Part shown: in pieces, positions 1 through 64,000 of the stretch | Layout: every line of letters begins with the position of its first letter | How positions within the stretch are numbered: the first letter of the stretch is position 1 | The notes under the pieces: model-generated | What the model saw: only the letters and a program-made list of their open reading frames with translations | What the model was told of the DNA's origin: nothing | Databases searched by the model: none | Program-made: the position numbers and the translations under genes | Source of the DNA: Thermoanaerobaculia bacterium | GTDB taxonomy: Bacteria > Acidobacteriota > Thermoanaerobaculia > Multivoradales > UBA5704 | Assembly (NCBI GenBank): GCA_035996875.1 | Contig: DASYJD010000043.1 | Location: forward strand, 6,724 to 70,723 | DNA length: 64,000 nucleotides | Direction: 5' to 3'

Positions 1-237
1 GCAGCCGCGAGTCTGGAGGTCGAGGAACTTGCAGATGCTGCCGTAGGTCTCGTCCGGCTGGTGGCGTAGGATGACCTCGCCAGGCTCGTCGCCTTTCTTG
101 GTAAACTTCCGCGCGACCGTTTCGGAAGGAAGACCCAGGTGCTTGGCCAGGCGGACTATGTCCTCCTCCTGCACCGGGATTCGCGGGTAGGAGCAGCAGT
201 AGGCAGGGCAGCGGTTGCAGTTGTAGAAGTTTGCCAT
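1..237 (-). CDS. YkgJ-family Cys-cluster (CxxCxxCC) protein, 5' part only; continues past the window start
   Basis: Minus-strand ATG at 237 reads MANFYNCNRCPAYCCSYPRIPVQEEDIVRLAKHLG, in frame to position 1. Confidence 0.45.
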   Translation of the reverse strand, partial: MANFYNCNRCPAYCCSYPRIPVQEEDIVRLAKHLGLPSETVARKFTKKGDEPGEVILRHQPDETYGSICKFLDLQTRGC

Positions 238-297
238 GGTCAGGATTCTCTCGCGCAGTGTAGCCGTTTCGATGGAAATGTCTACCTTGGAGGTGCC

Positions 298-2277
298 ATG
301 AAGGGAAAGCTCGCTCTCATCCTACTCACCGCGCTGCTCACCGTCCCCTCGTCGAGGGCGGCCGAGCCGGCCGCGAACGTGCTGCCCGTGCCGGAGACCA
401 TCGCCGCGCAGGGCGTGCCGCCCATTCCCCTCGAGCATCTCGAGGGCCTGCTCCCCTACGAGAATATCCGCGGCGCGCTCGTCATGGACTGGCACCCGCG
501 AGAGCGCCGGCTGCTGATCCGCACCCGCTTCGCGGAAAGCCCGCAGCTTCACGAGGTGTCGACGCCGCTCGGCGCCCGCACTCAGATCACCTTCTTCCGC
601 GAGCCGGTGAGCACCGGCGCCTACCGGCCGGGACTCCCCGCCGAGATGCTGTATTCGATCGACGAGGGTGGCGCCGAAAACTTCCAGCTCTTCCTGCTCG
701 ACCGCAAGACCGGCCGGGCGAAGAGGCTTTCGGACGGCAAGCACCGCTACGTCTCTCCTCTCTGGTCACACGACGGCACGTGGCTGGCCTATGCGAGCAA
801 TGCCCGCAACGGCCGCGACATGGACGTCTACGTGGCCAATCCCTCCACAACGTCCAGCGAACGCCGGCTGACCGAGGCCCAGGGCTCGTGGGAGCCCCTC
901 GACTGGAGCCCGGATGGCCGCCGTCTCCTGGTCACAGAGCAAGTATCCGCCAACGAATCGTATCTCTACTGGCTGGATGTGGTGAGCGGCGAGCGCCACA
1001 CCCTCACGCCTCGCAACGCCAGTAAAACCGACCCGACCGTGTCCTACCAGGGCGGCAAATGGTCGGCGGACGGCAAATGGGTCTACGTGGCGAGCGACAA
1101 GGACTCCGAGTTTCTGCGGTTGGTGCGCCTCGAAGCCGCCACCGGCGCCGCCACAGTGATCTCGGGTGACGTGCCCTGGGACGTGGAAGACTTCGATCGC
1201 TCGGAGGACGGCAAGCTGCTGGCGTATCTGGTGAACGAGGACGGCTTCAGCCGCCTCCACCTGGTCGAGACCGCGACGGGCAAATCGCTCCCGCTTCCTG
1301 ACCTGCCGGCCGGCAGCGCCAACGGGCTGAAGTTCCGCCCCGGCTCGCACGAGCTCGCTTTCGCCGTGAGCTGGGCCCGGTCGTCGTCGGACGTCTATAC
1401 CTACGACTCGGACTCGCACCGGCTCGACCGCTGGACGGCGAGCGAGGTGGGCGGGCTCGATCCCGAAACGTTCGCGCTTCCGAAGCTCGTCCGCTATCCG
1501 ACCTTCGATATGGATTCGAAGGGAGCTCGCCGGACCATTCCGGCCTTCGTCTACCTGCCGCCACAGGATCGTTTTTCAGGCAAGCGGCCGGTGGTGATCA
1601 ACATCCACGGCGGCCCGGAGGGTCAGTCCCGTCCCAGCTTTCTGGGCAGCAACAACTACATCCTCAACGAGCTCGGCGTGGCGGTCATCGTGCCCAACGT
1701 CCGCGGCTCTACCGGGTATGGCAAGAGCTGGCTGAAGCTGGACAACAGCAAGCTGCGCGAGGACTCGGTAAAGGATATCGGCGCACTATTGGACTGGATC
1801 GCCACCCAGCCGAATCTGGACGCATCGCACGTGATGGTGACTGGCGGCTCCTACGGCGGCTACATGGTGCTCGCAACGTTGACACACTACAGCGACCGGC
1901 TGAGCTGTGCGTGGGAGTCGGTCGGCATCAGCAACTTCGTGACGTTCCTGGAGAACACGCAGGAGTATCGCCGCGACCTGCGCCGGGTGGAGTACGGCGA
2001 CGAGCGCGATGCGGACATGCGGGCCTTCCTCGAAGGAATCGCGCCGGTGAATCACGCGGACCGCATCACCAAGCCGCTGATGATCAGCCAGGGCGCGAAC
2101 GATCCGCGAGTGCCCCTCCACGAGTCCGACCAGATCGCCGCCGCCGTCCGCGCCAAGGGAGTGCCGGTCTGGTATCTCGTGGCAAAGGACGAAGGCCACG
2201 GTTTCCAGAAGAAGAGCAACTCGGACTATCAGCGGGCAGTATTGCTGGAGATGATTCGGATGTTTCTATTGAAGTAG
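298..2277 (+). CDS. Secreted S9 family serine peptidase (TolB-like beta-propeller N-domain plus prolyl-oligopeptidase-type alpha/beta hydrolase)
   Basis: Track ORF 139..2277. A signal peptide MKGKLALILLTALLTVPSSRAA starts at an internal ATG at 298. Active-site Ser motif GGSYGGYM with downstream D and H. Confidence 0.8.
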   Translation: MKGKLALILLTALLTVPSSRAAEPAANVLPVPETIAAQGVPPIPLEHLEGLLPYENIRGALVMDWHPRERRLLIRTRFAESPQLHEVSTPLGARTQITFFREPVSTGAYRPGLPAEMLYSIDEGGAENFQLFLLDRKTGRAKRLSDGKHRYVSPLWSHDGTWLAYASNARNGRDMDVYVANPSTTSSERRLTEAQGSWEPLDWSPDGRRLLVTEQVSANESYLYWLDVVSGERHTLTPRNASKTDPTVSYQGGKWSADGKWVYVASDKDSEFLRLVRLEAATGAATVISGDVPWDVEDFDRSEDGKLLAYLVNEDGFSRLHLVETATGKSLPLPDLPAGSANGLKFRPGSHELAFAVSWARSSSDVYTYDSDSHRLDRWTASEVGGLDPETFALPKLVRYPTFDMDSKGARRTIPAFVYLPPQDRFSGKRPVVINIHGGPEGQSRPSFLGSNNYILNELGVAVIVPNVRGSTGYGKSWLKLDNSKLREDSVKDIGALLDWIATQPNLDASHVMVTGGSYGGYMVLATLTHYSDRLSCAWESVGISNFVTFLENTQEYRRDLRRVEYGDERDADMRAFLEGIAPVNHADRITKPLMISQGANDPRVPLHESDQIAAAVRAKGVPVWYLVAKDEGHGFQKKSNSDYQRAVLLEMIRMFLLK

Positions 2278-4536
2278 GCCTTTGGAGCAGGCCAGAGCCG
2301 CCTGCCCAAGACTTAGGCCGCCGTCGTTGGCCGGTACCTCGCGGTTACACCACACCGCGAGGGAAGTCGTGCGCAGTAGGTCCACCAGTCGATCGAGGAG
2401 CAGGCGGTTCTGAAACACGCCTCCGGAGAGGACGACGGTGTCAAGCCTCTCGCGCGCTACGATCTCCAATACCGCACGAGCAACTCCCGCGGCCAATCCA
2501 TGATGGAAAGCGCGGGCGACATCGGGCGCGGGGCGCCCAGCCCTCCGATCTTCGATCACGGCTGCGATCAGCGGGCGAAAATCCAGCTCCTTCCCATTGA
2601 ACGGCAACGGATAGTCCTCGACGTCCTGTCGCCCGCCACGCGCCTGATGCTCCAACCAGATCGCGGCCTGCCCCTCGAAGCTGATCTCGCGCGTGAAGCC
2701 GAGCAGGGCGGCGGCGGTATCAAAGAGGCGCCCCGCCGAGGTGGTGGGAAACACTCGCAGGTTCTTTTCGATCAATTCCCGCGCCTGGATGTAACGGTGA
2801 GGAAAGTTGAAGGGCGCGGCGGTCAGGTCGGGAAGATCATCGAGCCCGGCCAGGAATCCGGCCGCCGCCTGCACGGGATGGCGCGCTGCCGCGTCTCCTC
2901 CGGGAAGGACAGCAGGACTCAGATGGGCCACGCGCTCGAAACCTTTCTCGACGCTGCCGATGAAAAATTCGCCACCCCAGATGGCGCCGTCGTCGCCGTA
3001 GCCGGTGCCGTCGAAGGCTACGCCCACGACGCGGCGGTCCAAGGCGCTGTGCTCGGCGAGGGCGCTCGCCACGTGAGCACGGTGATGCTGCACCGCCACG
3101 ATCTCGGCGGCGTCCAGGGCTTGGGCGAAGAGCGATGAGACGTACTCGGGATGTTGATCGTGAACGATCAACAACTCGTTCCAGTCTACCTCGTACATGG
3201 CGGTAAGGTCGCGCACCGTCTCCTGGAACGCTCGGAAGGCGTCGTAATTGCCAAGGTCTCCCAGATGCTGGCTGACGAAGGCCTCGCCTCCGACCACGAG
3301 GGTTATGGTGTTCTTAAGATCTCCGCCCAACGCAAGGATAGGACGATCCGACGGCAGCTTTGCCACGGCGCCGGGAGCGTAGCCGCGCGCCCGCCGCAGA
3401 ACTGCGGGACCCAGCGTGGTCACGGTGCAGACGGAGTCGTCCACCCGGCGGGCGATAGGACGTTGGCCGATCAGGAAGGCATCGGTGATGCCGGAGAGAC
3501 GCTCCAATGCCTCATCGTCCTCATAAGCGATAGGCTCGCTCGAACGGTTGGCGCTGGTCATCACCAGAACGTCCGGCGCTCCGTAGGCGAAGAGGAGATA
3601 ATGCAGGGGCGCATAAGGGAGCATCACTCCCAGATCGTCGTTCCCCGGCGCCACTCCTTCTAAAGACTCTTTGGCAGGCGCCAGCACCACGGGCCGCTCC
3701 AGCGAAGTGAGGAGCGACTCGGCCTCGGAGGACAGCTCGACTAGATCGCGGGCAACGTCGAGATCTCGCGTCATCAACGCGAACGGTTTTTCCTTGCGGA
3801 ACTTGCGCTCGCGCAGAGCGTTTACCGCGGCCGGATTCCGCGCGTCGCAGGCCAGGTGATAGCCGCCGAGCCCCTTGACGGCGAGGATCTCTCCGTCGCC
3901 GAGCCGGCGCGCCGCTTCGCGGATCGCCGCCTCACCCGTCTCCTCCCCAAGGTGGAAGTGCGGTCCGCAATCCCGACAGGCCACGGGCTGGGCATGGAAG
4001 CGGCGATCCAGCGGGTCGGCGTACTCCGCGGCGCAGCGCGGGCACATCGGCCAGTCCTTCATCGTCGTGCGCGGCCGGTCGTACGGCAATCCGAGGATGA
4101 TCGAATAGCGCGGGCCGCAATCCGTGCAATTGATATACGGATAGCCCCGGCGGCGATCCGTGGCTGAGAAAAGCTCGGCGAGACAGCTCGCACACACCGG
4201 GAGATCGGGGGAGATCCGGACCGTGGGAGCGATGCCGCCGGCCTCGCTGTCACGGATCTCGAATCCGGCGAAGCCTTCAGGCTTGACGTCGGCGAGATCG
4301 ATCTCCGCGATGCGCGATGCAGGCGGTGGTTGGGTTTGGAGATCTTGGACGAAACGATCGACGGCCGGAGCTTCGCCTTCGACATGAATTTGCACACCCT
4401 CGCCGGCGTTGAGCACCCAGCCGCGTAGTCCGTGGGAGTGGGCGAGGCGGTAGACGAAGGGCCGGAACCCCACTCCCTGAACCACGCCGTGAATACGGAT
4501 CGTTTGGGCTTTATTCAAGGCGCCGCCACGATACAA
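2266..4536 (-). CDS. hypF: [NiFe]-hydrogenase maturation carbamoyltransferase HypF
   Basis: 756 aa. Acylphosphatase N-domain (QGVGFRPFVYRLA), two Zn-finger CxxC pairs, YrdC-like and Kae1-like domains. TTG start. Confidence 0.9.
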   Translation of the reverse strand: MYRGGALNKAQTIRIHGVVQGVGFRPFVYRLAHSHGLRGWVLNAGEGVQIHVEGEAPAVDRFVQDLQTQPPPASRIAEIDLADVKPEGFAGFEIRDSEAGGIAPTVRISPDLPVCASCLAELFSATDRRRGYPYINCTDCGPRYSIILGLPYDRPRTTMKDWPMCPRCAAEYADPLDRRFHAQPVACRDCGPHFHLGEETGEAAIREAARRLGDGEILAVKGLGGYHLACDARNPAAVNALRERKFRKEKPFALMTRDLDVARDLVELSSEAESLLTSLERPVVLAPAKESLEGVAPGNDDLGVMLPYAPLHYLLFAYGAPDVLVMTSANRSSEPIAYEDDEALERLSGITDAFLIGQRPIARRVDDSVCTVTTLGPAVLRRARGYAPGAVAKLPSDRPILALGGDLKNTITLVVGGEAFVSQHLGDLGNYDAFRAFQETVRDLTAMYEVDWNELLIVHDQHPEYVSSLFAQALDAAEIVAVQHHRAHVASALAEHSALDRRVVGVAFDGTGYGDDGAIWGGEFFIGSVEKGFERVAHLSPAVLPGGDAAARHPVQAAAGFLAGLDDLPDLTAAPFNFPHRYIQARELIEKNLRVFPTTSAGRLFDTAAALLGFTREISFEGQAAIWLEHQARGGRQDVEDYPLPFNGKELDFRPLIAAVIEDRRAGRPAPDVARAFHHGLAAGVARAVLEIVARERLDTVVLSGGVFQNRLLLDRLVDLLRTTSLAVWCNREVPANDGGLSLGQAALACSKGLLQ

Positions 4537-4751
4537 CCCCGCCCCTGCCAGCCGATCTGGACGACCTTGCCGTCCTCAACGAGAACCGGCACGGTGCGCT
4601 GGCCCGTCAAGGCGACCATGCGCGCCAAGGCTTCGCCGTCCTCCTCGACGTCGTGCTCGTCGAATTCTTTCTCATCCCACTCCAGTTGCTCGCGTAGCTC
4701 CGTGGTGTACGGACAGCTCTTCGTGCCGTAAAGCTCCAATCGCTGACTCAA
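4515..4751 (-). CDS. Small glutaredoxin/thioredoxin-fold protein (about 78 aa)
   Basis: C-terminal 78 codons of track ORF 4515..5441: SQRLELYGTKSCPYTTELREQL...VPVLVEDGKVV. Probable TTG start overlapping the stop of the upstream SIS gene. The rest of the track ORF is a GC-rich frame artefact. Confidence 0.45.
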   Translation of the reverse strand: MSQRLELYGTKSCPYTTELREQLEWDEKEFDEHDVEEDGEALARMVALTGQRTVPVLVEDGKVVQIGWQGRGCIVAAP

Positions 4752-5905
4752 GCAGCTTCCTCCTCGACCAACAGCTCGAGCATGACGTGATACATCGAGG
4801 CCTGGATCTCCTGGATTCGGGGAACGTAATCGCACGGCACGACCAGCGGCAGCTCCGCGAGACCCCGCCGCACCGTCTCGCCGCCGTCGTAGCCAAGCAG
4901 CGCCACGGTGAGTAGGCCCCGCTTCTTCGCCTCCTCCAGCGCCGCGAGAATATTGGACGAGCCGCCGCTGGTGGAGATGGCGATGGCCACGTCGTGCGGC
5001 CGGGCCTGGGCGATGAGCTGGCGCAAGAAGACCGGCTCGGAGCCGAGATCGTTGGCGAGCGCGCTCACGATGGCCGGCTCCATGGCCAGCGACACCGCAG
5101 GAATCGGTCGGAAAGCTTTCAGCGGCGCAACGCAGTCGAGCGCCCAGTCGTTGGCGTCGGTGGCCGAGCCGCCATTGCCGAACAGGACGAGCTTGCCGCC
5201 TTGGGCGACCCGCTTGCGGATTGCCGCCACCGCGCTCGCGATCTTCTCCGCTTGATCGCGGGCGACCTCCTCGCGCAGCCGCTCGTCGTCCCGCGCCTTC
5301 ATCTGGATGGACGCCGCGACCTCGGCGATCAGGCTGTCCGTGTCCTGCTTCTGCTTGCCGAGATAGGGATAGAGGAAGCTCGACTTCCCCACCTCGTGTC
5401 CCAGCGCGCCGTGCTCGAAGAAGACGTGCACCGTCTCCCACAGCGTGTGGTAGACGATCTCGATCAGCTCCTGGTGGATATACGGATCGGGCGACGGCGA
5501 GGCGAATGAGAAGGTCTGAGCGCCACGGGTCCGCGCAAGGCCCAAAGCCTCAGAGATCTCGGTGTCCCCCGCCGGAGGCCCGAAGCCCATCACCATGTCG
5601 TCGGGCAGTACGAGGGCCGCGAGCCACTCCCGGAAGAAAAGCGAAAGATCGAGGGCTGGCAGCGCCCGCTTGCCGACGATTACCGGATGGACGAACTCGA
5701 CGGAGACGTGCTGGGCATCGGTCGCGTAATGGCCGCGCCCGAACACCAGCAGCCGACCGCCGCGCAGGAAGCGCCCGGCCATGTCCTGGCAAGCCCGCGC
5801 CAAGCGGTCGCTTTCGGCGGGGAAAAAGGTTGAGGAGATTCGATTGCGTTCGAGGAGGCGCTGGGCGACGAAGGTGGCTTGGGCGGTGGGGGTGATCGTG
5901 GACAT
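4748..5905 (-). CDS. Tandem SIS-domain protein (GmhA/DiaA-like sugar-phosphate isomerase fold)
   Basis: Two SIS domains (LVFGRGHYATDAQHV...; LVLFGNGGSATDANDW...ISTSGGSSNIL). Start trimmed to ATG at 5905 (MSTITPTAQ); the longer track ORF runs into a repeat element. Confidence 0.6.
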   Translation of the reverse strand: MSTITPTAQATFVAQRLLERNRISSTFFPAESDRLARACQDMAGRFLRGGRLLVFGRGHYATDAQHVSVEFVHPVIVGKRALPALDLSLFFREWLAALVLPDDMVMGFGPPAGDTEISEALGLARTRGAQTFSFASPSPDPYIHQELIEIVYHTLWETVHVFFEHGALGHEVGKSSFLYPYLGKQKQDTDSLIAEVAASIQMKARDDERLREEVARDQAEKIASAVAAIRKRVAQGGKLVLFGNGGSATDANDWALDCVAPLKAFRPIPAVSLAMEPAIVSALANDLGSEPVFLRQLIAQARPHDVAIAISTSGGSSNILAALEEAKKRGLLTVALLGYDGGETVRRGLAELPLVVPCDYVPRIQEIQASMYHVMLELLVEEEAA

Positions 5906-5985
5906 CGGGACTAAGGTAACAGATTGCGTGGACGGCAGTATGGGCGCTGACTTTGACGTCTCTTCAGAGCGCCCCCGTCCAAGAC

Positions 5986-6049
5986 CCTCATCACCCCGGC
6001 CCTCTTCTACCGACCCCCTCCGCCCCCTCACCGGGAGAAGAGGGAGAAC
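5986..6049. repeat. GC-rich structured repeat unit (copy A); stem ccctcttct/agaagaggg with a ~25-nt loop
   Basis: Near-identical to 20612..20675. Internal inverted repeat ccctcttct...agaagaggg. Confidence 0.7.
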
Positions 6050-6141
6050 AGCAGGAAGGCTCCAAAACCGGGTTCCCTCGCCCGGTAGCGGGAGGGCCCT
6101 CCACCCCCGCCCCACCCGATCCGCATAAACGTCCCCAACGT

Positions 6142-6185
6142 AGAGACGCCCACAGGGTAGCGCGAGCTACCCCGTGGGGCGTCTC
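6142..6185. repeat. REP-like palindromic hairpin, copy 1 (GAGACGCCCCACGGGG..CCCCGTGGGGCGTCTC family)
   Basis: Imperfect palindrome. The same element is perfect at 9088..9122 and recurs at 23653..23686. Confidence 0.75.
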
Positions 6186-6266
6186 AGGTGCGGCCATGAC
6201 GGTCCCGCTCTCCACGACCTGCCCGCGTGACGATAGAATTGACTTAAAACTCTCCGAAATCAAACC

Positions 6267-8693
6267 ATGCCCACTCACCCCAAGCCTCCAATCACGGGCG
6301 GCTCGCACACGCTGCCCTTCGACAAGCTCGCGCCCCTCGAGTTCGAGCGCCTCTGCCTGTGGCTCGTGCAGCGCGAGGGCTACTCCCGGATCGAACACCT
6401 CGGCGAAGCAGGAAGCGAAGGCGGACGCGACGTGGTGGCCTGGAAGGACGGGCTTCGCTTCGTCTTCCAATGCAAGCGGGTGCAGTCGTTCACTGCGTCC
6501 CACGCCCGCAAGGAGATCGAGAAGCTCCGCCGCTTGCCGGTAGAGGATCAACCCCACGAGTTGGTGTTCGTGGTGTCTCGGGCGGTCAGCGCCGACACGC
6601 GCAACGCCATCCGGAAGGAGTGGGGCGACGAGGCGACCTGCCACTTCTGGAGCGGCAACGAGCTTGACGAGCGGGTCAAGCGCCATCCGGGTCTCTCCGA
6701 AGAGTTCTTTCAGTTGCCGTCCGTGAGGACGCCAACAGCTTTCCGGCACAACCTCCCCTTCTCCTCCCTCGGGCACCTCTTCCAGGGCCGGGAAGAGATG
6801 ATCACGGTCCTGCGCGAGAAGCTCACCCAAACGCCCGCCGGGCGGGCAACGGCCATCGCCGGCAAGGCCGTCCATGGCCTGGGCGGGGTGGGCAAGACGC
6901 GGCTGGCCGTGGAGTATGCGTGGCGGCACGCGGACGATTACACCGCGCTGCTGTTCGTGGGGGCAGGCTCCCCCGCTGATCTGCGGCGCAACCTCGCGGC
7001 GCTCTGCGAGCGGCCTGTGCTCGACCTGCCGGAGCAGGAAGCGCCAGAGGAGGAGGTCCGCGAGGTGGCCGTCCTGCGCTGGCTTGGAGAACAACCGGGG
7101 TGGCTGTTGATCCTCGACAACGTCGACGCGGAAGACGCTGCGGCGGCGGTGAATGTCCTGGTCACCCGCCTCCACGGCGACCACGTGCTCCTGACCGGCC
7201 GGCTCGCCCGCTGGAGCGCCGAGGTCGAGCCACTCGAGCTCGACGTGTTGGCCGAGGACGCCGCTGCTGAATTCCTGCTCGCCCGCACGAAGGGGCGGAG
7301 GAGGCCGACCCAGGAGGACGATCGCCACGCCATCGCGCTCGCTCGCGAGCTTGGCTTTCTGCCCCTGGCCCTGGAACAGGCCGGTGCCTACATCGCAGAG
7401 CGTCGCCTCACCCTCGCCGCCTATCTGGAAGAGTGGCAGTCACGGCACGATCAGATTTTGACATGGTTCGATCCGCGGGTGAGTCACTATCCAGCGAGTG
7501 TCGCCGTAACCTGGCAGACTTCCGTCGAGCGCCTCTCCGCCCCGGCCCGGCGCCTGCTCGAACGGCTGGCCTGGCTGGGACCGGAGCCGATTCCTGAATC
7601 GCTTCTGAAAGTGCCCGTCCCCCATTCTCCCGAGGAACCGGACAGTCGCGACGCTCTCGTGGAACTGGCGACCTACTCCCTGGTGACCCGCGACGGCGAA
7701 ACGCCGACCTTCACCGTTCACCGGCTTGTGCAGGACGTCACCCGTCGCAGTCTGAGGAATGGCTCCGACAAAGGAGCCTTGACGGAGACTCTGGACGAGG
7801 CGCTCCACTGGATAGACGACGCCTTCGTGGGACATCCTCAGGATGTCCGCATTTGGCCGACCCTTGATCCCCTCGCCTCCCATGCCCACTCGGTGGCGAT
7901 GAATGCTGATGCTGTTGGAATCGCCGATCCCACCGCTCGCCTGATGAACCAACTGGGCAGTCTGCTTCATGCCAAGTCCTTGTTTCCTGAGGCCGAGCCG
8001 TTGATGCGGCGCGTGGTGACGATCGTCGAAAGCAGCCTCGGTGAAGATCACCCCAATGTCGCGACGACCCTCAACAACCTGGCGCAATTACTCAAGGCCA
8101 CGAACCGTCTCAGCGAGGCCGAGCCGCTGATGCGACGTGCGCTTGCAATCGATGAGAAAAACTTCGGGGCGGAACATCCCGACATCGCCCTAGACCTCAA
8201 CAACTTGGCCGCATTGCTCCAGGCCACGAACTGTTTCAGAGAGGCTGAGCAACTAATGCGGCGTGCGCTCGAAATAGACGAGAAGAGCTTCGGGACGGAA
8301 CATACCAAGGTCGCCATCCGCCTCAACAACCTTGCGCAGTTGCTCCAAGCCACGAACTATCTCAGCGAAGCCGAGCCGCTGATGCGGCGTGTGGTGACGA
8401 TCTTCGAAAGCAGTCTCGGTGAAGATCACCCCAACGTCGCGGCGGCCCTCAACAATCTGGCAGCATTGCTCCATGCCACGAACCGTCTCGGCGAGGCCGA
8501 GCCGCTAATGCGCCGCCACCTGGTCATCTTCCTCGATTTCACGCACCGCAACGGGCATGAGCATCCATATTTGCGGGCAGCCTTCGATAACTATCGGTAT
8601 CTGCTCCGGAAGATGGGCAAGTCCGACACCGAGATTGAGGGGGCGATTACAACCCTGGTAGGGTCTCCAGGAATGAGGCGTCTGGCTCTATGA
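6267..8693 (+). CDS. STAND NTPase with N-terminal Mrr-like PD-(D/E)xK nuclease, NB-ARC ATPase and C-terminal TPR array (candidate antiphage Avs/NLR-like protein)
   Basis: N-terminus has GGRDVVAWKDG...FVFQCKR, an Mrr_cat-type D...QxK motif. Walker A GLGGVGKTRLA, Walker B WLLILDNVD. About five 42-aa TPR repeats (LNNLAQLL...AEPLMRR). Confidence 0.8.
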   Translation: MPTHPKPPITGGSHTLPFDKLAPLEFERLCLWLVQREGYSRIEHLGEAGSEGGRDVVAWKDGLRFVFQCKRVQSFTASHARKEIEKLRRLPVEDQPHELVFVVSRAVSADTRNAIRKEWGDEATCHFWSGNELDERVKRHPGLSEEFFQLPSVRTPTAFRHNLPFSSLGHLFQGREEMITVLREKLTQTPAGRATAIAGKAVHGLGGVGKTRLAVEYAWRHADDYTALLFVGAGSPADLRRNLAALCERPVLDLPEQEAPEEEVREVAVLRWLGEQPGWLLILDNVDAEDAAAAVNVLVTRLHGDHVLLTGRLARWSAEVEPLELDVLAEDAAAEFLLARTKGRRRPTQEDDRHAIALARELGFLPLALEQAGAYIAERRLTLAAYLEEWQSRHDQILTWFDPRVSHYPASVAVTWQTSVERLSAPARRLLERLAWLGPEPIPESLLKVPVPHSPEEPDSRDALVELATYSLVTRDGETPTFTVHRLVQDVTRRSLRNGSDKGALTETLDEALHWIDDAFVGHPQDVRIWPTLDPLASHAHSVAMNADAVGIADPTARLMNQLGSLLHAKSLFPEAEPLMRRVVTIVESSLGEDHPNVATTLNNLAQLLKATNRLSEAEPLMRRALAIDEKNFGAEHPDIALDLNNLAALLQATNCFREAEQLMRRALEIDEKSFGTEHTKVAIRLNNLAQLLQATNYLSEAEPLMRRVVTIFESSLGEDHPNVAAALNNLAALLHATNRLGEAEPLMRRHLVIFLDFTHRNGHEHPYLRAAFDNYRYLLRKMGKSDTEIEGAITTLVGSPGMRRLAL
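7960..8560 (+). repeat. Near-identical ~126-bp DNA repeats encoding the TPR units of the STAND sensor domain
   Basis: 7984..8058 and 8365..8439 are >90% identical (gaggccgagccg.tgatgcggcg.gtggtgacgatc.tcgaaagcag.ctcggtgaagatcacccc). Spurious antisense ORFs in the track (8048..8353, 8253..8474) reflect this. Confidence 0.7.
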
Positions 8694-8756
8694 GCGCTCC
8701 TGCCACCTACCGGGCAGCCGCGTCTCCTCGGTGTTCGGGTTCCGTCCCGAGTGGGC

Positions 8757-8992
8757 GACCCTCGCCCCAGTGGGGCAACGTCTCCCCCGAATAGGGGAAG
8801 GCCTCCCCCAGTGGGGCAAGCCGTCGCCCAAGAAGGGAGAGGGTCCGTCCGAGTTGGGCAAGGCCTCGGCCCAGTTGGGCAACGCCTCCCCCAAGAAGGG
8901 GGAGACCTCGCCCCAGTTGGGCGAGGCTCGCCCCACTGGGGAAAGACCTCGCCCCACTGGGGAAAGCCTTCCCCCCGTTCGCCCAGCCCTTG
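8757..8992. repeat. Degenerate 21-bp tandem repeat array (~11 units), each with a mini-palindrome ccccagtgggg/ccccactgggg
   Basis: Units such as ctcgccccagtggggcaacgt and ctcccccagtggggcaagccg. Open in several frames on both strands (heptad LPQWGKP-like in +), so coding status is unresolved. Confidence 0.7.
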
Positions 8993-9087
8993 TTCCGGCC
9001 GGGTCCGGTCCTCATCCCGCTCGTGCAATCCGCAACGTAGACTGCCCGAGTAGGTCTCCTGACGCCTAGGAAGAACTCCCCGCCTCG

Positions 9088-9122
9088 GAGACGCCCCACG
9101 GGGTTCCCCGTGGGGCGTCTCT
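9088..9122. repeat. REP-like palindromic hairpin, copy 2 (perfect 16-bp arms, 2-nt loop)
   Basis: ggagacgccccacggggttccccgtggggcgtctc. Confidence 0.8.
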
Positions 9123-9330
9123 ACAGAGGGTACCCTTCCGGCACGGTATGCGCCGGCCTGAAGGGCCGTGATTCCTCAGCGAAGGGTACCGCCCTGGGAA
9201 GCGGAGATGGCAGACAGGACATCGAGACCGAATATCGCGCCCCGTTGGGGCGCACGGACGGCGGGCCGATCGGAACCCAGCCCGTTGGGCTGGGCTTAGG
9301 AATCCCGGACCTTCGGCCCGGGCCAACTTG

Positions 9331-10401
9331 TCAGCAGATCCGCGGCAACGGGTCCCCCACCAGCATGTCCACCACCCGCGTCCCGCCATAGGAAGCCGTG
9401 GCGAGCACGGTTCGCCGGGGCTGCTCGCGCACCTCACCGATGATCACGGCCTCTCCACCGCCGGGGACGGCGCGCACGGCGGCCAAGGCCGCGTCGGCGA
9501 GCTCGGGGGCCACCACGGCCAAGAATTGACCCTCGTTGGCAATGTGCAGAGGATCGAGGCCCAGCAGCTCGCAGGCGCCTCGCACAGCCTCTCTCACGGG
9601 AATCTGCTCCTCCTGGAGCACGATGCCGAGACCGCTGTCCCGCGCCAGCTCGTTGAGGGAGGTGGCGACCCCGCCTCGCGTGGGGTCTCGCATCCAGCGC
9701 AGGCCGGGCGCGGCGACATCGAGGATCGCTTCCACGAAGGGATAGACCGAGCGCGTATCCGAGCTCAGATCGGCTTCGAGATCGATCTCGCCCCGCGCCA
9801 GGAGAATCGTGATGCCGTGATCGCCGATGGGGCCGGAGAGGATCACCTGATCGCCGGGGCGCACGGACCGCGCAGACAGCCGAGCCCGCGGGTCCGCACG
9901 ACCGACGCCGGCGGTGGTGATGTACAGGCCGTCCGCCTTGCCGTGCTCGACGACCTTCGTGTCGCCGCCAACGATCTGGACTCCGGCCCGCTGCGCCGCC
10001 TCGGCGATTGCCCGCAGCTCGGCTTCCAGAGTCTCGGTGGCGATTCCCTCTTCGATCACGAAAGTGAGGAGCAGGGCGAGCGGTCTGGCCGCCGAGACCG
10101 CGAGGTCGTTCACCGTGCCGTTGACCGCCAGTTCGCCGATCGAGCCGCCGGGAAAACGCAACGGACGCACCACGAAGCTGTCGGCGGTCATCGCGATGCG
10201 GGCGCCGTCCACCTCCAGATAGGCGGCATCAGCGAGGGGGGCCAGAAGCGGCCCACCGAGGAGCGGCACGATCAACCCTTCAATCAGCCGCCGGCTGGCC
10301 TTGCCCCCGGCGCCATGGGACATCTCGATGCGGGCGTCACGAAAGCGGACCCGAGGGAGAGACTGAGCGTCCCCGACGGCCTCAGCCTCGGCGGTCTTCA
10401 T
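9331..10401 (-). CDS. hypE: Hydrogenase maturation protein HypE (carbamoyl dehydratase)
   Basis: AIR-synthase-related fold. N-terminal ...IEMSHGAGGKA. C-terminal PRIC, the conserved HypE Cys tail. Start trimmed to ATG at 10401, in an ATGA overlap with the hypD stop. Confidence 0.85.
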   Translation of the reverse strand: MKTAEAEAVGDAQSLPRVRFRDARIEMSHGAGGKASRRLIEGLIVPLLGGPLLAPLADAAYLEVDGARIAMTADSFVVRPLRFPGGSIGELAVNGTVNDLAVSAARPLALLLTFVIEEGIATETLEAELRAIAEAAQRAGVQIVGGDTKVVEHGKADGLYITTAGVGRADPRARLSARSVRPGDQVILSGPIGDHGITILLARGEIDLEADLSSDTRSVYPFVEAILDVAAPGLRWMRDPTRGGVATSLNELARDSGLGIVLQEEQIPVREAVRGACELLGLDPLHIANEGQFLAVVAPELADAALAAVRAVPGGGEAVIIGEVREQPRRTVLATASYGGTRVVDMLVGDPLPRIC

Positions 10402-11528
10402 CTTTCGAGGCTCTCCGCCGCGCCGGCCATCGCCATCCGGTGCACGTAGTTGTAATAAGCGGCGCAAGCTCCCTCGGAGGAGACCATGAGCGCGCCCACC
10501 GGCCGCTCGGGGGTGCACTCGGTGCCGAAAAGCTTGCACTGCGGCGGCTTGAGGACGCCCTTGAGCACCTCACCGCACTGCGCCGCCTTGGGATCGGTCA
10601 CCCGGATGCCCGGAACGTCGAAGCGGCGCTCGGAGTCCCACTCCGCGAATTCATCGCGCAGCTTGAGTGCCGACTGCGAGATGAAGCCGAGACCGCGCCA
10701 CTCGAAGTACGGCCGCAGCTCGAACACCTCTTCCAGCACACGCAGCGCCGGCAGATTTCCCTCCCACGGCACCACCCGCGCATACTGGTTCTCGACCTCG
10801 GACCGGCCTTCCGCGAGCTGGCGCAGGATCATCACCAGCGATTGCAGGATGTCCAGCGGCTCGAACCCCGAGACCACGATCGGCTTGCCGTAATCCTGGG
10901 TGATGAACTCATAAGGGCGGCAGCCAATGACGGTCGAGACGTGGCCGGGCCCTACGAAGGCGTCCAGACGCATGTCCGGCGAGTCCAGGATGGCGCGGAT
11001 GGCAGGGATGATGGTCACGTGGTTGCAGAAGACGGAGAAGTTGTCGAGGCCGAGCTGGCGCGCCTTGAGGAGCGTCAGCGCCGTCGACGGCGCCGTCGTC
11101 TCGAAGCCAATGGCGAAGAAGACGACGTGCTTGCCGGGGTTGTTCTGCGCCAGCTTGATCGCGTCGAGCGGCGAGTAGACCATGCGGATCTCGGCGCCCC
11201 GCGCCTTGTGCTCCAGCGGGCTCCCCTTGGTGCCGGGCACCCGCATGACGTCGCCGAAAGCGGTGAAGACGACGCCCGGCAACTCGGCGAGCGTCAGGCC
11301 GTCGTCGGTGCGGCCCATCGGCAGCACGCACACCGGGCAGCCGGGGCCGTGGATGAGCTCAACGTTCTCCGGCAGCAATCCTTCCAGGCCGAAGCGGTAG
11401 ATGGCGTGGGTGTGGCCGCCGCACACCTCCATGATCCGGTAGTGGCGGCCGGGCCGCGCCAGCCGGCGGATCTCGTCGGCCGCCTGACGGATGAGCTTCG
11501 GATCGCGGAACTCGTCGACGTACTTCAT
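10398..11528 (-). CDS. hypD: Hydrogenase maturation protein HypD
   Basis: CGGHTHA, GPGCPVC and CPVC motifs. Confidence 0.9.
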   Translation of the reverse strand: MKYVDEFRDPKLIRQAADEIRRLARPGRHYRIMEVCGGHTHAIYRFGLEGLLPENVELIHGPGCPVCVLPMGRTDDGLTLAELPGVVFTAFGDVMRVPGTKGSPLEHKARGAEIRMVYSPLDAIKLAQNNPGKHVVFFAIGFETTAPSTALTLLKARQLGLDNFSVFCNHVTIIPAIRAILDSPDMRLDAFVGPGHVSTVIGCRPYEFITQDYGKPIVVSGFEPLDILQSLVMILRQLAEGRSEVENQYARVVPWEGNLPALRVLEEVFELRPYFEWRGLGFISQSALKLRDEFAEWDSERRFDVPGIRVTDPKAAQCGEVLKGVLKPPQCKLFGTECTPERPVGALMVSSEGACAAYYNYVHRMAMAGAAESLER

Positions 11529-11543
11529 GGCGCGGCGTCTCCT

Positions 11544-11825
11544 TCAGGAAGGATCCTGGCCAAACTGGTAGCCCTCGATCTCCTGCATGGCCTCGTGGTC
11601 CTCCCCCATCATCGAGAGCATACGCATTTGCTCCTCGGCGGCATCCTGGCTGATCTTGCTCATCGCGAAGCCGACGTGGATGAGCACCCAGTCCCCAAGG
11701 CCGAGCCCCTCGTCCGTCAGCAGGTCGACGTTGACCTGACGCTTGACGCCCGACACCTCGACCATCGCCAGATGCGGCGTCTCGGTCATGAATTCCACAA
11801 CTTTCCCTGGGATCGCCAGGCACAT
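11544..11825 (-). CDS. hypC: Hydrogenase maturation chaperone HypC
   Basis: N-terminal MCLAIPGKV. Confidence 0.9.
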   Translation of the reverse strand: MCLAIPGKVVEFMTETPHLAMVEVSGVKRQVNVDLLTDEGLGLGDWVLIHVGFAMSKISQDAAEEQMRMLSMMGEDHEAMQEIEGYQFGQDPS

Positions 11826-11872
11826 GGCAAAGCCTCCTCAGTCGACTCCCGGACCTTCAGGGTCCGGAACCG

Positions 11873-11986
11873 CTACATCCGCTTGATCCGCATATAGCGG
11901 GCGATATCCGGCGCCTGAATGGCGAACACCGCAACTACGAGGACGCCGACGACGATCAGCACCCAGCTCCAAACGTTCATTCTCAT
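11873..11986 (-). CDS. Tiny (37-aa) single-pass membrane protein, translationally coupled to the maturation protease
   Basis: MRMNVWSWVLIVVGVLVVAVFAIQAPDIARYMRIKRM. Perfect SD AAGGAGG 6 nt upstream. Its ATG overlaps the protease stop as ATGA. Below the track's length cutoff and not listed there. Confidence 0.45.
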   Translation of the reverse strand: MRMNVWSWVLIVVGVLVVAVFAIQAPDIARYMRIKRM

Positions 11987-12498
11987 AAACCTCCTTCTTG
12001 CAAAATTCCGGCCGGATTGCCGGCAAGATTCTCTCTCGCGAGCACGTCGAGGATCAGCCCGATGGCCTCATCCACCGCCCCTTCGACGGGCGGGCTCAAA
12101 CCCATCTCCTCCTCCGTCGAAAGCGGCTCGCAGCCAACGATGAGGACTCGCCCAGGCGTGCCGCCCAGCGAGCGCAGGAGTCCGAAGACCGCGGCGGGCG
12201 TCATATCGTGAGCGTCCGCCGGCCCGCCCGCCGGTCCCGCCAGCGTTTCCAGGTCCGGCTCGATCAGGTACACCGTTCCGGGCTCGCCGCCGCGCGGCGT
12301 GACGTCGACCAGGATCGTCAGATCCTCCGGGTGCTCGAGGAGCTCGAAGGCGAGATGGAGACCGCGAATCCCGAAGTCAGCGACCCGCACGCCCGGCGGC
12401 AGCGGCTTGGACGCCAGCCGGCGCACGACCTCGACGCCGAAGCCGTCGTCGCCGAGGAAGATGTTGCCAATGCCGGCCACCAGGACGCCGGAGCTCAC
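11983..12498 (-). CDS. [NiFe]-hydrogenase maturation endopeptidase (HyaD/HoxM family)
   Basis: GIGNIFLGDDGFG motif; 171 aa. Confidence 0.85.
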   Translation of the reverse strand: MSSGVLVAGIGNIFLGDDGFGVEVVRRLASKPLPPGVRVADFGIRGLHLAFELLEHPEDLTILVDVTPRGGEPGTVYLIEPDLETLAGPAGGPADAHDMTPAAVFGLLRSLGGTPGRVLIVGCEPLSTEEEMGLSPPVEGAVDEAIGLILDVLARENLAGNPAGILQEGGL

Positions 12499-13922
12499 GG
12501 TCTATCCTCCAGAGGTTCGATCTCGTCCGGATAGAAGTAGAAGAACCGCCCGGTCGCTTCATGGAGATCGCCCGTCGGATCATCGTCCGTGAGGGACACC
12601 GCGACGTAGCAAGCATCCTCTACGTCGCGGTAGATGCCCGTCACCCGGGCGTCGCGGCCGGCGAGGAAGAAGTCCATCGAGTCGGCCCGCCGCGAAGGCC
12701 GCAGGCGCACTCGGGTTCCCTTCCCCACGAGGACGTCGGCGATGGTCAACGTGGCCTCCTCCGGCGGCGTCTCGCCCGGCGGATTGAGGAACTCCTCCCA
12801 GCCCGCGATGGCCGGCTCCAGGCGGCCGGAGAGCAGGGGCGCGAAGGGCCCCAAATCCTCCACGACCGGCGCCGATTCGACGGCATCGACACTCCGCAGC
12901 GAGCGCACGGCGCCATGCAAACGTTCCAGGATCTCGTCCGGAATGCTGTTGGCGCGATCGACGATGCGGCGCGCCCGCGGATCGGTTCCGCGCGCCTCGC
13001 GCTTCTCCTCGTCCGTCAAGGTCATAATGCGCAGCGTCAGGATCTCGTCGATCTCGGTCGCGTCGCAGAGGTCATTGGGGCTCTCCGGCGCGATCGCCGG
13101 ATGATCGTAGAGGATGATCGGCGACGACAACACGACCTCGCCGCTCCCCTCAGGGCCGGCAAGGACGGGCCAGGTGTGCAGATTGACGCACCCGGCAACC
13201 GCCTGCGCCGCCGCCTCCGGCGGGTCGAGCAGCGAGACGAAGCGGCCATCGCGCACCGCGAGCATGGTGTGGGCGGAGACCAGGGAGCGGCGCAGGGCCT
13301 CTTCGCGCTCCATTCCTTCAGGCCCCGGCGTCAGGTTCTCGATGCGAACGCGCAAGCGGAGATAATCGTCCACTTTCTCAGCCGACAGCCGGACGACCGC
13401 CGAGATCGGCCAGCGCCGCCGGACCAGCCGGCCACAGAGCTCGGCCTCGGGGGACTCGGACGCGCGCAGCTCTTCGTCCTCGCTGCCGCCGGGAAGATCG
13501 AAGGCGATCCGGCGCTCGCTGGCGCCGTCCCGGGCCAGGTCGCGGAGATCGATCCCACCCAGCTCCAGCTCCTGCTCGATTCCCTCGTCCCAGGCGACCA
13601 GCATCTCGTCGCCGACGTTGAGGAATTCGACCGGCCGGAAGGTATCGGGTCCAGTCGCCTCCTCCACGAGGCGCTCCTGGAGCTGAAGGCAGCGGATCTT
13701 CAGCTCGATCCGAGGAGCCAACTTCTGATCGATCGGCTCGACGAGGCATTCGGTCTGCATCTCCCAGGACTCGGACCCGCCCGCTTGGGAGTAATCGCGC
13801 GGAGCGACCACGCCCCACTGGAAGCGCACCTTGTTCTTCGACGACGAGGCGCGGTAGGGATAGAGCACGTAACCCTCGTAGAGGATCGCGTCCGCCACCT
13901 TCTGCGCCAGCTCGAAGCTCAC
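12495..13922 (-). CDS. Conserved hydrogenase-associated hypothetical protein (~475 aa)
   Basis: GTG start at 13922 (VSFELAQKVADAILYEGYVLYPYR...) overlapping the upstream stop as GTGA. The R-rich N-terminal extension in track ORF 12495..14600 is rejected. Confidence 0.5.
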   Translation of the reverse strand: MSFELAQKVADAILYEGYVLYPYRASSSKNKVRFQWGVVAPRDYSQAGGSESWEMQTECLVEPIDQKLAPRIELKIRCLQLQERLVEEATGPDTFRPVEFLNVGDEMLVAWDEGIEQELELGGIDLRDLARDGASERRIAFDLPGGSEDEELRASESPEAELCGRLVRRRWPISAVVRLSAEKVDDYLRLRVRIENLTPGPEGMEREEALRRSLVSAHTMLAVRDGRFVSLLDPPEAAAQAVAGCVNLHTWPVLAGPEGSGEVVLSSPIILYDHPAIAPESPNDLCDATEIDEILTLRIMTLTDEEKREARGTDPRARRIVDRANSIPDEILERLHGAVRSLRSVDAVESAPVVEDLGPFAPLLSGRLEPAIAGWEEFLNPPGETPPEEATLTIADVLVGKGTRVRLRPSRRADSMDFFLAGRDARVTGIYRDVEDACYVAVSLTDDDPTGDLHEATGRFFYFYPDEIEPLEDRP

Positions 13923-14566
13923 GACGGCACCTCGCTGAGCGGCACGTTGGCGAGCAGCGCCGCCACCGTGTCGTCCCAAGTCGGCAACGCGCGCTCGGCC
14001 TTGAAGCGCTGCAGGGCGTCGAGGCTCTCTCGCTGCAACCGGATCCAGGTGCCATTCGGAAAGTAGTGATCCATGGTCTGACGCCAGAGGCTCACCGGCA
14101 GCCGGAAAGCCGTCTCTTTCTCCCAGGGCACGCGCTCGACCATGAAGCCGGAGGCGCCCGGGGTGAACACCGTGCCGCTGAACAGGAACAGAAGGGGAAT
14201 CTCGCCTTCGTCGAGGCCTTCGAAGTACTTGGCGGCGGCGACCTCGAAGTCGTAGGTGCAGGTCATGTGCAGGTCCACCGTGACGGCGCCCTGAAAGCTC
14301 GGAACCATGACCGTAATGATGGTCCAGTGCAGCGGTTTCAAGGTCTCGCCCCAGCGCGCGGGCTCGCCGAACATCTCGAGCAGCTTGCCCTGTTCGGCCG
14401 ACGTGTGGGAGCGCCGGTTCGGCTGGATCTGAATCTGGCAGCGCAGGGCGACGGCGTGAATACGCTCGCCGCTCGCCTCCTCGATGCGCATCTGGAAAAC
14501 GATGGTGGGCACTGCCGCGTAAGGCTCGGCGCGCGCCCCGACGACCTGAAACGTCAGGTCTGCCAT
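13919..14566 (-). CDS. Conserved hydrogenase-associated hypothetical protein (215 aa)
   Basis: MADLTFQVVGARAEPYAAVPTIVFQMRIEE... Natural amino-acid composition. Overlaps neighbours at both ends, suggesting coupling. Confidence 0.5.
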   Translation of the reverse strand: MADLTFQVVGARAEPYAAVPTIVFQMRIEEASGERIHAVALRCQIQIQPNRRSHTSAEQGKLLEMFGEPARWGETLKPLHWTIITVMVPSFQGAVTVDLHMTCTYDFEVAAAKYFEGLDEGEIPLLFLFSGTVFTPGASGFMVERVPWEKETAFRLPVSLWRQTMDHYFPNGTWIRLQRESLDALQRFKAERALPTWDDTVAALLANVPLSEVPS

Positions 14567-15246
14567 GGCTCGCTCGCCGGGCTCGCGGTCGCCCCGGCAT
14601 TCAGCGCTGGCGGCTCGCCGCTCTTCTCGCGCACTCCGGCGAAGAAGGCGTCAATCTCGTTCCACGCCTCCTCGCCGCCCTGGAAACCTTTCCAACGCAG
14701 GCGGATGCGGCCCACCAACTCGTAACAGGCGTCGATCGGCACGACGTAGCACTCGAAGCCATCGGATCGTTTATAGACCAGTAGAGCCTCGACGTCCGCC
14801 TCGATACTCGCGAGGAGCGGGTTGGTCACGGTCAGCTCCTCCCAAATGCCGAGCGGCAGGAGCGACTCGGTGGCGCCGGCCGGGCTGGGATAGAAGGCCG
14901 CGCTGTGGCCGAGCGTGCTGTTGTGGAAGAAAAACGCAATGCTGACCGGAATCTGGAGGCTCTCCCACTGCGCCTCGGTGAGCACGAGGTCGCGGGCGAA
15001 GACGTAACGCTCGGGAATCGTGCGGTACTTGCCGCCCGCCGCACCGGCACGGGTGAATAGAAGGCCACAGGGACGGCAGGCGCAAACCAGGCTCCGGGTC
15101 TCAAGATTGACCATGTGACGGTGCTCGGGAGGAATGAGCGCGCCGCAAAGCTCGCAACGCTCCTCCACCGGGCGCGTACGGGGACGGGAGTTCAGCAGGC
15201 CCTTCAGCTTGCCGATCGCTTCGTCGCTACTGGGAACGCCTGCCAC
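14554..15246 (-). CDS. Hydrogenase-associated Cys-cluster protein (CxxC...CxCxxC)
   Basis: GTG start at 15246 just downstream of the NifU-like gene. CELCGALIPPEHRH...LVCACRPCGLLF. The N-terminal part of track ORF 14554..15525 overlaps the upstream gene and is rejected. Confidence 0.45.
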   Translation of the reverse strand: MAGVPSSDEAIGKLKGLLNSRPRTRPVEERCELCGALIPPEHRHMVNLETRSLVCACRPCGLLFTRAGAAGGKYRTIPERYVFARDLVLTEAQWESLQIPVSIAFFFHNSTLGHSAAFYPSPAGATESLLPLGIWEELTVTNPLLASIEADVEALLVYKRSDGFECYVVPIDACYELVGRIRLRWKGFQGGEEAWNEIDAFFAGVREKSGEPPALNAGATASPASEPWQT

Positions 15247-15257
15247 TCGATCGTTCC

Positions 15258-16187
15258 TCAAGGAGCCGCGGGAGATAAAGACAGCGAGGACGGTGAGGGA
15301 GGCGGCGACACCGACGCCACGCCCGGAATGGCGATCTTGAGCGTTCCCCTCTCGTCGAGCAAGGGCAGGGGCTGGAGCGGCGGCGATTGATTGTCGGCGG
15401 CGCTTCCCGCCCGCCGCACGTCGTAGCGTCGCGCGCAGGCGGCACAGCTCAGGAGACCGTCGTGCAGGGCGCCTGTGGCGAGCGGCGCGCCGCAGGCCGG
15501 GCAGGTATCCCGATAGGCGTACCAATCGTCCCCCGGCTTGCAGACGATCACCCGCACGCCCGAGACATCGACCACGGCGAGACCGCCGGGGCCGATCTCC
15601 GGCATCTCTACTGGAATCCAGCGGCTGCCGTTGATTCCCTTGCTCTTGCCGATCTGAATCGGTGCCGAGGGATCGACCGGGGTTGCTTCTTGAGTCTCAC
15701 CTTCGACTGCGATGCGAAGGATTTCCGGCGCCGCCTCCTCGATCGCTTTTTCGATCGCCAGCTTCATGGTGACGGTCGAAGAGGGGCAGCCCTGGCAGCT
15801 CCCTTCCAGGCGCAGCAGCACCACGCCCTCTTCGACGCTGAGCAGCTTGACGTCGCCACCGTGCGAGCCGAGGTAGGGACGGACGTGATCCAAAGCCCGT
15901 GCGACCCGGGTCTCCAGGTCGAGCGGGTGAAGGTCGTGAAGGATCATCAGGCTCGCGACGAGATCATCCGCCGCAAGACTGGCGAAGATGGGCCCGGCCG
16001 CCGCCTGACCGGCGTCGTCGACGACGGTCAGGATGCGGTCGAGCCCGGCACCGTAGAGCTGCATCAACAGGCGGACCAGCTCTTCGGCTTTGCCCTGGAC
16101 TGCCGGGCTGGCGGCGGCGAGCTCGCCCATGAGGACCTCGATGCGGTCGCCAACCACACGCAGCTCGTCCTGAGGCTTGCCGGTCAT
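15258..16187 (-). CDS. NifU/Nfu-like Fe-S scaffold-domain protein with C-terminal Cys-rich (Zn-ribbon-like) domain
   Basis: GSCQGCPSSTVTMKLAIEKAI (Nfu C-domain). C-terminal CKPGDDWYAYRDTCPACG...LSCAAC. Immediately downstream of the large subunit. Confidence 0.6.
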   Translation of the reverse strand: MTGKPQDELRVVGDRIEVLMGELAAASPAVQGKAEELVRLLMQLYGAGLDRILTVVDDAGQAAAGPIFASLAADDLVASLMILHDLHPLDLETRVARALDHVRPYLGSHGGDVKLLSVEEGVVLLRLEGSCQGCPSSTVTMKLAIEKAIEEAAPEILRIAVEGETQEATPVDPSAPIQIGKSKGINGSRWIPVEMPEIGPGGLAVVDVSGVRVIVCKPGDDWYAYRDTCPACGAPLATGALHDGLLSCAACARRYDVRRAGSAADNQSPPLQPLPLLDERGTLKIAIPGVASVSPPPSPSSLSLSPAAP

Positions 16188-17972
16188 CTACGTACCCGGG
16201 GCCAACATGTTGAGCGTCGCCGGCGAATGCCGCTGCTCGACCACCCGGCCGTTGGGCAGGGTCATGTGGACGCCGCAGGGCAGGCACGGATCGAAGCTGC
16301 GCACCGTGCGCATGATGTCGATGCCCTTGAACTTGTCGCCGCGGTTCTCCTCGAAGATTGGGCACCCGGTGACCGCGTCCTCGTAGGGTCCCGGCGTGCC
16401 GTAGACATCGCGCGGATTGGCGTTCCAGGGCGTCGGCGGGTACGGATGGTAGTTGGCGATCTTGCCGTCGCGGATCACCATGTGGTGCGACAGCACGCCG
16501 CGCACCGCTTCGGTGAAGCCGCAGCCGATGGCGTCCTGGGGCACCTTGAAGGGCTCCCAGGTCTTGGTGTGGCCGGCCCGCACTTCCTTGAGCGCCTGCT
16601 CCATGAAGTGCAGGGCGGCGCAGGCCGCGTAGGCCTGGAAGTAGGTGCGCGCGCGGTTGCGCTCGATGGTGTTGCTCCACTTCGGCACTTTCCACTCGAA
16701 GGTGACCGCCGGCTTCAGCACGGTTTTCGGCAGATTGAAGACGACGCTGTTGCCGGTCGCCTTGACATAGCCGATGTCCACCAGGCCGGCGAGCGCGGTG
16801 GCCCACAGGCGCGCCAGCGGACCGCCGCCGGTGTCGAGCGCGAGATGATCCTTGCCGTCGTACCAGCGCGGCGACATCACCCAACTGTAGTTGGCGTCGA
16901 AGTCGCGCTTCTGCGGCTTGGGGATCGTGTGTTGATTCCAGGGATGATGCTCGTCCACGGGATTGCCCAGCGGATCGTTCTTGACGAAGATCTCGTGCCC
17001 CTTCCAGTCCTCGTAATACGAGCTGCCGAGAAGGATGCGGATGCCGAGGTTGATCTTCACCAGGTCGTGAGTGACCAGCTTGCCGTCGACCACGACGCCC
17101 GGGGTGACGAACATCTTGTTGCCCCAGTTCGTCATGTCCTTGTAGTCGAAGTTGCAGACCTCGGGGTCCTGGAAGCTGCCCCAGCAGCCGAGCAGAATGC
17201 GGCGGTTCCCCACCTGCTCGTAGCCGGGCATCGCCTCGTAGAAGAAGTCGAAAAGGTCGTCGTGCATGGGAACGACCCGCTTCATGAACTCGACGTAGCG
17301 CATCAGGCGTGTGAGGTAGTCGGTGAAGAGCTGGATGGTCGCAACGGCACCGACGCCGCCCGGATAGAGAGTCGACGGATGGACGTGCCGGCCTTCCATC
17401 AGGCAGAACATCTCGCGCGTCATGCGGCTCATCTGCAGCGCTTCGCGGTAGAACTCGCCCTCGAACGGGTTGAGCGACTTCATGATGTCGCCGATGGTGC
17501 GGTAGCCGTGGTCGCGGGCGTGCGGCGCCTCGGTGGCCTCGGCCTTGTCCCACACGCCCGGGTTGGTCTCGCGCACCATCTTTTCGCAGAAGTCCACGCC
17601 GACCAGGTTTTCCTGGAAGATGTTGTGGTCGAACATGTACTCGGCGGCCTCGCCGAGGTTGACCATCCACTCGCCGAGGTGCGGCGGCTGGACGCCGTAG
17701 GCCATCTGCTGTGCGTAGCAGGAGCAGGTGCAGTGGTTGTCGCCGCAGATGCCGCAGATGCGGCTGGTGATGAAGTGGGCGTCGCGGGGATCCTTGCCCT
17801 TCATGAAGATGCTGTAACCGCGGAAGATCGAGGAGGTGCTGTGGCACTCCGCGACCTTCTTCTGGCCGAAGTCGATCTTCGTATAGATCCCCAGGCTACC
17901 GACAATTCTTGTGATCGGATCCCAATGCATCTCGACAAGGTTCGGGTTGGTCCCCTGGGTCGCGGTCGGCAT
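16188..17972 (-). CDS. hhyL: [NiFe]-hydrogenase large subunit, group 1h/5 (high-affinity type)
   Basis: N-terminal TSRICGICGDNH and C-terminal DPCLPCGVH Ni-Fe ligand motifs. 594 aa. SD AAAGGGGAG upstream. Confidence 0.9.
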   Translation of the reverse strand: MPTATQGTNPNLVEMHWDPITRIVGSLGIYTKIDFGQKKVAECHSTSSIFRGYSIFMKGKDPRDAHFITSRICGICGDNHCTCSCYAQQMAYGVQPPHLGEWMVNLGEAAEYMFDHNIFQENLVGVDFCEKMVRETNPGVWDKAEATEAPHARDHGYRTIGDIMKSLNPFEGEFYREALQMSRMTREMFCLMEGRHVHPSTLYPGGVGAVATIQLFTDYLTRLMRYVEFMKRVVPMHDDLFDFFYEAMPGYEQVGNRRILLGCWGSFQDPEVCNFDYKDMTNWGNKMFVTPGVVVDGKLVTHDLVKINLGIRILLGSSYYEDWKGHEIFVKNDPLGNPVDEHHPWNQHTIPKPQKRDFDANYSWVMSPRWYDGKDHLALDTGGGPLARLWATALAGLVDIGYVKATGNSVVFNLPKTVLKPAVTFEWKVPKWSNTIERNRARTYFQAYAACAALHFMEQALKEVRAGHTKTWEPFKVPQDAIGCGFTEAVRGVLSHHMVIRDGKIANYHPYPPTPWNANPRDVYGTPGPYEDAVTGCPIFEENRGDKFKGIDIMRTVRSFDPCLPCGVHMTLPNGRVVEQRHSPATLNMLAPGT

Positions 17973-18009
17973 CTTCGGCTCCCCTTTCCTGAATATGGTT
18001 TCGCCAGTC

Positions 18010-18228
18010 TCAGCTTATGGTTTTCTTGGGATCAACTCCGGTCTGGTCCCGCAGGGTGGACTTGCCCGCGGGACGACCGGAGCTCCCCTTCTCTTCCACG
18101 TCGTACCGGCCGGGCTCCTTGCCCTCCTTCTTCACCAGATCCTCACCCCTGTGGGTGGTGCTCTTGCCGACGTTCTGCGGGCCACCCTTTTCGTGACGGG
18201 TGACGCTGTCATGTGAGTCCTGAGCCAT
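18010..18228 (-). CDS. Small hydrophilic KGG-repeat (YciG-like) stress protein, between small and large subunit genes
   Basis: 72 aa, rich in K/G/E: HEKGGPQNVGKSTTHRGED...EEKGSSGRPAGKST. Strong SD AAGGAGA 6 nt before ATG. Confidence 0.5.
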   Translation of the reverse strand: MAQDSHDSVTRHEKGGPQNVGKSTTHRGEDLVKKEGKEPGRYDVEEKGSSGRPAGKSTLRDQTGVDPKKTIS

Positions 18229-18247
18229 GATGATCTCCTTGTGAGTA

Positions 18248-19309
18248 TTACCAGGTCTTCTGGTAGCCGGTAGTCAGCTCCTTGCCGCGGTGACGCCACT
18301 TCGGTTCCTTGTCGACGGTCCTCGCCGTGATGCCGCGCAGACCTCGGATGACACTGCCGTAGAGGCCACTCGCCATGGTCGACACCGTGGCGCCGGGCGG
18401 CTCGTCCATGAACGGCATGAACTTGTCGGGGAAGCCCGGCATGGTGCAGCCGATGCAGATGCCGCCGACGTTGGGGCAACCACCGATGCCGTTGATCCAG
18501 CCGCGCTTGGGCACGTTGCACTTCACCACCGGGCCCCAGCAGCCGAGCTTCACGATGCACTTGGGCGAGCCGTACTCATGGGCGAAGTCGCCCTGCTCGT
18601 AATAGCCGGCGCGATCGCAACCCTCGTGCACCGTGTGGCCGAACAGCCACGTCGGGCGCAGCTCCTCGTCGAGAGGAATCATCGGCGCCTGGCCGGTCGC
18701 CTGATAGAGAAGGTAGAGGATGGTCTCGGAAAGGTTATCGGGATGGATCGGGCAGCCCGGGACGCAGACGATCGGGATGCCGGCCTTCGACTTCCAGTTC
18801 CAGCCCAGATAGTCGGGCACGCCCATGGCGCCGGTCGGGTTGCCGGCCATGGCGTGAATACCGCCGTAGGTGGCGCAGGTGCCCACCGCCAGCACCACCA
18901 GCGCCTTTGGCGCGAGGCGGTCGATCCACTCGCTGGTAGTCATCGGCTGGCCCGTCGCCGGGTTGTTACCGAAGCCGCACCAGTAGCCTTCCTTCTTGAT
19001 CGCTTCGTTGGGGATGGAGCCCTCGATCACCAGCACGAAGGGATCGATCTCTCCCCGCTCGCCCTTGAAGAACCATTCGATGAAGTCGTCCGCCCCGCCC
19101 ACCGGGCCGCACTCGAAATCGATCAGCGGCCAGTGCACCGCGATCTTGGGCAGCCCCGGCAGGGCCCCCATGGCGATCTCCTCGATGCTCGGCTGCGTCG
19201 CCGCGGTGAGGGCGACCGAGTCGCCGTCGCAGCTCAGGCCCGCGTTGATCCAAAGGATGTGCACAACCGGTTCTTCGGCCGGCTTGGCAGCACTTGCCGT
19301 CGACGCCAT
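18248..19309 (-). CDS. hhyS: [NiFe]-hydrogenase small subunit, group 1h/5 (no Tat signal peptide)
   Basis: MASTASAAKPAEEPVVHILWINAGLSCDGDS... Multiple Fe-S Cys clusters and no RRxF Tat motif, consistent with a cytoplasmic group 1h enzyme. Confidence 0.9.
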   Translation of the reverse strand: MASTASAAKPAEEPVVHILWINAGLSCDGDSVALTAATQPSIEEIAMGALPGLPKIAVHWPLIDFECGPVGGADDFIEWFFKGERGEIDPFVLVIEGSIPNEAIKKEGYWCGFGNNPATGQPMTTSEWIDRLAPKALVVLAVGTCATYGGIHAMAGNPTGAMGVPDYLGWNWKSKAGIPIVCVPGCPIHPDNLSETILYLLYQATGQAPMIPLDEELRPTWLFGHTVHEGCDRAGYYEQGDFAHEYGSPKCIVKLGCWGPVVKCNVPKRGWINGIGGCPNVGGICIGCTMPGFPDKFMPFMDEPPGATVSTMASGLYGSVIRGLRGITARTVDKEPKWRHRGKELTTGYQKTW

Positions 19310-19478
19310 TCGCTACCCCCTTTCAGGAGAGAAGAAGGATCGAGTGGAGCTGATGAGAGTTGGAGAGAGAGAAGTCCGGGGCGGGGACCTGTTGCAGCGT
19401 CGGAAACTACCGTAGGTGAACCTGGCAAGACTATCACCTCACCCCCCAAGGACGACACGAGGGCGTCTTGGAATCCCC

Positions 19479-19495
19479 GTACACGTAGGGTGTAC
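19479..19495. promoter_or_regulatory. Palindrome gtacacgtagggtgtac in the hhyS/hypA divergent intergenic region (candidate regulator site)
   Basis: Perfect 6-bp arms with a 5-bp spacer, in the 270-bp divergent promoter region. Confidence 0.3.
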
Positions 19496-19578
19496 TGGGG
19501 TTCTCCCCCTGTCAACGCGAATATTCCTAGCAAGCAAAGTGCCAGGCGAGGCCCTGGTTCGGGTGTATCCTCCCCCGC

Positions 19579-19944
19579 ATGCACGAGCTGTCGATCGCCA
19601 TGAGCCTCATTGAGGCGGCGTGCGAGGAAGCGGCGCGCCAGGGCGACGTGCGTGTCGAGGCGCTTCACCTGCGGCTGGGGGCACTCTCGGGAGTCGTTCG
19701 CGAGGCGCTGGAGTTCTCGTTCGACCTCGCCGCCGCGGGCACGGCGATCGAGGGCGCCCGGTTGCAGATCGAGGAGATCCCGGTCACCGTGTATTGCCCG
19801 CAATGCTGTGAGGAGCGGCAACTGGCGAGCCTGCAACATTTTCGCTGCCCGGTGTGCGACACTCTGACGCCCGAAGTGGTGCGCGGCCGGGAGCTCGAGC
19901 TGAGAGCCTTGGAGATTTCAGAGAATGCCGTCCAGGATCGTTGA
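19579..19944 (+). CDS. hypA: Hydrogenase nickel-insertion protein HypA
   Basis: MHELSIAMSLIE...CPQC...CPVC zinc motif. Confidence 0.9.
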   Translation: MHELSIAMSLIEAACEEAARQGDVRVEALHLRLGALSGVVREALEFSFDLAAAGTAIEGARLQIEEIPVTVYCPQCCEERQLASLQHFRCPVCDTLTPEVVRGRELELRALEISENAVQDR

Positions 19945-20593
19945 AGTCCGGCAGGGGATCCTCAAGAAGAACGACCTGCTCGCCCACGGTCTGCGGCAGC
20001 GGTTCGAGGCTTCGAACGTCTTCGTCGTCAACCTCGTGTCCAGCCCGGGAGCGGGAAAAACGACTTTTTTGCAAGCCACTCTTACAGCGTTACACGCTCG
20101 CTGCCGCGTGGCTGCGCTGGTCGGCGATCTGGCGACCGAGCGGGACGCGGAGCGATTGGGACGCAGCGGAGCGCCGGTGCGGCAGATCGTCACCGGCACC
20201 GTCTGCCACCTCGAAGCCGAGATGGTAGGAACCGCGCTCGGGGACTGGGATCTCGCGGCGCTCGATTACCTCTTCATCGAGAACGTCGGCAACCTCGTCT
20301 GCCCGGCGAGCTACGACCTCGGGGAGAACCTGCGCGTCGTCCTCCTCTCGGTGACCGAGGGCGAGGACAAGCCGCTCAAGTACCCGACCATCTTCAGCGG
20401 CGCGGATCTGGCGATCCTCACCAAGATGGACATCGCCGAGGCCGTGGGCTTCGACCGCGACGAGGCGCTCCGCAACATCCAGGAAGTTCGCCCCGGCCTC
20501 GAGGTGCTGGAGACCTCGGCCCGCAGCGGCTTGGGGATGGAGGCGTGGCTGGCGAAGCTGGATCGCAGCCGGGCGAAGGCTTCGCCGACTTAG
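19925..20593 (+). CDS. hypB: Hydrogenase nickel-insertion GTPase HypB
   Basis: P-loop VSSPGAGKTT...ENVGNLVCPA. Overlaps hypA by 20 nt. Confidence 0.9.
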   Translation: MPSRIVEVRQGILKKNDLLAHGLRQRFEASNVFVVNLVSSPGAGKTTFLQATLTALHARCRVAALVGDLATERDAERLGRSGAPVRQIVTGTVCHLEAEMVGTALGDWDLAALDYLFIENVGNLVCPASYDLGENLRVVLLSVTEGEDKPLKYPTIFSGADLAILTKMDIAEAVGFDRDEALRNIQEVRPGLEVLETSARSGLGMEAWLAKLDRSRAKASPT

Positions 20594-20611
20594 AGCGCCC
20601 CCACCCAAGCC

Positions 20612-20675
20612 CCTCATCACCCCGGCCCTCTTCTCCCGACCCCCTCCACCCCCTCGCCGGGAGAAGAGGGAGAAC
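20612..20675. repeat. GC-rich structured repeat unit (copy B)
   Basis: ~95% identical to 5986..6049. Confidence 0.7.
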
Positions 20676-20772
20676 CGCCAGAACGCCCCAACCGAGTACC
20701 CCTCTCCCGGGGCGGGGGATGGGGTGGTCGGGAGAGGGGCAGGGGTGAGGGTCTGGGGCGGGGGGACTGCGA

Positions 20773-20804
20773 CGGAAGAAGAGGGCCGGGGTAATGAGGG
20801 TTCT
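20773..20804. repeat. Inverted partial copy of the same repeat unit (forms a long hairpin with 20612..20645)
   Basis: cggaagaagagggccggggtaatgagggttct is the reverse complement of the unit's 5' half. Lies between convergent hypB and the GGDEF gene. Confidence 0.6.
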
Positions 20805-21804
20805 ACACGGCCTGCACCGCCACTCTGTTGCGCCCGCTGCGCTTGGAGAGCAGCAGGGCATCGTCGGCGGCTTGGTAGAGGTCGTGGGGGGCGGTCATTG
20901 CCTTGCGCAGCTCGGCGACTCCGAAGGAGCAGCTCACGGCGATCTTGATGTCGCCATAGCGATGGTCGAAGTTGGCGACCTTGTCGCGCAGCTTGCTGGC
21001 CATGACCTCGGCACCCTCGGCCGTGGTCTCGGGAGCGAGGATGACGAACTCGTCGCCTCCGACCCGGGCGAGCATCTGCTCGGGGCGCACCAGCTCGCGG
21101 GCGATCGAGGCGACCTGCTTGAGAATGAAGTCGCCGCAGAGGTGGCCGTAGGTGTCGTTGATCGTCTTGAACTCGTCGAGGTCGAAGATGATGAGCGACA
21201 ACGGCCGCTGGTGGCGCTGGGCACGGGGAAGCTCGCGCTGCAGCTCCTCGTCGAACTTGCGCTTGTTGAAGATCTCGGTGAGGCCGTCCTTGGCCACCAA
21301 CTCGTAGATGGCGAGGTGATAGGCACTCTCGACGTCGGCCTCGTGCAGGAACTTGAAGTGGACGGCTGCGGTCTGGAAGCGGTCGCCGCTCCTCAGCACC
21401 GTGCGGCCGTGGACGGGCTGGCCGTTGACGTAGGTGCCGTTGGTGCTGCCCAGATCCTCGACGGTGACCACCGGCCCCATGTAGCGCAGGCGTGCGTGCT
21501 TGCGAGAGATCGACATCACCTCCGGCAGGCTGATGCCCACCGCGGCCGAACGGCCGATCTCCAGCGTGGTGCCCGGAGAGAGGCGGAAGCGGGAGCCCAG
21601 CCGCTGGCTCTCGGGATGGGCGATAAGGATGACGTCGGCCTCCGACTCCACGTGCATCGGGCCGCTGCCGCCGCTGCCCCGGCTGCTGCCCTCGAAGGTC
21701 TGCGTCGCGCCGCTCTCGTGGAGCGGTGAAAGGTCGATGTCGTCGGTGTCGGAGTCCCCTCGGGAGAGGACGTTGCGGGAGTCCGAGCGGTGGCGTTCGT
21801 CCAT
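20803..21804 (-). CDS. FHA-domain diguanylate cyclase (GGDEF)
   Basis: FHA region (LEIGRSAAVGISLPEVMSISRKHARL) plus GGDEF (RVGGDEFVIL). Start probably MDERHRSD at 21804 rather than the track start 21852. Confidence 0.75.
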   Translation of the reverse strand: MDERHRSDSRNVLSRGDSDTDDIDLSPLHESGATQTFEGSSRGSGGSGPMHVESEADVILIAHPESQRLGSRFRLSPGTTLEIGRSAAVGISLPEVMSISRKHARLRYMGPVVTVEDLGSTNGTYVNGQPVHGRTVLRSGDRFQTAAVHFKFLHEADVESAYHLAIYELVAKDGLTEIFNKRKFDEELQRELPRAQRHQRPLSLIIFDLDEFKTINDTYGHLCGDFILKQVASIARELVRPEQMLARVGGDEFVILAPETTAEGAEVMASKLRDKVANFDHRYGDIKIAVSCSFGVAELRKAMTAPHDLYQAADDALLLSKRSGRNRVAVQAV

Positions 21805-21900
21805 GGTCGAAGAGGTCCGCGGCTGCCGGGAAACAGGATAAAAGCCTAGCACCCCCCTCTGGAGGCGTCAAACCGGGAGTTTCCGGGCAAGATCATGCTC

Positions 21901-23208
21901 TCACTGGAGTTGCTTGAAGATCTCGCCGCCTTTCATCACGAAATCGATGTGTTCGAGAGTCCGCACGTCGGCGAGCGGGTTGCCGGGAGCAGCGACGACG
22001 TCGGCCAGCAGACCCGGATCGAGAGCGCCCCGGTCGTCGACGCCCAGCAGATCCGCGGCGGCCAGCGTGGCGGCGCGAATCGCGGCGAGCGGCGACATTC
22101 CCGCCGCGACCAGCAGCGCGAATTGCCTGGCGTTCTGGCCATGAGGAGCGGTGCCGGCGTCGGTGCCGTAGGCGATCTTGACGCCGGCGCGGACGGCCAG
22201 TCGTAGGCTCGCCGCCGCCCGCCGCTTGACTTCCACCATCTTGGCGCGCATGGCGTCCGGGTAGTCCGCATAAGCGTCGCCTTCGACTAAAATGGAAGTG
22301 GGTACGAGATAGGTGCCGCGCTCCTTCATCAGGCGGACCGCTTCCTCGTCGAGCTGCGAGCCGTGCTCGATCGAGGCCACTCCGGCGCGCACCGCGTGCA
22401 GAGTGCTGGCCAGGGAGTGGGAATGGGCCATCACCTTCAGATGGCTCCGCCTCGCCTCGTCGACGACCGTCTTCATCTCCTCGTCGGAGAACTGCAGGAT
22501 GTCGAGCGGCCGGTCGATGTCGCCGATGCCTCCCGACACCATGAGCTTGATGACCTCCGCTCCGTGCTTGATTTGATATCGCACGGCGCGGAGCAGTTTC
22601 TCAGGGCCGTCGGCGACGCCCTGCTCGGGGGTGGTCTCGAAGACGCCGGGAGGCCAGCCGGTGTTGTCACCGTGGCCGCCCGTCATGCTGATCTGGTAGC
22701 CGGCCGGCACGATGCGAGGTCCCACGGCAATCCCCTTTTCAATCGCCTTCTTCAGCCCGACGTCGATATAGTCGTTGTCGCCTGCCGAACGCACGGAAGT
22801 GAACCCGGCCAGCAGGGTGATGCGCGCGTTCTCGGCGCCGTTCAACGTGGCGTCGACCGGTCCGTCGAACAGACTCTCCGTGAACTTGTGGTGATGCGGG
22901 CCGCCGATGGACAGGTGCACATGCATGTCGAAAAGCCCGGGCAGCAGCGTGCGATCCCCGAGCTCGATCCAATGCGCACCCGCCGGTACGGCGACCGCCG
23001 AGCGCGTCCCCACGGCGCGGATGTGGCCGTCGGCGACGAGCACCACGGCATCTTCGAGCATTCGGCCGCTCCGCACGTCGAGCAGGCGTTGCGCGTGGAG
23101 GACGGTGTCCTCCGCCCAGGCCGGTCCGACAGCCATGATTGCGATCGTCGCGAGCCGAACCAGCGGCGCCAATCTGAGGTAACGCCAAAATGCAAACCTT
23201 GAGGTCAT
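21901..23208 (-). CDS. Secreted metal-dependent amidohydrolase
   Basis: Signal peptide MTSRFAFWRYLRLAPLVRLATIAIMAVGPAWA. LLPGLFDMHVHLSIGG metal-binding motif. ATG at 23208. Confidence 0.8.
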   Translation of the reverse strand: MTSRFAFWRYLRLAPLVRLATIAIMAVGPAWAEDTVLHAQRLLDVRSGRMLEDAVVLVADGHIRAVGTRSAVAVPAGAHWIELGDRTLLPGLFDMHVHLSIGGPHHHKFTESLFDGPVDATLNGAENARITLLAGFTSVRSAGDNDYIDVGLKKAIEKGIAVGPRIVPAGYQISMTGGHGDNTGWPPGVFETTPEQGVADGPEKLLRAVRYQIKHGAEVIKLMVSGGIGDIDRPLDILQFSDEEMKTVVDEARRSHLKVMAHSHSLASTLHAVRAGVASIEHGSQLDEEAVRLMKERGTYLVPTSILVEGDAYADYPDAMRAKMVEVKRRAAASLRLAVRAGVKIAYGTDAGTAPHGQNARQFALLVAAGMSPLAAIRAATLAAADLLGVDDRGALDPGLLADVVAAPGNPLADVRTLEHIDFVMKGGEIFKQLQ

Positions 23209-23209
23209 A

Positions 23210-23614
23210 TTACTCCCAATGCTTTGCAACCCGCGCCTGGCGCCGACCGCCAGCGACGGGATATTTGACCGCGTGCTCCGCGATGCGAGCCTTGACCAGC
23301 TTTCGCACCAGAGGAGCCGGCAACGGATGGTCCGCCGGAAAGCGAAGCGTGCCCTTGCTGGTGTCATAGCCCGCGAGCTCGTCCTTGAGGGCTTCCAGAG
23401 GATAGGCGCCGGGATAGAAGGCGCAGTGGTTCTTGGCGTCGCCGAAGGACACCAGCAGCCTGCCGTTCAGACGAAAGCCGGGGATCGCATAGCTGATGCA
23501 CTCCTCAGCCTCCGGCGCCGCGGCCTTGATGTCCCGCCGGAGCTTCGCGAGCGCCGCCCGGTGCTCGTCGCTCAAAGAAGCAAGATATTCGTCGATCGTC
23601 TTTGCCTTCGCTGC
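23210..23614 (-). CDS. DUF1801 (YdhG-like) domain protein
   Basis: AAKAKTIDEYLASLSDEHRAALAKLR...ISYAIPGFRLNG. Probable TTG start near 23614 after a GGAGAG SD. The track's N-terminal extension runs through a REP element. Confidence 0.55.
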   Translation of the reverse strand, partial: AAKAKTIDEYLASLSDEHRAALAKLRRDIKAAAPEAEECISYAIPGFRLNGRLLVSFGDAKNHCAFYPGAYPLEALKDELAGYDTSKGTLRFPADHPLPAPLVRKLVKARIAEHAVKYPVAGGRRQARVAKHWE

Positions 23615-23652
23615 CAAGGCTACTCTCCAATCACAAGGACCTACCCAAGGTA

Positions 23653-23686
23653 GAGACGCCCCGCGGGGAACCCCGTGGGGCGTCTC
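23653..23686. repeat. REP-like palindromic hairpin, copy 3
   Basis: gagacgccccgcggggaaccccgtggggcgtctc. Confidence 0.75.
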
Positions 23687-23750
23687 CGTCGCGGCGACAC
23701 CGCCCCAAAATCCCAAATCTCCCGCGGCCAACAGGAATCTTACTCTCCCT

Positions 23751-23785
23751 TTCTTCCCGTCTTCCCGTCTTCCCGTCTTCCCGAG
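23751..23785. repeat. 9-bp tandem repeat (cccgtcttc) x ~4
   Basis: ttcttcccgtcttcccgtcttcccgtcttcccgag, between REP copy 3 and the toxin-antitoxin operon. Confidence 0.6.
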
Positions 23786-23911
23786 AAACCCTACAACCAT
23801 CGCCGAACCCGCCCGCAGTACTGTTGATACTCGTCCCCAAACACCTGAAGCAGGCGCCGCTCCTACACCGGAATCACGAGACGAGGTACTGCCCCGAGGT
23901 TGACCAAACCA

Positions 23912-23937
23912 CATAGAGACTGTATAAAGTCTCTATG
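23912..23937. promoter_or_regulatory. Perfect palindrome catagagact-gtataa-agtctctatg overlapping the antitoxin start codon (candidate autoregulatory operator)
   Basis: 10-bp arms. The ATG of the antitoxin gene is the last 3 nt of the palindrome. Confidence 0.5.
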
Positions 23938-24228
23938 AAGACTCTCACTATCACCGAGGCCAAGAAGAACCTGGGCCGCTGGCTGGCGGCGGCGGCCGGC
24001 GGCGATGACGTAGGCATCATCTTGGGGGCCGATATCATCGCCCTTCGCAAAGTGGAAGTGGAATCCATAGACTATGCGCAGAGTGAGTACGGTGCGACTC
24101 CAGAGCAGGTGGCCGCCTTACAGAAAACCGTGGACGACCGCTATCGCCAGCTCAGGCCTTCAGGGAAGCTTTTGACGGTCACAGCGGCCGAGCTGAGAGG
24201 ACTTCTTGAAGAAGCTTCTCTCCCTTGA
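23935..24228 (+). CDS. Type II antitoxin, Phd/YefM family
   Basis: MKTLTITEAKKNLGRWL..., typical Phd/YefM N-terminus. 97 aa. Overlaps the downstream gene. Confidence 0.65.
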   Translation: MKTLTITEAKKNLGRWLAAAAGGDDVGIILGADIIALRKVEVESIDYAQSEYGATPEQVAALQKTVDDRYRQLRPSGKLLTVTAAELRGLLEEASLP

Positions 24229-24496
24229 TCCCGAGGTCTTGAAACGGCTGAAGAAGCTCAAAAAAAAAGAGCGAGTGGAATGTTTGCTGGCCCTTGTTGA
24301 GATGGCGGACACGTTTGGCCAGCCTCATAGCCACAGCGGGATTGGTATCCGCAAGCTCGGCGACCGTCTTTTCGAGTGTCGAGGCAACTTAGCCTTGCGT
24401 TTCGTGTTTGAGAACCGAGCCGAGGATCTCTTCGTCTTCTTCCTGGGTAAACACACAGAAGTCCAGAAACTTCTTCGCACTGGCAGCTTGGGCTGA
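24206..24496 (+). CDS. Putative RelE/ParE-superfamily toxin
   Basis: TTG start overlapping the antitoxin 3' end by 23 nt. ...LALRFVFENRAEDLFVFFLGKHTEVQKL. Contains an A9 homopolymer at 24260..24268. Confidence 0.45.
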   Translation: MKKLLSLDPEVLKRLKKLKKKERVECLLALVEMADTFGQPHSHSGIGIRKLGDRLFECRGNLALRFVFENRAEDLFVFFLGKHTEVQKLLRTGSLG

Positions 24497-24579
24497 GGTC
24501 GCGGAGGGCTATTGCCTGGGCGGAGCCTTATCCAAGGCCCGCTGCGGACAGTGCCCGGCTCCTCCCGGCGCGATCCCTC

Positions 24580-25293
24580 TCACCCCACCCGGAACACCTT
24601 CATCACCTCGTCCCCCAGGTGATTGATGACCTTCACCGCGATGCGTCCCGACTTGGGCTTGTCGAACGGGCGTGAGGTGTCGCTGTGGAGGGTGGCCCAC
24701 GCTTCTTCGTTGATCTCCGCCTTGAGGGTGGTCTTGAGCGCCTTGTAGGGATCGTTGGCGCCCAGGAAGTAGGCGTGGCGGACGAAGAAGCTCTCTTCGT
24801 TGTAGTCGGTGTCGATGAACCAGCAGGCGATGCCCTCGGCGCCGTCGCTGCGGACCTCTCCGGTGTTCGGGTGGAAAACGTCGACACCGTTGATCTTGAC
24901 CTGAACCTGACCATCCTCGGCGGGGAGGATGTCGATATCAGGCTCACCGAAGATCACGAAGAGGTTGCCCTTGCCGGTGTTCTTCAAGTCGCCAGCCATA
25001 TGAAGGTCGGCGTTCATGCGCGCCTTGAGCACCGGGATGCGGCCGAGCTTGTTGAATTCGGAGGCGTGAGCCTCGTAGTTGAACGCACAGGCGATCAACA
25101 CGTCGAAGTCGGCGTCGCCAGCCTCGCGCGCAGCAGTGACGAGGTCGGGACGCGTGACGGTGCCGAACTCCGGACCGATGAAAATCGCGGCGCGCCTCTC
25201 TTTTCCCCCTTCGCCTCCTTCGAGATAACGCCCCTCGGCGCAAACATGGTTTCCGGGCCAGGGGTTAAGCGCGGAGAACAGAATCTTATCCAC
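24580..25293 (-). CDS. Detached C-terminal domain of the Type III Mod methyltransferase, the displaced 3' portion of mod
   Basis: GTG start at 25293, then DKILFS encoded by the 18-bp inverted repeat, then a ~230-aa methyltransferase C-terminal-type domain (...GRIAVKVINHLGDEVMKV). In frame with the mod 3' end if the 25291..27617 segment is inverted. Confidence 0.55.
   Translation of the reverse strand: MDKILFSALNPWPGNHVCAEGRYLEGGEGGKERRAAIFIGPEFGTVTRPDLVTAAREAGDADFDVLIACAFNYEAHASEFNKLGRIPVLKARMNADLHMAGDLKNTGKGNLFVIFGEPDIDILPAEDGQVQVKINGVDVFHPNTGEVRSDGAEGIACWFIDTDYNEESFFVRHAYFLGANDPYKALKTTLKAEINEEAWATLHSDTSRPFDKPKSGRIAVKVINHLGDEVMKVFRVG
25273..25290. repeat. Left 18-bp inverted repeat (ggagaacagaatcttatc) of the invertible R-M segment
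   Basis: Perfect reverse complement of 27618..27635. Confidence 0.85.
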
Positions 25294-25521
25294 CTTGTGG
25301 TTGAGGTCAAAGGGTACCGTCGGGAGGATGCGAAAGAAAAGAAAGCAGTTATGGATTCGTATTGGATACCGGGAGTCAACAACCTCCGCACCTACGGCCG
25401 ATGGGCTTTCGCCGAGCTAACCGAGGTCTACCAAATCGAGAGCGACCTTGCGTCCAGGATCGAGTCTTTTTTCAACCAAATGATCGACCAAACGGTTGAG
25501 TCCGCCATGTATATCGTCTAA
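25291..25521 (+). pseudogene. Displaced 3' end of res: last 76 codons including the EVK of the PD-(D/E)xK nuclease motif
   Basis: Reads HLVVEVKGYRREDAKEKKAVMDSYWIPGVNNLRTYGRWAFAELTE...MYIV*. This continues the Res frame ...PDFVLLLDYGEQNLI across the inverted repeat when the segment is flipped. Stop lies 14 nt before the mod ATG. Confidence 0.7.
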
Positions 25522-25535
25522 AGAATGGATCAGCG

Positions 25536-27683
25536 ATGGCCGGGAAGAAAAGCAATCAAACGCCGAAGCAGATCGAAACGCTTATTCATGAGGAAGCGTC
25601 GCGCAAGAACATTCCCACGGCCGAGCTTCAGTCGGTCATGGCGAAGAACACCCAAAGCCCAATTCAGGTTGCCTACGAGCGCCGGAACCGCGATCTAGAT
25701 CCGCAACTTGTCTGGCGCGGCAAGGACGAGAAGGACTGGTCGGATCTGGTGGTGACGGCGCCCCCACTGTTCATTCAGGAGAAGGTGCATCCTAAAGCAT
25801 TGATCGACGATCTGGTCCAACGAAGCTCGCGCTCGAAGGAACAGGCGTCGGGAGTTCAGATCGATCTGTTCGCGGACTTCAACGGCGTTCCTGAGGGGGA
25901 CGCCAAGACCGAGTTTTACCAGCACGAAGCGAACTGGACGAACCGCATGATCCTGGGCGATAGCCTGCAAGTGATGGCCTCGCTCGCCGAGCGCGAAGGA
26001 CTGCGCGGCAATGTCCAGTGTATCTACTTCGATCCGCCCTATGGCATCAAGTTCAACTCCAACTTCCAGTGGTCGACCACCAGCCGAGACGTCAAAGACG
26101 GCAATACGGATCACATCACCCGTGAGCCCGAGCAGGTGAGAGCATTCCGTGACACATGGCGTGATGGGATTCACAGCTACCTGACGTATCTACGCGATCG
26201 GCTAACGATAGCGCGAGATCTGCTGAGAGAGAGTGGATCGATCTTCGTGCAGATCGGCGATGAGAACGTTCACCTCGTTAGGGCAGTGATGGATGAGGTG
26301 TTCGGCGAACCAAACTTCATATCTCAGGTTGTCTTCAAGAAAACATCATCAACTTCTTCCGAGGATCTTTCAAGCGTTTTTGACTACCTGCTTTGGTATA
26401 GGAAATCCGCGGTCTGCAAATACCGCCCGCTGTTTCAGTTCAAGAATCCTGGCGATGAAGGCGCTACTCAGTATTCCTTGGGGGAAAGCAAGCTTGGGGA
26501 GCGTCGCACACTAGCCGATTGGAAGGAAGAAAATGTTATCGCGGGTTCACTAAGGGTTTTCGCGCACGACAACATCACTAGTCAACGCCCAGCTCAGGGA
26601 GAAGACGTTCGGGCACTTGAGTATGAGGGGCGCTATTTTTCAATCAAAAAGGGTACCTTTAAGACTGATGCGATAGGGTTGCGGCGGTTATCCCAAACGA
26701 AGCGAATGATCTTCGTAGGTGGCACACTGCGTTACGTGCGCTACCTGGATGACTTCAAGGTTTTTCCTTACTCGAATCTATGGACCGATACCACGACTTC
26801 CGGCTTTGCCGACCCGAAGGTCTACGTCGTACAGACGAATCGGTCTGTAATCGAGCGTTGCCTTCTAATGGCCACCGATCCTGGGGATCTCGTTCTCGAT
26901 CCAACCTGCGGCTCGGGCACCACAGCCTATGTCGCGGAGCAGTGGGGGCGCCGGTGGATTACAATCGATACCTCGCGCGTGGCCTTGGCGCTGGCTCGCG
27001 CTCGGATCATGGGGGCCCGCTATCCCTTCTATCATCTCGCGGACAGCCGCGAGGGCCAGCTCAAAGAGGCCGAAGTCCGTCGCACCGGGCCGAGCCAAGC
27101 CTCGACACACGGCGACCTGCGCCAGGGTTTCGTCTACGAGCGTGTGCCTCACATCACACTCAAGTCGATCGCCAACAACACTGAGATCGATGTCATCTGG
27201 GAGAGGTTCCAGCAGGCGCTAGAGCCCCTGCGTGGACAGCTCAACAGAGTTCTCGGCGAGACTTGGGAGGAATGGGAGATTCCTCGAGCTTCCGAGCCGA
27301 AATGGTCAGCGGACGTAAGGGACCTGCACGGCCGGTGGTGGAAGGAGAGGATCGCCCGGCAGAAGGAGATCGATGCCTCCATCGCCGCCAAGGCCGAGTA
27401 CGAGTATCTCTATGACAAGCCTTACTCGGACGACAGGAGAGTCCGCGTTGCAGGCCCATTTACGGTCGAGAGCATCTCGCCGCACCGTACTCTGGGAGTC
27501 GACGAGAACGACGACTTGATAGACTCCCTAGAGAGCGCCCAATGCGAGAGGCCGGACTTCGCCACCATGATCCTGGAAAACCTGAAGACCGCCGGGGTGC
27601 AACAATCGCGGCTAGACGATAAGATTCTGTTCTCCGTAGTCCAAAAGCAAAACAAAGTCCGGCAAGTACGTGCGGGCTTCTGA
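25536..27683 (+). CDS. mod: Type III R-M methyltransferase Mod (beta-class N6-adenine), present form with a nonsense 16-aa tail
   Basis: YFDPPYG (motif IV) then DPTCGSGTT (motif I); N-terminal LVWRGKDE. Ends ...SRLDDKILFSVVQKQNKVRQVRAGF*, after DKILFS (the 18-bp repeat) instead of continuing into the C-terminal domain encoded at 24580..25272. Confidence 0.85.
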   Translation: MAGKKSNQTPKQIETLIHEEASRKNIPTAELQSVMAKNTQSPIQVAYERRNRDLDPQLVWRGKDEKDWSDLVVTAPPLFIQEKVHPKALIDDLVQRSSRSKEQASGVQIDLFADFNGVPEGDAKTEFYQHEANWTNRMILGDSLQVMASLAEREGLRGNVQCIYFDPPYGIKFNSNFQWSTTSRDVKDGNTDHITREPEQVRAFRDTWRDGIHSYLTYLRDRLTIARDLLRESGSIFVQIGDENVHLVRAVMDEVFGEPNFISQVVFKKTSSTSSEDLSSVFDYLLWYRKSAVCKYRPLFQFKNPGDEGATQYSLGESKLGERRTLADWKEENVIAGSLRVFAHDNITSQRPAQGEDVRALEYEGRYFSIKKGTFKTDAIGLRRLSQTKRMIFVGGTLRYVRYLDDFKVFPYSNLWTDTTTSGFADPKVYVVQTNRSVIERCLLMATDPGDLVLDPTCGSGTTAYVAEQWGRRWITIDTSRVALALARARIMGARYPFYHLADSREGQLKEAEVRRTGPSQASTHGDLRQGFVYERVPHITLKSIANNTEIDVIWERFQQALEPLRGQLNRVLGETWEEWEIPRASEPKWSADVRDLHGRWWKERIARQKEIDASIAAKAEYEYLYDKPYSDDRRVRVAGPFTVESISPHRTLGVDENDDLIDSLESAQCERPDFATMILENLKTAGVQQSRLDDKILFSVVQKQNKVRQVRAGF

Positions 27684-30440
27684 GCCGTAGCGATAGGGCA
27701 CCTCGAGACCGAGGTTGTAATTTTTCACGTAGGCCCGTACTCGCGGATGCGACTCGGCCACGCGGCAGAGCTCAGCCTCCCAGTCGCTGTCGCAGACAAT
27801 CCAGTTGATATGGCAGCGGCGTGGATCGGTCTGCCACCGAGTCTCCTTCGAGGTGGTGAAGTGGACGTGCCGGGTCGAGCCCGTGGGGTTGTACGGATCG
27901 AGCATCGCCTTGACCGGCCGTTCCCCCACCAGGCTCGCGACGATGCCGTGGGTGATTCGCTCGCAGGCCATATCCGCCAGCTCCTCGTACAGGAGCTGCG
28001 CGGGGTACGTACCTCCGGTGCAAACCAGATGATGGTCGAGCCATTCGCCGGTGATTCGCTTGAGCTGGCCGAACAGATGGAGCTTGGGTTCCTCGCCGGG
28101 ATCGCGCCACTTGGTGTAGAGCAGACGCCGGGTGAGGTGGTAGAGCAACGTCGAGCGGCGAAGCTCGCCGGTGTGCACCAGGTTCAGATCGACCGCCTCA
28201 CCGAGAATGCCCTGGTTCCGGGTCACCGAGGGACCCACGAGATCCGGGGTCAGCTCAAGGGTCGAGTCGTCGTCGAAGCGGGCAGAGAGTTTCTCCTCGG
28301 GCAGCTCGACGCGGTAGCCCTCGACCCGTGGAAAACGGATCTCGCAGGCATCGCGCTCGGGACGAATCGCCTGGACCAGGACTGTCTCGCGAGGCGGCTG
28401 CGGCGGCGCCACCACCGGCTTCGCGTTGAAGTCAAAGGGGATGCCGAGCACGTCCGCATACTCGACGTTGAACAACCCCTCGTCGTTCAGATCGTACGAC
28501 TGGCGCCGGAGCGCCCGGCCGATCACCTGCTCGCAGAGGAGCTGAGTGCCGAAGGCGCGCACGCCGAGCACGTGGGTGACCGTGTTGGCGTCCCACCCCT
28601 CAGTCAGCATCGAGACGGAGACGACACAGCGGATGGAGCCACCGAGGCGTCCCTGCTTGCCGACTGTGTTCATCACCTCACGCAGGAGGTCTTCGTCCGA
28701 AAGGTTCTCTGCTTGCCGCTGGTCACCTGTGCGTTCACGGATCTCACGCCGGAAGCGATCGATCTCGTCCGCGGCCATCTTGCGGAAGTTGTCGTCGAGC
28801 CCTTCGCCGGCTTCGAGCTGCTCGCTGTCGATCAGCAGCGTGCGCGGCCGGCCGAGCCTGGCGCCCGACTCATCGAAGTTCCGGAAGAGAGGCAGCCGGC
28901 CATTCTCGATGGTTTTCGTGCCGTCATCGTTGGCGCGTTCGAAACCGGAGACGTAGTCATAGACCAGCTTCGAGGTCGAGGTGTTGTTGCACACCACGAT
29001 GAAGCAGGGAGGCACACTGACTCCGGCCTGCTCCCAAAGCTCGAAGGTCTTGGCATAGTGGCCGTAGAGGGCATCGAGCGCCGTCTGGAGCTTCGTCGGC
29101 AGCTTGAGGGGATCCAATCCGCCCGCCTTCGCGCGTCCCCTCTTCGGCATCTCGGCGCGAATGTGATCCCAGAGGTTGCGGAAGACGGGCATCTCTTCCC
29201 CCGGGATGTTGTCCGCGACCGGCACCCGGGGGAGCTTCACGATGCCGCTTTCGATGGCGTCCATCAGGGAGAAGTCGCTCATGGTCCAGGGGAAGAGGGT
29301 GCCCTCGGCGTAGCCCGAGCCGCGGAGGAAGAACGGCGTCGCCGATAGATCGATCACTCGCAGCAGGCCGAGCTTGCGCTGGACTCTCTCCAGTCCGGAG
29401 ATCCAGAGCCGTGCAGCCTCCTGGTTGCGTTCGGCTTCCTGCCGGTCCTCTCCCTTCAGCTCGTCCTCGTCGGGCTCGCCAGGTTTTTGGCGGTAGCAGT
29501 GATGGGCCTCGTCGTTGAGCACGAGGACGTTCTTCATTCCCATCAGGTCGGGCATCACGCGCTGAAGCATCTGGCCTTCGGTTTCGAGGGTCGAAAGCTC
29601 CGGCCCACGACCTTGGAGCAGCGCCCGGTTCCCTTTCGACAGCTCAAGCACCTCGCGCAGCTTGAAGGCGTGATAGTTGGTGATGACGATTTTCGCCCTC
29701 CCGAGATCCCCCAGGAGATCGGGCGGCACCAGCTCTCGGCTCTGGTAGTAGCTGTCCGGGTCGTTCGGCTGTAGCACCCGCAGACGGTCCCGGATCGTCA
29801 GGCCGGGGGTGACGACGAGGAAGCCTCGGGTGAACCGGCGGCTGTTCGGCCGGCGCACCGCATTGATCGTCTGCCAGGCGATGAGCATCGCCATGACGGT
29901 CGTCTTGCCGGTTCCGGTCGCGAGCTTGAGCGCCAGGCGGGCCAGCCCTGGGTTCGCCTCCTCGTTCGCCGCCGAGAGGTGATCGAGAAACTTCTGGCCC
30001 GCGGCGCCCAGTTTCGGCGCCACCTCGACGAGCCAGATGATTGTCTCAACCGCTTCGACCTGGCAGAAGAATGGCCGCAAAGCGCTGAACTTGTGGTGCC
30101 GCCAGTGTGCAAGGAGCCGTGCCGTCTCGGGAGTCACCGCCCAGTCGTTGGCGTTCGGCAGCTCCCGCCAGGCGTCGACCGTTTGACGCAGGGCGTTGAT
30201 GACGGGCGTTGGGTCGTACTTCTGGCGCTCGGTCGACAGACCCATAGCATCCTGGAGAAGGAGCTCCCTCTGCCCTATCCGTTGCTTCTTTGCCTGCGGA
30301 ATCGGCGACACGTACTGCGCCGACCGCCGCCGCTCGATCACCCGGTTCGTCGGCTGTCCGCTCTCGTCGAGCTCCCAGTACTGCGCAGGATAGTCGTATG
30401 GCGAGTTGAGGATGGGACGGTCAAAAAACGACAGGGACAT
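27612..30440 (-). CDS. res: Type III R-M restriction subunit Res (SF2 helicase/ATPase), truncated in the PD-(D/E)xK motif in the present orientation
   Basis: Reverse complement from 30440 reads MSLSFFDRPILNSPYDYP... Walker A TGTGKTT, DEAH box VLNDEAHH. C-terminus ...PDFVLLLDYGEQNLIV* lacks the EVK. The track labels this ORF '+', but the + strand at 27612 is in the Mod frame. The gene is on the minus strand. Confidence 0.85.
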   Translation of the reverse strand: MSLSFFDRPILNSPYDYPAQYWELDESGQPTNRVIERRRSAQYVSPIPQAKKQRIGQRELLLQDAMGLSTERQKYDPTPVINALRQTVDAWRELPNANDWAVTPETARLLAHWRHHKFSALRPFFCQVEAVETIIWLVEVAPKLGAAGQKFLDHLSAANEEANPGLARLALKLATGTGKTTVMAMLIAWQTINAVRRPNSRRFTRGFLVVTPGLTIRDRLRVLQPNDPDSYYQSRELVPPDLLGDLGRAKIVITNYHAFKLREVLELSKGNRALLQGRGPELSTLETEGQMLQRVMPDLMGMKNVLVLNDEAHHCYRQKPGEPDEDELKGEDRQEAERNQEAARLWISGLERVQRKLGLLRVIDLSATPFFLRGSGYAEGTLFPWTMSDFSLMDAIESGIVKLPRVPVADNIPGEEMPVFRNLWDHIRAEMPKRGRAKAGGLDPLKLPTKLQTALDALYGHYAKTFELWEQAGVSVPPCFIVVCNNTSTSKLVYDYVSGFERANDDGTKTIENGRLPLFRNFDESGARLGRPRTLLIDSEQLEAGEGLDDNFRKMAADEIDRFRREIRERTGDQRQAENLSDEDLLREVMNTVGKQGRLGGSIRCVVSVSMLTEGWDANTVTHVLGVRAFGTQLLCEQVIGRALRRQSYDLNDEGLFNVEYADVLGIPFDFNAKPVVAPPQPPRETVLVQAIRPERDACEIRFPRVEGYRVELPEEKLSARFDDDSTLELTPDLVGPSVTRNQGILGEAVDLNLVHTGELRRSTLLYHLTRRLLYTKWRDPGEEPKLHLFGQLKRITGEWLDHHLVCTGGTYPAQLLYEELADMACERITHGIVASLVGERPVKAMLDPYNPTGSTRHVHFTTSKETRWQTDPRRCHINWIVCDSDWEAELCRVAESHPRVRAYVKNYNLGLEVPYRYGSEARTYLPDFVLLLDYGEQNLIV
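27618..27635. repeat. Right 18-bp inverted repeat (gataagattctgttctcc)
   Basis: Encodes DKILFS in Mod (+) and GEQNLI in Res (-). Confidence 0.85.
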
Positions 30441-30785
30441 TTAGCAGAGGATATCTCACTGCGGCGAATGAATCCCATCCTGGCCCGCGTCACCCTTGGC
30501 AGGGTTGGGGATGGTGGGGTTCGCAGGGGTCCCAGGGTTGCACCCTGGGCTAGAGGAATGCCGCCCTCCGGGCTCTCGGCGTCGTCCATTGAGCTTTCAA
30601 GAGCCGCTCAACGCTCCTCGGGTACCTGACCGAAGACCTTGGCACCTCTCGCCACAACACGCAGGCTGACTACAACCGTACTGGAAAGCAGCTTGGCGCT
30701 GGACGGACTGCAAAATACCCCACGCCTACGGCCAAGCCGGCTGCCGAGCGCGGCCGAGGCCTACCACTCCTCCCGGACCCGTGAC

Positions 30786-30930
30786 CGGCCCCTTCAGGCC
30801 ACGGGTCCCCGCGGGTCTGCCGATCGTCTCAGCACCTTCTGCGAGCGAGCGGACCCAGGGCCGGAGGGGCGGTTGGACTCCCGGCCCCCCGGCGGATTTC
30901 AGTTGTCAAAGAACCTGCTTCACCCCGATC
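30786..30930. repeat. Left arm of a long (~140-bp, ~85% identity) inverted repeat
   Basis: Includes ggccggaggggcggttggactcccggccccccggcgg and the flanking ...gttgtcaaaga motif. Reverse complement matches 31640..31790. Confidence 0.7.
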
Positions 30931-31224
30931 GATGAGACCTCCTCGCCGGGCACTGCCTCCAGGAGGCAGGATCATACACCAAGAGAATCTGAAAACGTCA
31001 ATGCCAGTGAGCGAGATTTTTGAAAATTTCTAGGCTATCGTCAACCTTCTCAGAGAAGGGCAGACGTTTTCCACCGCTTCAAGACGCGATCCGTCACCTT
31101 GGCAGGAGGCGACCGTCGCCATTCGGCGCCCGGCCGGAACCGGTGGAGCGACCGCCCGCCCCTAGGGGCTGACCTGCTCCGGCCTCCTGAGAGGCAGCGG
31201 CCAGAAGATCGAGCCGGTCCGCCG

Positions 31225-31505
31225 CTGTTGAAAGTCGACTAGCCGCCGGCGGCCGACGCCGCGCCGGCAGCGGCGAGCCTCCGGCCGGTAGCCGAAATCC
31301 TCTCGCCGGTAGCGGCAAGTCGTCGGCCGGCAGCGGCCAGTCGTTGGCCGGTAGCGGCGGATCGTTCGCCGCCAGCGGCCAGTCGTCGGCCGGCAACGGT
31401 TAGTCGTTCGCCGCCAGCAGCCAGCCGTCTACCGGTAGCGGCGAGCCTCCGGCCGGCAGCGGCGAGTCGTCGGCCGGTGCCGGCTAACCGTCCGCCGGTA
31501 GCGGT
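31225..31505. repeat. Second degenerate 21-bp tandem array (~13 units; ggccggcagcggccagtcgtt family)
   Basis: Heptad LPADDWP-like on the minus strand but interrupted by stops, so probably non-coding. Lies inside the long inverted-repeat element. Confidence 0.7.
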
Positions 31506-31639
31506 CAGATGCCGCGAAGCCTACAAATTTCGTCTCGCATTGGCCACAGAAACCGTCTGTTAGGTTTTGTTCCAAAATCTAACAGGGTACTTGACTTCTT
31601 CAGGTGCCATGGATGTATGATCCAGCTCCCCTTCGGCGG

Positions 31640-31790
31640 GAAGGTCCCGCCGGCCGGGGTAGGTAGGCTCTTTGACAACTTGAACCGCCGGGGGGCCGGG
31701 AGCCCAACCGCCCCTCCGGCCCTTAGATCCGCTCGAACGCAGAGGGTGCGGAGACGATCGAGCGGATCTCAACGACCCGTGGCCTTAAGG
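31640..31790. repeat. Right arm of the long inverted repeat
   Basis: Reverse complement aligns with 30786..30930. Confidence 0.7.
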
Positions 31791-32019
31791 CGGGCAGGCC
31801 ACGGGTTTGTTTGTGTTTGGGGAGACAGGAGGGGGTGGAGAGGCGGCCAGGAAGGCGGCTTCGACGGAGGGTCCCCGAATCTCCCCGGCGGGGGTTGTCG
31901 TTTGATTGGGGCGGGATTGCCGCCTCGGAGACGTCCCGCCATTCCCGGGCCTGCGGAGGGGTGGCGTGGTCGGGCTGGGAGCGTCTCTACCCCTCCGGCC
32001 AGCTCTTTTGACGAGCTCC

Positions 32020-32350
32020 TACTTCCCCGCCAGGAACGCCTTTAGGACATGCCGGGCGACTTCGGGGTTCTCGCGCAGCCTCCGCATGGAGTATGGATAC
32101 CAGTCCCGGCCATAGGGGACGTAGACGCGCAAGCGGTGGCCGGCGGCGAGGAGGATGCGGCGCAGCTCGTCGTCCACCCGAGCAGCATCTGGAACTCGTA
32201 GCGGTCGCGGGGCACACTGTGCTTATCGAGGAGGGCCGTGGCCTCGCAAGCCAGATACTCGTCGTGGGTGGCGATGCCCACATAGACGCCGCGCAGAATG
32301 AGCTTCTCCAGGGCGCTGACGTAGTTGGCCCGCACGGTGTCATACCCCTT
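32020..32350 (-). pseudogene. Duplicated 3' fragment of proline dehydrogenase, frameshifted
   Basis: ~95% identical to 34445..34775. Encodes ...YDTVRANYVSALEKLILRGVYVGIATHDEYLACEATALLDKHSVPRDRYEFQMLLG, then a 1-bp deletion (cgtcgtccacccgag versus cgtcgtccaccccgag). Confidence 0.75.
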
Positions 32351-32433
32351 CCACCTTCGCGGATCGCCACCGGCCCAGCGCCGGTCAGGGCGTTCAACAG
32401 TTCCCACCGCTTGCCGGTGAGCGTCCCTGGAAA

Positions 32434-33918
32434 CTACTGCACCTGGAAGTTGACCGTTAGTACGTAGTAGACCTTGACAGGTTTACCCTCGAGCGTGGCC
32501 GGCCTGAACTTCCACTCTTGGACCGCCTCCACTGCAGAACCGTCGAGGCCCATAGGCAAGCCCTTGAGCACGCGAACGTTGGTGACATTGCCACCGGTGT
32601 CGATGATGGCTTCGACGATTACCGTACCAGTGACGCGTGCGCGACGGGCGAGTTCGGTGTAGACCGGCTCGACCTTATTGATGATCTCCGGCCGAGTTAC
32701 GCCGCCGCTAACGCGCAAGGGAGCATCTTCAACCACGCCGCCGCCACCGCCCGTCATCCCGGTGTCAACAGCGGTCGGCTCGCTGATGCGGTCGGCCGAG
32801 CCCCCTGCCTTGTGCATCGCCGGCAAATCCGTTGCCTTTTTTCCCAATGGCTGCTTTGGCGATTTCTGCTTAAAAGATGGCTGCTCAGGTGATGGCTGCT
32901 CAGCTAATGGCGAGGCCCGTTTTGAACCTACTTCCAGATTGATCAATAGCGGGACGGCGATCATAGCCACCAAGGCTAAGATGACACCCCACCAACGCAA
33001 GCTTGCCCTTGGAGAGGCTGTAGGTGCGCCAAGGGTAAAGCTCGGAGGCGACGCTGTGGGCCAGGGAGGCGCGACTGAAGACCTAGGCGGGACGGAGGTC
33101 GGCCCGCTCGGAGCTGCTGGTAAAGGATTGGGACCCCACCGCGAAGCAGGGGCCTCGCGGGCCCTCTGGGGTTCTGGCTCCGCTTTCTTTTGAACCCTCG
33201 CGGCCTGGGCCGCTTCTCGCTCCGCCGCCACAGCCTTCGCCTTGGCGGCCACTTGCGTTGCCAGTTCCGCTGCCTCCGCTGCCGCAGCCCATCTGGCTCG
33301 CTCTTCTGCCGCGATTCTCTCTTTGACCGTCCTTTCCGCCGCCAGCTTGGAGGCCGCCTCTCGAGCTGCGGCCAGTTCCAGTTGGTGGGCGCGCCATCGG
33401 AGCAAGGCGGTTAGCTCCCATCGAGCGGCGCGCAGTTCCTCTTTTTCTCTGAGCGTCGTCTTGAGCACGTTCTCCAAGTCGCTCAGCAGGCGAGACAGGT
33501 GGGAGTCGAAGTCCTGGAAGGGATCGAGGGTGGCTCCGTCGCGCCAGCCGAGATCCTTCAATTCCTCGGGCAGTTGTTGCGGCCGAGGCATCTCGACGCC
33601 TGCCAAGCAGACCGGCACCACTGGCAGCCAGCTCCGCTTAAGACTCTCCGCGACCTCGTAGCGAACCCAGTCCCGAGGATCCTCCAGCCGCTCGGTCAGG
33701 AGCTGTAACCACGCCGGACCGATGATGACCAGCACGATGTCGGTTACGCGTAAAGCCCGATCGACTTTCACAGGGAAGGACAGTCCCGGGCTTCGAGAGT
33801 CGACGTCCAGGAAGGTGCTCTCTTCGCCATAGCGCCTGCGGAGCTCTCGGAAGATCATGTGCGCCAAGTATTTACCTTCCTGGTCGCTCCTCCTGTACGA
33901 GATGAAGAAGTGTGGCAT
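32434..33918 (-). CDS. TIR-domain protein with coiled-coil, Pro-rich segment, one TM helix and periplasmic TonB C-terminal domain (novel architecture)
   Basis: N-terminal MPHFFISYRRSD...RDWVRYEVAESLKR (TIR_2-like with a candidate catalytic Glu). Ala/Glu-rich coiled coil. TM helix WWGVILALVAMIAVPLLINL. C-terminal ...RPEIINKVEPVYTELARRARVTGTVIVEAIIDTGGNVTNVRVLKG...VQEWKFRPA (TonB_C). Confidence 0.75.
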   Translation of the reverse strand: MPHFFISYRRSDQEGKYLAHMIFRELRRRYGEESTFLDVDSRSPGLSFPVKVDRALRVTDIVLVIIGPAWLQLLTERLEDPRDWVRYEVAESLKRSWLPVVPVCLAGVEMPRPQQLPEELKDLGWRDGATLDPFQDFDSHLSRLLSDLENVLKTTLREKEELRAARWELTALLRWRAHQLELAAAREAASKLAAERTVKERIAAEERARWAAAAEAAELATQVAAKAKAVAAEREAAQAARVQKKAEPEPQRAREAPASRWGPNPLPAAPSGPTSVPPRSSVAPPWPTASPPSFTLGAPTASPRASLRWWGVILALVAMIAVPLLINLEVGSKRASPLAEQPSPEQPSFKQKSPKQPLGKKATDLPAMHKAGGSADRISEPTAVDTGMTGGGGGVVEDAPLRVSGGVTRPEIINKVEPVYTELARRARVTGTVIVEAIIDTGGNVTNVRVLKGLPMGLDGSAVEAVQEWKFRPATLEGKPVKVYYVLTVNFQVQ

Positions 33919-34089
33919 CTCGGTTCAGACGCTCTCTAGCGCTCCTCTAGGGACATTCCATGGAGCGCATGGACAGGCAATAACAATCCGACGCGCAAGT
34001 ATTTACGACGAGGACGATCAGAAGGCTAACGCTGGACGGTTAACGCTGTCAAACAGACGCGCCCGCGACAACCTGCATCTGCGACGTAG

Positions 34090-34434
34090 TCAGGCGTTTG
34101 CCAGCGCAACCACCAAGCGTTTGCCCACGGCGTCGGCGTAGCGCACGAGGGTCTCGATGGTAGGGTTGAGGCGTTGCCCGGTTTCAAGTTTCGAGAGAGC
34201 CGACCGATCCATGCCAGTCAGTCGAGTCAAATCCGAAAGGCTCAATCCTTTTTCTTCGCGGGCGGACTTCAGTTGGTGGACCAGGTCTGTCAACTGGTCG
34301 AGGGCTGCCATGCGCTCCTCATGCCGCGCGATCAACTCGGGCAGCTCTTCTGTAACCTGTTTCCGGATCTCGCGATTTTCCGCGGCTTCTTCAGGAGAGA
34401 GGCGGCTATCACGGGTGATACGCCGAAGGCTCAT
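34090..34434 (-). CDS. XRE-family HTH protein (HigA-like; C-terminal helix-turn-helix)
   Basis: LSLSDLTRLTGMDRSALSKLETGQRLNPTIETLVRYADAVG. 114 aa. Immediately upstream of the TIR gene and downstream of putA-like PRODH. Confidence 0.7.
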   Translation of the reverse strand: MSLRRITRDSRLSPEEAAENREIRKQVTEELPELIARHEERMAALDQLTDLVHQLKSAREEKGLSLSDLTRLTGMDRSALSKLETGQRLNPTIETLVRYADAVGKRLVVALANA

Positions 34435-34444
34435 CGCCGGCTCC

Positions 34445-35344
34445 CTACTTCCCCGCCAGGAACGCCTTCAGCACATGCCGGGCGACTTCGGGGTTCTCGC
34501 GCAGCCTCCGCATGGAGTATGGATACCAATCCCTCCCATAGGGGACGTAGACGCGCAGGCGGTGGCCGGCGGCGAGGAGGATGCGGCGCAGCTCGTCGTC
34601 CACCCCGAGCAGCATCTGGAACTCGTAGCGGTCACGGGGCACACTGTGCTTGTCGAGGAGGGCCGTGGCCTCACAAGCCAGATATTCGTCGTGGGTCGCG
34701 ATGCCCACGTAGACGCCACGCAGGATGAGCTTCTCCAGGGCGCTGACGTAGTTGGCCCGCACGGTCTCGTAACCCTTCCAGGCCACCTTGCGCGACTCGA
34801 TGTAGATCCCCTTGCAGAGGCGCACGGAGGCGCCTTCGGCGGGCAGGTCGTCGATGTCCTTCAGGGTGCGGCGCATGTAGGCCTGGAGGACGCAGCCGAC
34901 GTTGCCGTGGCGGGCCTGGAGGTCGCGGTAGATGCGCAGCGTGGCATCCGTCGTCGATTGGTCCTCCATGTCGATACGCACGGAGTTGCCCTGCGCCTTC
35001 GCCGTCTCGGCGATGCGGCCGATGTTGTCGCGGCAGAAACCCTCGTCGATCTTCAGCCCCAGGAGGGTCGGCTTGATGGAGACGTTGGCGTTCAGCTTCT
35101 CCCGTTCGATCGCCGCGAAGGCCCGGAGGTTCTCCTCGGTGGCGGCGAGGGCTTTCTCGCGCTCGCTGACCTCCTCGCCGAGGACGTCGACGGTCGCCAT
35201 GGCGCCTTCCTGATTGAGGCCGCGGATGATGCGGACGGCATCTTCGAGAGTCTCGCCCGCGACGTAGCGGGAGGCCACCCGGCGGACGACGGGTTTGGGC
35301 ACCAGAGGCAGGGTGGTGACCAGCAAGCGGTTGAACACACTCAT
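34445..35344 (-). CDS. Proline dehydrogenase (monofunctional PRODH)
   Basis: 299 aa. ...VRLCKGIYIE...YETVRANYVSALEKL...RLRENPEVARHVLKAFLAGK. Confidence 0.85.
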   Translation of the reverse strand: MSVFNRLLVTTLPLVPKPVVRRVASRYVAGETLEDAVRIIRGLNQEGAMATVDVLGEEVSEREKALAATEENLRAFAAIEREKLNANVSIKPTLLGLKIDEGFCRDNIGRIAETAKAQGNSVRIDMEDQSTTDATLRIYRDLQARHGNVGCVLQAYMRRTLKDIDDLPAEGASVRLCKGIYIESRKVAWKGYETVRANYVSALEKLILRGVYVGIATHDEYLACEATALLDKHSVPRDRYEFQMLLGVDDELRRILLAAGHRLRVYVPYGRDWYPYSMRRLRENPEVARHVLKAFLAGK

Positions 35345-35394
35345 CTCGCCCCTCTCCTCGGGTGCTCTTTAAGCGGATCTCGGGATTGTTGAGC

Positions 35395-36768
35395 TCAAGC
35401 GACGGGCTGACTGACCGAAGGCTGCGGCGCGGCCTTCACGGCCACCGCGGTTCCCGAGCCGATCACTGCCGGTTCGTCGGTCATCCAGCGCACCGACTTG
35501 GAGCACGGGCAGGCCCCGGCGACGCGGCGCAGGGCCGGCATCCGCCCAGCCGCCTGCTCGGGCGTCATCCGCCCTGCCTGGACCTCGATCAACGACTCTA
35601 CCGTCTCTTTGTAGTCGCGGCTGGCGAGGTAGGACTCGGGCAGGGTGCGAACCAGGTGCTGAAGGTACGTGGGAACGCTGGTGAAGGTCTCGCCCTGGGA
35701 GCCCACCATGCGGAAAGCGGGAACGCCCCGGCGGCGGAAGAAGTCCATGTGCGGCATATGGAGAAGATCCTCGCGGCGGACTCCCTCGACGGTCTCGCCG
35801 GCCAGAATGCGGTCGAGCGCATCCTCGGAGCTTACGTGGGTGAGGTTCTCGATGCGGGCTCGCAGGTAGCGGAGGTTGAGGTCGCGCACCAGCTTCTCCA
35901 CTTCCTGGTAATACTGCGCCTGAGCCTCGGAGTTCTTCATGGGCTTGAGGCCCAAGCGGACGTTCGTGCCGCCGCCGCGCTCGTCGCCGAACATCTCGAG
36001 GCCGCGCGGCAACCACTTGTTGATCGCCTTCTGCAGCACGTCCACGGTGACGAAGGTCTCGCCTCGGGCGGCGGAGGTGACCCAGCGCCGCATGGGCACC
36101 ACGCCCGCGGCCAAGTGGAATGCCTCCTCACGCAGCATCTGGGGCATGCTCTCCGCCATCGGCTGGTAGGCCGAGATCTTCTGCATGGCGAGCTGGTACT
36201 TGCCGACGCGGTCGATCAGGGCGCAGAAGACGACGTTGTCGACGAAGGAATCGAAGTCGATGTTGAAGGCGCCCAGGAGGTGAGAGCCGGTTGTCATCGA
36301 CAGCACGTCTTCGATCAGGTCGGAGGCGGATTCCTTGGAGACCGAGCTCCAGTCGTCCTCGACCAGCAGGTGGAGCATCTGATAGCCGTGGCGCAACTCC
36401 TCGGCCATCATGCGGAGGATCCAGAACTGCTCCTCTTCCTCCTGGGCACGGGCGAGCGTGAGGCGGTGCTGCTGGATGGAGCCGAACTCGGTGGAGGCCT
36501 GGGCGCGGATGGCGCCGAAGAGGTGATGCGCCTGCTCCGGAAGCATCTCGCCGGCCTTCTGGAACTTCGGCTTGCCCTTCATGTCGCCGCACTCGATCTC
36601 GGTGCACATGCCCATCTCGCGGAAGGCGCAGAGCTGGAACTCGGGATCGTTGGGAAAGTGCTTGTCCCAGTTCTCCATCAGGAAGCCGTAGTCGGGAAGG
36701 AAAACTTCCTGCCACTTCAGGACCGCTTCGTGAAATTGCTTCGGCAGGGTTGTGCTCTTCACGCTCAT
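35395..36768 (-). CDS. Ferritin-like di-iron carboxylate oxygenase, BoxB-like (benzoyl-CoA oxygenase component B family), orphan
   Basis: ~458 aa with two ExxH motifs (AEELRHGYQM; REEAFHLAAG). ATG at 36768 (MSVKSTTLPKQ). Confidence 0.45.
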   Translation of the reverse strand: MSVKSTTLPKQFHEAVLKWQEVFLPDYGFLMENWDKHFPNDPEFQLCAFREMGMCTEIECGDMKGKPKFQKAGEMLPEQAHHLFGAIRAQASTEFGSIQQHRLTLARAQEEEEQFWILRMMAEELRHGYQMLHLLVEDDWSSVSKESASDLIEDVLSMTTGSHLLGAFNIDFDSFVDNVVFCALIDRVGKYQLAMQKISAYQPMAESMPQMLREEAFHLAAGVVPMRRWVTSAARGETFVTVDVLQKAINKWLPRGLEMFGDERGGGTNVRLGLKPMKNSEAQAQYYQEVEKLVRDLNLRYLRARIENLTHVSSEDALDRILAGETVEGVRREDLLHMPHMDFFRRRGVPAFRMVGSQGETFTSVPTYLQHLVRTLPESYLASRDYKETVESLIEVQAGRMTPEQAAGRMPALRRVAGACPCSKSVRWMTDEPAVIGSGTAVAVKAAPQPSVSQPVA

Positions 36769-36804
36769 CCGGATCTCCCGCTCTCTCGCAAGTCGTATCA
36801 AGTT

Positions 36805-37263
36805 CTACAGGTTCTTGACGAACGGTCGCAGGCCCGCGGACTCGAAGCCCAGGGAGGAGAAGAAGCTGAGGATGTCCTCCCGCTCCTCGTCCACCAGGGT
36901 GCGCACCTTGTGGGCGCCGTGAGACCGGAAGTGCTCCAGCATGCCTTCCGCCATCCGCCGCCCCAGCGCCTTGCCCCGCTGGCCGGGGTCGACCCCCAGG
37001 ACTTCGATCCAACCCGTCGGTTCTTCCAGCCCGAACTCGCCGGAGCGAACCTCGCCGAGCATGAAGCCGGCGACCTTGCCATCGACCTCGGCGACCAAGG
37101 AGGCCTCGGGGGCCCGCCGTAGGTAATAACTGATTCGGCGCTCCCAAACTTCCGGCCGGTAGCGGCCGCTGATCGCCTCGTCGATGGCGACGATGGCGGT
37201 GATGTCCAACTCGTCGAGCGGACGGATGCGGATGCCGGCGGCGGTCTCGGTCATGGTTGTCAT
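36805..37263 (-). CDS. GNAT family N-acetyltransferase
   Basis: VLGVDPGQRGKALGRRM (acetyl-CoA binding motif). Confidence 0.8.
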   Translation of the reverse strand: MTTMTETAAGIRIRPLDELDITAIVAIDEAISGRYRPEVWERRISYYLRRAPEASLVAEVDGKVAGFMLGEVRSGEFGLEEPTGWIEVLGVDPGQRGKALGRRMAEGMLEHFRSHGAHKVRTLVDEEREDILSFFSSLGFESAGLRPFVKNL

Positions 37264-37366
37264 CAGTCAATCGTCCTGGAGTGGGAAAGGTTCCGCACCT
37301 TGTGCGGTCCGTCACAAGCGAGGATTCTAGCAGAAGGCAGCCCAAAATCGCCTATCCTCCGCGGGC

Positions 37367-38314
37367 ATGACCGAGCCCGTCTCCCGGACCGCCGCCGCCG
37401 CTACGCCAAAGCCGGCTCCGGCCTCGCGCGTCCACCTGACGCTGCTGCTCGTGCAGCTCTCGTTCGGCGGCTTCCACGTGGTGGCCAAGGCGCTGCTCAG
37501 CCACCTGTCGCCCTTGGCGATGGCGGCGATCCGGGTGGGCTTCGCGACGCCCATCCTGCTGGCGCTCGCCTGGCATCGGGACCGCGTCCTGCCTGGACGG
37601 CGGGACCTGCCGGTCCTTGCCCTGCTCGGTGGGTTAGGAGTCTTCGCCAATCAGGTGCTGTTCATCACTGGCCTCAAGCACACGACGGCGACCAATGCCG
37701 CCATCCTCATGCTCTCAGTACCGGTGTTCGCGACGGCCGCCGCCGCGGCTCTGGGGATCGAGCGGGTGAGCGCCGGGCGGCTGCTGGGGATCGCCCTGTC
37801 GATCGCCGGCGCCCTGGTGCTGGTCAATCCGCTCCACTTTTCCACCGATCCGCAAGCGGCCCAGGGCAACCTGCTGATCCTTGGCAACGGCCTATGCTAC
37901 GCCCTGTTCCTGGTGCTCCAGAGGCCGGTGCTGACCCGCCTGCCGTGGCGGACGGTGATCGCCTGGTCGTTCCTCTTCGGCAGCCTCGGCGTGCTGGCGG
38001 TGGCGGCGCCGGCCCTCGCCGCGTTGGAGCCGTCGCAGATCTCGGCCGCCACCTGGCTCGGCCTCCTCTACATCCTCGCCTTCCCCACCGTCTTCGCCTA
38101 CGCCGCAAGCACCTGGGCGATCCGCCGCTCCTCCCCCGCCCTCGTGGCCGCGTACACGACGCTCCAGCCGCTGGTGGCGGCGGCCCTGGCCGTGGCCTTC
38201 CTGGGTGAGCGCTTCGGCTGGGCGGAGGGGCTGGGATTCGCCCTCATCCTCGGCGGGCTATGGCTGGTGACGGTGGCGGCGCCGGCACCCGCGCGGGCAA
38301 TACCTCTACGTTAG
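37367..38314 (+). CDS. EamA/DMT family transporter
   Basis: Ten predicted TM helices with duplicated EamA domains. Confidence 0.8.
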   Translation: MTEPVSRTAAAATPKPAPASRVHLTLLLVQLSFGGFHVVAKALLSHLSPLAMAAIRVGFATPILLALAWHRDRVLPGRRDLPVLALLGGLGVFANQVLFITGLKHTTATNAAILMLSVPVFATAAAAALGIERVSAGRLLGIALSIAGALVLVNPLHFSTDPQAAQGNLLILGNGLCYALFLVLQRPVLTRLPWRTVIAWSFLFGSLGVLAVAAPALAALEPSQISAATWLGLLYILAFPTVFAYAASTWAIRRSSPALVAAYTTLQPLVAAALAVAFLGERFGWAEGLGFALILGGLWLVTVAAPAPARAIPLR

Positions 38315-39297
38315 GCCTCCACCGCCGGCTTCACGTGCTCGTGGGCGTGGTAGCTGCTGCGCACCAGGGGTCCGGCCTCGCAATGGACGAAGCCCAGAGA
38401 GAGGGCGAAGGCGCGGTGAGTCGCGAACTCGTCGGGGTGCACCCAGCGATCCACCGGCAGGTGCTTGGGGGTCGGCTGGAGATATTGGCCGAGGGTGAGG
38501 ATTTCGACCCCGGCGTTGCGTATATCGGTAAGGGTGGCTTCGATCTCGCCGGCGGTCTCGCCGAGGCCGAGCATGATTCCGGTCTTGATCCTTCCCTGAT
38601 AACCTCCCGCGGCTCCGGTGTCGCGCCGGCGGGAGGCCTCTGCGAGGAGACCCAGGCTGCGGTCGTAACGGCTGCCGGGCCGGGCCAGCCTATAGAGGCG
38701 GGGGACCGTCTCCATGTTGTGGGAGAACACCTCGGGACGCGCGGCGAGGACGACGTCGAGAGCCTCCGGCACGCCGCGGAAGTCGGGAGTCAGGACCTCG
38801 ACGGCCGTCCCGGGATTCTGCCGGTGAATGGCGGCGATGACCTGGGCAAAATGGTGGGCGCCGCCGTCCGGCAGGTCATCGCGGTCGACGGAGGTGATGA
38901 CGGCGTGGCGCAGACCCATGACGGCAACGGCTTCCGCCACGTGCTCGGGCTCCTCAGGGTCGGCGCCCGTCTGAGGCCGGCCGGAAGTGACGGCGCAGAA
39001 GCCGCAGCGGCGGGTGCAGATGTCGCCGAGGATCATAAAGGTTGCGGTGCCGTGCTCGCCCCAGCACTCGTAGATGTTGGGACAGCGGGCTTCTTGACAG
39101 ACGGTATGGAGGTTCAGCCGGTCGACCAGGCCGCGGACCCGATGATACGCGGCGGGCGTCGCCAGCCGGATGCGCAACCACTCCGGGCGCCCTTCGCGGC
39201 GGTCGGAAGGGGACGCAGCGGACTGCTGGCGGCCGATCTGGATCAGGGTTTCGCTCATAGGTTCGTAGTCTAACCGGTCCTGGGCGGAAGATGGCAT
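38311..39297 (-). CDS. lipA: Lipoyl synthase
   Basis: CPNIYECW and CTRRCGFCAV radical-SAM motifs. Confidence 0.85.
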   Translation of the reverse strand: MPSSAQDRLDYEPMSETLIQIGRQQSAASPSDRREGRPEWLRIRLATPAAYHRVRGLVDRLNLHTVCQEARCPNIYECWGEHGTATFMILGDICTRRCGFCAVTSGRPQTGADPEEPEHVAEAVAVMGLRHAVITSVDRDDLPDGGAHHFAQVIAAIHRQNPGTAVEVLTPDFRGVPEALDVVLAARPEVFSHNMETVPRLYRLARPGSRYDRSLGLLAEASRRRDTGAAGGYQGRIKTGIMLGLGETAGEIEATLTDIRNAGVEILTLGQYLQPTPKHLPVDRWVHPDEFATHRAFALSLGFVHCEAGPLVRSSYHAHEHVKPAVEA

Positions 39298-39392
39298 GGC
39301 ACGAAAGTCGCATAGGTACAAAGTCGTTGGATCGTCTCTAGGTCCAACCGCCGGAAAACAGGCTACTTACAGGTGCCTATGGGAGCACGGTA

Positions 39393-40628
39393 ATGAATTG
39401 GAAACGGACCTTCGCGACCCTTTCTCTCGGCGCCGCCACCCTGACGGGCGCGGCGGCCGGTGGAGTCCTCAGCGGAAATTGTCGCGTCGGCAATCAGCCG
39501 GCCGCCACGTTCCTCATTCCTTACTTCGAGGTGGACCTGAGCCAGCCCGGAGGCGCCAACACCCTCTTCTCGGTGAACAACGCCTCGGCCAAGCCGGAGA
39601 TCGCCCGTGTGGTGCTGTGGACCGACTGGGGCGTGCCGACGCTCGCCTTCGACGTCTACCTCACCGGCTACGATGTGCAGACCCTCAACGTCCGCGACCT
39701 CTTTGCCGGCAAGGTGCCGACGACCGGGCCGAGCTTGAGCCCCGTCGGGCTGGCGTCGAGCCCCGACTTGACCTCCGGTTGCGGCGGCAACGCCAGCGAC
39801 GGAGTCGACGGTCAATCGGCGCCGGCTCCGAGCGTCGACGTCGCCTTCCTCAAGGCCGCGCACTCCGGCCGAACGATCGTCAAGGAAACGCCGGCAAAAT
39901 GCATGGGCAGCCCCAGCGCGGACGTCAATATGGTGACGGGCTATATCACCGTGGATGCGGTGAACCGCTGCACACCGCGGTCGGTGGGCACTTCGGTCAA
40001 CACTCCGGCTCACCCGCTCTACTTCGCGGCCCACGGTACCGGCCTCGCGAGCGACGCCAACGTGCTCTGGGGCGACTACTACTACGTCAACTCGGACCGC
40101 AACCTGGCGAGCAGCCAGACGGCGGTCGCAATCGTCGCCGATCCGGACTTCTTCCACTCCGGTGACTACACCTTCTATGGCCGCTACGTCGGCTTCGACT
40201 CGCGCGACGACAGGATTCCCCTCTCCAGCCTCTATTACGTCCGCTACGCGAACGGCGGCACCTTCGATGGCGGTACGGACCTCGTGGTCTGGCGGGACAA
40301 TCGCCAAGCGGACGTGAACCCGCTCGACTGCGGCGCCCAGCCCTCCTGGGCACCGCTCGGCGAGCAGCAACTGGTGGCCTTCGACGAGGACGAAAATCCT
40401 CTGGGGATCGACAACAGCAATGCCTTCCCCCTTGCGACCCAGAAGGTCCACGTGGGCGGCCCGAGTCTCCCCGTCTCTCAGCCCTTCGGCTTCCTGGCGC
40501 TCGATCTCTGGCACCATAACGGTACCCACGCCCAAGGCTGGGTGACCGCGATGATGACTTCCGACGGGCGCTTCGGCACCGGGCACGAGGCCGTGCGGGT
40601 GGACGACATGTGCAACTTCGGGCAGTAG
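39393..40628 (+). CDS. Secreted hypothetical protein (signal peptide; Gly/Asp-rich)
   Basis: MNWKRTFATLSLGAATLTGAAAG signal peptide. No recognisable catalytic motifs. Confidence 0.5.
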   Translation: MNWKRTFATLSLGAATLTGAAAGGVLSGNCRVGNQPAATFLIPYFEVDLSQPGGANTLFSVNNASAKPEIARVVLWTDWGVPTLAFDVYLTGYDVQTLNVRDLFAGKVPTTGPSLSPVGLASSPDLTSGCGGNASDGVDGQSAPAPSVDVAFLKAAHSGRTIVKETPAKCMGSPSADVNMVTGYITVDAVNRCTPRSVGTSVNTPAHPLYFAAHGTGLASDANVLWGDYYYVNSDRNLASSQTAVAIVADPDFFHSGDYTFYGRYVGFDSRDDRIPLSSLYYVRYANGGTFDGGTDLVVWRDNRQADVNPLDCGAQPSWAPLGEQQLVAFDEDENPLGIDNSNAFPLATQKVHVGGPSLPVSQPFGFLALDLWHHNGTHAQGWVTAMMTSDGRFGTGHEAVRVDDMCNFGQ

Positions 40629-40718
40629 GACGCGGCTCCGAACCATCAAGCCTCCCTCCTTGTCTCTGGCAAGGAGGGAGCTTTCATCTACCGGGGTACC
40701 TGTGGCATCCTGCGATGT

Positions 40719-41017
40719 ATGGCCGTGATGTTCAGGTTTCCCGAAGAAAAGATTGCAGATCTATGTAAGCGCCATGGTATTCAGGAGTTGGCGCTCTTCG
40801 GCTCGGCCCTCACTGACAAATTTGGACGCCAGAGTGATGTCGACCTCCTGGTCACCTTCAGACCGGACACGCGTGTCGGTTTCCTGACTCTGGCGAGAGC
40901 CAGCACGAGCTTGAGGATCTACTCGGGCGCGCCGTGGACCTGGTGCCGAAAAAGGGGTTGAAACCAGCGATTCGCGACTCTGTGCTGGCGAGCGCCAGGG
41001 TTCTCTATGCGGCCTGA
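40719..41017 (+). pseudogene. MNT-type nucleotidyltransferase antitoxin (HepT/MNT TA family), frameshifted
   Basis: GS...SDVDLLVTFRPDTRVGFLTLARA then frame +2 continues ...ELEDLLGRAVDLVPKKGLKPAIRDSVLASARVLYAA*, the canonical MNT C-terminus. Frameshift near 40895-40905. Confidence 0.6.
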
Positions 41018-41105
41018 GCGGCTCTATCTGCTGGACATCCTCGAAGCTGCGCCCAGGTCAAGGCCATCGTGGCCCGGGAATTTCCCGGCGAAAAATCCTG
41101 ATTCG
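41007..41105 (+). pseudogene. HepT-like toxin remnant (N-terminal ~30 codons only)
   Basis: MRPERLYLLDILEAA... overlapping the MNT stop, then immediately truncated by nadC. Confidence 0.3.
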
Positions 41106-41112
41106 GGACAGG

Positions 41113-41982
41113 TCAGCCGTCGACATCCAGCGCCACGTCCAGCGACGGCGCGCTGTGGGTGAGCCAGCCCATGGAGAGCAGATCGACCCCCGTGGCCGCG
41201 ATGGCGGCGGCGGTCTCGGGGGTGATGCCGCCAGAAGCTTCGGTGAGGGCGCGGCCACGGGCGAGCGCCACGGCCTGCTCTAGGATCTCGACCGACATGT
41301 TGTCGAGGAGCACCACGTCCACCCCGAGGTCCAGGGCCTCGCGCAGCATCTCCAGGGAGTCCACCTCCACCTCGATCTTCACCAGATGACCCACCGCACC
41401 CCGGGCGCGTTCGACCGCGATGCGCAGGCCGCCCGCGAGGGCGATGTGGTTGTCCTTGATCAGCACGGCGTCGTCCAACCCGAAGCGGTGATTGTGGCCT
41501 CCGCCGCAGCGCACGGCATATTTTTCCAAAGCGCGCAGGCCTGGCGTGGTCTTCCGGGTGCAGACGACGCGGGCGCGGTGCGGCTCCACCCGGCGTACCA
41601 TCTCCCGCGTCGCCGTGGCGATGCCGCACAGCCGACCCAGAAGGTTGAGGGCCGTGCGCTCAGCGGAAAGCAACGTGCGGGCCGCGCCCCTCACGATAGC
41701 CAGGACGGCGCCCGCCGCCACGTCCTCGCCATCGGCGGCTCGGGTTTCGATCTCCATCTGGGGATCGAGGACGCGGAAGGCGGAAAGGGCCATGGGCAGC
41801 CCCGCCAGACGGCCTTCGGCGCGGGCCATGATCCGCCCCTCGCCTTTCAGATCGGGTGGCAGGATGGCATCGCTGGTCAGGTCGCCGGCCCGGCCGAGAT
41901 CCTCTTCGAGCGCCCTGCGGATCAGGGGCTCGTAGAGGATCGGGTACAAGGGTGCTGGAGGATGAACGGGACCGCCGCTCAC
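41113..41982 (-). CDS. nadC: Nicotinate-nucleotide pyrophosphorylase (quinolinate phosphoribosyltransferase)
   Basis: ...VVLLDNMSVE...GGITPETAAA. Confidence 0.85.
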   Translation of the reverse strand: MSGGPVHPPAPLYPILYEPLIRRALEEDLGRAGDLTSDAILPPDLKGEGRIMARAEGRLAGLPMALSAFRVLDPQMEIETRAADGEDVAAGAVLAIVRGAARTLLSAERTALNLLGRLCGIATATREMVRRVEPHRARVVCTRKTTPGLRALEKYAVRCGGGHNHRFGLDDAVLIKDNHIALAGGLRIAVERARGAVGHLVKIEVEVDSLEMLREALDLGVDVVLLDNMSVEILEQAVALARGRALTEASGGITPETAAAIAATGVDLLSMGWLTHSAPSLDVALDVDG

Positions 41983-43646
41983 GAAGCGCGGCTCCCGGCG
42001 ACGGCGAGGACGGGCGGGATGCTTTCTATACTGGAGGTACCGCCAGGATTGCCGGCGGCGGCTTCGAATCTCGGAGAGCCGTCCGGCGCGGCGGTCAGGA
42101 ACTGGCGGCGCTTCCAGGCGGGATCCGGTACCGGGTAGTCGGAACGGTAATGGCCGCCCCGGCTTTCGCGGCGGGCCAGGGCCGCCGCCGCCACCAGCCG
42201 GCCGACGCCGAGGAGATTACGGGCCTCCCCCGCCGCATGACGATGGCGGGCGGCGAGACGGTCGAGTTCGGCCAGGGCGTCGTTGAGGCCCGCCTCGTCG
42301 CGCACCAGACCGACTTTCTCCCACATCAGCCGGCGGATGGCCGTCACCAGCTCGCCGTCTCCCGAGGCGAGAATGGCCGGCGCGGCGCCCGCGGTGCTGG
42401 CCCGGAGGCTCCGCGGCGTTCGGGCCTCGGGCAGGCCCGCCCGCAGGTCCTCGGCCACCCGGCCGCCGAACACCAGGGCCTCCAGCAGCGAGTTGCTCGC
42501 CAGACGGTTGGCGCCGTGGACGCCGGTGGACGTCACCTCGCCCGCCGCCCATAGGCCCGGCAGCGAAGTGCGCCCCTGCTCGTCGACCGCGATGCCGCCC
42601 ATGTGGTAGTGGGCCGCGGGCGACACGGGAATGGGCTGCGTCCGCGGGTCCAACCCGTGCTCCTGGCACAGCCGGAAGACGGTTGGGAAGTGCTCGGGGA
42701 ACTCCTTCCCCACCGCCACGCGCGAGTCCAGGAACACCTGGTGCCCGGCCCGCAGTTGGCGCCAGAGGGCCCGCGCCACGACATCGCGGGGCGCGAGTTC
42801 CGCGTCCGGGTGCTCCTCGGGCATGAAGCGACGGCCCGTCTCGTCGACGAGAGTCGCGCCCTCGCCGCGCAGAGCCTCGGTGAGGAGGGGCATGGGATCG
42901 GCGCCGACGGCCAGCGCCGTGGGATGGAACTGCACGAACTCGAGATCCACCAGCCGCGCCCCGGCCCGCGCCGCCATGGCCAAGCCGTCGCCCGTTGCCT
43001 CGGGCGGGTTGGTAGTGTGGAGGTAGAGATGGCCCAGGCCGCCGGTGGCCAGCACCACTGCCGGAGCTAGGTGCAGCACCCGCCGGCCCTCGGCATGGAC
43101 GGCGACGGCGCCGATCACCTGCGCCCCGTCCATCACTAGGTCGATCGCGAAGGCGCCGTCGATCATCCGCACCTCGGGAGCGCTGCGCACCGCCGCCACC
43201 AGGGTGCGCACGATCTCGGCCCCCGTGGCATCCCGCGCGTGCAGGATGCGCCGCCGGCTGTGGGCGGCCTCGCGGCCGAGAGACAGCGAGCCGGCGTCGT
43301 CGAGGTCAAAATGGGCGCCGAGGGCGAGGAGGGCCTTCACCCGCTGCGGTCCCTCGGCGGTGAGGATGTCCACGATGTGGGAGTCGTTCAGCCCGGCGCC
43401 GGCCGCCATCGTGTCCGCGGCGTGCAGGGCCGGGGCGTCGTCCCGTCCCACCGCGGCGGCGATGCCGCCCTGAGCCCAGGGGCTGGAGCCGCCCGAGCCG
43501 TGGCGCACCTTGGTGAGTACCGTCACCCGGAGCGGCGCACAGCCGAGGGCCGCCGTCAGGCCCGCCGTGCCGCTGCCGATCACCAGCACCTCGGACCGCG
43601 AGACTCCGTCGACTCCCCTCAGGGCTGAAGGAAACTGTGCGCTCAT
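41979..43646 (-). CDS. nadB: L-aspartate oxidase
   Basis: [19 protein letters not shown] motif. ATG at 43646 with SD GGGAGGG. ATGA overlap with the nadA stop. Confidence 0.85.
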
Positions 43647-44680
43647 TTTCCCTCCCTTCTCCCGACGGCCAGCATGCGCTCCACCGCCAGCCTCGCACGG
43701 CCGGCCATTTCGGGGTCGACTTCCACCTTGGTTTCCATCGTCTCCAGCGAGTGCAGGATCTTCGGCAGCGTAATCCGCTTCATGTGCGGGCAAAAATTAC
43801 ACGGTCGGACGAACTCGATGTCCGGATACTCGACGGCGACGTTGTCGCTCATCGAGCATTCGGTGACCATCACCACCCGCTTGGGCCGCTGATCGCCCAC
43901 CCAGCGCTGCATCGCAGCCGTGGAGCCCACAAAGTCCGCTTCGGCCAGCACGTCCGGCGGGCACTCGGGATGGGCGAGGATCTGGATGTCGCCGCCCTGC
44001 GCCTGGCGGTAGGCTCGCAGCTCAGCGCCGGTGAAGCGCTCGTGCACCTCGCAGTGCCCCTGCCAGAGGATGATCTGGACCGATGTCTGCGAGGCCACGT
44101 ACTTGCCCAGGTACTCGTCGGGCAGAAAGATCACCCGATCCACGCCCAGCGATTCCACCACCGCCACGGCGTTGGCCGAGGTGCAGCAGATGTCCGACTC
44201 GGCCTTCACCGCCGCCGAGGTGTTGACGTAGGTCACCACCGGCACACCGGGGTAGCGCTGCCGGAGCAGGCGGACGTCCTCGGCCGTGATCGAAGCGGCC
44301 AGCGAACAGCCGGCCAGAGGGTCGGGGATCAGCACCGTCTTCTCCGGCGAGAGGATCTTCGCCGTCTCGGCCATGAAGTGGACCCCCGCGAGCACGATCA
44401 CGCCGGCGTCCGTCTTCGCCCCCTGCTGCGCCAGGGCCAGCGAGTCGCCCACGAAATCGGCCACGCCGTGGAAGATCTCCGGCGTCTGGTAGTTGTGGGC
44501 CAGGATCACGGCGTTGCGCTGCTTCTTGAGCTCGTTGATGGCGGCGATATAGGGCGCGAACACCGGCCACTCCAGGTCCGGGATCACCGAGCGAACGCGC
44601 TGGTGGATGGCCTCCGTCGCGCGGGCCACCGCGGGCGTGTAGTCGAGCGAAGCGTCCGGCCGTGCAGCTTCGAGGTTCAT
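43643..44680 (-). CDS. nadA: Quinolinate synthase
   Basis: ...[13 protein letters not shown]... Confidence 0.9.
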
Positions 44681-44750
44681 CGTCGATCTCCAATGCTCAT
44701 TCTGAGCATATGTGAGTTACAAAGAAAGGCCGGCACCGCCGGCCTGAGGC

Positions 44751-44770
44751 TTATACTAGACTTGAGTATA
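44751..44770. promoter_or_regulatory. Candidate NrtR operator: ttatact-N7-agtata palindrome between nrtR and nadA
   Basis: Near-perfect 20/21-bp palindrome. A second palindrome atgctca-ttc-tgagcat at 44693..44709 lies in the nadA 5' leader. Confidence 0.4.
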
Positions 44771-44799
44771 TCGATTTGTCAAGGGCTTGGGCGCCAGCC

Positions 44800-45774
44800 T
44801 CAACGCCGCACGCCCGGTAATCCCACGCCCGGCGCCGGTCGCTCGCGCAGCACCTCGCGGCGGAAGCCGAAGAGCTCGGCAGGACGGCCTCCGGTCTCCG
44901 CATCCAGCCGGCCGGTGCCTTCGACGAGGCCGGCGTTTTCCACCAGGCGGCGGAAGTTCTGCTTGTGCAGGCGCACACCGGAGAGAGCCTCGACCACGCG
45001 CTGGAGCTGCAACAAAGTGAACGTCGGCGGCAGCAGCTCGAACACCACGGGGCGGTACTTGAGCTTTCCCCGCAGCCGTCCGAGGGCGGTCGCCAGGATG
45101 CGGCGGTGGTCGAGAGACATGGGCCGGCCGAGCGGGGGCTCGGGAGTACCTGAAGGAAGCATCTCCTTCTCTCCTCGCTCGATCCGGTCCCGCCGGGCCT
45201 CGGGCACCAAGCCGGCCTCGTAGAGGATCTCGTAGCGTTCGAGGACGCGCTCGCCGTCCCAACCGACGCCGCCGAGCCCGAAGACGATCTCCGCGCGCTC
45301 CTGCCGCTCTTGCCGGCCGCGAGGCTCGGCCGCCGAAGCGGCCCACGGATCCAGCGCCGGAGCGATCGAGCGGTCGAGTACCCCCGGATGCCCGTCGCGC
45401 CAGTCCTCCCAGGGGAAGAATTCGTACCAGTCCCGCCAGCGGGCGCCGCCGCTCACCGACACCTCGCGCACCAGGGCCAGGTAGGCGACGGAGACCAACC
45501 GCGGGCCGCCATGGCTCTCGCGGGGGTCGCGATTCCGGTCGCCGAAGGTATAGAGCTGCTCGACATAGCCCAGTTCGAGGCCCGTCTGCTCGCGCACCCA
45601 GCGGCGCAGGCCGCGGTCGAGGGTGCGGTCGGTCTCGGGCTCCAGGGGACCGAAGGGGAGAGCGTCCTCGGCCGGCCCGCCGCCGGGGGGCTCGCGGCGG
45701 ATAGTCAGGATGCGCGGCACCTCCTCCGTCACCGCCACGATCACCGCGTTGAGGCCGATGGCGGCGTCAGGCAT
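44800..45774 (-). CDS. nrtR: NrtR-family regulator of NAD metabolism (Nudix domain plus C-terminal winged helix)
   Basis: Nudix-like N-domain; C-terminal ...FTLLQLQRVVEALSGVRLHKQNFRR. Immediately upstream of nadABC. Confidence 0.7.
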   Translation of the reverse strand: MPDAAIGLNAVIVAVTEEVPRILTIRREPPGGGPAEDALPFGPLEPETDRTLDRGLRRWVREQTGLELGYVEQLYTFGDRNRDPRESHGGPRLVSVAYLALVREVSVSGGARWRDWYEFFPWEDWRDGHPGVLDRSIAPALDPWAASAAEPRGRQERQERAEIVFGLGGVGWDGERVLERYEILYEAGLVPEARRDRIERGEKEMLPSGTPEPPLGRPMSLDHRRILATALGRLRGKLKYRPVVFELLPPTFTLLQLQRVVEALSGVRLHKQNFRRLVENAGLVEGTGRLDAETGGRPAELFGFRREVLRERPAPGVGLPGVRR

Positions 45775-46483
45775 TTTGGAGTTGGGGAACCGCCGCGACC
45801 AGCTCGCGGCCGAAGATCTCGCCGAAATGCCGGGCGACGGTGGCCGCCACGTCCTCCAGCGAAGGGGTGAGGCCCATAAGTCGCTCGATCGAGGTCATCC
45901 GCACCTGGTGCAGTCCGCAGGGAATGATCCCCGAGAAGTAGGAGAGGTCGGTCGCGACGTTCAAGGCGAAACCGTGGGTCGTGATCCACCGCGACAGATG
46001 CACGCCGATTGAGGCGATCTTCTCCTCCTCCACCCAGACGCCGATGTTCTCCTGGCCCTCCCCGGGCCGGGCGGCGATCCCGAAGCCTGAGAGCGTGCGG
46101 ATGAGAACCTCCTGGAGATCGCGGACATAGCGGCGGATGTCCCGCCGATCGGGGCTGAGATTGATGACCGGATAGCCCACGAGCTGCCCCGGGCCGTGAT
46201 ACGTGACCTGGCCGCCGCGGTCGCACTCCACGACCTCGACGCCTCGTGCCGCCAGCCACTCCGGGCCGGCCAGCACGTCGTCGCCGCTGGCGTTGCGCCC
46301 CAGGGTGTAGACGTGGGGGTGCTCCAGCAGGAAAAAACGCTCCGGCTCCTCGCCGCTCTTCAACGCGGCGCGGGCGGCGAATTGCAGAGCCAGGGCCTCG
46401 GCATAGGGGACGCGGCCGAGGAGCTCCCAGTGGAGAGGGCGGCGGGGTTCGGGCATAGAGTGATTGTAACGCGAGCCGCTCAC
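45767..46483 (-). CDS. lipB: Octanoyltransferase (lipoyl(octanoyl) transferase)
   Basis: ...VTYHGPGQLVGYPV... Confidence 0.85.
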   Translation of the reverse strand: MSGSRYNHSMPEPRRPLHWELLGRVPYAEALALQFAARAALKSGEEPERFFLLEHPHVYTLGRNASGDDVLAGPEWLAARGVEVVECDRGGQVTYHGPGQLVGYPVINLSPDRRDIRRYVRDLQEVLIRTLSGFGIAARPGEGQENIGVWVEEEKIASIGVHLSRWITTHGFALNVATDLSYFSGIIPCGLHQVRMTSIERLMGLTPSLEDVAATVARHFGEIFGRELVAAVPQLQNA

Positions 46484-46539
46484 CGAGATTCTTGCCGGAC
46501 ACTGCTATAAGATCCCACTCCTAGCGGGGGGAGGCGGCC

Positions 46540-47805
46540 ATGGAAAAAGTCGTGACAGCAATCTTGGGAGGTGGGCAGGGGAGCCGTTTGTGGCCCCTGA
46601 CGCGGGACCGCGCCAAGCCGGCGGTGCCGGTGGGCGGCAAGTTTCGCCTCATCGACATCCCCATCAGCAACAGCCTGTACGCCGGCATCGACCGGATCTT
46701 CGTCATCACGCAGTTCAACAGCGCCAGCCTGCACCGCCACATCGCGCAGACGTACCGCTTCGACGCCTTCTCAAGCGGCTTCGTCAACATCCTCGCCGCC
46801 GAGCTGACTACGGAGCGCCAGGATTGGTTCCAGGGGACCGCCGACGCCGTGCGCCAGACCCTGCCCCGACTGCTGGAGCCGAATCCGCCCGAGGTGCTGA
46901 TCCTCTCCGGCGACCAGCTCTATCTGATGGACATCGCCCAGTTCGTGAAGACCCACCGCGAGCGGGGCGCCGACCTGACCATCGCCGTCAAGCCAGTCAC
47001 CCGCGAGGAGGCGCCCGGCCTTGGCATCCTGCATCTCGATCCTACCGGCCGTGTCGTGAGCTTCGTCGAGAAACCGAAGGAAGCCGAGCAGCTCGACGCC
47101 CTGGCGCTCGACGAGCAGACCCGGGCCGCCCTCGGCTTCCCGGCGCCCCCGGGCTCCTATCTGGCCAGCATGGGCATCTACATCTTCCAGCCCAAAGTCC
47201 TCGAGGAGCTGCTCATCGGCAGCACCACGATCGACTTCGGCCGCGAGGTCATTCCCCAAGCGCTGAGTCAGTACAAGGTTTTCGCCTTCCCCCACAACAA
47301 GTACTGGGCCGACATCGGCACCATCCCCAGTTTTCACCAGGCCAACCTCGACCTGACGCTGCCGCTGCCGCCTCTCAATCTCTACGATCCGGAGTTCCGG
47401 ATCTACACCCACCCGCGCTTCCTGCCCGGCACCAAGGTGAACGAGTGCTTCGTCCAGTGCTCGCTTCTGGGTGAGGGCAGCATCCTCTCGGGCTCCCGCG
47501 TCACCGACTCCATCATCGGCGTCCGCGAGGTCGTGCGGGCAGGCGCCATTGTCGAGCGCTCGGTGATCATGGGCGCCAGCTCCTGGGAGAGCCTTCCTGA
47601 AGGCAGCACGCAGGTGCCTCTGGGCATCGGCCGCGACTGCCACATCAAGAACGCCATCGTCGATTTCGACGCGCGCATCGGCGACGGCAGCAAATTGATC
47701 AACGCCGGCGGAATCCAGGAGGCCGACGCGGACAACTATGTCATTCGCGAAGGAATCATCGTCGTCCCCAAGAACGCCGTCATTCCGCCGGGCACGGTGA
47801 TCTGA
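46540..47805 (+). CDS. glgC: Glucose-1-phosphate adenylyltransferase
   Basis: AILGGGQGSRLWPLT... Confidence 0.9.
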   Translation: MEKVVTAILGGGQGSRLWPLTRDRAKPAVPVGGKFRLIDIPISNSLYAGIDRIFVITQFNSASLHRHIAQTYRFDAFSSGFVNILAAELTTERQDWFQGTADAVRQTLPRLLEPNPPEVLILSGDQLYLMDIAQFVKTHRERGADLTIAVKPVTREEAPGLGILHLDPTGRVVSFVEKPKEAEQLDALALDEQTRAALGFPAPPGSYLASMGIYIFQPKVLEELLIGSTTIDFGREVIPQALSQYKVFAFPHNKYWADIGTIPSFHQANLDLTLPLPPLNLYDPEFRIYTHPRFLPGTKVNECFVQCSLLGEGSILSGSRVTDSIIGVREVVRAGAIVERSVIMGASSWESLPEGSTQVPLGIGRDCHIKNAIVDFDARIGDGSKLINAGGIQEADADNYVIREGIIVVPKNAVIPPGTVI

Positions 47806-47810
47806 TCGCG

Positions 47811-49265
47811 ATGCCCTACCGCATCTGCCAGCTCGCAGCCGAAGTCACTCCCTTCGCCAAGACCGGCGGCCTCGGCGACGTCGTCTCCGGCCTCTCCAGC
47901 TTCCTGGCGCGGGACGGCCATGACGTGCGGATCTTCATGCCGTTCTATGCCCAGATCGCCCGGCGCTCCGAGACGTTCATACCGGTGGATTTCGTTCAGA
48001 ACGTGCCGGTGGCGATCGGCCCTCGGCACTACACCTTCTCGCTGCTCACCACGCAGCTTCCGGGCAGCGATGTCCCGGTGTATTTCGTGGACTGTCCGGA
48101 GCTCTTCGCTCACGCCAGCATCTATCACGGCGACTGGACCGATTGGTTGCGTTTCGCCGTGCTCACCCGCGCGGCTTTCGAAGCCTGTCAGCGCATGGGA
48201 TGGGGGCCGGACGTCGTGCACTGCCACGATTGGCATACGGCGCTGGCTCCTATTCTTCTCAAGGCGCTCTACGGTTGGGACCGTCTGTTCGACCAGACTC
48301 GTACGGTGCTGACGATCCACAATCTGGCATACCAGGGTTACGTCCCCGCCAATGTGGTGAATGATCTGGGCTTGGGCAGCCATACCCACTGGCTGGACGC
48401 CGCGGACCTGGCGGCCGGCCGTCTCAACTTCCTGAAGACGGGCATCCTGCACGCCGACTTCCTCACCGCCGTCAGCCGCACCTTCGCCCGCGAGATCCAG
48501 ACGCCGGAGGACGGCTTCGGCCTCGACGGCCTGCTCCGTGCCCGTAGCGACCGGCTGGTGGGGATCGTCAACGGCGTGGATTATGGCGAGTGGGACCCGG
48601 AGGCCGATCCCCACCTTTTCTACCACTACTCCGCCCGCGATCTCTCCGGCAAGTGGAACTGCAAGCGCACATTGTTACGGGAGACGGGGCTCGACGAGCG
48701 CACGGCCGCGCCGGTGATCGGAATCGTCTCGCGTCTCACTCCGCAAAAAGGTTTCGATCTCTGCTTCGAAGTGCTGCCGGAGATTCTGGCCCGGCGCGAT
48801 CTGCGCCTGGTGGCGTTGGGCAGCGGCGAGAAGATCTATGAGGAATTCTTTCAAGCCCTGCAGGCGCGCTTCCCCGGCAAAGCGTGGTTCTTCAAGGGAT
48901 TCAACAACGAGCTGGCACACCGCATCGAAGCGGGAGCCGACATCTTCCTCATGCCGTCGAAATTCGAGCCCTGCGGCCTGAATCAGTTGTACAGCCTGAA
49001 ATACGGCACGCCCCCCATCGTCCACCGGACCGGCGGCCTCGCCGACACCGTGGAGCTCTTCGATTCCGCCACCGGTCAAGGCACGGGCATCGTCTTCGAT
49101 CACTTCGCTCCCGCCGGCCTGCGCTGGGCCCTCGACTACGCCCTCGACACCTACGCCCACCGCGCCACCTGGGAAAAGCTGATGGCCAACGGCATGGCGC
49201 AGGATTTCTCCTGGGACAAGCAGGGAAAGGAGTACGTGGAGCTTTATGGGCGGCTGGTGGGGTGA
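47811..49265 (+). CDS. glgA: Glycogen synthase
   Basis: ...TPFAKTGGLGDVVSGL... Confidence 0.9.
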   Translation: MPYRICQLAAEVTPFAKTGGLGDVVSGLSSFLARDGHDVRIFMPFYAQIARRSETFIPVDFVQNVPVAIGPRHYTFSLLTTQLPGSDVPVYFVDCPELFAHASIYHGDWTDWLRFAVLTRAAFEACQRMGWGPDVVHCHDWHTALAPILLKALYGWDRLFDQTRTVLTIHNLAYQGYVPANVVNDLGLGSHTHWLDAADLAAGRLNFLKTGILHADFLTAVSRTFAREIQTPEDGFGLDGLLRARSDRLVGIVNGVDYGEWDPEADPHLFYHYSARDLSGKWNCKRTLLRETGLDERTAAPVIGIVSRLTPQKGFDLCFEVLPEILARRDLRLVALGSGEKIYEEFFQALQARFPGKAWFFKGFNNELAHRIEAGADIFLMPSKFEPCGLNQLYSLKYGTPPIVHRTGGLADTVELFDSATGQGTGIVFDHFAPAGLRWALDYALDTYAHRATWEKLMANGMAQDFSWDKQGKEYVELYGRLVG

Positions 49266-49280
49266 GGTGAGAAACACAAC

Positions 49281-49304
49281 GAGCCCGGAGTCGCCTCCGG
49301 GCTC
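49281..49304. terminator. Bidirectional rho-independent terminator hairpin between convergent glgA and the E2 gene
   Basis: gagcccggag-tcgc-ctccgggctc. Confidence 0.6.
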
Positions 49305-49337
49305 GTGAATCACCGTGCTACTGGGGTTTTGCGCCGT

Positions 49338-50804
49338 TTACAGGTACGACTCCAGCTCCGTCCACGTATCCTGCTCGATCACCTTCTTGACGTCGATCAT
49401 GAAACGGTCGGCGTCGGCTCCGTCCACCAGACGGTGATCGTAGGTGATGGCGAGGTAGGACATCGTCTTGATGACGATCGCGTCATTGCCGTCCGCGTCC
49501 TCGACGACGATCGGCCGCTTCTCGACGGCGCCGATGCCGAGGATGGCCACCTGTGGCTGGTTGATGATCGGCGTGCCGAAGAGGCTCCCGAAGACGCCCG
49601 GGTTGGTAATGGTGAAGGTGCCGCCCTGCGTCTCCTCCGGCTTGAGCTTCTTGCCCCGCGCCCGGTCGGCGAGATCGTTCGCGGTTTTCGCAAGACCCAC
49701 CAGGCTGAGCTGGTCGGCGTGCTTGATCACCGGCACGATCAGGCCGCGCGACCCCATGTCGACCGCCATGCCAAGGTTGATGTCCTTCTTGTAGACGATG
49801 TTGGTGCCGTCCACGGCCGCGTTGAGCGACTTGTGCGCCTTGAGCGCCGTAGCCACGGCCTTGAAGATGAAGGGCATGTAGCTGAGCTTCGTGCCCTCCT
49901 TCTTGAAAAAGCCGTCCTTGGCCCGGGCGCGAGCACGGGCGACCTTCGAGAAGTCGATGTGGAAGACGGTCGTCACGTGGGCCGACGTGGCCTTCGAATA
50001 GACCATGTGGGCCGCCGTGATCTGGCGGATCTTCGACATCGGCTCGATCTCGACGTTCTCATTCGCCGTATAGGCCGGAACGTGGAAGCCCCCGGCCGGC
50101 CGCGAGGCGGCTGGAGCCGGAGCCGAGGCGGCCGGAGCGGGAGAAGCCGGCGCGGGAGCAGGAGCTGCTGCCGGGGCTGAAGGAGCCGCGGCGGCAGCCG
50201 GCGCCGCCGGAGCGGTCTTGCGCTGCTCCAGATAGCCAAGGATGTCGTCCTTCGTCACACGGCCCTGAGCGCCGGTGCCGGAGACCTCCTCGAGGTTGAC
50301 TCCCTCCTTGGAGGCGATGTTGCGCACCAGCGGGCTGGAGAATTTGCGCTGCCGTTCTTCGAGGCTCTCCTCACCCTTCTCGGACGCAGCCGGTGCGGGC
50401 GACGCGGCCTGTGGCGCGGGTGCCGGAGCTGGCGCGGCAGCGGGCGCCGGTTCCTCGCGGGCCGTCTCCTCGCGCTTGACCTCCTGAGAGGGAGCAGGCG
50501 CCGGCGCCTCGACCGCCGGAGCAGGAGCCGCCGCGGGCGCCGCCGCTTCGGCCGCGGGCTGCGCACCCGCCTCTCCGATCGACGCCACCACCTGATTGAC
50601 GGGGACGGTCTCCCCTTCCTGATTGCGGATCTCCAGCAACGTTCCCGCTGCCGGGCTGGGAATCTCAGCGTCGACCTTGTCGGTCGAAATCTCGAACAAG
50701 GGCTGATCGCGCTCGACCTTGTCACCCACCTTCACCAGCCAGCGGGTGATGGTGCCTTCGGCGATCGACTCACCCATCTGGGGCATCACGACTTCGGTTG
50801 CCAT
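49338..50804 (-). CDS. 2-oxoacid dehydrogenase E2 (dihydrolipoamide acyltransferase)
   Basis: Lipoyl domain ...EISTDKVDAEIPSP...; Ala/Pro-rich linkers; catalytic domain. Confidence 0.85.
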   Translation of the reverse strand: MATEVVMPQMGESIAEGTITRWLVKVGDKVERDQPLFEISTDKVDAEIPSPAAGTLLEIRNQEGETVPVNQVVASIGEAGAQPAAEAAAPAAAPAPAVEAPAPAPSQEVKREETAREEPAPAAAPAPAPAPQAASPAPAASEKGEESLEERQRKFSSPLVRNIASKEGVNLEEVSGTGAQGRVTKDDILGYLEQRKTAPAAPAAAAAPSAPAAAPAPAPASPAPAASAPAPAASRPAGGFHVPAYTANENVEIEPMSKIRQITAAHMVYSKATSAHVTTVFHIDFSKVARARARAKDGFFKKEGTKLSYMPFIFKAVATALKAHKSLNAAVDGTNIVYKKDINLGMAVDMGSRGLIVPVIKHADQLSLVGLAKTANDLADRARGKKLKPEETQGGTFTITNPGVFGSLFGTPIINQPQVAILGIGAVEKRPIVVEDADGNDAIVIKTMSYLAITYDHRLVDGADADRFMIDVKKVIEQDTWTELESYL

Positions 50805-50852
50805 AAGCTTTCCCCTATCTCTCTCTTCCGGTTCGCTTCGCAGTCAATACGA

Positions 50853-51833
50853 TCAGTAGGCGGACAGCTCGCGCACCTTGGCGACCAGCTTGTCCACGTT
50901 CGGCAGATAGGCCTCCTCGAGCGTCGGGCTGTAGGGGACCGGGGTATCCGGGCAGCAGAGCCGGTGGACCGGCCCGTCCAGCCACTCGAAGGCGTGCTGG
51001 CCGATCCGCGCGGCCACCTCGCCGGCGACGGAGCCGGTGATCTGCTCCTCGGTGAGAACGATCACCCGGCTGGTCTTGCGGACGGTGGCGAGGATCGCTT
51101 CCTGGTCGAGGGGCTTTAGGGTCCGTAGATCGAGGACTTCGAGATCGATCCCGTCTCCCTCCAGACGGCCGGCGGCCTCCAGCGCCACATGCAGCATAGC
51201 ACCGTAGGTTATGACCGACAGGTCGCGACCCTCGCGCGCCAGCCGCGCCTTGCCGATCGGCACGAGCTCATCGCCGGCCGGCAGCTCGTCCTTGAGCCGC
51301 CGGTACAGGTATTTGTGCTCGAAGTAGAGCACCGGATTGGGATCGCGGATGGCGGAGCGCAGCAGGCCGTAAGCGTCGGCCACGGTGCCGGGCGCCAGAA
51401 TCTTCAGGCCCGGCGTGTGCTGGAAGTACGACTCCGGGTTCTGGCTGTGATACGCCGAGCCGTGGACGTTGCCGCCCGCAGGTCCCCGCACCACCAGCGG
51501 CACCTTCTGGCCCCAACGGTAGTGGTTGGGGGCGGCGAAGTTGATGATCTGGTTGAAGGCGCAGGAGATGAAGTCGATGAACTGCATCTCCACCACCGGC
51601 AGCATCCCCATCATGGCGGCACCGATGGCGCAGCCGATCATGGCGGATTCGCTGATCGGCGTGTCGACGATCCGCACGGGCCCGAAGCGGTCGAGAAAGC
51701 CGGCGGTGACCCGGAAGGCGCCGCCGTAGGTGCCGATGTCCTGGCCGAGCATGAACACGCGCTCGTCCTTCTCCATCTCGTCCCACAGGGCTTGGCGGAT
51801 GGCTTCGAGGTAGGTGACGGTCTCGGCAGCCAT
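50853..51833 (-). CDS. 2-oxoacid dehydrogenase E1 beta subunit
   Basis: TPP-dependent transketolase-like beta subunit. Confidence 0.9.
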   Translation of the reverse strand: MAAETVTYLEAIRQALWDEMEKDERVFMLGQDIGTYGGAFRVTAGFLDRFGPVRIVDTPISESAMIGCAIGAAMMGMLPVVEMQFIDFISCAFNQIINFAAPNHYRWGQKVPLVVRGPAGGNVHGSAYHSQNPESYFQHTPGLKILAPGTVADAYGLLRSAIRDPNPVLYFEHKYLYRRLKDELPAGDELVPIGKARLAREGRDLSVITYGAMLHVALEAAGRLEGDGIDLEVLDLRTLKPLDQEAILATVRKTSRVIVLTEEQITGSVAGEVAARIGQHAFEWLDGPVHRLCCPDTPVPYSPTLEEAYLPNVDKLVAKVRELSAY

Positions 51834-52894
51834 CAGGCGCTGACCTCCGTCTCCGACGTCTCGTATACCCCTTCGAATGCCCTCTCAGGCGGCGGCATGG
51901 GCGAGGCGAGGGCGAAGTCCACCTCCTCGTTGAGTTGGGCGTCGATCTTCGCCACGATCTCCTTGAGGTCTTCCTCTTTCGCCAAGCCGCCGCCGAGCAG
52001 GTGACGCTCGAAGCGCTCGATCGGATCCTTCGGCCGCCACTCCTCGAACTGTTCCTTGGGCACGTAGCCCGCGTCGTCGTGCTCGGCGTGCCCCTTCATG
52101 CGGAAGGTTTTGGATTCAATCAGGCTGGGGCCGCCGCCGGAGCGGGCCCGCTCGACCGCCCGTTTCGTCGCCTCGTAGACCGCCAGCACGTCGTTGCCGT
52201 CTACGATCTCGCCCGGAATGCCGTAGGCCGCCGCGCGCGTCGCGATGTTCTTGATCTTCATCTGCCGCGAGGTGGGCGTCGAGTAGGCCCAGCCGTTGTG
52301 CTCGGCGATGAGGACGAAAGGCACGCCGAGCACCGCCGCGAGGTTCAGCCCCTCGTGGAAGTCGCCCGTCGAGGTGCCGCCGTCGCCGATGAAGGTCAGA
52401 GCCACGAGGTTCTTGCCCTGCATTCGGCCTGCCAGGGCCACGCCAGCCATCACCGGGATGACGGCGCCCAGCATCGAGATCGGCGCCACCAGGCCTCGCT
52501 TCAGGTCGCCGAAGTGGGTGTTGCCGTCCTTGCCGCCGGTGGGGCTGTCGCTCTTGGCCATGTACTGCATCATGACCTCCCGCGGCTTGACGCCCCGCAC
52601 CAGCATGGCGCCCAGGTTGCGGATGAGCGGTCCCATCACGTCCTGCGGCGCCAGGGCGTAGGCGCTGCCCACCGAGGTCGCCTCCTGGCCGCGGCTGGCA
52701 TAGAGCCCGCCCACCACCTTGCCCTGGCGGTAGAGGTTGCCCAAGCGCTCCTCCACCATGCGGTTGAGCTTCATGTAGGAGTAGAGCTCGAGCTGGCGCT
52801 CCCGCGGCAGCTCGGTCTTCGCCAGCTTCTCGGTCGTCTCCGCCGTCTCCACCTTGGGATGAAGAGGACCCCAGTCCTTGCCCAGTTTCGCCAT
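51833..52894 (-). CDS. 2-oxoacid dehydrogenase E1 alpha subunit
   Basis: ...IGDGGTSTGDFHE... TPP motif. Confidence 0.9.
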   Translation of the reverse strand: MAKLGKDWGPLHPKVETAETTEKLAKTELPRERQLELYSYMKLNRMVEERLGNLYRQGKVVGGLYASRGQEATSVGSAYALAPQDVMGPLIRNLGAMLVRGVKPREVMMQYMAKSDSPTGGKDGNTHFGDLKRGLVAPISMLGAVIPVMAGVALAGRMQGKNLVALTFIGDGGTSTGDFHEGLNLAAVLGVPFVLIAEHNGWAYSTPTSRQMKIKNIATRAAAYGIPGEIVDGNDVLAVYEATKRAVERARSGGGPSLIESKTFRMKGHAEHDDAGYVPKEQFEEWRPKDPIERFERHLLGGGLAKEEDLKEIVAKIDAQLNEEVDFALASPMPPPERAFEGVYETSETEVSA

Positions 52895-52904
52895 GGGATT
52901 CCCT

Positions 52905-54299
52905 CTAGATGTGAATCGCCGCGCCGTGGGCGGCGTGTGCCGCTTCCATCACCGCTTCGGAGAGAGTCGGATGGGCGTGCATGGTGCGCAGCAGCTCCTC
53001 GTCCGTACCCTCCAGTTGCAGGGCCACGCAGGCCTCGGCGATGAGATCGGTGGCGTGGACGCCGACGATGTGGACGCCGAGAACTTCGTCGTACTTCTTC
53101 TCGCGCACCACCTTCACGAAGCCTTCCGTCTTGCCCACGATCCGCGCCTTGCCGAGCGCCGAGAACGGGAACTTGCCCACCGCGACGTCGTAACCCCGCT
53201 CGCGGGCCTTGGCCTCGGTCAAGCCGACGCTTGCCACTTCCGGATCGCAGTAGGTGCACGACGGGACGCGGTCGTAGTTGAGCGGCTTCACCGGCAGGCC
53301 CGCCATGTGCTCGACGGCCAGGATGCCCTCCGCCGAGGCGACGTGCGCCAGCCAGGGAGTGTTGACGACGTCACCGATGGCGTAGATCGACGGCACGGCG
53401 GTCTGCATCAGGGGATTGACCTTGACGTAGCCGCGCTCCAGCTCGATGCCCAGGGCTTCGAGGCCGATGTTCTCGGTGACCGGCCGGCGGCCGATGGCCG
53501 AGAGCAGAAGCTCGGCCTCGACGACGTCCTTCTTGCCGCCTTCGAGGTGCAGGCGCACGCCGGTCTCCGTCCTCTCGACACTCGACATCTTGGTGCCGGC
53601 CATGACGTCGATCCCCCGCTTGCGCAGGGCGCGCTGAAGCTCGGCGGAGCAATCCTCGTCCTCGATGGGGAGGATGCGCGGCAGCATCTCGATCAACGTC
53701 ACCTTGGTGCCGAAGGAGGCATAGACGGAGGCGAACTCGGTGCCCACGGCACCCGCGCCCAGCACGGCCAGCGAGGCCGGAACCTTGCGCAGCTCCAGAA
53801 TGTGATCCGAGTTGAGGATGCGCTCGCCGTCCGCCGGAGCGATCGGGATGTCCCGCGGCACGGAGCCAGTGGCGATGATGACGTTCTTCGCGCCGTAGGC
53901 AACCTTACCGTCCGCCCCCTCGACCGTCACCTCGTTGGGGCCGGTGAGGCGGCCGAAGCCGCGCAGAACCGTCACCTTGTTCTTCTTGAACAGGTAATCG
54001 ATACCCTTGGAGTTGGCGTCCACCACCTTCTGCTTGCGGTCCTGGGCCTTGTTGATGTCGAGCACCGGCGCGCCCACGACGATGCCGAGGTCTTCGGCGT
54101 CGCGGATCTCGTCCAGCACCTCGGCCGTGTGCAGCAGCGCCTTGGTGGGGATGCAGCCGCGCAGCGTGCAGGTGCCGCCCACTTTCGGGTCCTTCTCGAC
54201 GACGGCCACCTTCATGCCGAGCTGCCCCGCCCGGATGCCGGCGACGTAGCCGCCCGGGCCGCTGCCGATGATGATCAGGTCGAACTCTTCTCGGGCCAT
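52905..54299 (-). CDS. lpdA: Dihydrolipoyl dehydrogenase (E3)
   Basis: FAD motif IIGSGPGGY; redox-active GTCTLRGCIPTK. Confidence 0.9.
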   Translation of the reverse strand: MAREEFDLIIIGSGPGGYVAGIRAGQLGMKVAVVEKDPKVGGTCTLRGCIPTKALLHTAEVLDEIRDAEDLGIVVGAPVLDINKAQDRKQKVVDANSKGIDYLFKKNKVTVLRGFGRLTGPNEVTVEGADGKVAYGAKNVIIATGSVPRDIPIAPADGERILNSDHILELRKVPASLAVLGAGAVGTEFASVYASFGTKVTLIEMLPRILPIEDEDCSAELQRALRKRGIDVMAGTKMSSVERTETGVRLHLEGGKKDVVEAELLLSAIGRRPVTENIGLEALGIELERGYVKVNPLMQTAVPSIYAIGDVVNTPWLAHVASAEGILAVEHMAGLPVKPLNYDRVPSCTYCDPEVASVGLTEAKARERGYDVAVGKFPFSALGKARIVGKTEGFVKVVREKKYDEVLGVHIVGVHATDLIAEACVALQLEGTDEELLRTMHAHPTLSEAVMEAAHAAHGAAIHI

Positions 54300-54344
54300 C
54301 AGATCTCCGTATTTTGGATTTAGATTTGGATTGGGAAAAGAAGC

Positions 54345-55196
54345 TCAGGCTGGTGCTTCGGCCGGATGCGCCCGATAACGACCGGGCTTCTCCTCTACGA
54401 TGCGGGCGAAAGGGATGTCGGGATCATGCTCGAAGACGCAGAGCCAGTTTCCCTCGACCGCCCGGGGCAGCCAGAGCTTCTTGTTGTCAAGTGTCGTCAA
54501 TGGGTACAGGTCGTAGCTCATGATCCAGGGATAGGGAACGTGGGCGGTCATGGGCACCAGGTCGGCCCAGAACACTCCCTTGGCGGTCTCCCCGCCATCC
54601 AGTAAAACGATACACATGTCCGCGTTATGCCCGGGCGTGCGCACCGCCTTGACGCCGGGGATGGGCTCGGCCTCCTCGCCGAACAGCTCGGCCACGCCCG
54701 CCGCGAAGAGCGGCTCCCAGTTATCGGGGAAGTAGCTCGCCCGGTCCCGCTCGTTGGGCCGGCGGGCGTGCTCCACCTCTCCTTGCTGCAGCCAGTAGCG
54801 GGCCTTCGGGAAGGTCGGGACGATCTTCCCCCCCTGCTCCCGGGTGTTCCAGCCGCAATGATCGAAGTGGAGATGGCTGAGGAGCACGTGGGTGACATCC
54901 CCGAGCTCGTAGCCCGCGCGGCGGATGGCCTCCGGCAGGCGCACGGCCTGCGAGTCCATGGCGTACATCTGTTCGAACTTGGCGTCGTGCTTGTCGCCGA
55001 TACCGGTGTCGATGAGCAGCAGGTCGCTCCCGCGGGCCACCAGCAGGCAGTTGGTGCCCATGCGGATGCGGTTCTCGGCGTTCGGCGGGCACGGCTTTTC
55101 CCACAGCACGCGCGGCACGACGCCGAACATAGCGCCGCCGTCCAAACGAAATTCGCCGTCGCTGACCCGGGTCAGCTCGAGGTTCCCCAGCTTCAT
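54345..55196 (-). CDS. MBL-fold metallo-hydrolase
   Basis: LLSHLHFDHCGW. Start trimmed to MKLGNLEL at 55196, downstream of the cytochrome c stop. Confidence 0.75.
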   Translation of the reverse strand: MKLGNLELTRVSDGEFRLDGGAMFGVVPRVLWEKPCPPNAENRIRMGTNCLLVARGSDLLLIDTGIGDKHDAKFEQMYAMDSQAVRLPEAIRRAGYELGDVTHVLLSHLHFDHCGWNTREQGGKIVPTFPKARYWLQQGEVEHARRPNERDRASYFPDNWEPLFAAGVAELFGEEAEPIPGVKAVRTPGHNADMCIVLLDGGETAKGVFWADLVPMTAHVPYPWIMSYDLYPLTTLDNKKLWLPRAVEGNWLCVFEHDPDIPFARIVEEKPGRYRAHPAEAPA

Positions 55197-55221
55197 CACG
55201 GGCAGAGTGTATCTGATGCGA

Positions 55222-55782
55222 TCAGTCGTGGTGTTCCCCGTGCTCATGCTCCTCGTGCTCCGCGCCGGGAGCCCCGAGCCCGGCCTGTTGGACCATGGCC
55301 TGGTACTCCTGAGGATTGAGCTTCGGCATCTTCTGCAAGAAGGCGACGATGGCCCAGATCTCCTGATCGGTATGAGTGACGCCAAAGGCCGGCATGCCCG
55401 TCATCTTGAGCCCGTTCTTGACGATCCAGAAGGTCTCGCCCGGCGGGTCGCTGGCCACGTGGGCCGCGAGCTCCGGCGGATAGGGATTCAAGCCCTGGCC
55501 GATCTCGGAGATCTTGACCCCGGGAGCGCCGTGGCAGGTCGTGCACATCTCGTGGTAGTGAACGAGGCCCGTCCGGATCATTTGCGGATCGTCCAGCTTC
55601 GGCGGCGTGATGCCGTCGGCCCGCCGTGCTACCGAGCGGTTGCGCGTGGTATCGAGAATGCTCTTGAGGAACCCGTTATCGGGCGTGCTGGCGGCGACGT
55701 CGTATTGACCCGAGTACACGAAGGCGACTCCTGCCAGGGCCAGCAGGACCAGCACGAACACCAGAGTGCGAATCGTTTTCAT
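55222..55782 (-). CDS. Secreted mono-haem cytochrome c with His-rich C-terminus
   Basis: Signal peptide; CTTCHG haem motif; C-terminal HEEHEHGEHHD. Confidence 0.75.
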   Translation of the reverse strand: MKTIRTLVFVLVLLALAGVAFVYSGQYDVAASTPDNGFLKSILDTTRNRSVARRADGITPPKLDDPQMIRTGLVHYHEMCTTCHGAPGVKISEIGQGLNPYPPELAAHVASDPPGETFWIVKNGLKMTGMPAFGVTHTDQEIWAIVAFLQKMPKLNPQEYQAMVQQAGLGAPGAEHEEHEHGEHHD

Positions 55783-55813
55783 TTCCCCTCGTCCTCACGT
55801 AGAGTGAGCGGCT

Positions 55814-56995
55814 GTGTTGACTTCGCGCTCAGGCGGCGATCATCTCACGGCGGCCGGTTCCGCGGCCAGGGGAGACCTCGCCCTGGTGCTCACCGGCGGC
55901 GGGGCTCGAGGAGCCTATCAAGTCGGCGTGCTTCGGGGCCTGTCCAGGCATTTCCCCGACTTGAGCTTCCCGATCCTCGCCGGCGTCTCCGCCGGAGCCA
56001 TCAACGCCAGCTTTCTTGCCGCCCATCCAGGCAACCTCGCCGAGGCCACAGAGGAGCTCTACGGGATCTGGAGCCGTCTCGAAGCCGAAGACATCTTCCG
56101 CATCGACACCATCTCCCTCGCCCGCCACTTCACCCATTGGGCGGCCCAGCTCGCCTCCGGCGGCATGAGCCTCCCGGAGGTACGCGGTCTGGTGGACACC
56201 CGGCCCCTCCACGACACCATCCGGCACGCTTCCGCCACGGTGGACGGCGAGCTCATCGGCATTCAGCGCAACCTCGAGCGGGGAACGCTCAAGGCCCTGG
56301 CGCTGACGGCCCTCAATTACACCACCGAGCAGACGGTGACCTGGGTGCAGGCCCGAAAGGTCCAGCCTTGGAGCCAGCCGAGGCACCGCAGCCTGCCCGC
56401 CCGGATCACGACCGAGCACGTGATGGCCTCCGCCGCCCTGCCGCTGTTCTTCCCCGCCGTGCGCCTGGGAGACGATTGGTACGGCGACGGTGGCATTCGC
56501 CTCTCGACTCCGCTGGTCCCCCCTCTCCGCCTGGGAGCACGGCGCATCCTCGCCATCTCGCCTCACCACGAGCCCACCCAGGAGGAGGCCAACCGGGCAA
56601 AGAACGATGGCTATCCCCCGCCTGCCCAGATCCTGAGCCAGCTCATGGACGCCGTTTTCCTCGACATCCTGGACGAGGACGTGCGCCGCCTGGAGAGCAT
56701 CAACAGCCTGGTGACTCAGCTACCATCCGGGGCCGAGCGAGGGCCGCGAGAAGTGGCGATCCGGACCGTCCGTCCCTCTCAGGCCCTCGGCAGAATTGCC
56801 TCGTCCTACGAGCCCTGCCTGCCCGCGGGCTTCCGCTATCTCACCCGTAGCCTGGGCACCCGGGAGACGGACTCCTCGGACCTCCTGAGCTTCCTCATGT
56901 TCCAGCCGGACTATCTCCAGCGCCTCCTCAAGATGGGCGAAGAGGACGCCGAGGCGCGGCTGGACGACCTGCGCAGCCTGCTCGCGCCGGACTGA
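55814..56995 (+). CDS. Patatin-like phospholipase
   Basis: GGGARGAYQVG and GVSAG (GxSxG) motifs. Confidence 0.8.
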   Translation: MLTSRSGGDHLTAAGSAARGDLALVLTGGGARGAYQVGVLRGLSRHFPDLSFPILAGVSAGAINASFLAAHPGNLAEATEELYGIWSRLEAEDIFRIDTISLARHFTHWAAQLASGGMSLPEVRGLVDTRPLHDTIRHASATVDGELIGIQRNLERGTLKALALTALNYTTEQTVTWVQARKVQPWSQPRHRSLPARITTEHVMASAALPLFFPAVRLGDDWYGDGGIRLSTPLVPPLRLGARRILAISPHHEPTQEEANRAKNDGYPPPAQILSQLMDAVFLDILDEDVRRLESINSLVTQLPSGAERGPREVAIRTVRPSQALGRIASSYEPCLPAGFRYLTRSLGTRETDSSDLLSFLMFQPDYLQRLLKMGEEDAEARLDDLRSLLAPD

Positions 56996-56998
56996 CCC

Positions 56999-58084
56999 TC
57001 AGGCCACCGTCACCTCGGGACACAGGAAGACGTCCTGGATGATGCGGAAGAGCTCGATGCCCTCTTTCATTGGTCGCTGGAAAGCCTTGCGGCCGGAGAT
57101 CAGCCCGGAGCCGCCGGCCCGCTTGTTGATCACCGCCGTGCGCGCGGCGTCCGCGAAGTCGTCCGCCCCCTTGGATTCGCCGCCGGAGTTGATCAGGCTG
57201 GCGCGCCCCGAGTAGCAGTTCACCACCTGCCAGCGGTTCCAGTCGATGGGATTCTCGGTGACCAGCTCGCCGTAGACCTTGGGGCTCGTCTTGCCGAAGT
57301 TGATGGCCTTGTAGCCGCCGTTGAGCGTCGCCTGCTTCTGCTTGACGATGTCCGCCTGAATCGTCGCCGCCAAGTGGTTGGCCTGGCCGGTGAGGTCCGC
57401 CGACGTGTGATAGTCGACGCCGTCCTTCTTGAAAGCATCGTTGCGGGTATAGGCCCAGAGAACCGTCGCCAGCCCGAGCTCGTGGGCATGGTAGAAGGCT
57501 TCGGAAATCTCCACGATCTCGCGGTCGGAGTCGTCGCTGCCGAAGTAGATGGTGGCGCCCACGGCCGCCGCTCCCATCTCCCACGCCTGGTCGACGTTGC
57601 CGAAAAGGATCTGCTGGAACTTGTTGGGATATGTCAGCAGCTCGTTGTGGTTGATCTTGGCGATGAAGGGGATCTTGTGGGCGTATTTGCGGGCCAACGA
57701 GCCCAGCACCCCGACGGTGGACGCCACGGCGTTGCACTGCGCCTCGACCGCCAGCCGGACGATGTTCTCCGGATCGAAGTAGATGGGGTTCGGCGCGAAG
57801 GAAGCCGCCGCCGAGTGCTCCACTCCCTGATCCACGGGAAGGATCGACAGGTAGCCCGAATTCGCCAGCCGGCCCGAGCCGTAGAGCCGTTGCAGGTTCA
57901 CCAGTACAGGCGCTTTGCGGTCCGAGAGCCCCCAGGCCTGGGCGACGTGATCGGGGCCCGGCAGCATGATCTGGTCCTTGGGAATCCCCTTGCAGGTGAA
58001 GGAGAGAAGATTGTCCGCGTCGTTGCCGAGATACTCCACGATGTGGTCGATGGCGCCGCTTCCCGTACGCTCCACTATGGCCAT
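56999..58084 (-). CDS. fbaB: Class I fructose-bisphosphate aldolase (FbaB type)
   Basis: Near-colinear similarity to E. coli FbaB (...DADNLL...[13 protein letters not shown]...VINKRAGG...). ATG at 58084. Confidence 0.85.
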
Positions 58085-58213
58085 TGGGGTCGTCCCTCCC
58101 TGTCGTTCTCTCAAAGTTGGACGCGTCCGCAGCGGGCCGCGCGCCGCCTATCTTATCAGCCCGATCCCGGATGGTAGGATCTCCGCGGTTTTTTCCCAAC
58201 TTCGAGGAGGCCC

Positions 58214-59728
58214 ATGACCGACACGCTGAGAAGCCTCGCATTCGGCGCTATCGCAACCCTGCTCGGCATCGCCGTGGGCTGTGCCAGCGCCGCCCCGCCC
58301 CGGCCGGCGCACACGCCGATGGCGAAAGCAGCCCCGGCTCCAGTTCCGAAGATCCCCCAAAAGGACCCCGAGCCCGCGGCTCCCCCACCGGCGGCAAAGC
58401 CCGCCGAGATCGCTTTCCCGTCCACCTACAAGCCGATCCCCTCCAAGCCCATGCTCATCACCAACGCCACGCTCCTCACCGCCGCTGGCGACCGCATCGC
58501 CAACGGCTCGATCCTGCTGAGCGACGGCAAGGTCGTCGCCGTGGGCGCGAGCGTCACCGCCCCGGCCGGCGCCACCGTCGTCGACGGCACCGGCAAGTGG
58601 GTGACGCCGGGGATCATCGACCCCCATTCCCACCTGGGCGTCTACGCCGCGCCGGGCGTCGAAGCCAATTCCGACGGCAACGAGGCTACGAACCCGAATA
58701 CGGCCGAGGTCTGGGCCGAGCACTCCGTGTGGCCCCAGGACCCGCAGTTCCCCCTGGCGCTCGCCGGCGGCGTGACCACCATGCAGATTCTCCCGGGCTC
58801 CGCCAACCTCTTCGGCGGCCGCAGCGTGACGGTGAAGAACGTGCCGGCCCGCAGCGTCTACGACATGAAGTTCCCCGGCGCCCCCTACGGCCTCAAGATG
58901 GCCTGCGGCGAGAATCCCAAGCGGGTCTACGGCAGCAAGGGGCGAAGCCCCGCGACCCGCATGGGCAACGTGGCCGGTTATCGAACGGGCTGGATCAAGG
59001 CCCGCGAGTACATGGACAAGTGGGACCGGTACGAGGCGAGGAAGAAGTCCGGCAAGGAGCCCGCTCCCGGTGGCCGGGAGGCCGAGCCGCCCACCCGCGA
59101 TCTCCAACTCGAAACTCTGGCGGGCGTGCTTCGCGGCGAGATCCTGGTGCAGAACCATTGCTATCGCGCCGACGAGATGCTCACCATGATCGACGTCGCG
59201 AAAGAGTTCGGCTACAAGGTCACGGCCTTCCACCACGCCGTCGAGGCGTACAAGATCGCCGACGTGCTGGCCGCCAACGGCATCTGCGCCGACATGTGGG
59301 CCGACTGGTGGGGTTTCAAGATGGAGGCCTTCGACGGCATCCGCGAGAACATCGCCCTGGTCGAAAAGGCCGGCGCCTGCGCCATCGTCCACTCCGATTC
59401 GGCCGACGGCATTCAGCGCCTCAACCAGGAAGCCGCCAAGGCCATGGCCGCCGGCAACCGGATGGGGATGCACCTGCGGGAGGAGGACGCCATCCGCTGG
59501 CTGACGATCAATCCCGCGCGGTCGCTGGGGATCGACAAACAGACCGGAACTCTGGAAGCGGGCAAGATGGCGGACGTCGTGCTGTGGAGCGGCAATCCGT
59601 TCAGCGTCTACAGCCGCGCCGAAAAGGTTTACATCGACGGCGCCCTGATGTACGACCGCAACGATCCCTCTCACCAGCCGGAGATGGACTTCGAGCTCGG
59701 TATCCGTGATGCCGGGGAGGGCCAGTGA
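58214..59728 (+). CDS. Amidohydrolase-family lipoprotein
   Basis: Lipobox LLGIAVGCAS; metal-binding GIIDPHSHLG. Confidence 0.8.
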   Translation: MTDTLRSLAFGAIATLLGIAVGCASAAPPRPAHTPMAKAAPAPVPKIPQKDPEPAAPPPAAKPAEIAFPSTYKPIPSKPMLITNATLLTAAGDRIANGSILLSDGKVVAVGASVTAPAGATVVDGTGKWVTPGIIDPHSHLGVYAAPGVEANSDGNEATNPNTAEVWAEHSVWPQDPQFPLALAGGVTTMQILPGSANLFGGRSVTVKNVPARSVYDMKFPGAPYGLKMACGENPKRVYGSKGRSPATRMGNVAGYRTGWIKAREYMDKWDRYEARKKSGKEPAPGGREAEPPTRDLQLETLAGVLRGEILVQNHCYRADEMLTMIDVAKEFGYKVTAFHHAVEAYKIADVLAANGICADMWADWWGFKMEAFDGIRENIALVEKAGACAIVHSDSADGIQRLNQEAAKAMAAGNRMGMHLREEDAIRWLTINPARSLGIDKQTGTLEAGKMADVVLWSGNPFSVYSRAEKVYIDGALMYDRNDPSHQPEMDFELGIRDAGEGQ

Positions 59729-61008
59729 TGCGCCGCTCAATCTCGATCTTCCTATTTTCTCTTTCAGTTCTCGCCGGCCCGGTCCTCGCCGAAACGGTGG
59801 CGATCACCGGCGCCACGATTCACACGCAAGGTCCGCAGGGAACGATTCAGAACGGCACCCTGGTGATCGAAAACGGCCGCGTCCGTGCAGTCGGCGGCCC
59901 GGCAGTCAAAGTGCCCGCGGGCGCCCGCCGGATCGACGCTCACGGCAAGGTCGTCACCCCCGGCCTCTTCGACTCCCTCTCGACGCTGGGCGTCGTCGAG
60001 GTCGGCGCCGTCGAGGGCACCCGGGACGCCCGCGTCCAGGACGACCGTGTCACCGCCGCTTTCAGCGTCGCGGACGCGATCAACCCGCGCTCGGTGCTCA
60101 TTCCGGTAAACCGCATCGAAGGGCTGACCCGTGCGGTGATCGCACCCAACCCCGGCAAGAGCCTCATCGCCGGCCAAGGCGCCATCATGACTCTCGGGGG
60201 ACCCGGCGACTTCCTGGTCCGCTCGCCCATTGCCATGTTTGCCGTCTTCGGCGAGCAGGGAGCCCATCTCGCGGGCGGCTCGCGGGCGGCAGCTCTGCTC
60301 CGTCTCAAGGAGGCGTTCCAGGACGCTCTCGACTACAACGCCAACCGCAAGGCGTTCGACACCGGGGACCGGCGCTCCTATGCCCTCTCGCGCCTCGATC
60401 TGGAGGCTCTGCTGCCGGTGATCAAGGGAACGCTCCCGCTGGTGGTGGCCGTCGATCGGGCGAGCGACATCGAAACCCTGCTGCGCTTCGCCAAAGAGTG
60501 GAAGCTCAAGCTGATCCTCTCCGGCGCCGCGGAGGGATGGAAAGTGGCGGACCAGATCGCCGCGGCCAAGGTGCCGGTCCTCGTCAATCCGATGAACGAT
60601 CTGCCCGACAGCTTCGAAAGCATGGGATCGACTCTGGAGAACTCAGCGCGCCTTCACAAAGCGGGAGTGACCTTCGCCTTCATGACCGGCGACGCCCACA
60701 ACGCCCGCAACCTCAAGCAGGGCGCCGGCAACGCCGTCGCCTACGGCCTCCCCTGGGACGCCGCCTTAGAAGCCATCACCACCGCGCCCGCCCGCATCTG
60801 GGGAATCGCCGATCATTACGGCAGCCTCGAGCCCGGAAAAGACGCCGACGTTGTGATCTGGGACGGCGATCCCCTGGAGCTCTCCACCTTCGCGGACGCC
60901 GTCTTCATCCGCGGCAAGGAAATGCCGATGAAAAGCCGGCAGACCGAGCTGCGGGACCGCTACAAGGATCTCGGGGGCTCCGTCCCCCTGGCCTACAGAA
61001 AGCCCTGA
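59725..61008 (+). CDS. Amidohydrolase-family protein (secreted), tandem paralogue
   Basis: Signal peptide; 4-nt overlap with the upstream amidohydrolase. Confidence 0.8.
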   Translation: MMRRSISIFLFSLSVLAGPVLAETVAITGATIHTQGPQGTIQNGTLVIENGRVRAVGGPAVKVPAGARRIDAHGKVVTPGLFDSLSTLGVVEVGAVEGTRDARVQDDRVTAAFSVADAINPRSVLIPVNRIEGLTRAVIAPNPGKSLIAGQGAIMTLGGPGDFLVRSPIAMFAVFGEQGAHLAGGSRAAALLRLKEAFQDALDYNANRKAFDTGDRRSYALSRLDLEALLPVIKGTLPLVVAVDRASDIETLLRFAKEWKLKLILSGAAEGWKVADQIAAAKVPVLVNPMNDLPDSFESMGSTLENSARLHKAGVTFAFMTGDAHNARNLKQGAGNAVAYGLPWDAALEAITTAPARIWGIADHYGSLEPGKDADVVIWDGDPLELSTFADAVFIRGKEMPMKSRQTELRDRYKDLGGSVPLAYRKP

Positions 61009-61709
61009 GATCGGTAGGACGACGTGGGGGCCGGCGACGGCCCCCACAATGTAAACAAGCTGTACGTCACCGCCCAAGCCCCCACCACGTCCACCGTGTA
61101 GTGAAGATGCGAGAGCATCACGACCGCCACCGTCGCCCAGTGGCCCAGGGCGGCGGTGCGGCGGAGCCAGGGGGTCTCGCGGCGGCAGTAGAGCCAGAGG
61201 AGGAAGGTCGAGGAGACGTGACCGGAGAAGAAGAGGTCTTTCGTCAGGTAGACCTGCGCGGCGTTGCCGAAGAGAGTCGCGAACGGATTCACGAGCGCCA
61301 GCCAGGCGTGCAGGATCGCCGTACCGTGGAGACCGGCGTTGACGTCCGGGCCGATGACGGGACCCAAGCCGGTCAAGCCGACGCAAAGCCCCCGCGCGAG
61401 GCTTACGATTCCACCCAGATAAAGAAAGCGCAGGAAGGCCGGCCGGTCCCGCCGCCAGAGCCACAGCGCCATGGGGATGTAGCACAACAACCAGAGCCAG
61501 TAATTGTGATCCGCGATCCACGACACCCGCGGCAGCCGGTCGAGGACGAGATCCGGCAGCGACGGCGCCGGCCGGCCCTCGGTCAGCAGGGACAACAGGA
61601 GCATCGCTGCGTGGCAAGCGTATCGCCACGCCACGGCCAGGGCGACGGCCGTCCACCCCGGCCCCCAGAGGAGCTTCGAAACCCGCGACGGGGAGGACTC
61701 TTCGCTCAC
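60993..61709 (-). CDS. PAP2-superfamily membrane phosphatase
   Basis: FFSGH...SHLHYTVDVVGA motifs. GTG start at 61709 overlapping the permease stop (GTGA). The track's N-terminal extension is rejected. Confidence 0.6.
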   Translation of the reverse strand: MSEESSPSRVSKLLWGPGWTAVALAVAWRYACHAAMLLLSLLTEGRPAPSLPDLVLDRLPRVSWIADHNYWLWLLCYIPMALWLWRRDRPAFLRFLYLGGIVSLARGLCVGLTGLGPVIGPDVNAGLHGTAILHAWLALVNPFATLFGNAAQVYLTKDLFFSGHVSSTFLLWLYCRRETPWLRRTAALGHWATVAVVMLSHLHYTVDVVGAWAVTYSLFTLWGPSPAPTSSYRSQGFL

Positions 61710-64000
61710 TCCCGCCGCAACGCCACCAGGGGATCCACCAGCGCCGCGCGGCGCGCCGGCAGATAACAGGCCATGAAGCCGACGAGGGACAACACCGCGA
61801 GAACGAGGGCGAAGATCGCCGGGTCCGTCGCCGTGACGCCGAAGAGCAGGCTCGCCAGCACCTTTCGCAGCGCCAGCGCGCCCACCACACCCAGCGCCAG
61901 CCCGATCCCCACCAGCCACGCGCCCTGGGCCAACACCATCGCCAGCACCTCCCGCACCTGAGCGCCCAACGCCATCCGCACGCCGATCTCCTGCGTCCTC
62001 TGCTCCACCATGTAGGCGAGGACTCCGTAGATGCCGATCGCCGCGAGCGCCAGCGCCACCACGGCGAAAACCAGCACCATGAAGGTGATGAATCGCGGCT
62101 GCGCCATCGACCCATAGACCACGTTCGAAAGCGGCTGGAGGCTCGCGACCGGCAGCGACGCGTCGAGGTCCCGCACCTGGCCGCGGACACTGGTGGCGAG
62201 CCGCATGGGATCGCCCGCCGTCCGAATCACCAGGTACAGATCCCCCTCGCGTCCGCCGAACGCCTCTTCGACCTGGCCGTGGGGAAGGTAGAGCTCGGTC
62301 CCTGTCTTCTGGTCGAGCCCCTGCTGCTTCACGTCGGCCGCCACACCGACGATGGTCAGCCACGGGCTCTTGTCTCCTCCCGCCCGCAACCGCCGGCCGA
62401 TCGGGCTCCTGCCGGGGTAGAACAGGTTGGCCAGGGTCCGGTTGACGATCACCACACCCTGCGTGCCATGGCCGTCCTGCGGCCCGAAGGTCCGCCCTTC
62501 GAGCAATGGGATGCGCATCGTCTTGAAGTAGTCGCCGGCCACGATCTGCCAGAAGTCCACGTTCTGAGGCGGGGCGTCCGGCGTCTTCGGCAGCCCCTCG
62601 AAATCGGTGTCGTTGGCGTTCAGGTCGCGAACGGGCGGCATGCCGTCCATGGCGGCCACGGATTCAACACCCGGCAGGGCGCCCAGCCGGGTAAGGAGAG
62701 ACTGATAGAAATCCCGCACGTTGTGCGCCTCGGGATAGGTGGCCCTGGGCAGGGCGATCTCGCAGGAGAGGACGTTTTTCGGATCGAACCCGGGGTTGAC
62801 CTGGAGCAGCTTCCAGAAGCTGCGGATCATCAGGCCGCCGCCGATCACCAGCATGGCGGCCAGCGCCACCTCGACGATCACCAGCCCCCGGCGCAGCCGC
62901 TGCCGGCCCGTGCCCGCCGTCGTCCTCTGGCCCCCTTCCTTCAGCGTGGCGAAGAAGGTGCTGGCGCGCGAGTGGAAGGCCGGCGCGAGGCCGAAAAGCA
63001 GGCCGGTGACCACGGAGATGCCGAGAGTGAAAAGCAGAGTCCGCCCGTCGAGCCCGATCTCGTCCACCCGCGGCAGGCTCTCCGCGTTGGCGGCGACGAT
63101 CGCCTTCACGCCTCCGAAGGCCAGCGCCAGCCCGAGAACGCCGCCGATCAGCGACAACAGCACGCTCTCCGTAAGGAACTGGCGAACCAGCCGGGAACGG
63201 TCGGCGCCCAGGGCGGTGCGGATGGCGATCTCCTTCTGCCGCGCCTCGGCCCGCGCCAGCAGCAGGTTGGCGACGTTGACGCAACTGATGAGCAGCACCA
63301 GCCCCACCGCCCCCATGAGCATGCTGATCTTGGGCCGCACCGAACCCACCAGATCGTCCTGCAGAGGCTGAATGACGAAGGGATGATTATCGAGGCTGGG
63401 CGTGTGCATCTTCTGCCCTTCCTGGCGCCAGCGGGCGAGAAGGCCGTGCATCTCGCCGCGCGCCTGCTCCAGGGAGACGCCCGGCTTCAGCCGGCCCACG
63501 AGCCACAGGTAGTGATTTCCCCGGTTTCCCGGCTTGAGCGGGTCGAGCGCCAGGGGCACCCAAGCGTCCACCCGCTTGTCGCCGACGGTGAAGCCGGGCG
63601 GCATTACGCCGATCACCGTGCGATCCAGGCTGTCCACCTTGATGCGCCGGCCCAGGATGCCGCGGTCGGCTCCGAAGGCCCGGCGCCAGAGCGCGTCGCT
63701 GAGCACTACCACCTTCTCGACGTTGGGCAGATCCTCGGCAGGAGTGTAGAAGTGACCCAACTCCGGCCGCACGTTCAACGCGCTGAGCAGCCCGGCCGAG
63801 GCCACGGCAGCCTGCACCCGCACCGGCTCGTCGCGGCCCGCCACGTTGGCGAACGTGGGGCGATAGGCCCCCAAGTCCGAAAAGCTCTGATTGCGCTCGT
63901 GGTACTCCGTGAACTCCACGGGATCGACCCAGAAATGATTGAAGCCCATGCCGGGAAACTGGCTGTAGACGATCGCCAGCCGGCTGGAGTCGGGGTACGG
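61706..64000 (-). CDS. MacB/FtsX-type ABC transporter permease, 5' end beyond the window
   Basis: FtsX domain C-terminus and large periplasmic domain. The frame stays open through position 64000 (...PYPDSSRLAIVYSQFPGMGFNHFW). Confidence 0.8.
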   Translation of the reverse strand, partial: PYPDSSRLAIVYSQFPGMGFNHFWVDPVEFTEYHERNQSFSDLGAYRPTFANVAGRDEPVRVQAAVASAGLLSALNVRPELGHFYTPAEDLPNVEKVVVLSDALWRRAFGADRGILGRRIKVDSLDRTVIGVMPPGFTVGDKRVDAWVPLALDPLKPGNRGNHYLWLVGRLKPGVSLEQARGEMHGLLARWRQEGQKMHTPSLDNHPFVIQPLQDDLVGSVRPKISMLMGAVGLVLLISCVNVANLLLARAEARQKEIAIRTALGADRSRLVRQFLTESVLLSLIGGVLGLALAFGGVKAIVAANAESLPRVDEIGLDGRTLLFTLGISVVTGLLFGLAPAFHSRASTFFATLKEGGQRTTAGTGRQRLRRGLVIVEVALAAMLVIGGGLMIRSFWKLLQVNPGFDPKNVLSCEIALPRATYPEAHNVRDFYQSLLTRLGALPGVESVAAMDGMPPVRDLNANDTDFEGLPKTPDAPPQNVDFWQIVAGDYFKTMRIPLLEGRTFGPQDGHGTQGVVIVNRTLANLFYPGRSPIGRRLRAGGDKSPWLTIVGVAADVKQQGLDQKTGTELYLPHGQVEEAFGGREGDLYLVIRTAGDPMRLATSVRGQVRDLDASLPVASLQPLSNVVYGSMAQPRFITFMVLVFAVVALALAAIGIYGVLAYMVEQRTQEIGVRMALGAQVREVLAMVLAQGAWLVGIGLALGVVGALALRKVLASLLFGVTATDPAIFALVLAVLSLVGFMACYLPARRAALVDPLVALRRE

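Follow-up and report, generated by a model that had tools for sequence, protein, structure and literature searches.

A predicted NLR-like STAND protein with an Mrr-type nuclease domain, its gene inserted in a hydrogenase-maturation operon of soil Acidobacteria

The hyp locus and its insert

The window (the whole stretch of DNA that was analysed, 64,000 nucleotides) carries a hydrogenase-maturation cluster on the minus strand, in which an 808-aa ORF lies in the opposite orientation (Table 1). Beyond HypE, HypD and HypC follow, then a maturation protease and [NiFe] hydrogenase genes, all on the minus strand. These gene calls agreed with the flanks (hypF, the SIS gene and grx on one side, hypEDC on the other) described in an earlier interpretation made from the letters alone (the sequence-only reading). 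The ORF is a real, intact gene, whose product is labelled merely "tetratricopeptide repeat protein" in its NCBI record (HEV7505734.1). The GC content of the gene (0.642 vs 0.656 for the window) indicated native composition, and comparison with orthologs gave dN/dS values of 0.15–0.26 in each of three domains, which implies purifying selection. Relative to the orthologs, the N-domain was 93% identical, the NTPase 83% and the TPR region 67%.

Table 1. Features of the hyp locus, the inserted gene and its product (positions are those of the window)
Feature	Position	Strand	Remarks
HypF	2266–4536	−	flank on the SIS side
Grx	4515–4739	−	flank on the SIS side
SIS	4748–5905	−	flank adjoining the insert
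Whole inserted block, 3.4 kb	5906–9330		not found in relatives with an empty hypE–SIS junction
Left REP element	6134–6193	+	5′ flank CCCAAC, GTAG head, hairpin 6143–6185, 3′ tail AGGTGCGG
STAND gene 5′ leader and putative promoter	6186–6266	+	TAGAAT −10-like box 6234–6239
STAND gene ORF	6267–8693	+	808 aa, ATG start, intact
Mrr_cat PD-(D/E)xK nuclease domain, aa 19–133	6321–6665	+	Pfam E 3.8e-11
Mrr motif I, F26-E27	6342–6347	+	within Mrr_cat domain
Mrr motif II, E51-G-G-R-D55	6417–6431	+	within Mrr_cat domain
Mrr motif III, Q68-C-K70	6468–6476	+	within Mrr_cat domain
NB-ARC/AP-ATPase nucleotide-binding module, ~aa 160–418	6744–7520	+	profile and fold matches
Walker A, GLGGVGKT	6876–6899	+	invariant in alignment A1
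Walker B, LLILDNVD	7104–7127	+	invariant in alignment A1
RNBS-B-like, VLLTGR	aa 307–312	+	TGR invariant in alignment A1
GLPL-like, GFLPLALEQAG	aa 363–373	+	GLPL residues invariant in alignment A1
Winged-helix domain, Pfam DUF7779, aa 419–497	7521–7757	+	Pfam E 5.6e-14
TPR sensor array, kinesin-light-chain-type 42-aa units and C-terminal cap	7932–8636	+	repeat and Pfam analysis
21-bp tandem array, ~10 units, each with a CCCCAnTGGGG mini-palindrome	8745–8989		between stop and right hairpin
Right REP-containing unit, ~100–115 nt	9017–9133	−	GTAG head 9121–9124; hairpin 9088–9121
Hairpin-rich segment just past the hypE stop	9148–9330		in three insert-bearing genomes, not in the empty site
HypE	9331–10401	−	flank on the side opposite SIS
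Third copy of the same REP family	23644–23697	+	hairpin 23653–23686

The claim that the gene interrupts an otherwise contiguous hyp cluster was borne out by synteny: hypE and SIS directly adjoin in 68 of the 72 related loci, where the gap does not exceed 150 nt (median 15 nt), and at the empty site of L005, SIS begins 9 nt past the hypE stop. This junction holds the STAND gene only in three close Thermoanaerobaculia (the window, L016 and L213), and in two further relatives it is occupied by unrelated inserts, in which PADLOC gave no matches. For the N and NTPase regions of the STAND gene, dS was 0.25–0.39, similar to the 0.36–0.41 of the flanking HypD and SIS. By these comparisons, the gene is an insertion, which a few closely related soil Acidobacteria carry in their hydrogenase-maturation operon. 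An ancestral hypCDE-SIS-grx-hypF unit would have been split directly past the hypE stop codon by a gene in opposite orientation, probably in an ancestor shared by a few Thermoanaerobaculia, and the gene would since have been passed on vertically together with the hyp locus.

The leader between the left hairpin and the ATG is a putative promoter; it is approximately 93% identical to that of L016, and the pattern GATAGA(A/C)T...CCATG recurs 5′ of homologues in other contexts. A consensus promoter scan of this leader found none. For the 21-bp array downstream of the gene, 11 matches were counted, vs 0.13 expected. The array is absent from L016, L213 and L215, while a diverged array of the same period lies at the same relative place after the homologue P0008 in L216. 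The hairpin-rich segment past hypE includes a sub-threshold Acido-Lenti-1 match (9276–9320).

Domain architecture of the 808-aa protein

The protein consists of an Mrr nuclease domain, an NB-ARC NTPase, a winged helix and a TPR array, in this order. The layout of nuclease, STAND NTPase and TPR sensor put forward by the sequence-only reading was thus upheld by Pfam, profile-versus-PDB and Foldseek matches, and all the motifs it had quoted (GGRD..FQCK, GLGGVGKT and LLILDNVD) were found. Mrr_cat scored above its Pfam cut-off (43.5 vs 21 bits), whereas the NB-ARC score was weak (22.2 bits, under the cut-off of 23.5), the NB-ARC fold being supported by the profile and structure searches.

The AF2 model of the N-domain (pLDDT 83.5) showed an alpha-beta-beta-beta-alpha-beta topology, and its Foldseek matches included Cdn1, EndoMS/NucS, AF1548, Can2 and the N-domain of Avs4. 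Mrr motifs I–III were defined by experiment for LlaGI and Mrr (PMC2790908). Residues F26, E27, G53, D55, Q68 and K70 are invariant in all 49 aligned homologues, and residue 51 is E or D throughout, so the catalytic D/QxK residues on which the earlier nuclease assignment hinged were retained in every homologue aligned. The effector itself is exchangeable: homologues with a 76–80% identical NTPase core bear DUF4062 or TIR_2 instead of Mrr_cat, and more distant ones (core identity 43–56%) bear an N-terminal TIR or PGAP1 lipase.

The NTPase belongs to the NB-ARC/AP-ATPase clade. Its profile matched AfsR best among PDB entries (3.4e-15), followed by NRC1, Roq1 and ADR1, while Foldseek with the model of aa 1–545 returned CED-4 (3e-14), then Apaf-1 and NRC2, with MalT also among the fold matches. 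At the family level, NCBIfam NF040586 covers aa 172–540 (E 1e-86), its 292.2 bits lying below the equivalog cut-off of 300. In the winged-helix domain H485-R486-L487 is invariant in alignment A1, and we take it to occupy the position of the NB-ARC "MHD" histidine. As judged from the alignments, the catalytic and nucleotide-binding motifs of the protein are intact.

The prominence of AfsR and MalT among these matches, together with the divergent orientation of the gene relative to SIS-grx-hypF across a common 360-nt intergenic region, raised the question of a STAND transcription regulator recruited for hyp/hhy control, in which the Mrr fold merely binds DNA. AfsR, the Streptomyces SARP-NB-ARC-TPR regulator (PDB 8K60/8JKE), has the closest solved NB-ARC by profile and likewise carries C-terminal TPRs, but it activates transcription through an N-terminal SARP DNA-binding domain, whereas the N-domain here is predicted to be a nuclease fold of the Mrr_cat type, not HTH or SARP, with its catalytic positions unchanged in the whole alignment. 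Since that domain is exchangeable with TIR and DUF4062, the great majority of hydrogenase loci (68/72) lack the gene, and close homologues occur in seven other unrelated contexts, a regulatory role is very improbable.

The TPR array has a DNA period of 126 nt, with 3.5 tandem copies at 76% DNA identity, and Pfam detected five TPR_10/TPR_12 units between aa 556 and 760. Among 157 units from 39 homologues, approximately 28 of the 42 positions hardly vary and about 12 are hypervariable, and the arrays of orthologs differ by two whole-repeat indels (42/43 aa). The sensor is short (~270 aa); a 2026 STAND survey took in sensors of at least 400 aa (PMC13581612). Such a hypervariable array is typical of protein-ligand sensors, which argues against an NTP-dependent, modification-dependent Type IV Mrr-like restriction enzyme, in which the ATPase would power or license cutting of modified DNA, the TPRs serving for assembly only. 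The Mrr-family signature (D/E-x-G-x-D, QxK), known from Mrr and LlaGI, would suit such an enzyme. However, both sequence and fold identify the NTPase as an NB-ARC switch and not as a McrB-type GTPase or SF2 translocase, and Pfam detected no N-terminal modified-DNA reader domain, hence we hold this explanation to be highly unlikely.

Candidate function and related systems

We consider it fairly probable that the product is an NLR-like STAND switch from the NB-ARC/AP-ATPase clade that works on its own as a ligand-triggered nuclease, and that its gene reached the locus by a single ancestral insertion. At rest, an ADP-bound NB-ARC and winged-helix module would keep the protein shut. Once a ligand, most probably a protein of foreign origin, docks on the concave side of the variable array of 42-aa TPRs, nucleotide exchange and oligomerisation would follow, by which the N-terminal Mrr-type nuclease domains would be juxtaposed and DNA would be cut. 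The invaded cell would then stop growing or die, or the invader itself would be destroyed. That the protein oligomerises on ligand binding, that its nuclease is activated and that it serves immunity is suggested by the precedents of Avs4, Avs8, Apaf-1 and plant NLRs. The short sensor, the NB-ARC and NF040586 scores just under their cut-offs, and a transcription factor, AfsR, as the nearest solved relative by sequence all speak against this reading. The protein is a new, putative representative of an established type of bacterial conflict or immunity proteins.

[quoted passage not shown] The N-domain model superposed on that of Avs4 (8dgf_A, TM 0.50, prob 0.97), and the aa 1–545 model, including the NTPase module, matched 8dgf_B (E 5.7e-8). 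Nevertheless, the NTPase is far closer to CED-4, Apaf-1, NRC and AfsR (E 1e-12 to 1e-15), the sensor is a short regular array of KLC-type units and not a large irregular TPR-like domain, and the host is an acidobacterium in which the gene lies outside a defence-island context. PADLOC Avs models gave no match to the NTPase and sensor; only the N-terminal REase domain matched REase domains of candidate systems (E 1e-7). Membership in a named Avs family was rejected on the grounds of the PADLOC result and the clade of the NTPase. The gene is solitary, as the eight genomic contexts of homologues contained neither a conserved partner gene nor known defence systems, and only small toxin–antitoxin-type genes (PIN/VapB, UPF0175, MNT, Fic, Uma2) lay close by. 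Thus, of the original designation "antiviral STAND (Avs/NLR-like)" the layout stood, whereas the Avs family did not: the protein is NLR/Avs-like in layout only. A search of 2.9 million viral contigs yielded just five distant relatives (28–33% identity), indicating that the family is not typically phage-borne.

This rarity on viral contigs and the missing defence-island context would also be in line with the same switch responding to an endogenous trigger (a processed peptide, a stress or a kin signal), the nuclease executing regulated cell death. A trigger of this type has been put forward for the AP-ATPase-TPR proteins that occur in FxSxx-COOH systems and in kindred "conflict" systems of bacteria with complex social behaviour. 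No other family matched the core as well as NF040586 ("FxSxx-COOH system TPR protein"), which has the same AP-ATPase and TPR_10/12 build; the described components of such systems comprise AP-ATPase-TPR proteins and, as a separate item, REase effectors, some of them Mrr-like (PMC7159879, Kaur et al., 2020). In contrast to that family, the protein here has an Mrr nuclease N-terminus, the score stays under the equivalog cut-off, and the neighbours are hydrogenase genes, FxSxx peptide, peptide-processing, radical-SAM, vWA and MoxR genes being absent nearby. The hypervariable positions and the change of repeat number between close orthologs fit a fast-changing foreign target better, and we regard an endogenous trigger as unlikely.

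The foreign-ligand switch that we favour also resembles the fungal NB-ARC-TPR NLRs. According to sections of Dyrka et al. (2014, PMC4986451), these combine NB-ARC with 42-aa KLC-like TPR units that are near-uniform within a protein, and they show repeat-number polymorphism, few hypervariable positions and swappable N-terminal effectors; TPR structures from Podospora are available for comparison (4Y6C/4Y6W). The present protein differs in being bacterial and in its Mrr nuclease effector, which is outside the fungal effector domains described in those sections, and its domain-wide dN/dS of ~0.2 shows no formal positive selection.

REP elements around the gene

The gene had been described as sitting exactly between two identical REP-like hairpins. 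The hairpins, their REP-like nature and the bracketing were confirmed, but they are neither identical nor tightly apposed to the gene. The right hairpin is a perfect palindrome (16+16 nt, 2-nt loop), whereas the left one shares one identical 16-nt arm with it, the other arm being bulged and the stem lengthened by a 12-nt insert; 81 nt separate the left hairpin from the ATG and 394 nt the stop from the right one. Folded as ssDNA, the two gave −19.5 and −22.4 kcal/mol (z = −4.7 and −5.3), and none of 200 shuffles was as good. The left REP and the leader are kept in the orthologs L016 and L213 and at a second locus in L215. Of the right REP-containing unit, five copies from four loci were aligned; L213 has the unit and L016 lacks it.

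Like REP/REPIN elements, the hairpins are short, GC-rich, extragenic palindromes with GTAG in front and asymmetric conserved flanks, and they are dispersed over many contigs, with inverted pairs occurring: at least 120 metagenome stretches matched the family, and 22 matches in the 80 stretches examined showed the stereotyped hairpin. REP/REPIN elements are associated with RAYT transposases, and the GTAG head is reportedly diagnostic of RAYT-type REPs. The members of a REPIN pair typically lie tens of nucleotides apart, unlike those of the inverted pair here, which stand 2.9 kb apart around a gene.

As to the flanks only, the inverted REPs could be the functional ends of a mobile cassette (a giant REPIN, or a product of RAYT- or REP-mediated recombination). 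Their heads point outward, two of just three canonical copies in the 64-kb window surround the STAND gene, and both are also present in L213. The second-locus copies (L215, L216) share REP, leader, ORF, and 21-bp array plus REP unit; their homology stops at the outer REP ends (6104 and 9133), and their dS equals that of the same-locus orthologs. However, measured against the empty site of L005, the inserted DNA runs approximately 200 nt past the hairpins on each side, and the hairpins thus do not mark its edges. The lack of the right unit in L016, the different order and number of upstream REPs in L215 vs L216, the occurrence of a STAND gene in 0 of 80 REP-bearing metagenome loci (471 kb) and the lack of a visible target-site duplication also make the cassette explanation unlikely. 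REP-assisted relocation of the gene is possible, because the second-site copies share REP-containing flanks. On an alternative view, the REPs would be bystander repeats that colonised new intergenic DNA.

The hypE–SIS junction and its inserts

Eighty loci around homologues of the SIS-domain gene were fetched, and 72 of them contain both hypE and SIS. The median gap between the two genes is 15 nt, and 68 of these 72 loci have a gap of ≤150 nt; thus the proposal of the sequence-only reading that the gene of the STAND NTPase had been inserted into the hyp cluster was borne out by synteny. At the empty site L005 (SIS 91% identical), SIS starts 9 nt past the hypE stop, and comparison with this allele placed the limits of the insert at 5906-9330, about 200 nt past each of the flanking hairpins, which therefore do not mark its edges. 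Apart from the window itself, the only loci among those examined that have the STAND gene here, with its orientation unchanged, are L016 (SIS 95% identical), which is a complete Thermoanaerobaculaceae chromosome of 8.78 Mb, and L213/L214. In the window all the genes flanking it are on the opposite strand. The identical 808-aa protein is also encoded on a 137-kb JGI metagenome contig, and the same protein appears at NCBI as HEV7505734.1 (from a Thermoanaerobaculia [Acidobacteriota] MAG), where it is named only "tetratricopeptide repeat protein".

Features of the STAND gene, its protein and the hydrogenase neighbourhood (window positions unless given as aa)
Feature	Position	Strand	Remarks
HypF	2266-4536	-	
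Glutaredoxin-like gene (grx)	4515-4739	-	
SIS-domain gene	4748-5905	-	
Left hairpin	6143-6185		in REP element 6134-6193
STAND ORF	6267-8693	+	intact, 808 aa, ATG start
DUF7779 of the STAND protein	aa 419-497		Pfam; five TPR_10/TPR_12 units lie C-terminal of it
Right hairpin	9088-9121		in REP unit 9017-9133
HypE	9331-10401	-	
HypD, HypC, HycI-type protease, accessory genes, large and small [NiFe] hydrogenase subunits		-	beyond HypE

In dS, the nuclease and NTPase regions of the STAND gene (0.25-0.39) resemble the flanking HypD and SIS (0.36-0.41). The GC and GC3 of the gene are native-like, giving no support to a recent foreign origin. From the similar dS and the native GC it follows that the gene was gained once, in the ancestor of the carrier genomes, and then passed on with the locus. 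The dN/dS against the orthologs was 0.15-0.26 in each domain and 0.04-0.12 in the flanking hyp genes; the STAND gene is under purifying selection, which is looser than that on its housekeeping neighbours. Its link to the hydrogenase is positional, not functional.

The junction tolerates insertions, since two other Thermoanaerobaculia carry different inserts there: 5.0 kb in L004, and 4.2 kb of unknown ORFs in L044. In L004 (Thermoanaerobaculaceae), the insert encodes a 1019-aa DUF346-repeat protein, and adjoining it a DDE_5 (IS701-like) transposase that is split into two ORFs (3049-7919). A defence hotspot at hypE|SIS was not supported, as the inserts of L004, L044 and L003 (in the last, a different region) gave no defence match in PADLOC or NCBIfam. 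The 64-kb window has no tRNA genes as integration targets.

At 5906-6266 of the window, the insertion parts SIS-grx-hypF from hypCDE. As this splits an operon whose genes adjoin one another in nearly all other genomes, SIS-grx-hypF must now rely on new expression signals in the carrier genomes. Because the first SIS codons differ from those of the empty-site allele L005, these genes now probably use a new start and a new promoter in the divergent intergenic region. A consensus scan was uninformative, returning no promoters, and terminators at chance level.

Domains and family of the STAND protein

The N-terminal domain matches Mrr_cat of Pfam at aa 19-133 (E 3.8e-11, 43.5 bits vs a cut-off of 21), and its AlphaFold2 model (pLDDT 83.5) has the alpha-beta-beta-beta-alpha-beta topology of PD-(D/E)xK nucleases (helix 23-36, strands 40-45, 55-60 and 63-70, helix 77-88, strand 98-103). 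The fold neighbours of this model were Cdn1, EndoMS/NucS, AF1548, Can2 and the Avs4 N-domain, at modest E-values (1e-3 to 5e-2), while PDB searches with this domain alone found nothing meaningful, whether run with one sequence or with a profile. The signature of the Mrr family, defined experimentally in LlaGI and Mrr, consists of F-E (motif I), D-x-G-x-D (motif II, with an extra, Mrr-specific acidic residue) and Q-x-K (motif III) (PMC2790908). The corresponding motifs of the STAND protein are F26-E27, E51-G-G-R-D55 and Q68-C-K70, where the residue preceding D55 is arginine and not hydrophobic. F26, E27, G53, D55, Q68 and K70 are invariant in all 49 homologues with an Mrr domain, and at position 51, 44 of them have E and 5 have D, a conservative E-for-D change. 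The catalytic D/QxK residues that the sequence-only reading called for are thus present, with motifs I-III kept in 49/49 homologues, and because of this invariance and the constant E or D at position 51, the nuclease looks active as judged from its motifs.

The NTPase misses the Pfam NB-ARC threshold by 1.3 bits (22.2 vs 23.5), and a single-sequence PDB search with the full protein matched only the TPRs of kinesin light chain. Since such searches gave little, profiles and predicted structures were needed, and an alignment of 20 sequences over residues 1-545 was used as a profile against the solved structures. In this alignment, G204, G206, G207, G209, K210 and T211 of the P-loop (GLGGVGKT, aa 204-211), as well as D284 and N285 of Walker B (LLILDNVD, aa 280-287), are invariant, similarly to T310 and R312 in VLLTGR, L365, A368 and L369 in GFLPLALEQAG, and H485, R486 and L487 in VHRL of the winged helix. 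The latter three segments we take to be the RNBS-B/sensor-1 "TTR", the "GLPL" and the MHD-type histidine of NB-ARC, respectively. The profile found AfsR (3.4e-15), NRC1 (9e-8) and Roq1 (2e-5), and also a wheat NLR resistosome and ADR1. The AlphaFold2 model of residues 1-545 (pLDDT 79.4) matched the fold of CED-4, Apaf-1 and NRC1/2 (E about 1e-12 to 3e-14; CED-4 at 3e-14, Apaf-1 and NRC2 at ~1e-12 with rmsd ~5 Å over 350-400 columns), followed by weaker matches to Avs4 (6e-8) and MalT (2e-7). These profile and model comparisons assign the domain to the NB-ARC/AP-ATPase type of STAND NTPases. Together with the Pfam results, they confirmed the layout of effector nuclease, NTPase and TPR array that had been read from the sequence.

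Each TPR unit is 42 aa (126 nt) long, and the units are alike even in DNA (76% over 3.5 tandem copies). A comparison of 157 units taken from 39 homologues showed about 28 nearly fixed positions and about 12 hypervariable ones, and the copy number differs between the proteins. The ortholog of the closest genome has two extra whole TPR repeats, and its identity to the STAND protein falls from 93% in the nuclease to 83% in the NTPase and 67% in the TPR region. A truncated C-terminus, with the 450 nt past the stop as its remnant, was ruled out: the C-termini align to the end, and the orthologs differ in length by two internal TPR repeats. A Podospora NLR-type TPR structure was among the PDB matches. 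In fungal NB-ARC-TPR NLRs the repeats are likewise alike within a protein and vary at certain positions (PMC4986451).

A search of 5.8 billion protein sequences returned 2757 matches, and the Mrr head is present in 49 of the best 120 of them. In other homologues with an NTPase core 76-80% identical, the Mrr head is replaced by DUF4062 or TIR_2, and more distant ones (core 43-56% identical) have a TIR or a PGAP1-like lipase head. The NTPase core is therefore a platform on which the effector heads can be exchanged. With 2757 matches and Mrr, TIR, DUF4062 and lipase heads, the family is large in soil Acidobacteria, and we know of no experimental study of it.

The close homologues occur in seven other unrelated neighbourhoods, where they are always solitary with no conserved partner gene. 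No known defence system was found near the homologues in the eight contexts, a sample too small for statistics. Their frequent neighbours are small genes of toxin-antitoxin type (PIN/VapB, UPF0175, MNT, Fic, Uma2). At L216, one of two loci with a copy at a second chromosomal site, a 681-aa protein that joins a CHAT protease to an FGE-sulfatase domain (9083-11128, -) lies tail-to-tail with the STAND homologue P0008; conflict systems of bacteria typically show this architecture as well. A phage-borne family was rejected, as 2.9 million viral contigs held just five distant relatives.

Proposed mode of action and relation to known systems

In the mechanism that we propose, the STAND protein would be a ligand-gated NB-ARC switch, whose variable TPR array would bind a protein, probably a foreign one. 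Binding of this ligand would lead to nucleotide exchange and oligomerisation, by which the Mrr domains would be juxtaposed and DNA would be cleaved. Apaf-1 and the plant NLRs are further analogies used for this scheme. The data show the domains and motifs, the purifying selection, the swapping of effectors and the variability of the sensor. The activation and oligomerisation, as well as the target of the nuclease and its biological trigger, we infer from the analogous Avs4 and Avs8 (PMC12236752; PMC13581612) and from the conflict systems with AP-ATPases described by Kaur et al. (PMC7159879). An immune or conflict role seems somewhat better than an even bet, and the biochemical logic of the NB-ARC switch is held with greater confidence than this role.

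The STAND protein shares with Avs the tripartite effector-NTPase-sensor organisation in a single protein and would work like an Avs or NLR. However, it falls outside all Avs families modelled in PADLOC-DB v2, and membership in these was rejected, since no Avs match was obtained with the NTPase or the sensor at E ≤0.1. The PADLOC matches were confined to the N-terminal REase (Aga_REase-TIR at 1e-7, PDC-M58A, PDC-S73 and PDC-S02). In NCBIfam the core comes closest to NF040586, the FxSxx-COOH system TPR protein (E 1e-86), but the protein scores 292.2 bits, below the cut-off of 300 for this equivalog, and its neighbours are hyp/hhy genes and not FxSxx maturation genes. Unlike in the AfsR/MalT regulators, a DNA-binding output domain (SARP/OmpR-type or LuxR-type HTH) was not found by Pfam, for which Mrr_cat is the only domain besides the NTPase and the TPRs.

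The STAND protein, with its nuclease head, belongs to the bacterial AP-ATPase-TPR group as a member still uncharacterised. To our knowledge, this group is known from computational surveys, with no experimental study. The only unusual elements of the present case are the putative REP-bounded relocation and the 21-bp array described below, and none of these findings overturns current views. If the proposed mechanism is right, the protein is a compact bacterial NLR with an NB-ARC NTPase of the Apaf-1/plant resistance-protein type and with a sensor that, like those of fungal NLRs, gains diversity through the shuffling of its repeats, and it would offer a tractable bacterial model of how regular TPR arrays gain new specificities.

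REP elements, the 21-bp array and the second locus

Both hairpins fold strongly as single-stranded DNA. They had been described as identical, but the right one is a perfect 16+16 palindrome, while in the left one there is a bulge and the stem is longer by 12 nt. Of the sequence-only reading, the layout and the insertion stood, and the identity of the hairpins and their exact bracketing of the insert did not. The consensus of the family is (C)CCAA-N-GTAG-AGACGCCCCRCGGGG-NN-CCCCGYGGGGCGTCTC-(C/A)GNNGCGG, with a GTAG head and conserved asymmetric flanks, and the window holds three canonical copies, all window copies being intergenic. At least 120 metagenome stretches match this family; the 80 examined gave 100 matches, 22 with the stereotyped hairpin, a 2-3-nt loop and the conserved flanks. 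The label "REP-like" is therefore justified for this short palindrome with a GTAG head, dispersed at many extragenic sites. The GTAGAGACG head recurs in another hairpin family (GTAGAGACG[C/T]TCCCAGCCCG...) at 31978-31990 (-) of the window, and in L016 two GTAGAGACG-head ends stand inverted about 260 bp apart in a REPIN/MITE-like arrangement between the STAND gene and SIS (7644-7905).

Just past the STAND stop, the window contains about ten tandem 21-bp units (8745-8989), each with a CCCCAnTGGGG mini-palindrome. A length of 21 bp corresponds to two helical turns. The array could represent coding heptads, an iteron-like binding array or a REP-derived satellite. L016 has neither this array nor the right hairpin, and its STAND stop abuts a segment equal to window 9148-9330, while L213 carries both REPs. 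In L213, a MITE-like element (5790-5975, ~190 nt) that carries inverted repeats of its own is inserted between the REP/leader and the STAND start codon, leaving the last ~30 nt before the ATG intact.

The second-locus copies in L215 and L216 are syntenic with each other and have the contiguous REP, leader and ORF in common with the window. Genes of 131/136 aa and 417/419 aa, a response regulator and a histidine kinase make up the surroundings of this second locus. Their homology to the window begins at window 6104; in L216 the gene is followed by an array with a period of 21 bp, then by a conserved spacer and by a REP unit of ~100 nt, and the homology stops at window 9133. The L216 array (8675-8902) is diverged and takes the same relative place after the homologue at a different chromosomal locus. 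In dS, the second-locus copies are as far from the window copy as the same-locus orthologs are. One reading of this common block, to which we give only a small chance, is that the STAND gene moved between the sites as a REP-bounded cassette (window ~6104-9133). The order of such a cassette would be an outward-facing REP, the leader, the gene, the 21-bp array and an inverted REP unit, and its flanking REPs would have moved it between chromosomal sites of closely related Thermoanaerobaculia, either by a RAYT acting on a "giant REPIN" or by REP-REP recombination. Repeated colonisation by REPs of the long intergenic regions beside the STAND gene also fits the data: the upstream REP order differs between L215 and L216, and none of the 80 REP loci has a STAND gene, on which a specific link of the REP to STAND genes as a general rule was rejected. 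If the gene did move as a cassette, the 21-bp array might be its cis-acting site, and this would be the first case of REP elements with a protein-coding cargo, here an immune gene.

A sub-threshold Rfam match to the Acido-Lenti-1 RNA (RF01687) was obtained at 9276-9320 (+) of the window (30.1 bits vs the gathering 37, E 4e-4 in a 3.6-kb search), and the other Rfam matches on the repeats were spurious miRNA. A 49-kb search at E ≤0.01 gave no Acido-Lenti-1 match in either L016 or L213; the window match falls in the hairpin-rich post-hypE segment common to all three insert-bearing genomes. Upstream of more distant homologues, five tandem 20-bp units (GTCCGATGACCTCTTCGGGC) were found in L217 (4870-4975) and many copies of the GTTCCCCnnGGGGAAC palindrome in L084 (7559-8000). 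Long repeat-rich 5′ regions seem to be common in this STAND gene family.

What the first reader, a model, noticed from the sequence alone, without database searches (positions are those of the whole stretch)
25273..27635. Type III res-mod system split by inversion of a 2.3-kb segment between 18-bp perfect inverted repeats, a candidate inversion switch
Directly visible in the sequence: ggagaacagaatcttatc (25273-25290) and its exact reverse complement gataagattctgttctcc (27618-27635) bracket res-3'-end plus most of mod. In the present orientation Mod (+) reads ...SRLD-DKILFS-VVQKQNKVRQVRAGF*, a nonsense 16-aa tail. Res (-) ends ...PDFVLLLDYGEQNLI-V*, cut inside its PD-(D/E)xK nuclease motif. If the segment is flipped both frames heal. 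Res continues GEQNLI-HLVVEVKGYRRED...MYIV*, restoring EVK and a typical Type III Res C-terminus. After 14 nt Mod follows on the same strand and continues DKILFS-ALNPWPG... into the 230-aa C-terminal domain now encoded divergently at 24580-25272, giving a res-mod operon. A perfect 18-bp inverted repeat embedded in two coding sequences is far beyond chance. This implies either programmed DNA inversion that switches R-M activity on and off (Type III systems normally phase-vary by simple repeats, not inversion), or a recent inactivating inversion. No recombinase gene is visible in the window. The present-state Mod retains all catalytic motifs, so methylation without restriction is plausible in this orientation. 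The track's '+' label for the Res ORF is wrong; the protein reads only from the minus strand.
Basis: seen in the sequence. Interest (0 to 1): 0.9.

Follow-up and report, generated by a model that had tools for sequence, protein, structure and literature searches.

The report
Invertible segment splitting a restriction-modification operon
A 2.3-kb piece of DNA between two short inverted repeats has flipped and cut both genes of a bacterial restriction-modification defence system in half, and related genomes carry the same repeats in both orientations, so this looks like a flip-flop on/off switch rather than a one-off accident.

Summary
A perfect 19-bp inverted repeat (25272-25290 / 27618-27636) brackets 2,327 bp. 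Flipping that segment restores a full res-mod operon on the minus strand. Res becomes 1017 aa (BPTD_3080-family endonuclease) and Mod 930 aa (Type III methyltransferase), 14 nt apart.

The repeat is not family-wide. About 55 distant relatives lack it. A sub-clade of at least 11 loci carries it at the same codon-aligned positions. Of these, 5 loci are seen inverted as DNA, and two more are inferred from protein sequence. Four or five are collinear, one has the segment deleted, and one contig ends inside the repeat. No repeat-less relative is broken there.

All four fully visible inverted loci heal to intact genes. dN/dS is 0.03-0.13. The two arms carry the same locus-specific variants (four haplotypes), which is concerted evolution. 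The inverted state occurs in at least four separate lineages.

Best reading (about 0.6): a real, recurrent and probably reversible inversion that turns restriction off. No linked recombinase was found. No read-level evidence of switching exists. Continued methylation in this orientation is unsupported. This is a new variant of inversion-based R-M phase variation.

The parts
25272..25290 (.). Left arm of the inverted repeat, CGGAGAACAGAATCTTATC. It reads G-E-Q-N-L-I in the Res frame.
   Evidence: shuffle test
27618..27636 (.). Right arm of the inverted repeat, GATAAGATTCTGTTCTCCG. It reads D-K-I-L-F-S in the Mod frame.
25291..27617 (.). Invertible segment of 2,327 bp. It holds the 3' end of res, the 14-nt spacer and the first 694 codons of mod. 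It is now in the orientation that breaks both genes.
   Evidence: In-silico flip restores both ORFs. GC3 is lower than in the flanks.
27612..30440 (-). Res N-terminal part (ORF of 942 aa). It has the ResIII helicase domain and the P-D half of the nuclease motif, and ends ...GEQNLI-V*.
   Evidence: P0121 is the identical protein in a Thermoanaerobaculia MAG
25273..25521 (+). Res C-terminal fragment: the repeat, then HLVVEVKGYRRED...MYIV*. It holds the E-x-K half of the nuclease motif.
25522..25535 (+). 14-nt res-mod intergenic spacer, carried inside the invertible segment.
   Evidence: spacers of 11-16 nt in the related repeat-bearing operons
25536..27683 (+). Mod N-terminal part (ORF of 715 aa). 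True Mod residues 1-700 include the N6_N4_Mtase domain (160-485) and the variable central region, followed by a 15-aa nonsense tail.
   Evidence: (P0065 is the identical protein)
24580..25293 (-). Mod C-terminal domain fragment (residues 701-930 of the healed Mod). It is the most conserved part of the protein and its function is unknown.
   Evidence: structure model uninformative

Best explanation
This is a real DNA inversion inside a Type III-like restriction-modification operon. The operon is res then mod on the minus strand, and belongs to the BPTD_3080 family. Recombination between two 19-bp inverted repeats flipped 2,327 bp. One repeat lies in the spacer of the Res PD...ExK nuclease motif. 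The other lies in Mod, between the methyltransferase region and the conserved C-terminal domain.

In the present orientation Res lacks its E-x-K half, so restriction is off. That step follows from the sequence. Mod lacks its last 230 residues and is uncoupled from the res promoter, so modification is probably off or reduced. That step is inferred.

The repeat belongs to one sub-clade of the family. It is codon-aligned in both genes and dual-coding: Res G-E-x-(D/N)-L-I-(H-L-V) is the reverse complement of Mod (H-K-V)-D-K-I-x-F/L-S/T. Its two arms evolve in concert.

Inversion at this repeat has happened in at least four lineages. The flipped copies remain intact and under purifying selection. 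The most likely behaviour is therefore a reversible flip-flop, at least on evolutionary time and possibly within populations, that toggles the whole system on and off.

No recombinase is linked to the locus. The flipping is therefore inferred to rely on host functions, either general recombination or replication template switching between the arms. Template switching also homogenises the arms. A trans-acting invertase elsewhere in the genome remains possible.
For: Healing:
- Flipping restores a full-length Res (NF046055 positions 1-969/970) and a full-length Mod with no indels.

Same architecture elsewhere:
- L001 is inverted with a 27-nt repeat.
- L097 (25 nt) and L098 (21 nt, perfect) are inverted.
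- L002 shows the inverted junction.
- Proteins P0299 and P0318 carry antisense-ResC sequence fused to ModC.
- L083, L101, L086 and L100 are collinear with repeats of 22-33 nt at the same site. L094 is collinear at its Res junction; its Mod arm lies outside the stored locus.

Specificity:
- About 55 distant collinear loci show only 8-17 of 27 in-register matches, with no run longer than 6.
- Among the top 120 Res cluster representatives and about 75 members of control clusters, only proteins with the repeat signature are truncated at this site.

Concerted evolution:
- Four haplotypes occur, GAACAGAAT, GAACACAAT, GAACACGAT and GAATCCGAT, plus CCAC versus CCGT. Both arms of each locus carry the same variant.

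Intactness:
- All four fully visible inverted loci heal to Res of 1014-1017 aa and Mod of 923-942 aa.
- dN/dS is 0.03-0.13 in every segment. This includes the inverted-inverted pair window-L098 (dS 0.35).
- The absence of any stop codon limits neutral decay to below about 0.015 substitutions per site per locus.

Phylogeny:
- The inverted state occurs in at least four separate lineages. The terminal groupings have 100% bootstrap support, but most deeper nodes are weakly supported.

Mixed population hint:
- Contig L085 ends inside the repeat (...GATCTTATCC), where the two orientations would diverge.

No linked recombinase:
- None was found in the window or in the gene neighbourhoods of L001, L083, L085, L086, L097, L098 and L099.

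Mechanism precedent:
- Template switching between short inverted repeats homogenises the arms and inverts the spacer (abstract of PMC8604942).
Against: - No reads were available, so both orientations have never been seen in one population.
- The inverted form of L001 is identical in six assemblies, which looks stable rather than rapidly switching.
- A deletion derivative (L099) and a degraded locus (L102) show that the site also produces dead ends.
- Repeats of 19-33 bp are short for RecA-type recombination, and no invertase was identified.
- Loci with the repeat are interspersed with loci lacking it in the Res tree. The history of the repeat (gain, loss or transfer) is therefore unresolved.
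- Turning the system back on in an unmethylated cell could be self-toxic.
- Only about a dozen loci were examined, all from metagenome assemblies.
Confidence: 0.6

Rival explanations
1. Recurrent one-way inactivation. The repeat is an accidental fragile site. Each inverted locus is a recent, irreversible knock-out of the R-M system that will decay or be deleted. Nothing is programmed or reversible.
For: A deletion of the whole segment between the repeats is seen in L099. A degraded locus has a breakpoint at the Mod repeat position (L102). The inverted form of L001 is fixed in six assemblies. No recombinase is linked. R-M systems are often lost.
Against: All four fully visible inverted loci are otherwise intact, and dN/dS is about 0.1. 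Roughly half of the repeat-bearing loci are inverted, yet none shows a stop or frameshift. The arms stay identical while differing between loci. That needs repeated exchange between arms in lineages that survive. If the repeat were only harmful, synonymous changes would erode it.
Confidence: 0.25
2. Programmed high-frequency phase variation driven by a dedicated site-specific invertase encoded elsewhere in the genome. The invertase would recognise the conserved core AACA(C/G)(A/G)ATCTTATC.
For: A 16-nt core is shared by all repeat-bearing loci even though dS between them is 0.35-0.8. Repeat lengths of 19-33 bp are typical of invertons. One contig breaks at the repeat (L085).
Against: No recombinase was found in the window or next to any of seven related loci, which sit in different genomic contexts. 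Conservation of the core is also explained by the dual coding constraint, because third positions in res are first positions in mod. The repeat boundaries differ between loci. No other copy of the core exists in the window.
Confidence: 0.2
3. The complementarity is kept for an RNA-level reason. In the collinear operon both arms lie in one transcript and could form a 20-30-bp long-range duplex, for example an RNase III target that tunes the Res/Mod ratio. Inversions would then be a by-product.
For: The arms co-vary like a conserved RNA helix. In the collinear state both arms are on the same strand of one operon.
Against: Of five arm mismatches only two would be G-U pairs, which is no enrichment (own count). 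The repeat looks like a block copy between the two sites rather than stepwise compensatory change. This idea does not explain why flipped copies stay intact. It was not tested directly.
Confidence: 0.08
4. Assembly artefact. The assembler traversed the segment between the repeats in the wrong orientation.
For: All loci come from short-read metagenome assemblies. An inverted repeat of at least k-1 bases makes the orientation ambiguous in a de Bruijn graph.
Against: At 19 bp the repeat is shorter than k-1 for the usual smallest k of 21, and far below the final k of 127-141 shown in the contig names. The inverted form recurs in independent assemblies and projects. It is found only where the repeat exists.
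Confidence: 0.03

Closest known systems
Type I R-M specificity switching by hsdS inversion (for example the systems surveyed from REBASE in PMC7394358)
   Same: DNA inversion between inverted repeats that lie inside R-M coding sequences changes the state of the system. It creates heterogeneity in methylation and restriction.
   Different: Those systems shuffle duplicated hsdS half-genes to change specificity. As I recall, they often have a recombinase gene next to them. Here there is no duplicated module. The repeats lie in two different genes, res and mod. The outcome is on/off for the whole system, and no recombinase is linked.
Type III mod phasevarions (simple-sequence-repeat phase variation)
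   Same: On/off switching of a Type III-type system.
   Different: Phasevarions switch by slippage of a repeat tract in mod (abstracts). This operon has no such tract, and its switch candidate is an inversion that breaks res and mod together.
Intragenic invertons (Chanin et al., bioRxiv 10.1101/2023.03.11.532203) and inversion-type structural variants of methyltransferase and specificity genes in gut microbiomes (PMC11741434)
   Same: The inverted repeats sit inside coding sequence, and inversion recodes or truncates the protein. PMC11741434 reports hundreds of inversion-type variants in methyltransferase or specificity genes.
   Different: Those cases were defined from read-level evidence, mostly in gut bacteria. 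PMC11741434 describes potential cases as having a neighbouring invertase. Here the two arms are in two adjacent genes, codon-aligned and dual-coding. The host is an environmental Acidobacteriota lineage, and only comparative evidence exists.
Template-switch mutagenesis between short inverted repeats (PMC8604942)
   Same: One replication-based mechanism gives both features seen here, homogenised arms and an inverted spacer.
   Different: As I recall, the described cases have short spacers of tens of bases. Here the spacer is 2.3 kb. Whether this mechanism acts here is inference.
Classical Type III R-M (EcoP15I-like)
   Same: A beta-class N6-adenine methyltransferase is paired with an SF2-helicase/PD-(D/E)xK endonuclease.
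   Different: The gene order here is res then mod. Mod is about 930 aa with an extra conserved 230-aa C-terminal domain. Res matches classical Type III Res models only weakly. No solved structure of a relative exists.

Membership tests
Type III restriction-modification system | Mod subunit is a beta-class N6-adenine DNA methyltransferase | tested here: met
   Pfam PF01555 at 5.3e-33 over residues 160-485. PADLOC MTase_III PDLC03632 scores 1416.8 bits over positions 74-983 of 983.
Type III restriction-modification system | Res subunit has an SF2 helicase/ATPase domain | tested here: met
   Pfam ResIII PF04851 at 4.6e-8, 33.6 bits against a cut-off of 22.5.
Type III restriction-modification system | Res has a C-terminal PD-(D/E)xK nuclease | tested here: inconclusive
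   Pfam RE_endonuc PF19778 scores 19.5 bits, below its 23.4 cut-off. However, P927-D928 and E946-x-K948 are invariant in 42 homologues, and many homologues carry PF19778.
Type III restriction-modification system | mod-res gene order and a classical Res sequence | tested here: not met
   The healed operon is res, 14 nt, mod. Classical Type III Res models match only at E 0.004 to 4e-5.
BPTD_3080 family restriction endonuclease (NCBIfam NF046055) | Full-length match above the curated cut-off | tested here: met
   The healed Res scores 1354.5 bits against a cut-off of 800, covering positions 1-969 of 970. The present 942-aa ORF lacks the last ~76 residues.
Inverton / phase-variable DNA inversion | A pair of inverted repeats flanks the invertible DNA | tested here: met
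   A 19-bp perfect repeat in the window, and repeats of 21-33 bp in eight relatives at the same site.
Inverton / phase-variable DNA inversion | Both orientations exist | tested here: met
   Between related loci, at least 5 are inverted and 4-5 collinear. Within one population this was not testable. The only hint is that contig L085 ends in the repeat.
Inverton / phase-variable DNA inversion | A site-specific recombinase (invertase) is encoded nearby | tested here: not met
   No recombinase domain in 40 of 44 predicted genes of the window or in the neighbourhoods of seven related loci.
Inverton / phase-variable DNA inversion | Reversible switching within a clonal population | not testable with these tools
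   This needs reads or experiments. The indirect support is intact flipped copies, dN/dS of about 0.1 and concerted arms.
Type I hsdS shufflon-type switching | Duplicated, divergent hsdS modules exchanged by inversion | tested here: not met
   No hsdS gene or duplicated module is present. The segment carries unique parts of res and mod.
Phasevarion (simple-sequence-repeat switching of mod) | A simple-sequence-repeat tract in or upstream of mod | tested here: not met
   No tandem repeats in 24400-30900. There is no homopolymer of 7 or more bases, and the only repeat is GAGAGAGA.

The most novel reading that the evidence does not exclude
A sub-clade of Type III-like R-M operons carries a self-maintaining, dual-coding inverted repeat written codon-for-codon into both res and mod. 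Flipping between the arms reversibly switches the whole system off and on without any dedicated, linked recombinase. The same exchange keeps the arms identical. Selection would maintain this as a bet-hedging or establishment device. For example, it could allow DNA uptake, escape from self-restriction, or harmless transfer of the operon in its off state.
Probability: 0.35. Interest if true: 0.85.

Novelty: new variant of a known kind. Interest (0 to 1): 0.68.

Why it matters
Phase variation of R-M systems changes both phage defence and genome-wide methylation. Type III systems are known to switch through repeat-tract slippage, and Type I systems through hsdS inversion.

An inversion that reciprocally splits res and mod would add a third route. 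It would also show how two unrelated protein motifs can be co-opted to encode a recombination site. The case is unusual in that the comparative signature is already visible in public metagenomes from non-host-associated bacteria (Thermoanaerobaculia). That signature consists of arms in concert, both orientations, and intact flipped copies.

The case is directly testable with read mapping or a cloned operon. If the switch is not adaptive, it is still a clear natural example of short inverted repeats driving recurrent gene-breaking inversions and deletions.

Tried and rejected
- **Repeat as a family-wide feature: rejected.** 55 distant loci show only 8-17 of 27 in-register matches.
- **Repeat created by the inversion as an inserted duplication: rejected.** Neither gene has an indel at the site relative to homologues.
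- **Metagenome scan with the repeat pattern.** It gave one related locus (L094) and nine unrelated hits. Six of those share a ~75-nt non-coding hairpin element with a 23-nt exact match to the Res junction. That element has no Rfam family. I treated the match as probable chance.
- **Invertible segment as a cassette shared by repeat-bearing loci: not supported.** Only a ~300-bp tract around the Res arm is unusually similar among window, L083 and L086.
- **Function of the Mod C-terminal domain.** The AlphaFold model has pLDDT 72 and no significant PDB fold match. There is no Pfam hit.
- **Sigma-70 promoter scan: uninformative**.
- **Solved structures and literature for the BPTD_3080 family: none found**.
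- **Search with the Mod C-terminal domain.** It returned mostly contig-end or frameshift fragments. Only P0299 and P0318 showed the inverted junction.
- **L102/L103 (Syntrophus MAG).** This is a different, degraded rearrangement and not an inversion at the repeat.
Full report
**1. The observation**

The window holds a perfect 19-bp inverted repeat. CGGAGAACAGAATCTTATC lies at 25272-25290 and its reverse complement at 27618-27636, with 2,327 nt between them. In 300 dinucleotide-preserving shuffles of the 5.9-kb operon, the longest perfect inverted repeat was usually 12 and never above 17. The 16-nt core occurs nowhere else in the window.

The ORFs are as described:
- Mod N-terminal part on the + strand, 25536-27683, 715 aa with a nonsense tail.
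- Res N-terminal part on the - strand, 27612-30440, 942 aa, ending GEQNLI-V*.
- Mod C-terminal 230 residues on the - strand, 24580-25293.
- Res C-terminal 76 residues on the + strand, up to 25521.

**2. Healing the operon**

Flipping 25291-27617 in silico gives, on the minus strand, Res of 1017 aa, a 14-nt spacer and Mod of 930 aa.

The healed Res matches NCBIfam NF046055 (BPTD_3080 family restriction endonuclease). The score is 1354 bits against a cut-off of 800, over positions 1-969 of 970. It also has a Pfam ResIII domain.

The healed Mod has the N6_N4_Mtase domain and matches the PADLOC Type III methyltransferase model PDLC03632 over its whole length. It aligns over 100% of its length at up to 78% identity to many ~930-aa proteins.

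Neither gene has an insertion or deletion at the repeat relative to homologues. The break in Res separates the invariant P927-D928 from E946-x-K948, so the present Res cannot have a complete PD-(D/E)xK site.

The exact truncated proteins are on record from a Thermoanaerobaculia MAG, on a 137-kb contig.

**3. Distribution of the repeat**

The family is very widespread and conserved, at 70-76% identity across phyla. In 55 collinear loci from other species I compared the Res site with the reverse complement of the Mod site, in register. Only 8-17 of 27 positions matched, with no run longer than 6. The repeat is therefore not a family feature.

It occurs in a sub-clade with Res at least ~79% identical to the window's. 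There the two sites are codon-aligned. Res G-E-x-(D/N)-L-I-(H-L-V) is the exact reverse complement of Mod (H-K-V)-D-K-I-x-(F/L)-(S/T).

Compared with relatives that lack the repeat, each protein has given way where the other is constrained:
- Mod changed HKE to HKV, matching the nearly invariant His codon of Res.
- Res changed DLL to (D/N)LI, matching the conserved D-K-I of Mod.

The repeat is AT-rich in a genome with GC3 of about 0.83.

**4. Orientation states among repeat-bearing loci**

| State | Loci |
|---|---|
| Inverted, both arms visible | window (19 nt), L098 (21 nt, perfect), L097 (25 nt, 1 mismatch), L001 (27 nt, 1 mismatch; identical junction protein on six contigs) |
| Inverted, one junction visible | L002 |
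| Inverted, inferred from protein | P0299, P0318 (antisense-ResC sequence fused to the Mod C-terminal domain) |
| Collinear | L083 and L101 (22 nt), L086 (26 perfect within 32), L100 (33 nt, 1 mismatch), L094 (Res junction only) |
| Segment between the repeats deleted | L099 (Res N-part fused at the repeat to the Mod C-domain) |
| Contig ends inside the repeat | L085 (...GATCTTATCC) |

L085 ends exactly where the two orientations would diverge in an assembly graph.

As a control, no relative lacking the repeat is broken at this site. That covers 80 genome loci, about 110 cluster representatives and about 75 members of control clusters. The short members of those clusters are truncated at the N-terminus.

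**5. Evidence that the arms interact repeatedly**

Across eight loci the variable codons inside the repeat take four haplotypes: GAA-CAG-AAT, GAA-CAC-AAT, GAA-CAC-GAT and GAA-TCC-GAT. There is also CCAC versus CCGT further in. In each locus both arms carry the same variant. Independent mutation cannot produce this. It requires repeated non-reciprocal exchange between the arms, by gene conversion or template switching. Alternatively it reflects selection for complementarity.

**6. Evidence that flipped copies are not decaying**

All four fully visible inverted loci heal to intact Res (1014-1017 aa) and Mod (923-942 aa), with spacers of 11-15 nt.

Pairwise dN/dS is 0.03-0.13 in every segment. 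This includes the pair window-L098, which are both inverted and have dS of 0.35 in res.

About 3.4% of random substitutions in these genes would create a stop codon. The absence of any stop therefore limits neutral evolution since inactivation to below about 0.015 substitutions per site for one locus, and below about 0.004 per locus for four jointly. That is far less than the divergence between the inverted loci.

In a Res tree the inverted state appears in at least four separate lineages: window+L098, L097, L001 and L002. The terminal groupings (window+L098; L083+L094+L101; L001+L085; L002+P0130) each have 100% bootstrap support, but most deeper nodes have 15-72%. Either inversions are frequent, very recent and independent, or the segment flips back and forth while selection keeps the genes working. 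I favour the second.

**7. Mechanism**

No recombinase domain is present in 40 of 44 predicted genes of the window. None is present among the neighbours of seven related loci, which lie in different genomic contexts. The operon is the only shared element.

The flipping is therefore inferred to depend on host functions or on a trans-acting invertase. Template switching between short inverted repeats is reported to homogenise the arms and invert the spacer (PMC8604942). It would explain both features, though the 2.3-kb spacer is long for that mechanism.

**8. Consequences of the present orientation**

Restriction is off, as shown by the split motif. Mod loses its most conserved domain, which is 87-94% identical among the closest homologues. 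It also no longer lies downstream of res. The function of that domain is unknown, because the structure model gave no significant fold match. There is no repeat tract that could give slippage-type switching.

**9. Other history**

The segment between the repeats has lower GC3 (0.46-0.80) than the flanks (0.82-0.90). A ~300-bp tract around the Res arm is unusually similar among window, L083 and L086. Loci with the repeat are interspersed with loci lacking it in the Res tree. The locus is therefore mosaic, and the origin of the repeat (one origin with transfer, or repeated conversion) is unresolved.

**10. Comparison with known systems**

Inversion switching is established for Type I hsdS genes (PMC7394358). 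Inversion-type variants are reported widely for methyltransferase or specificity genes in gut bacteria (PMC11741434). Repeats inside genes are known as intragenic invertons (bioRxiv 10.1101/2023.03.11.532203). Type III systems are described as switching by repeat-tract slippage. I found no report of an inversion that reciprocally splits res and mod, and nothing on the BPTD_3080 family.

**11. Verdict**

- Real inversion: about 0.95.
- Recurrent at a conserved, concerted repeat: shown.
- Reversible switch: about 0.6.
- Adaptive, programmed switch: about 0.35-0.4.

This is a new variant of a known kind. It is of solid interest and directly testable with reads.

Noticed in passing
window 30857-31723: An ~880-nt element with long terminal inverted repeats. 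The outer 39 nt are 97% complementary, and about 180 nt per arm are similar. It has no ORF with a Pfam hit, is the only copy in the window, and lies ~420 nt upstream of the res start codon. It may be a non-autonomous mobile element or part of the island border.
   Followed up: partly
window 32019-32407 (-) and 34445-35344 (-): A frameshifted C-terminal fragment of a proline dehydrogenase lies 2 kb from an intact Pro_dh gene. This looks like a duplication scar bounding an inserted island that carries a TIR-TonB_C gene, the inverted-repeat element, res/mod and two small ORFs (23935-24496).
   Followed up: partly
L088, L089, L091, L092, L093, L095 (peat metagenome contigs): A conserved ~75-nt non-coding hairpin element, ...AGATTCTGTAGGCGAATTATATACGCGTTTCGCGTAGATAATTACCCGTACAGAATCTTATCCACCTTGTGGGTTAG. 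It shares a 23-nt exact match with the window's Res junction. It has no Rfam family and its flanks are unrelated. The match is probably chance.
   Followed up: partly
L099 10795-10840: In a close relative the whole segment between the repeats is deleted. The Res N-part is fused at the repeat to the Mod C-domain (...GGAGAACAGAATCTTA|ACGGCACTTAATCCC).
   Followed up: yes
L102 1322-6414 and L103 (Syntrophus sp. MAG): A degraded family member. Res is cut at residue 759 and Mod keeps residues 1-73. HNH_2 and MazG-like genes follow, then the Mod C-domain starting at ...LFSSLIPWPG. The right breakpoint is again at the Mod repeat position.
   Followed up: partly
window 6267-8693 (+): An 808-aa protein with Mrr_cat nuclease, AAA/NB-ARC and TPR domains. 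It looks like a STAND-type defence candidate, inserted among the hydrogenase maturation (hyp) genes and near the [NiFe] hydrogenase structural genes.
   Followed up: no
window 25291-27617 versus flanks: GC3 drops to 0.46-0.80 inside the invertible segment, against 0.82-0.90 in the rest of res and mod. The lowest values are in the central variable region of Mod. This suggests the segment was acquired by recombination from a lower-GC relative.
   Followed up: partly
L005, L022, L032, L034, L047 and other distant loci: In many distant family members 1.4-7 kb of extra DNA lies between res and mod, so the operon is often interrupted by inserted genes.
   Followed up: no

Follow-up and report, generated by a model that had tools for sequence, protein, structure and literature searches.

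Direct repeats around a TIR-TonB_C cassette as a probable scar of one-anchor recombination beside a proline dehydrogenase gene in Thermoanaerobaculia

How did a chimeric TIR gene and a neighbouring XRE gene come to lie between two copies of the 3' end of a proline dehydrogenase (PRODH) gene, and do these copies mark out a mobile cassette? In the window, by which we mean the whole 64,000-nt stretch of the Thermoanaerobaculia contig analysed here, a repeat search and alignments bore out the direct repeats of about 95% identity that the first-pass annotation had reported at 32 and 34 kb. They are about 337 nt long and 94.7-94.9% identical, and differ by 17 substitutions and a 1-nt deletion. The right copy (34444..34780, minus strand) comprises PRODH gene nt 565-900 plus 1 nt, and its homology extends, with a 5-nt gap, to about 34789 (gene nt 556). 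It is part of an intact gene of 299 aa (34445..35344, minus strand; Pfam Pro_dh 5.4e-34), the homologous anchor of the explanation favoured below. The left copy (32018..32354, minus strand; gene nt 556-900 with two deletions, of 5 nt and 1 nt) lacks gene nt 1-555 and is read here as a displaced, 5'-truncated PRODH allele. Both copies terminate at TAGG, the PRODH stop codon and one further base, which agrees with the earlier placement of the repeat boundary at the stop codon. The left copy is also, as had been proposed, a frameshifted 3' fragment: one G is missing from a G-run (gene nt 739, window about 32178), and CCTGG (5 nt) is absent beside its 5' junction. Upstream, the synteny LipA-EamA-GNAT-PaaA-PRODH is kept across all loci compared.

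The first-pass annotation had named a TIR-TonB_C and an XRE gene as the sole content between the copies; both are there, along with 68 nt from a third gene. The XRE-family HTH gene (34090..34434, minus strand; 114 aa; Pfam HTH_3 5e-12) starts 10 nt past the PRODH stop codon. Its product has 97% amino acid identity to the XRE that is located after a BrnT-like ORF in L004, one of the loci compared, and in another, L172, the same XRE is found upstream of the TIR gene. The chimeric gene (32434..33918, minus strand; 494 aa) joins TIR_2, a transmembrane helix and TonB_C (Pfam TIR_2, TonB_C), a full-length architecture that is a singleton among 5.8 billion clusters. Homology of its DNA with the L172 and L003 TIR genes breaks off near window 33092, and no close source of the TonB-derived segment was found in the window or in any of the fetched loci, the best match being one of 76%, over about 100 nt, to an ordinary tonB gene of L003. 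As DNA homology among the TIR loci starts at the start codon, they have no common upstream cassette end. The third piece (32355..32422, minus strand) is an internal fragment of an HVO_A0114-like wHTH gene, 97% identical to L172 5927-5994 and 94% to L171 8140-8206, where the match falls within a 113-aa PF25212 gene. Promoters and terminators in 31700-35500 did not exceed shuffled expectation.

With Thoeris and other catalogued TIR defence systems the chimeric protein shares an aligned catalytic-type glutamate: its DWVRYEV aligned with DWVHKEI of SARM1 (E about 1e-6), and the matched residue is, we assume, the catalytic E642 of SARM1. In contrast to those systems, it had no system-specific model match and no partner effector: PADLOC matched neither this protein nor the L172 TIR, the NCBIfam model ThcB4 reached 18 bits where its cutoff is 220, and the cassette holds no ThsA-like partner effector gene.

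The differences between the two repeat copies bear directly on their origin. Sixteen of the 17 substitutions are synonymous and 15 fall on third codon positions (P = 4e-8 under random placement), and the derived states, polarised with nine relatives, are evenly divided and interleaved across left and right copies. The copies are mutual closest relatives (94.9%, with all others at 86-93.5%), and their identities to L172 are so alike (93.5% vs 93.2% for the two copies) that the resident allele is not revealed. Because the differences are nearly all synonymous and the derived changes are split between both copies, the sequences identify them as two functional alleles that evolved as working genes in separate lineages and were then brought together. 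On the same two grounds we abandon the earlier notion of a duplicative insertion, in the sense of a copying of resident sequence. They also make it very unlikely that the structure arose by tandem duplication in situ, from PRODH nt 556 to the wHTH gene, through microhomology between sister chromosomes and with later divergence or loss of the second cassette. Microhomology-mediated tandem duplication is the commonest spontaneous rearrangement and is compatible with the joint sequence, yet a truncated, non-functional copy should change randomly rather than at 16 synonymous sites out of 17, and derived synonymous changes are present in both copies. Tandem duplication would moreover need an extra event, removing the duplicate XRE-TIR and replacing all that lies past the second stop codon, and the allelic differences start 17 nt from the joint (nt 573), which leaves scant space for a later allelic replacement.

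The inner junction was resolved to a single base: the internal wHTH fragment, the final donor-type sequence ahead of the joint, is fused to PRODH nt 556. In a three-way alignment of the window, L172/L171 and PRODH, the relatives read ...GATCCGCGAAG|CCGCCCGG at the joint, the window ...GATCCGCGAAG|GTGG..AAGGGGTATGAC and PRODH ...GAGTCGCGCAAG|GTGGCCTGGAAGGG, and in both L172 and L171 the wHTH gene runs on uninterrupted past this position. The microhomology at this illegitimate joint, GATCCGCGAAG in the wHTH gene against GAGTCGCGCAAG in PRODH (32355..32365, minus strand; PRODH nt 545-555), is imperfect, with 9 of about 11 positions matching. The cassette was pieced together through at least four illegitimate joints and is a patchwork, not a discrete unit.

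Nor are the repeats the limits of the inserted region, since the flank downstream of the left copy is accessory DNA within a 12.6-kb variable island. This island (21874..34444) runs from PRODH to an FHA-GGDEF gene, with the homology of relatives restarting at window 21873, and contains the XRE and TIR-TonB_C genes, the PRODH fragment, repeat arrays, a type III-like restriction-modification (RM) system, small ORFs, DUF1801 and an amidohydrolase. The FHA-GGDEF gene (20803..21852, minus strand; Pfam FHA, GGDEF) is the conserved downstream border of the hot spot. A comparison with related genomes for an empty site had been suggested, and relatives indeed have this site empty or otherwise filled: in 47 related Thermoanaerobaculia loci FHA-GGDEF comes directly after PRODH, at -52 to +190 nt. 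The accessory flank past the displaced PRODH stop codon (31807..32017, minus strand), which holds a REP-like palindrome, had its only match at L002 8824-8969, behind an XRE stub, and is absent from near-empty relatives. L172 is unduplicated, with the order PRODH-BrnT-like-XRE-TIR-(wHTH piece)-Uma2-GGDEF. L002 carries two more displaced PRODH ends, whose truncation points are nt 792 and 833; between one of them and the intact gene there are 5 synonymous changes and 1 non-synonymous change. At another locus, L163, the same architecture recurs as a TrxR-like gene, a TIR homologue and a 5'-truncated copy of the TrxR-like gene; the two TrxR-like copies are 95.6% identical, with 29 synonymous and 9 non-synonymous differences.

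Two further features of the island were observed. An inverted element of roughly 210 nt occurs at 30772-30979 / 31590-31806; it was considered as a dispersed MITE and rejected as such, being confined to the hot spot (window, L001, L084) and not of high copy number. In the neighbouring RM system, both res and mod are cut short by a conserved invertible segment.

Scans of all island ORFs (Pfam, NCBIfam, PADLOC) detected no tyrosine or serine recombinase, integrase or transposase, and there is no tRNA or tmRNA across the whole window. An att-like site is not present, and Rfam at a permissive threshold returned only chance matches to miRNA models in 20000-36000. Integron features are lacking (no IntI, no attC; the cassette ends in a stop-codon fusion on one side and a truncated gene on the other), as are those of transposons and insertion sequences (no transposase, no terminal inverted repeats bounding the cassette; the repeats, of 337 nt, are allelic). 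Recombination at the PRODH end brought the cassette in as accessory DNA, as the label of mobile accessory DNA in the first-pass annotation implies, but with no recombinase, att, attC or terminal inverted repeats its self-mobility is not supported.

It is accordingly improbable in the extreme that an element targeted the PRODH 3' end, supplied a replacement 3' end and had its integrase elsewhere or lost it. Elements of this kind do leave the gene intact, as here, and both repeats stop exactly at the stop codon; the three stacked PRODH ends of L002 likewise resemble tandem island arrays. However, neither the 2.1-kb cassette nor the 12.6-kb island holds an integrase, excisionase or transposase, and the repeats do not start at a fixed core site, the 5' truncations varying between nt 556 in the window and nt 792 and 833 in L002 with no common core sequence there. 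The inner joint falls within a cut-off wHTH gene whose sequence runs on normally in relatives, hence it is no element end, and the boundary at the stop codon finds a simple explanation in the point from which the downstream sequences of the two lineages diverge.

An assembly contig from the Logan collection, L082 (SRR11678566, 2194 nt), matches window 34502->32309 with 100% identity and connects the right-copy SNPs, the cassette, the junction and the left-copy SNPs; as a unitig it ends exactly 30 nt beyond the last copy-specific SNP on each side, which fits k=31. Since L082 spans the specific SNPs of both copies as well as the junction, the structure cannot be put down to a single assembler, though the two agreeing assemblies may share one sample. 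A chimera joining two co-existing strains within shared PRODH sequence would suit a contig of soil metagenome origin (all our evidence is from metagenome assemblies) and copies that resemble alleles of two strains, but it can hardly be credited, given that the critical joint shares only about 11 imperfect bases, far under any assembler k-mer, that the joint recurs in an independent Logan unitig with ends as k=31 predicts, and that a change of strain within the repeat, downstream of that joint, although formally possible, would leave the joint itself in place.

With allelic copies, a joint of this sequence, no recombinase machinery, a hot spot and recurrence elsewhere all observed, we consider that the repeats are probably the scar of a one-anchor recombination between closely related Thermoanaerobaculia lineages at a defence-gene hot spot. 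We infer the recombination route, its direction and the mode of DNA entry as follows. Two parental lineages would have had PRODH 3' ends about 5% different, one with the order PRODH-XRE-TIR::TonB-wHTH and the other with PRODH followed by a different accessory flank. DNA of one lineage would have entered the other, and one end would have been resolved via homologous recombination, the second by an illegitimate joint where the wHTH gene and PRODH nt 545-555 share the imperfect 11-nt microhomology. The product would be an intact PRODH, the cassette and then the other lineage's 5'-truncated PRODH end.

This could have happened by homology-facilitated illegitimate recombination (HFIR) of a linear fragment, either with PRODH as anchor and the cassette incoming, or with the anchor on the GGDEF side and the left copy and RM island incoming. 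Alternatively, a degraded and re-circularised fragment may have integrated by single crossover, which characteristically duplicates part of the anchor. HFIR and the single-crossover integration of re-circularised fragments were reportedly described in 2002 by de Vries and Wackernagel and by Prudhomme and colleagues. Both PRODH ends are alleles of one orthologue and so offer a homologous anchor, and the illegitimate joint at window 32355-32365 has short microhomology of the kind seen at HFIR joints (3-10 bp; PMC3240628). Classical HFIR usually yields an insertion plus a deletion and not an anchor duplication (PMC3240628), whereas here the anchor is partly duplicated. This favours the single-crossover route, or else a joint that fell by chance inside the anchor; the duplication fits single crossover, or the mirrored direction with the wHTH 3' end and later genes deleted. 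Of 60 events in an E. coli assay, 56 duplicated 109-950 bp of the anchor when re-circularised molecules integrated through a single crossover (PMC3240628). The SNP states of nine relatives were used to look for a crossover mosaic within the repeats, where the interleaved derived states were uninformative between a Campbell and an HFIR route. Neither parental genome was found.

Homology at one end with a few matching bases at the other is a known process. Defence hot spots flanked by core genes are known from pangenome studies of E. coli and Pseudomonas; they resemble this locus in having a fixed intergenic site with varying defence cargo (TIR genes, toxin-antitoxin pairs, Uma2, an RM system), but here the occupants are not recognisable mobile elements and the cargo appears to be reshuffled by host recombination. 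Integrase islands at gene 3' ends (attL/attR) share the intact gene and the direct 3'-end repeat on the far side, and differ in that our locus has no integrase, variable repeat starts and a far joint in mid-gene. As in the laboratory events of HFIR or single crossover (Amarir-Bouhram et al. 2011, PMC3240628), foreign genes lie beside a conserved gene with one anchor and a microhomology joint, but ours is a natural footprint in an uncultured acidobacterium, with imperfect microhomology and a route indistinguishable from sequence. Sequential displacement is also known for T6SS effector ends in Vibrio cholerae (Kirchberger et al. 2017, PMC5361080) and, as cited there, for Rhs C-terminal ends (Jackson et al. 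2009). In those cases, as here, a module enters beside conserved 5' sequence and shifts the old 3' end downstream, and orphan fragments stack, as in L002; there, however, the anchor is within the toxin gene and the cargo comprises immunity genes, whereas PRODH is a housekeeping gene functionally unlinked to its cargo.

The 337-nt repeats should permit RecA-mediated loss or circular excision of the cassette, which is predicted to be unstable. A tentative and rather doubtful extension is that the TIR family spreads among related acidobacterial strains as recombinase-free cassettes with a piece of a host gene as integration handle: loop-out between flanking repeats would give a circle of repeat and cassette, which a single RecA crossover could insert into strains with that gene, instances would be the window, with a PRODH handle, and L163, with a TrxR-like handle, and the same illegitimate joining might create the TIR::TonB_C and TIR::TMEM43 fusions. 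The locus also offers a general test, in that synonymous-only differences between flanking repeats separate joined alleles from local duplication, and a caution that not every repeat-flanked gene set is a mobile cassette. We regard it as a natural, base-resolved case of defence genes added beside a housekeeping gene without mobile-element machinery, in a poorly known soil phylum.

The ~95% identical direct repeats of ~330 bp that the first-pass annotation placed around a TIR-TonB_C/XRE cassette are real. A repeat search returned two adjoining families (32018-32179 / 34444-34605 and 32177-32353 / 34604-34780), whose offset by one base indicates a single ~337-nt repeat with one indel; pairwise alignment of the copies gave 94.7% identity, with 17 substitutions and a 1-nt deletion. 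The right copy belongs to an intact proline dehydrogenase gene (PRODH; 34445..35344, minus strand, 299 aa, Pfam Pro_dh 5e-34), of which it forms the 3' end. The left copy is, as had been proposed, a frameshifted 3' fragment of PRODH, truncated at its 5' end and lacking one G of a G-run at gene nt 739, and the boundary indeed lies at the PRODH stop codon, both copies ending at TAGG (the stop plus one base). The intervening DNA holds the XRE gene (34090..34434) and the TIR_2 plus TonB_C gene (32434..33918), but not these only as first thought, since 68 nt of a third gene (32355-32422) also lie there. The arrangement is also present in an independently assembled Logan contig (L082, SRR11678566), which matches window 34502->32309 at 100% identity and, as expected of a k=31 unitig, ends on either side 30 nt beyond the last copy-specific SNP. 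Right-copy variants, cassette, junction and left-copy variants are therefore physically linked.

The repeat had been attributed to duplicative insertion or recombination at the PRODH end. The differences between the copies argue against a duplication: 16 of the 17 substitutions are synonymous, where chance predicts a 30% share given the observed transition:transversion ratio (P = 4e-8), the 17th is a conservative E-to-D change, and 15 fall at codon position 3. Because purifying selection cannot act on a truncated, frameshifted fragment, these differences must have built up when each sequence still belonged to a working gene in a lineage of its own. Polarising the 17 sites against nine relatives assigned about six clearly derived changes to each copy, interleaved along the repeat; the 1-nt deletion was unique to the left one. 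The copies are nevertheless each other's closest relatives (94.9%, against 86-93.5% for all other PRODH genes found), so the event united alleles of two close lineages, and it was recent, because there has been almost no decay since. The repeat copies are therefore two alleles brought together, not a duplication.

At the inner joint, the stretch of 68 nt after the TIR-TonB_C stop region (32422->32355) has counterparts in the loci of two relatives, at L172 5927-5994 (97% identity) and at L171 8140-8206 (94%); the L171 counterpart is the interior of a 113-aa gene for an HVO_A0114-family wHTH protein. Across this point the relatives read GATCCGCGAAG followed by CCGCCCGGCG, the window GATCCGCGAAG followed by GTGG (5 nt missing) and AAGGGGTATGAC, and PRODH GAGTCGCGCAAG followed by GTGGCCTGGAAGGG. 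This three-sequence comparison identifies an illegitimate crossover at an imperfect ~11-nt microhomology, which fused the middle of the wHTH gene to nt 556 of PRODH. There are further illegitimate joints. Between the PRODH stop and XRE, a BrnT-like ORF of 88-89 aa (weak Pfam BrnT_toxin match, 6e-4) has been lost from the window, L001 and L002 through deletion at a TAGG microhomology, joining the XRE ribosome-binding region to the PRODH stop codon. The ORF is kept in L004 (10935-11204) and L172 (3071-3337; window counterpart 34435-34447), where it overlaps the XRE start as in toxin-antitoxin operons. Two more joints lie near 33092, where homology to other TIR genes ceases and TonB-like sequence starts, and at 32422/32423, where the TonB-derived 3' region meets the wHTH fragment.

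The window comes from an uncultured Thermoanaerobaculia bacterium (Acidobacteriota), its source contig being JGI 3300041409 Ga0395523_00000138. We found the gene order upstream (LipA-EamA-GNAT-PaaA-PRODH) in all fetched loci. In 47 loci with PRODH at 69-81% amino acid identity, an FHA-GGDEF gene follows at -52 to +190 nt; PRODH directly followed by FHA-GGDEF, the empty site that had been suggested as a check in related genomes, is thus the ancestral state. The spacer is enlarged in the close subclade (PRODH at least 86% amino acid identity), to 711 nt in L004, 725 nt in L085, 960 nt in L083, 4.8 kb in L006, 6.9 kb in L003, 8.1 kb in L002, more than 10 kb in L005 and 12.6 kb in the window (21874-34444). 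Its cargo varies between genomes: a BrnT-like ORF and XRE in L004, Uma2 in L083, two TIR genes and a putative HigB/HigA-like pair (by eye, from ORF translations) in L003, TIR and the wHTH gene in L171, and BrnT-like-XRE-TIR-Uma2 in L172. The window island carries XRE, TIR-TonB_C, the PRODH fragment, repeat arrays, a type III-like restriction-modification (RM) system, small ORFs, DUF1801 and an amidohydrolase. This places the left copy inside the island rather than at its end, and its adjoining flank (32017->31807) is accessory DNA too.

This hot spot also contains repetitive DNA. Two inverted copies of a ~210-nt element (30772-30979 and 31590-31806; ~80% identical, with a 39-nt core 97% complementary) flank a 21-nt array. 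Single copies lie just downstream of PRODH in L001 (3988-4193) and L084 (12368-12576); there was no other copy in the window or the other fetched loci searched (L001-L162), and no Rfam match. Tandem arrays with a 21-nt (or 42-nt) period occur near TIR genes or within the hot spot in several genomes (window 31263-31504; L001 3454-3693; L166 9012-9242; L168 10506-11125), as do repetitive ORFs in L002 (~12850-13640) and L003 (~16800-17600). Their units are mutually unrelated (GCCGGCAGCGGCGAGCCGTCG in the window, CCGATTTGCCACGTGGCAACC in L166, CGCCGCTAGGGATAATCGGCT in L001), and the arrays may be either coding, for heptad-repeat proteins, or non-coding.

The RM system (24580-30440) is split by an inversion, a feature more unusual than the repeat scar. 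The match of Mod (25536..27683, plus strand) to PADLOC MTase_III PDLC03632 is confined to positions 74-741, and the Mod C-terminus is encoded by an ORF at 24580..25293 (minus); Res (27612..30440, minus) covers positions 1-918 of NF046055 (BPTD_3080 family), and its C-terminus, with the LVVEVKG nuclease motif, lies in an ORF at 25297..25521 (plus). A perfect 19-nt inverted repeat marks both breakpoints (25272-25290 and 27618-27636), and flipping 25291-27617 restores both genes in frame. In homologues L175 (intact) and L176 (inverted), repeats of 22-27 nt occupy the corresponding positions; from one locus to another the two arms vary in concert (ACAGAATC, ACACAATC and ACACGATC, each mirrored in its own partner arm). 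Two other proteins also stop at this spot, of which P0133 is truncated and P0128 cut off by the end of its contig. In 17 more distant homologues (3 plasmid, 14 viral-contig), inverted repeats were only of chance-level length, 9-11 nt. There was no invertase gene nearby, and we found no literature on this family. The arrangement looks like a conserved invertible switch truncating res and mod together.

Its sequence marks the TIR-TonB_C gene as a recent chimera: near 33092 it ceases to be homologous, at the DNA level, to its counterparts in L172, L171 and L003, and the 3' two-fifths (32423-33092; Pro-rich linker, membrane helix and TonB_C) resembles ordinary TonB proteins; the downstream wHTH gene lacks its first ~126 nt. 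The full architecture was a singleton in the protein collection searched: the TIR half shares 60-88% identity with TIR proteins whose C-termini differ, and the TonB_C domain ~75-80% with ordinary Thermoanaerobaculia TonB proteins. Elsewhere in the family the C-terminus is multi-TM (L003) or TMEM43-like (L166). The TIR domain aligns with the SARM1 TIR NADase (E about 1e-6), the Glu of DWVRYEV matching that of the SARM1 DWVHKEI motif, which we take to be catalytic. A single membrane helix, predicted from the ORF translation, precedes the TonB_C domain, which would be periplasmic. PADLOC did not recognise the protein; such a putative TIR effector, anchored through a TonB-like periplasmic domain, would be unusual. 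With its start 10 nt past the PRODH stop codon, XRE probably shares a transcript with PRODH and, being paired with the BrnT-like ORF in relatives, it may be an orphaned antitoxin-type regulator.

How, then, did the scar form? Site-specific integration at a fixed att core would account for the common end at the stop codon. Yet the start points of displaced PRODH ends vary: L002 has two more, truncated at gene nt 792 and 833 and both ending at the stop codon, the former continuing into an XRE stub and differing from the intact L002 gene by 5 synonymous and 1 non-synonymous changes. The common end is simply where the lineages' downstream sequences diverge, and cassette and island contained no integrase, transposase, tRNA, attC-like element or Rfam family. 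The cassette, first described as mobile, is accessory DNA, its site being empty or differently filled in relatives, but the repeats do not bound a mobile unit. The data fit one-anchor recombination, in which one side is resolved by homologous exchange within a conserved gene and the other by a joint at a microhomology. In experiments, homology-facilitated illegitimate recombination (HFIR) uses 3-10 bp of microhomology and usually yields insertion plus deletion; the same work, done in E. coli, instead found an anchor duplication of 109-950 bp in 56 of its 60 recombinants, from single crossover of a partly degraded, re-circularised molecule (PMC3240628), an architecture exactly as in the window. 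The donor could have been a linear fragment anchored in PRODH, bringing in the cassette; a linear fragment anchored on the GGDEF side, bringing in the left copy and RM island and deleting the rest of the wHTH gene; or a circularised fragment integrated by single crossover. Sequence does not separate these versions, all of which would contain the steps documented here. Among natural cases, the effector 3' ends displaced in T6SS clusters of V. cholerae come closest, together with Rhs C-terminal displacement; HFIR has been proposed there too (PMC5361080).

A scar of the same type occurs at an unrelated locus from another sample (L163, Ga0307506_10000075, 5918-9742), where the gene for the TIR homologue P0010 has a complete TrxR-like gene on one side and, on the other, a copy of that gene lacking its 5' part. 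These direct repeats span 921 nt at 95.6% identity, with 38 substitutions (29 synonymous, 9 non-synonymous; 30 at codon position 3). In L166, a TIR module has become joined to a second version of the adjoining TMEM43-like gene (84-88% identity). These two or three cases, out of ~13 loci surveyed, hint that this TIR family often moves or diversifies by the one-anchor route, but are not enough to establish a dedicated mechanism. The repeat is real, and it is informative as a recombination scar of a known kind, not as the boundary of a mobile cassette.
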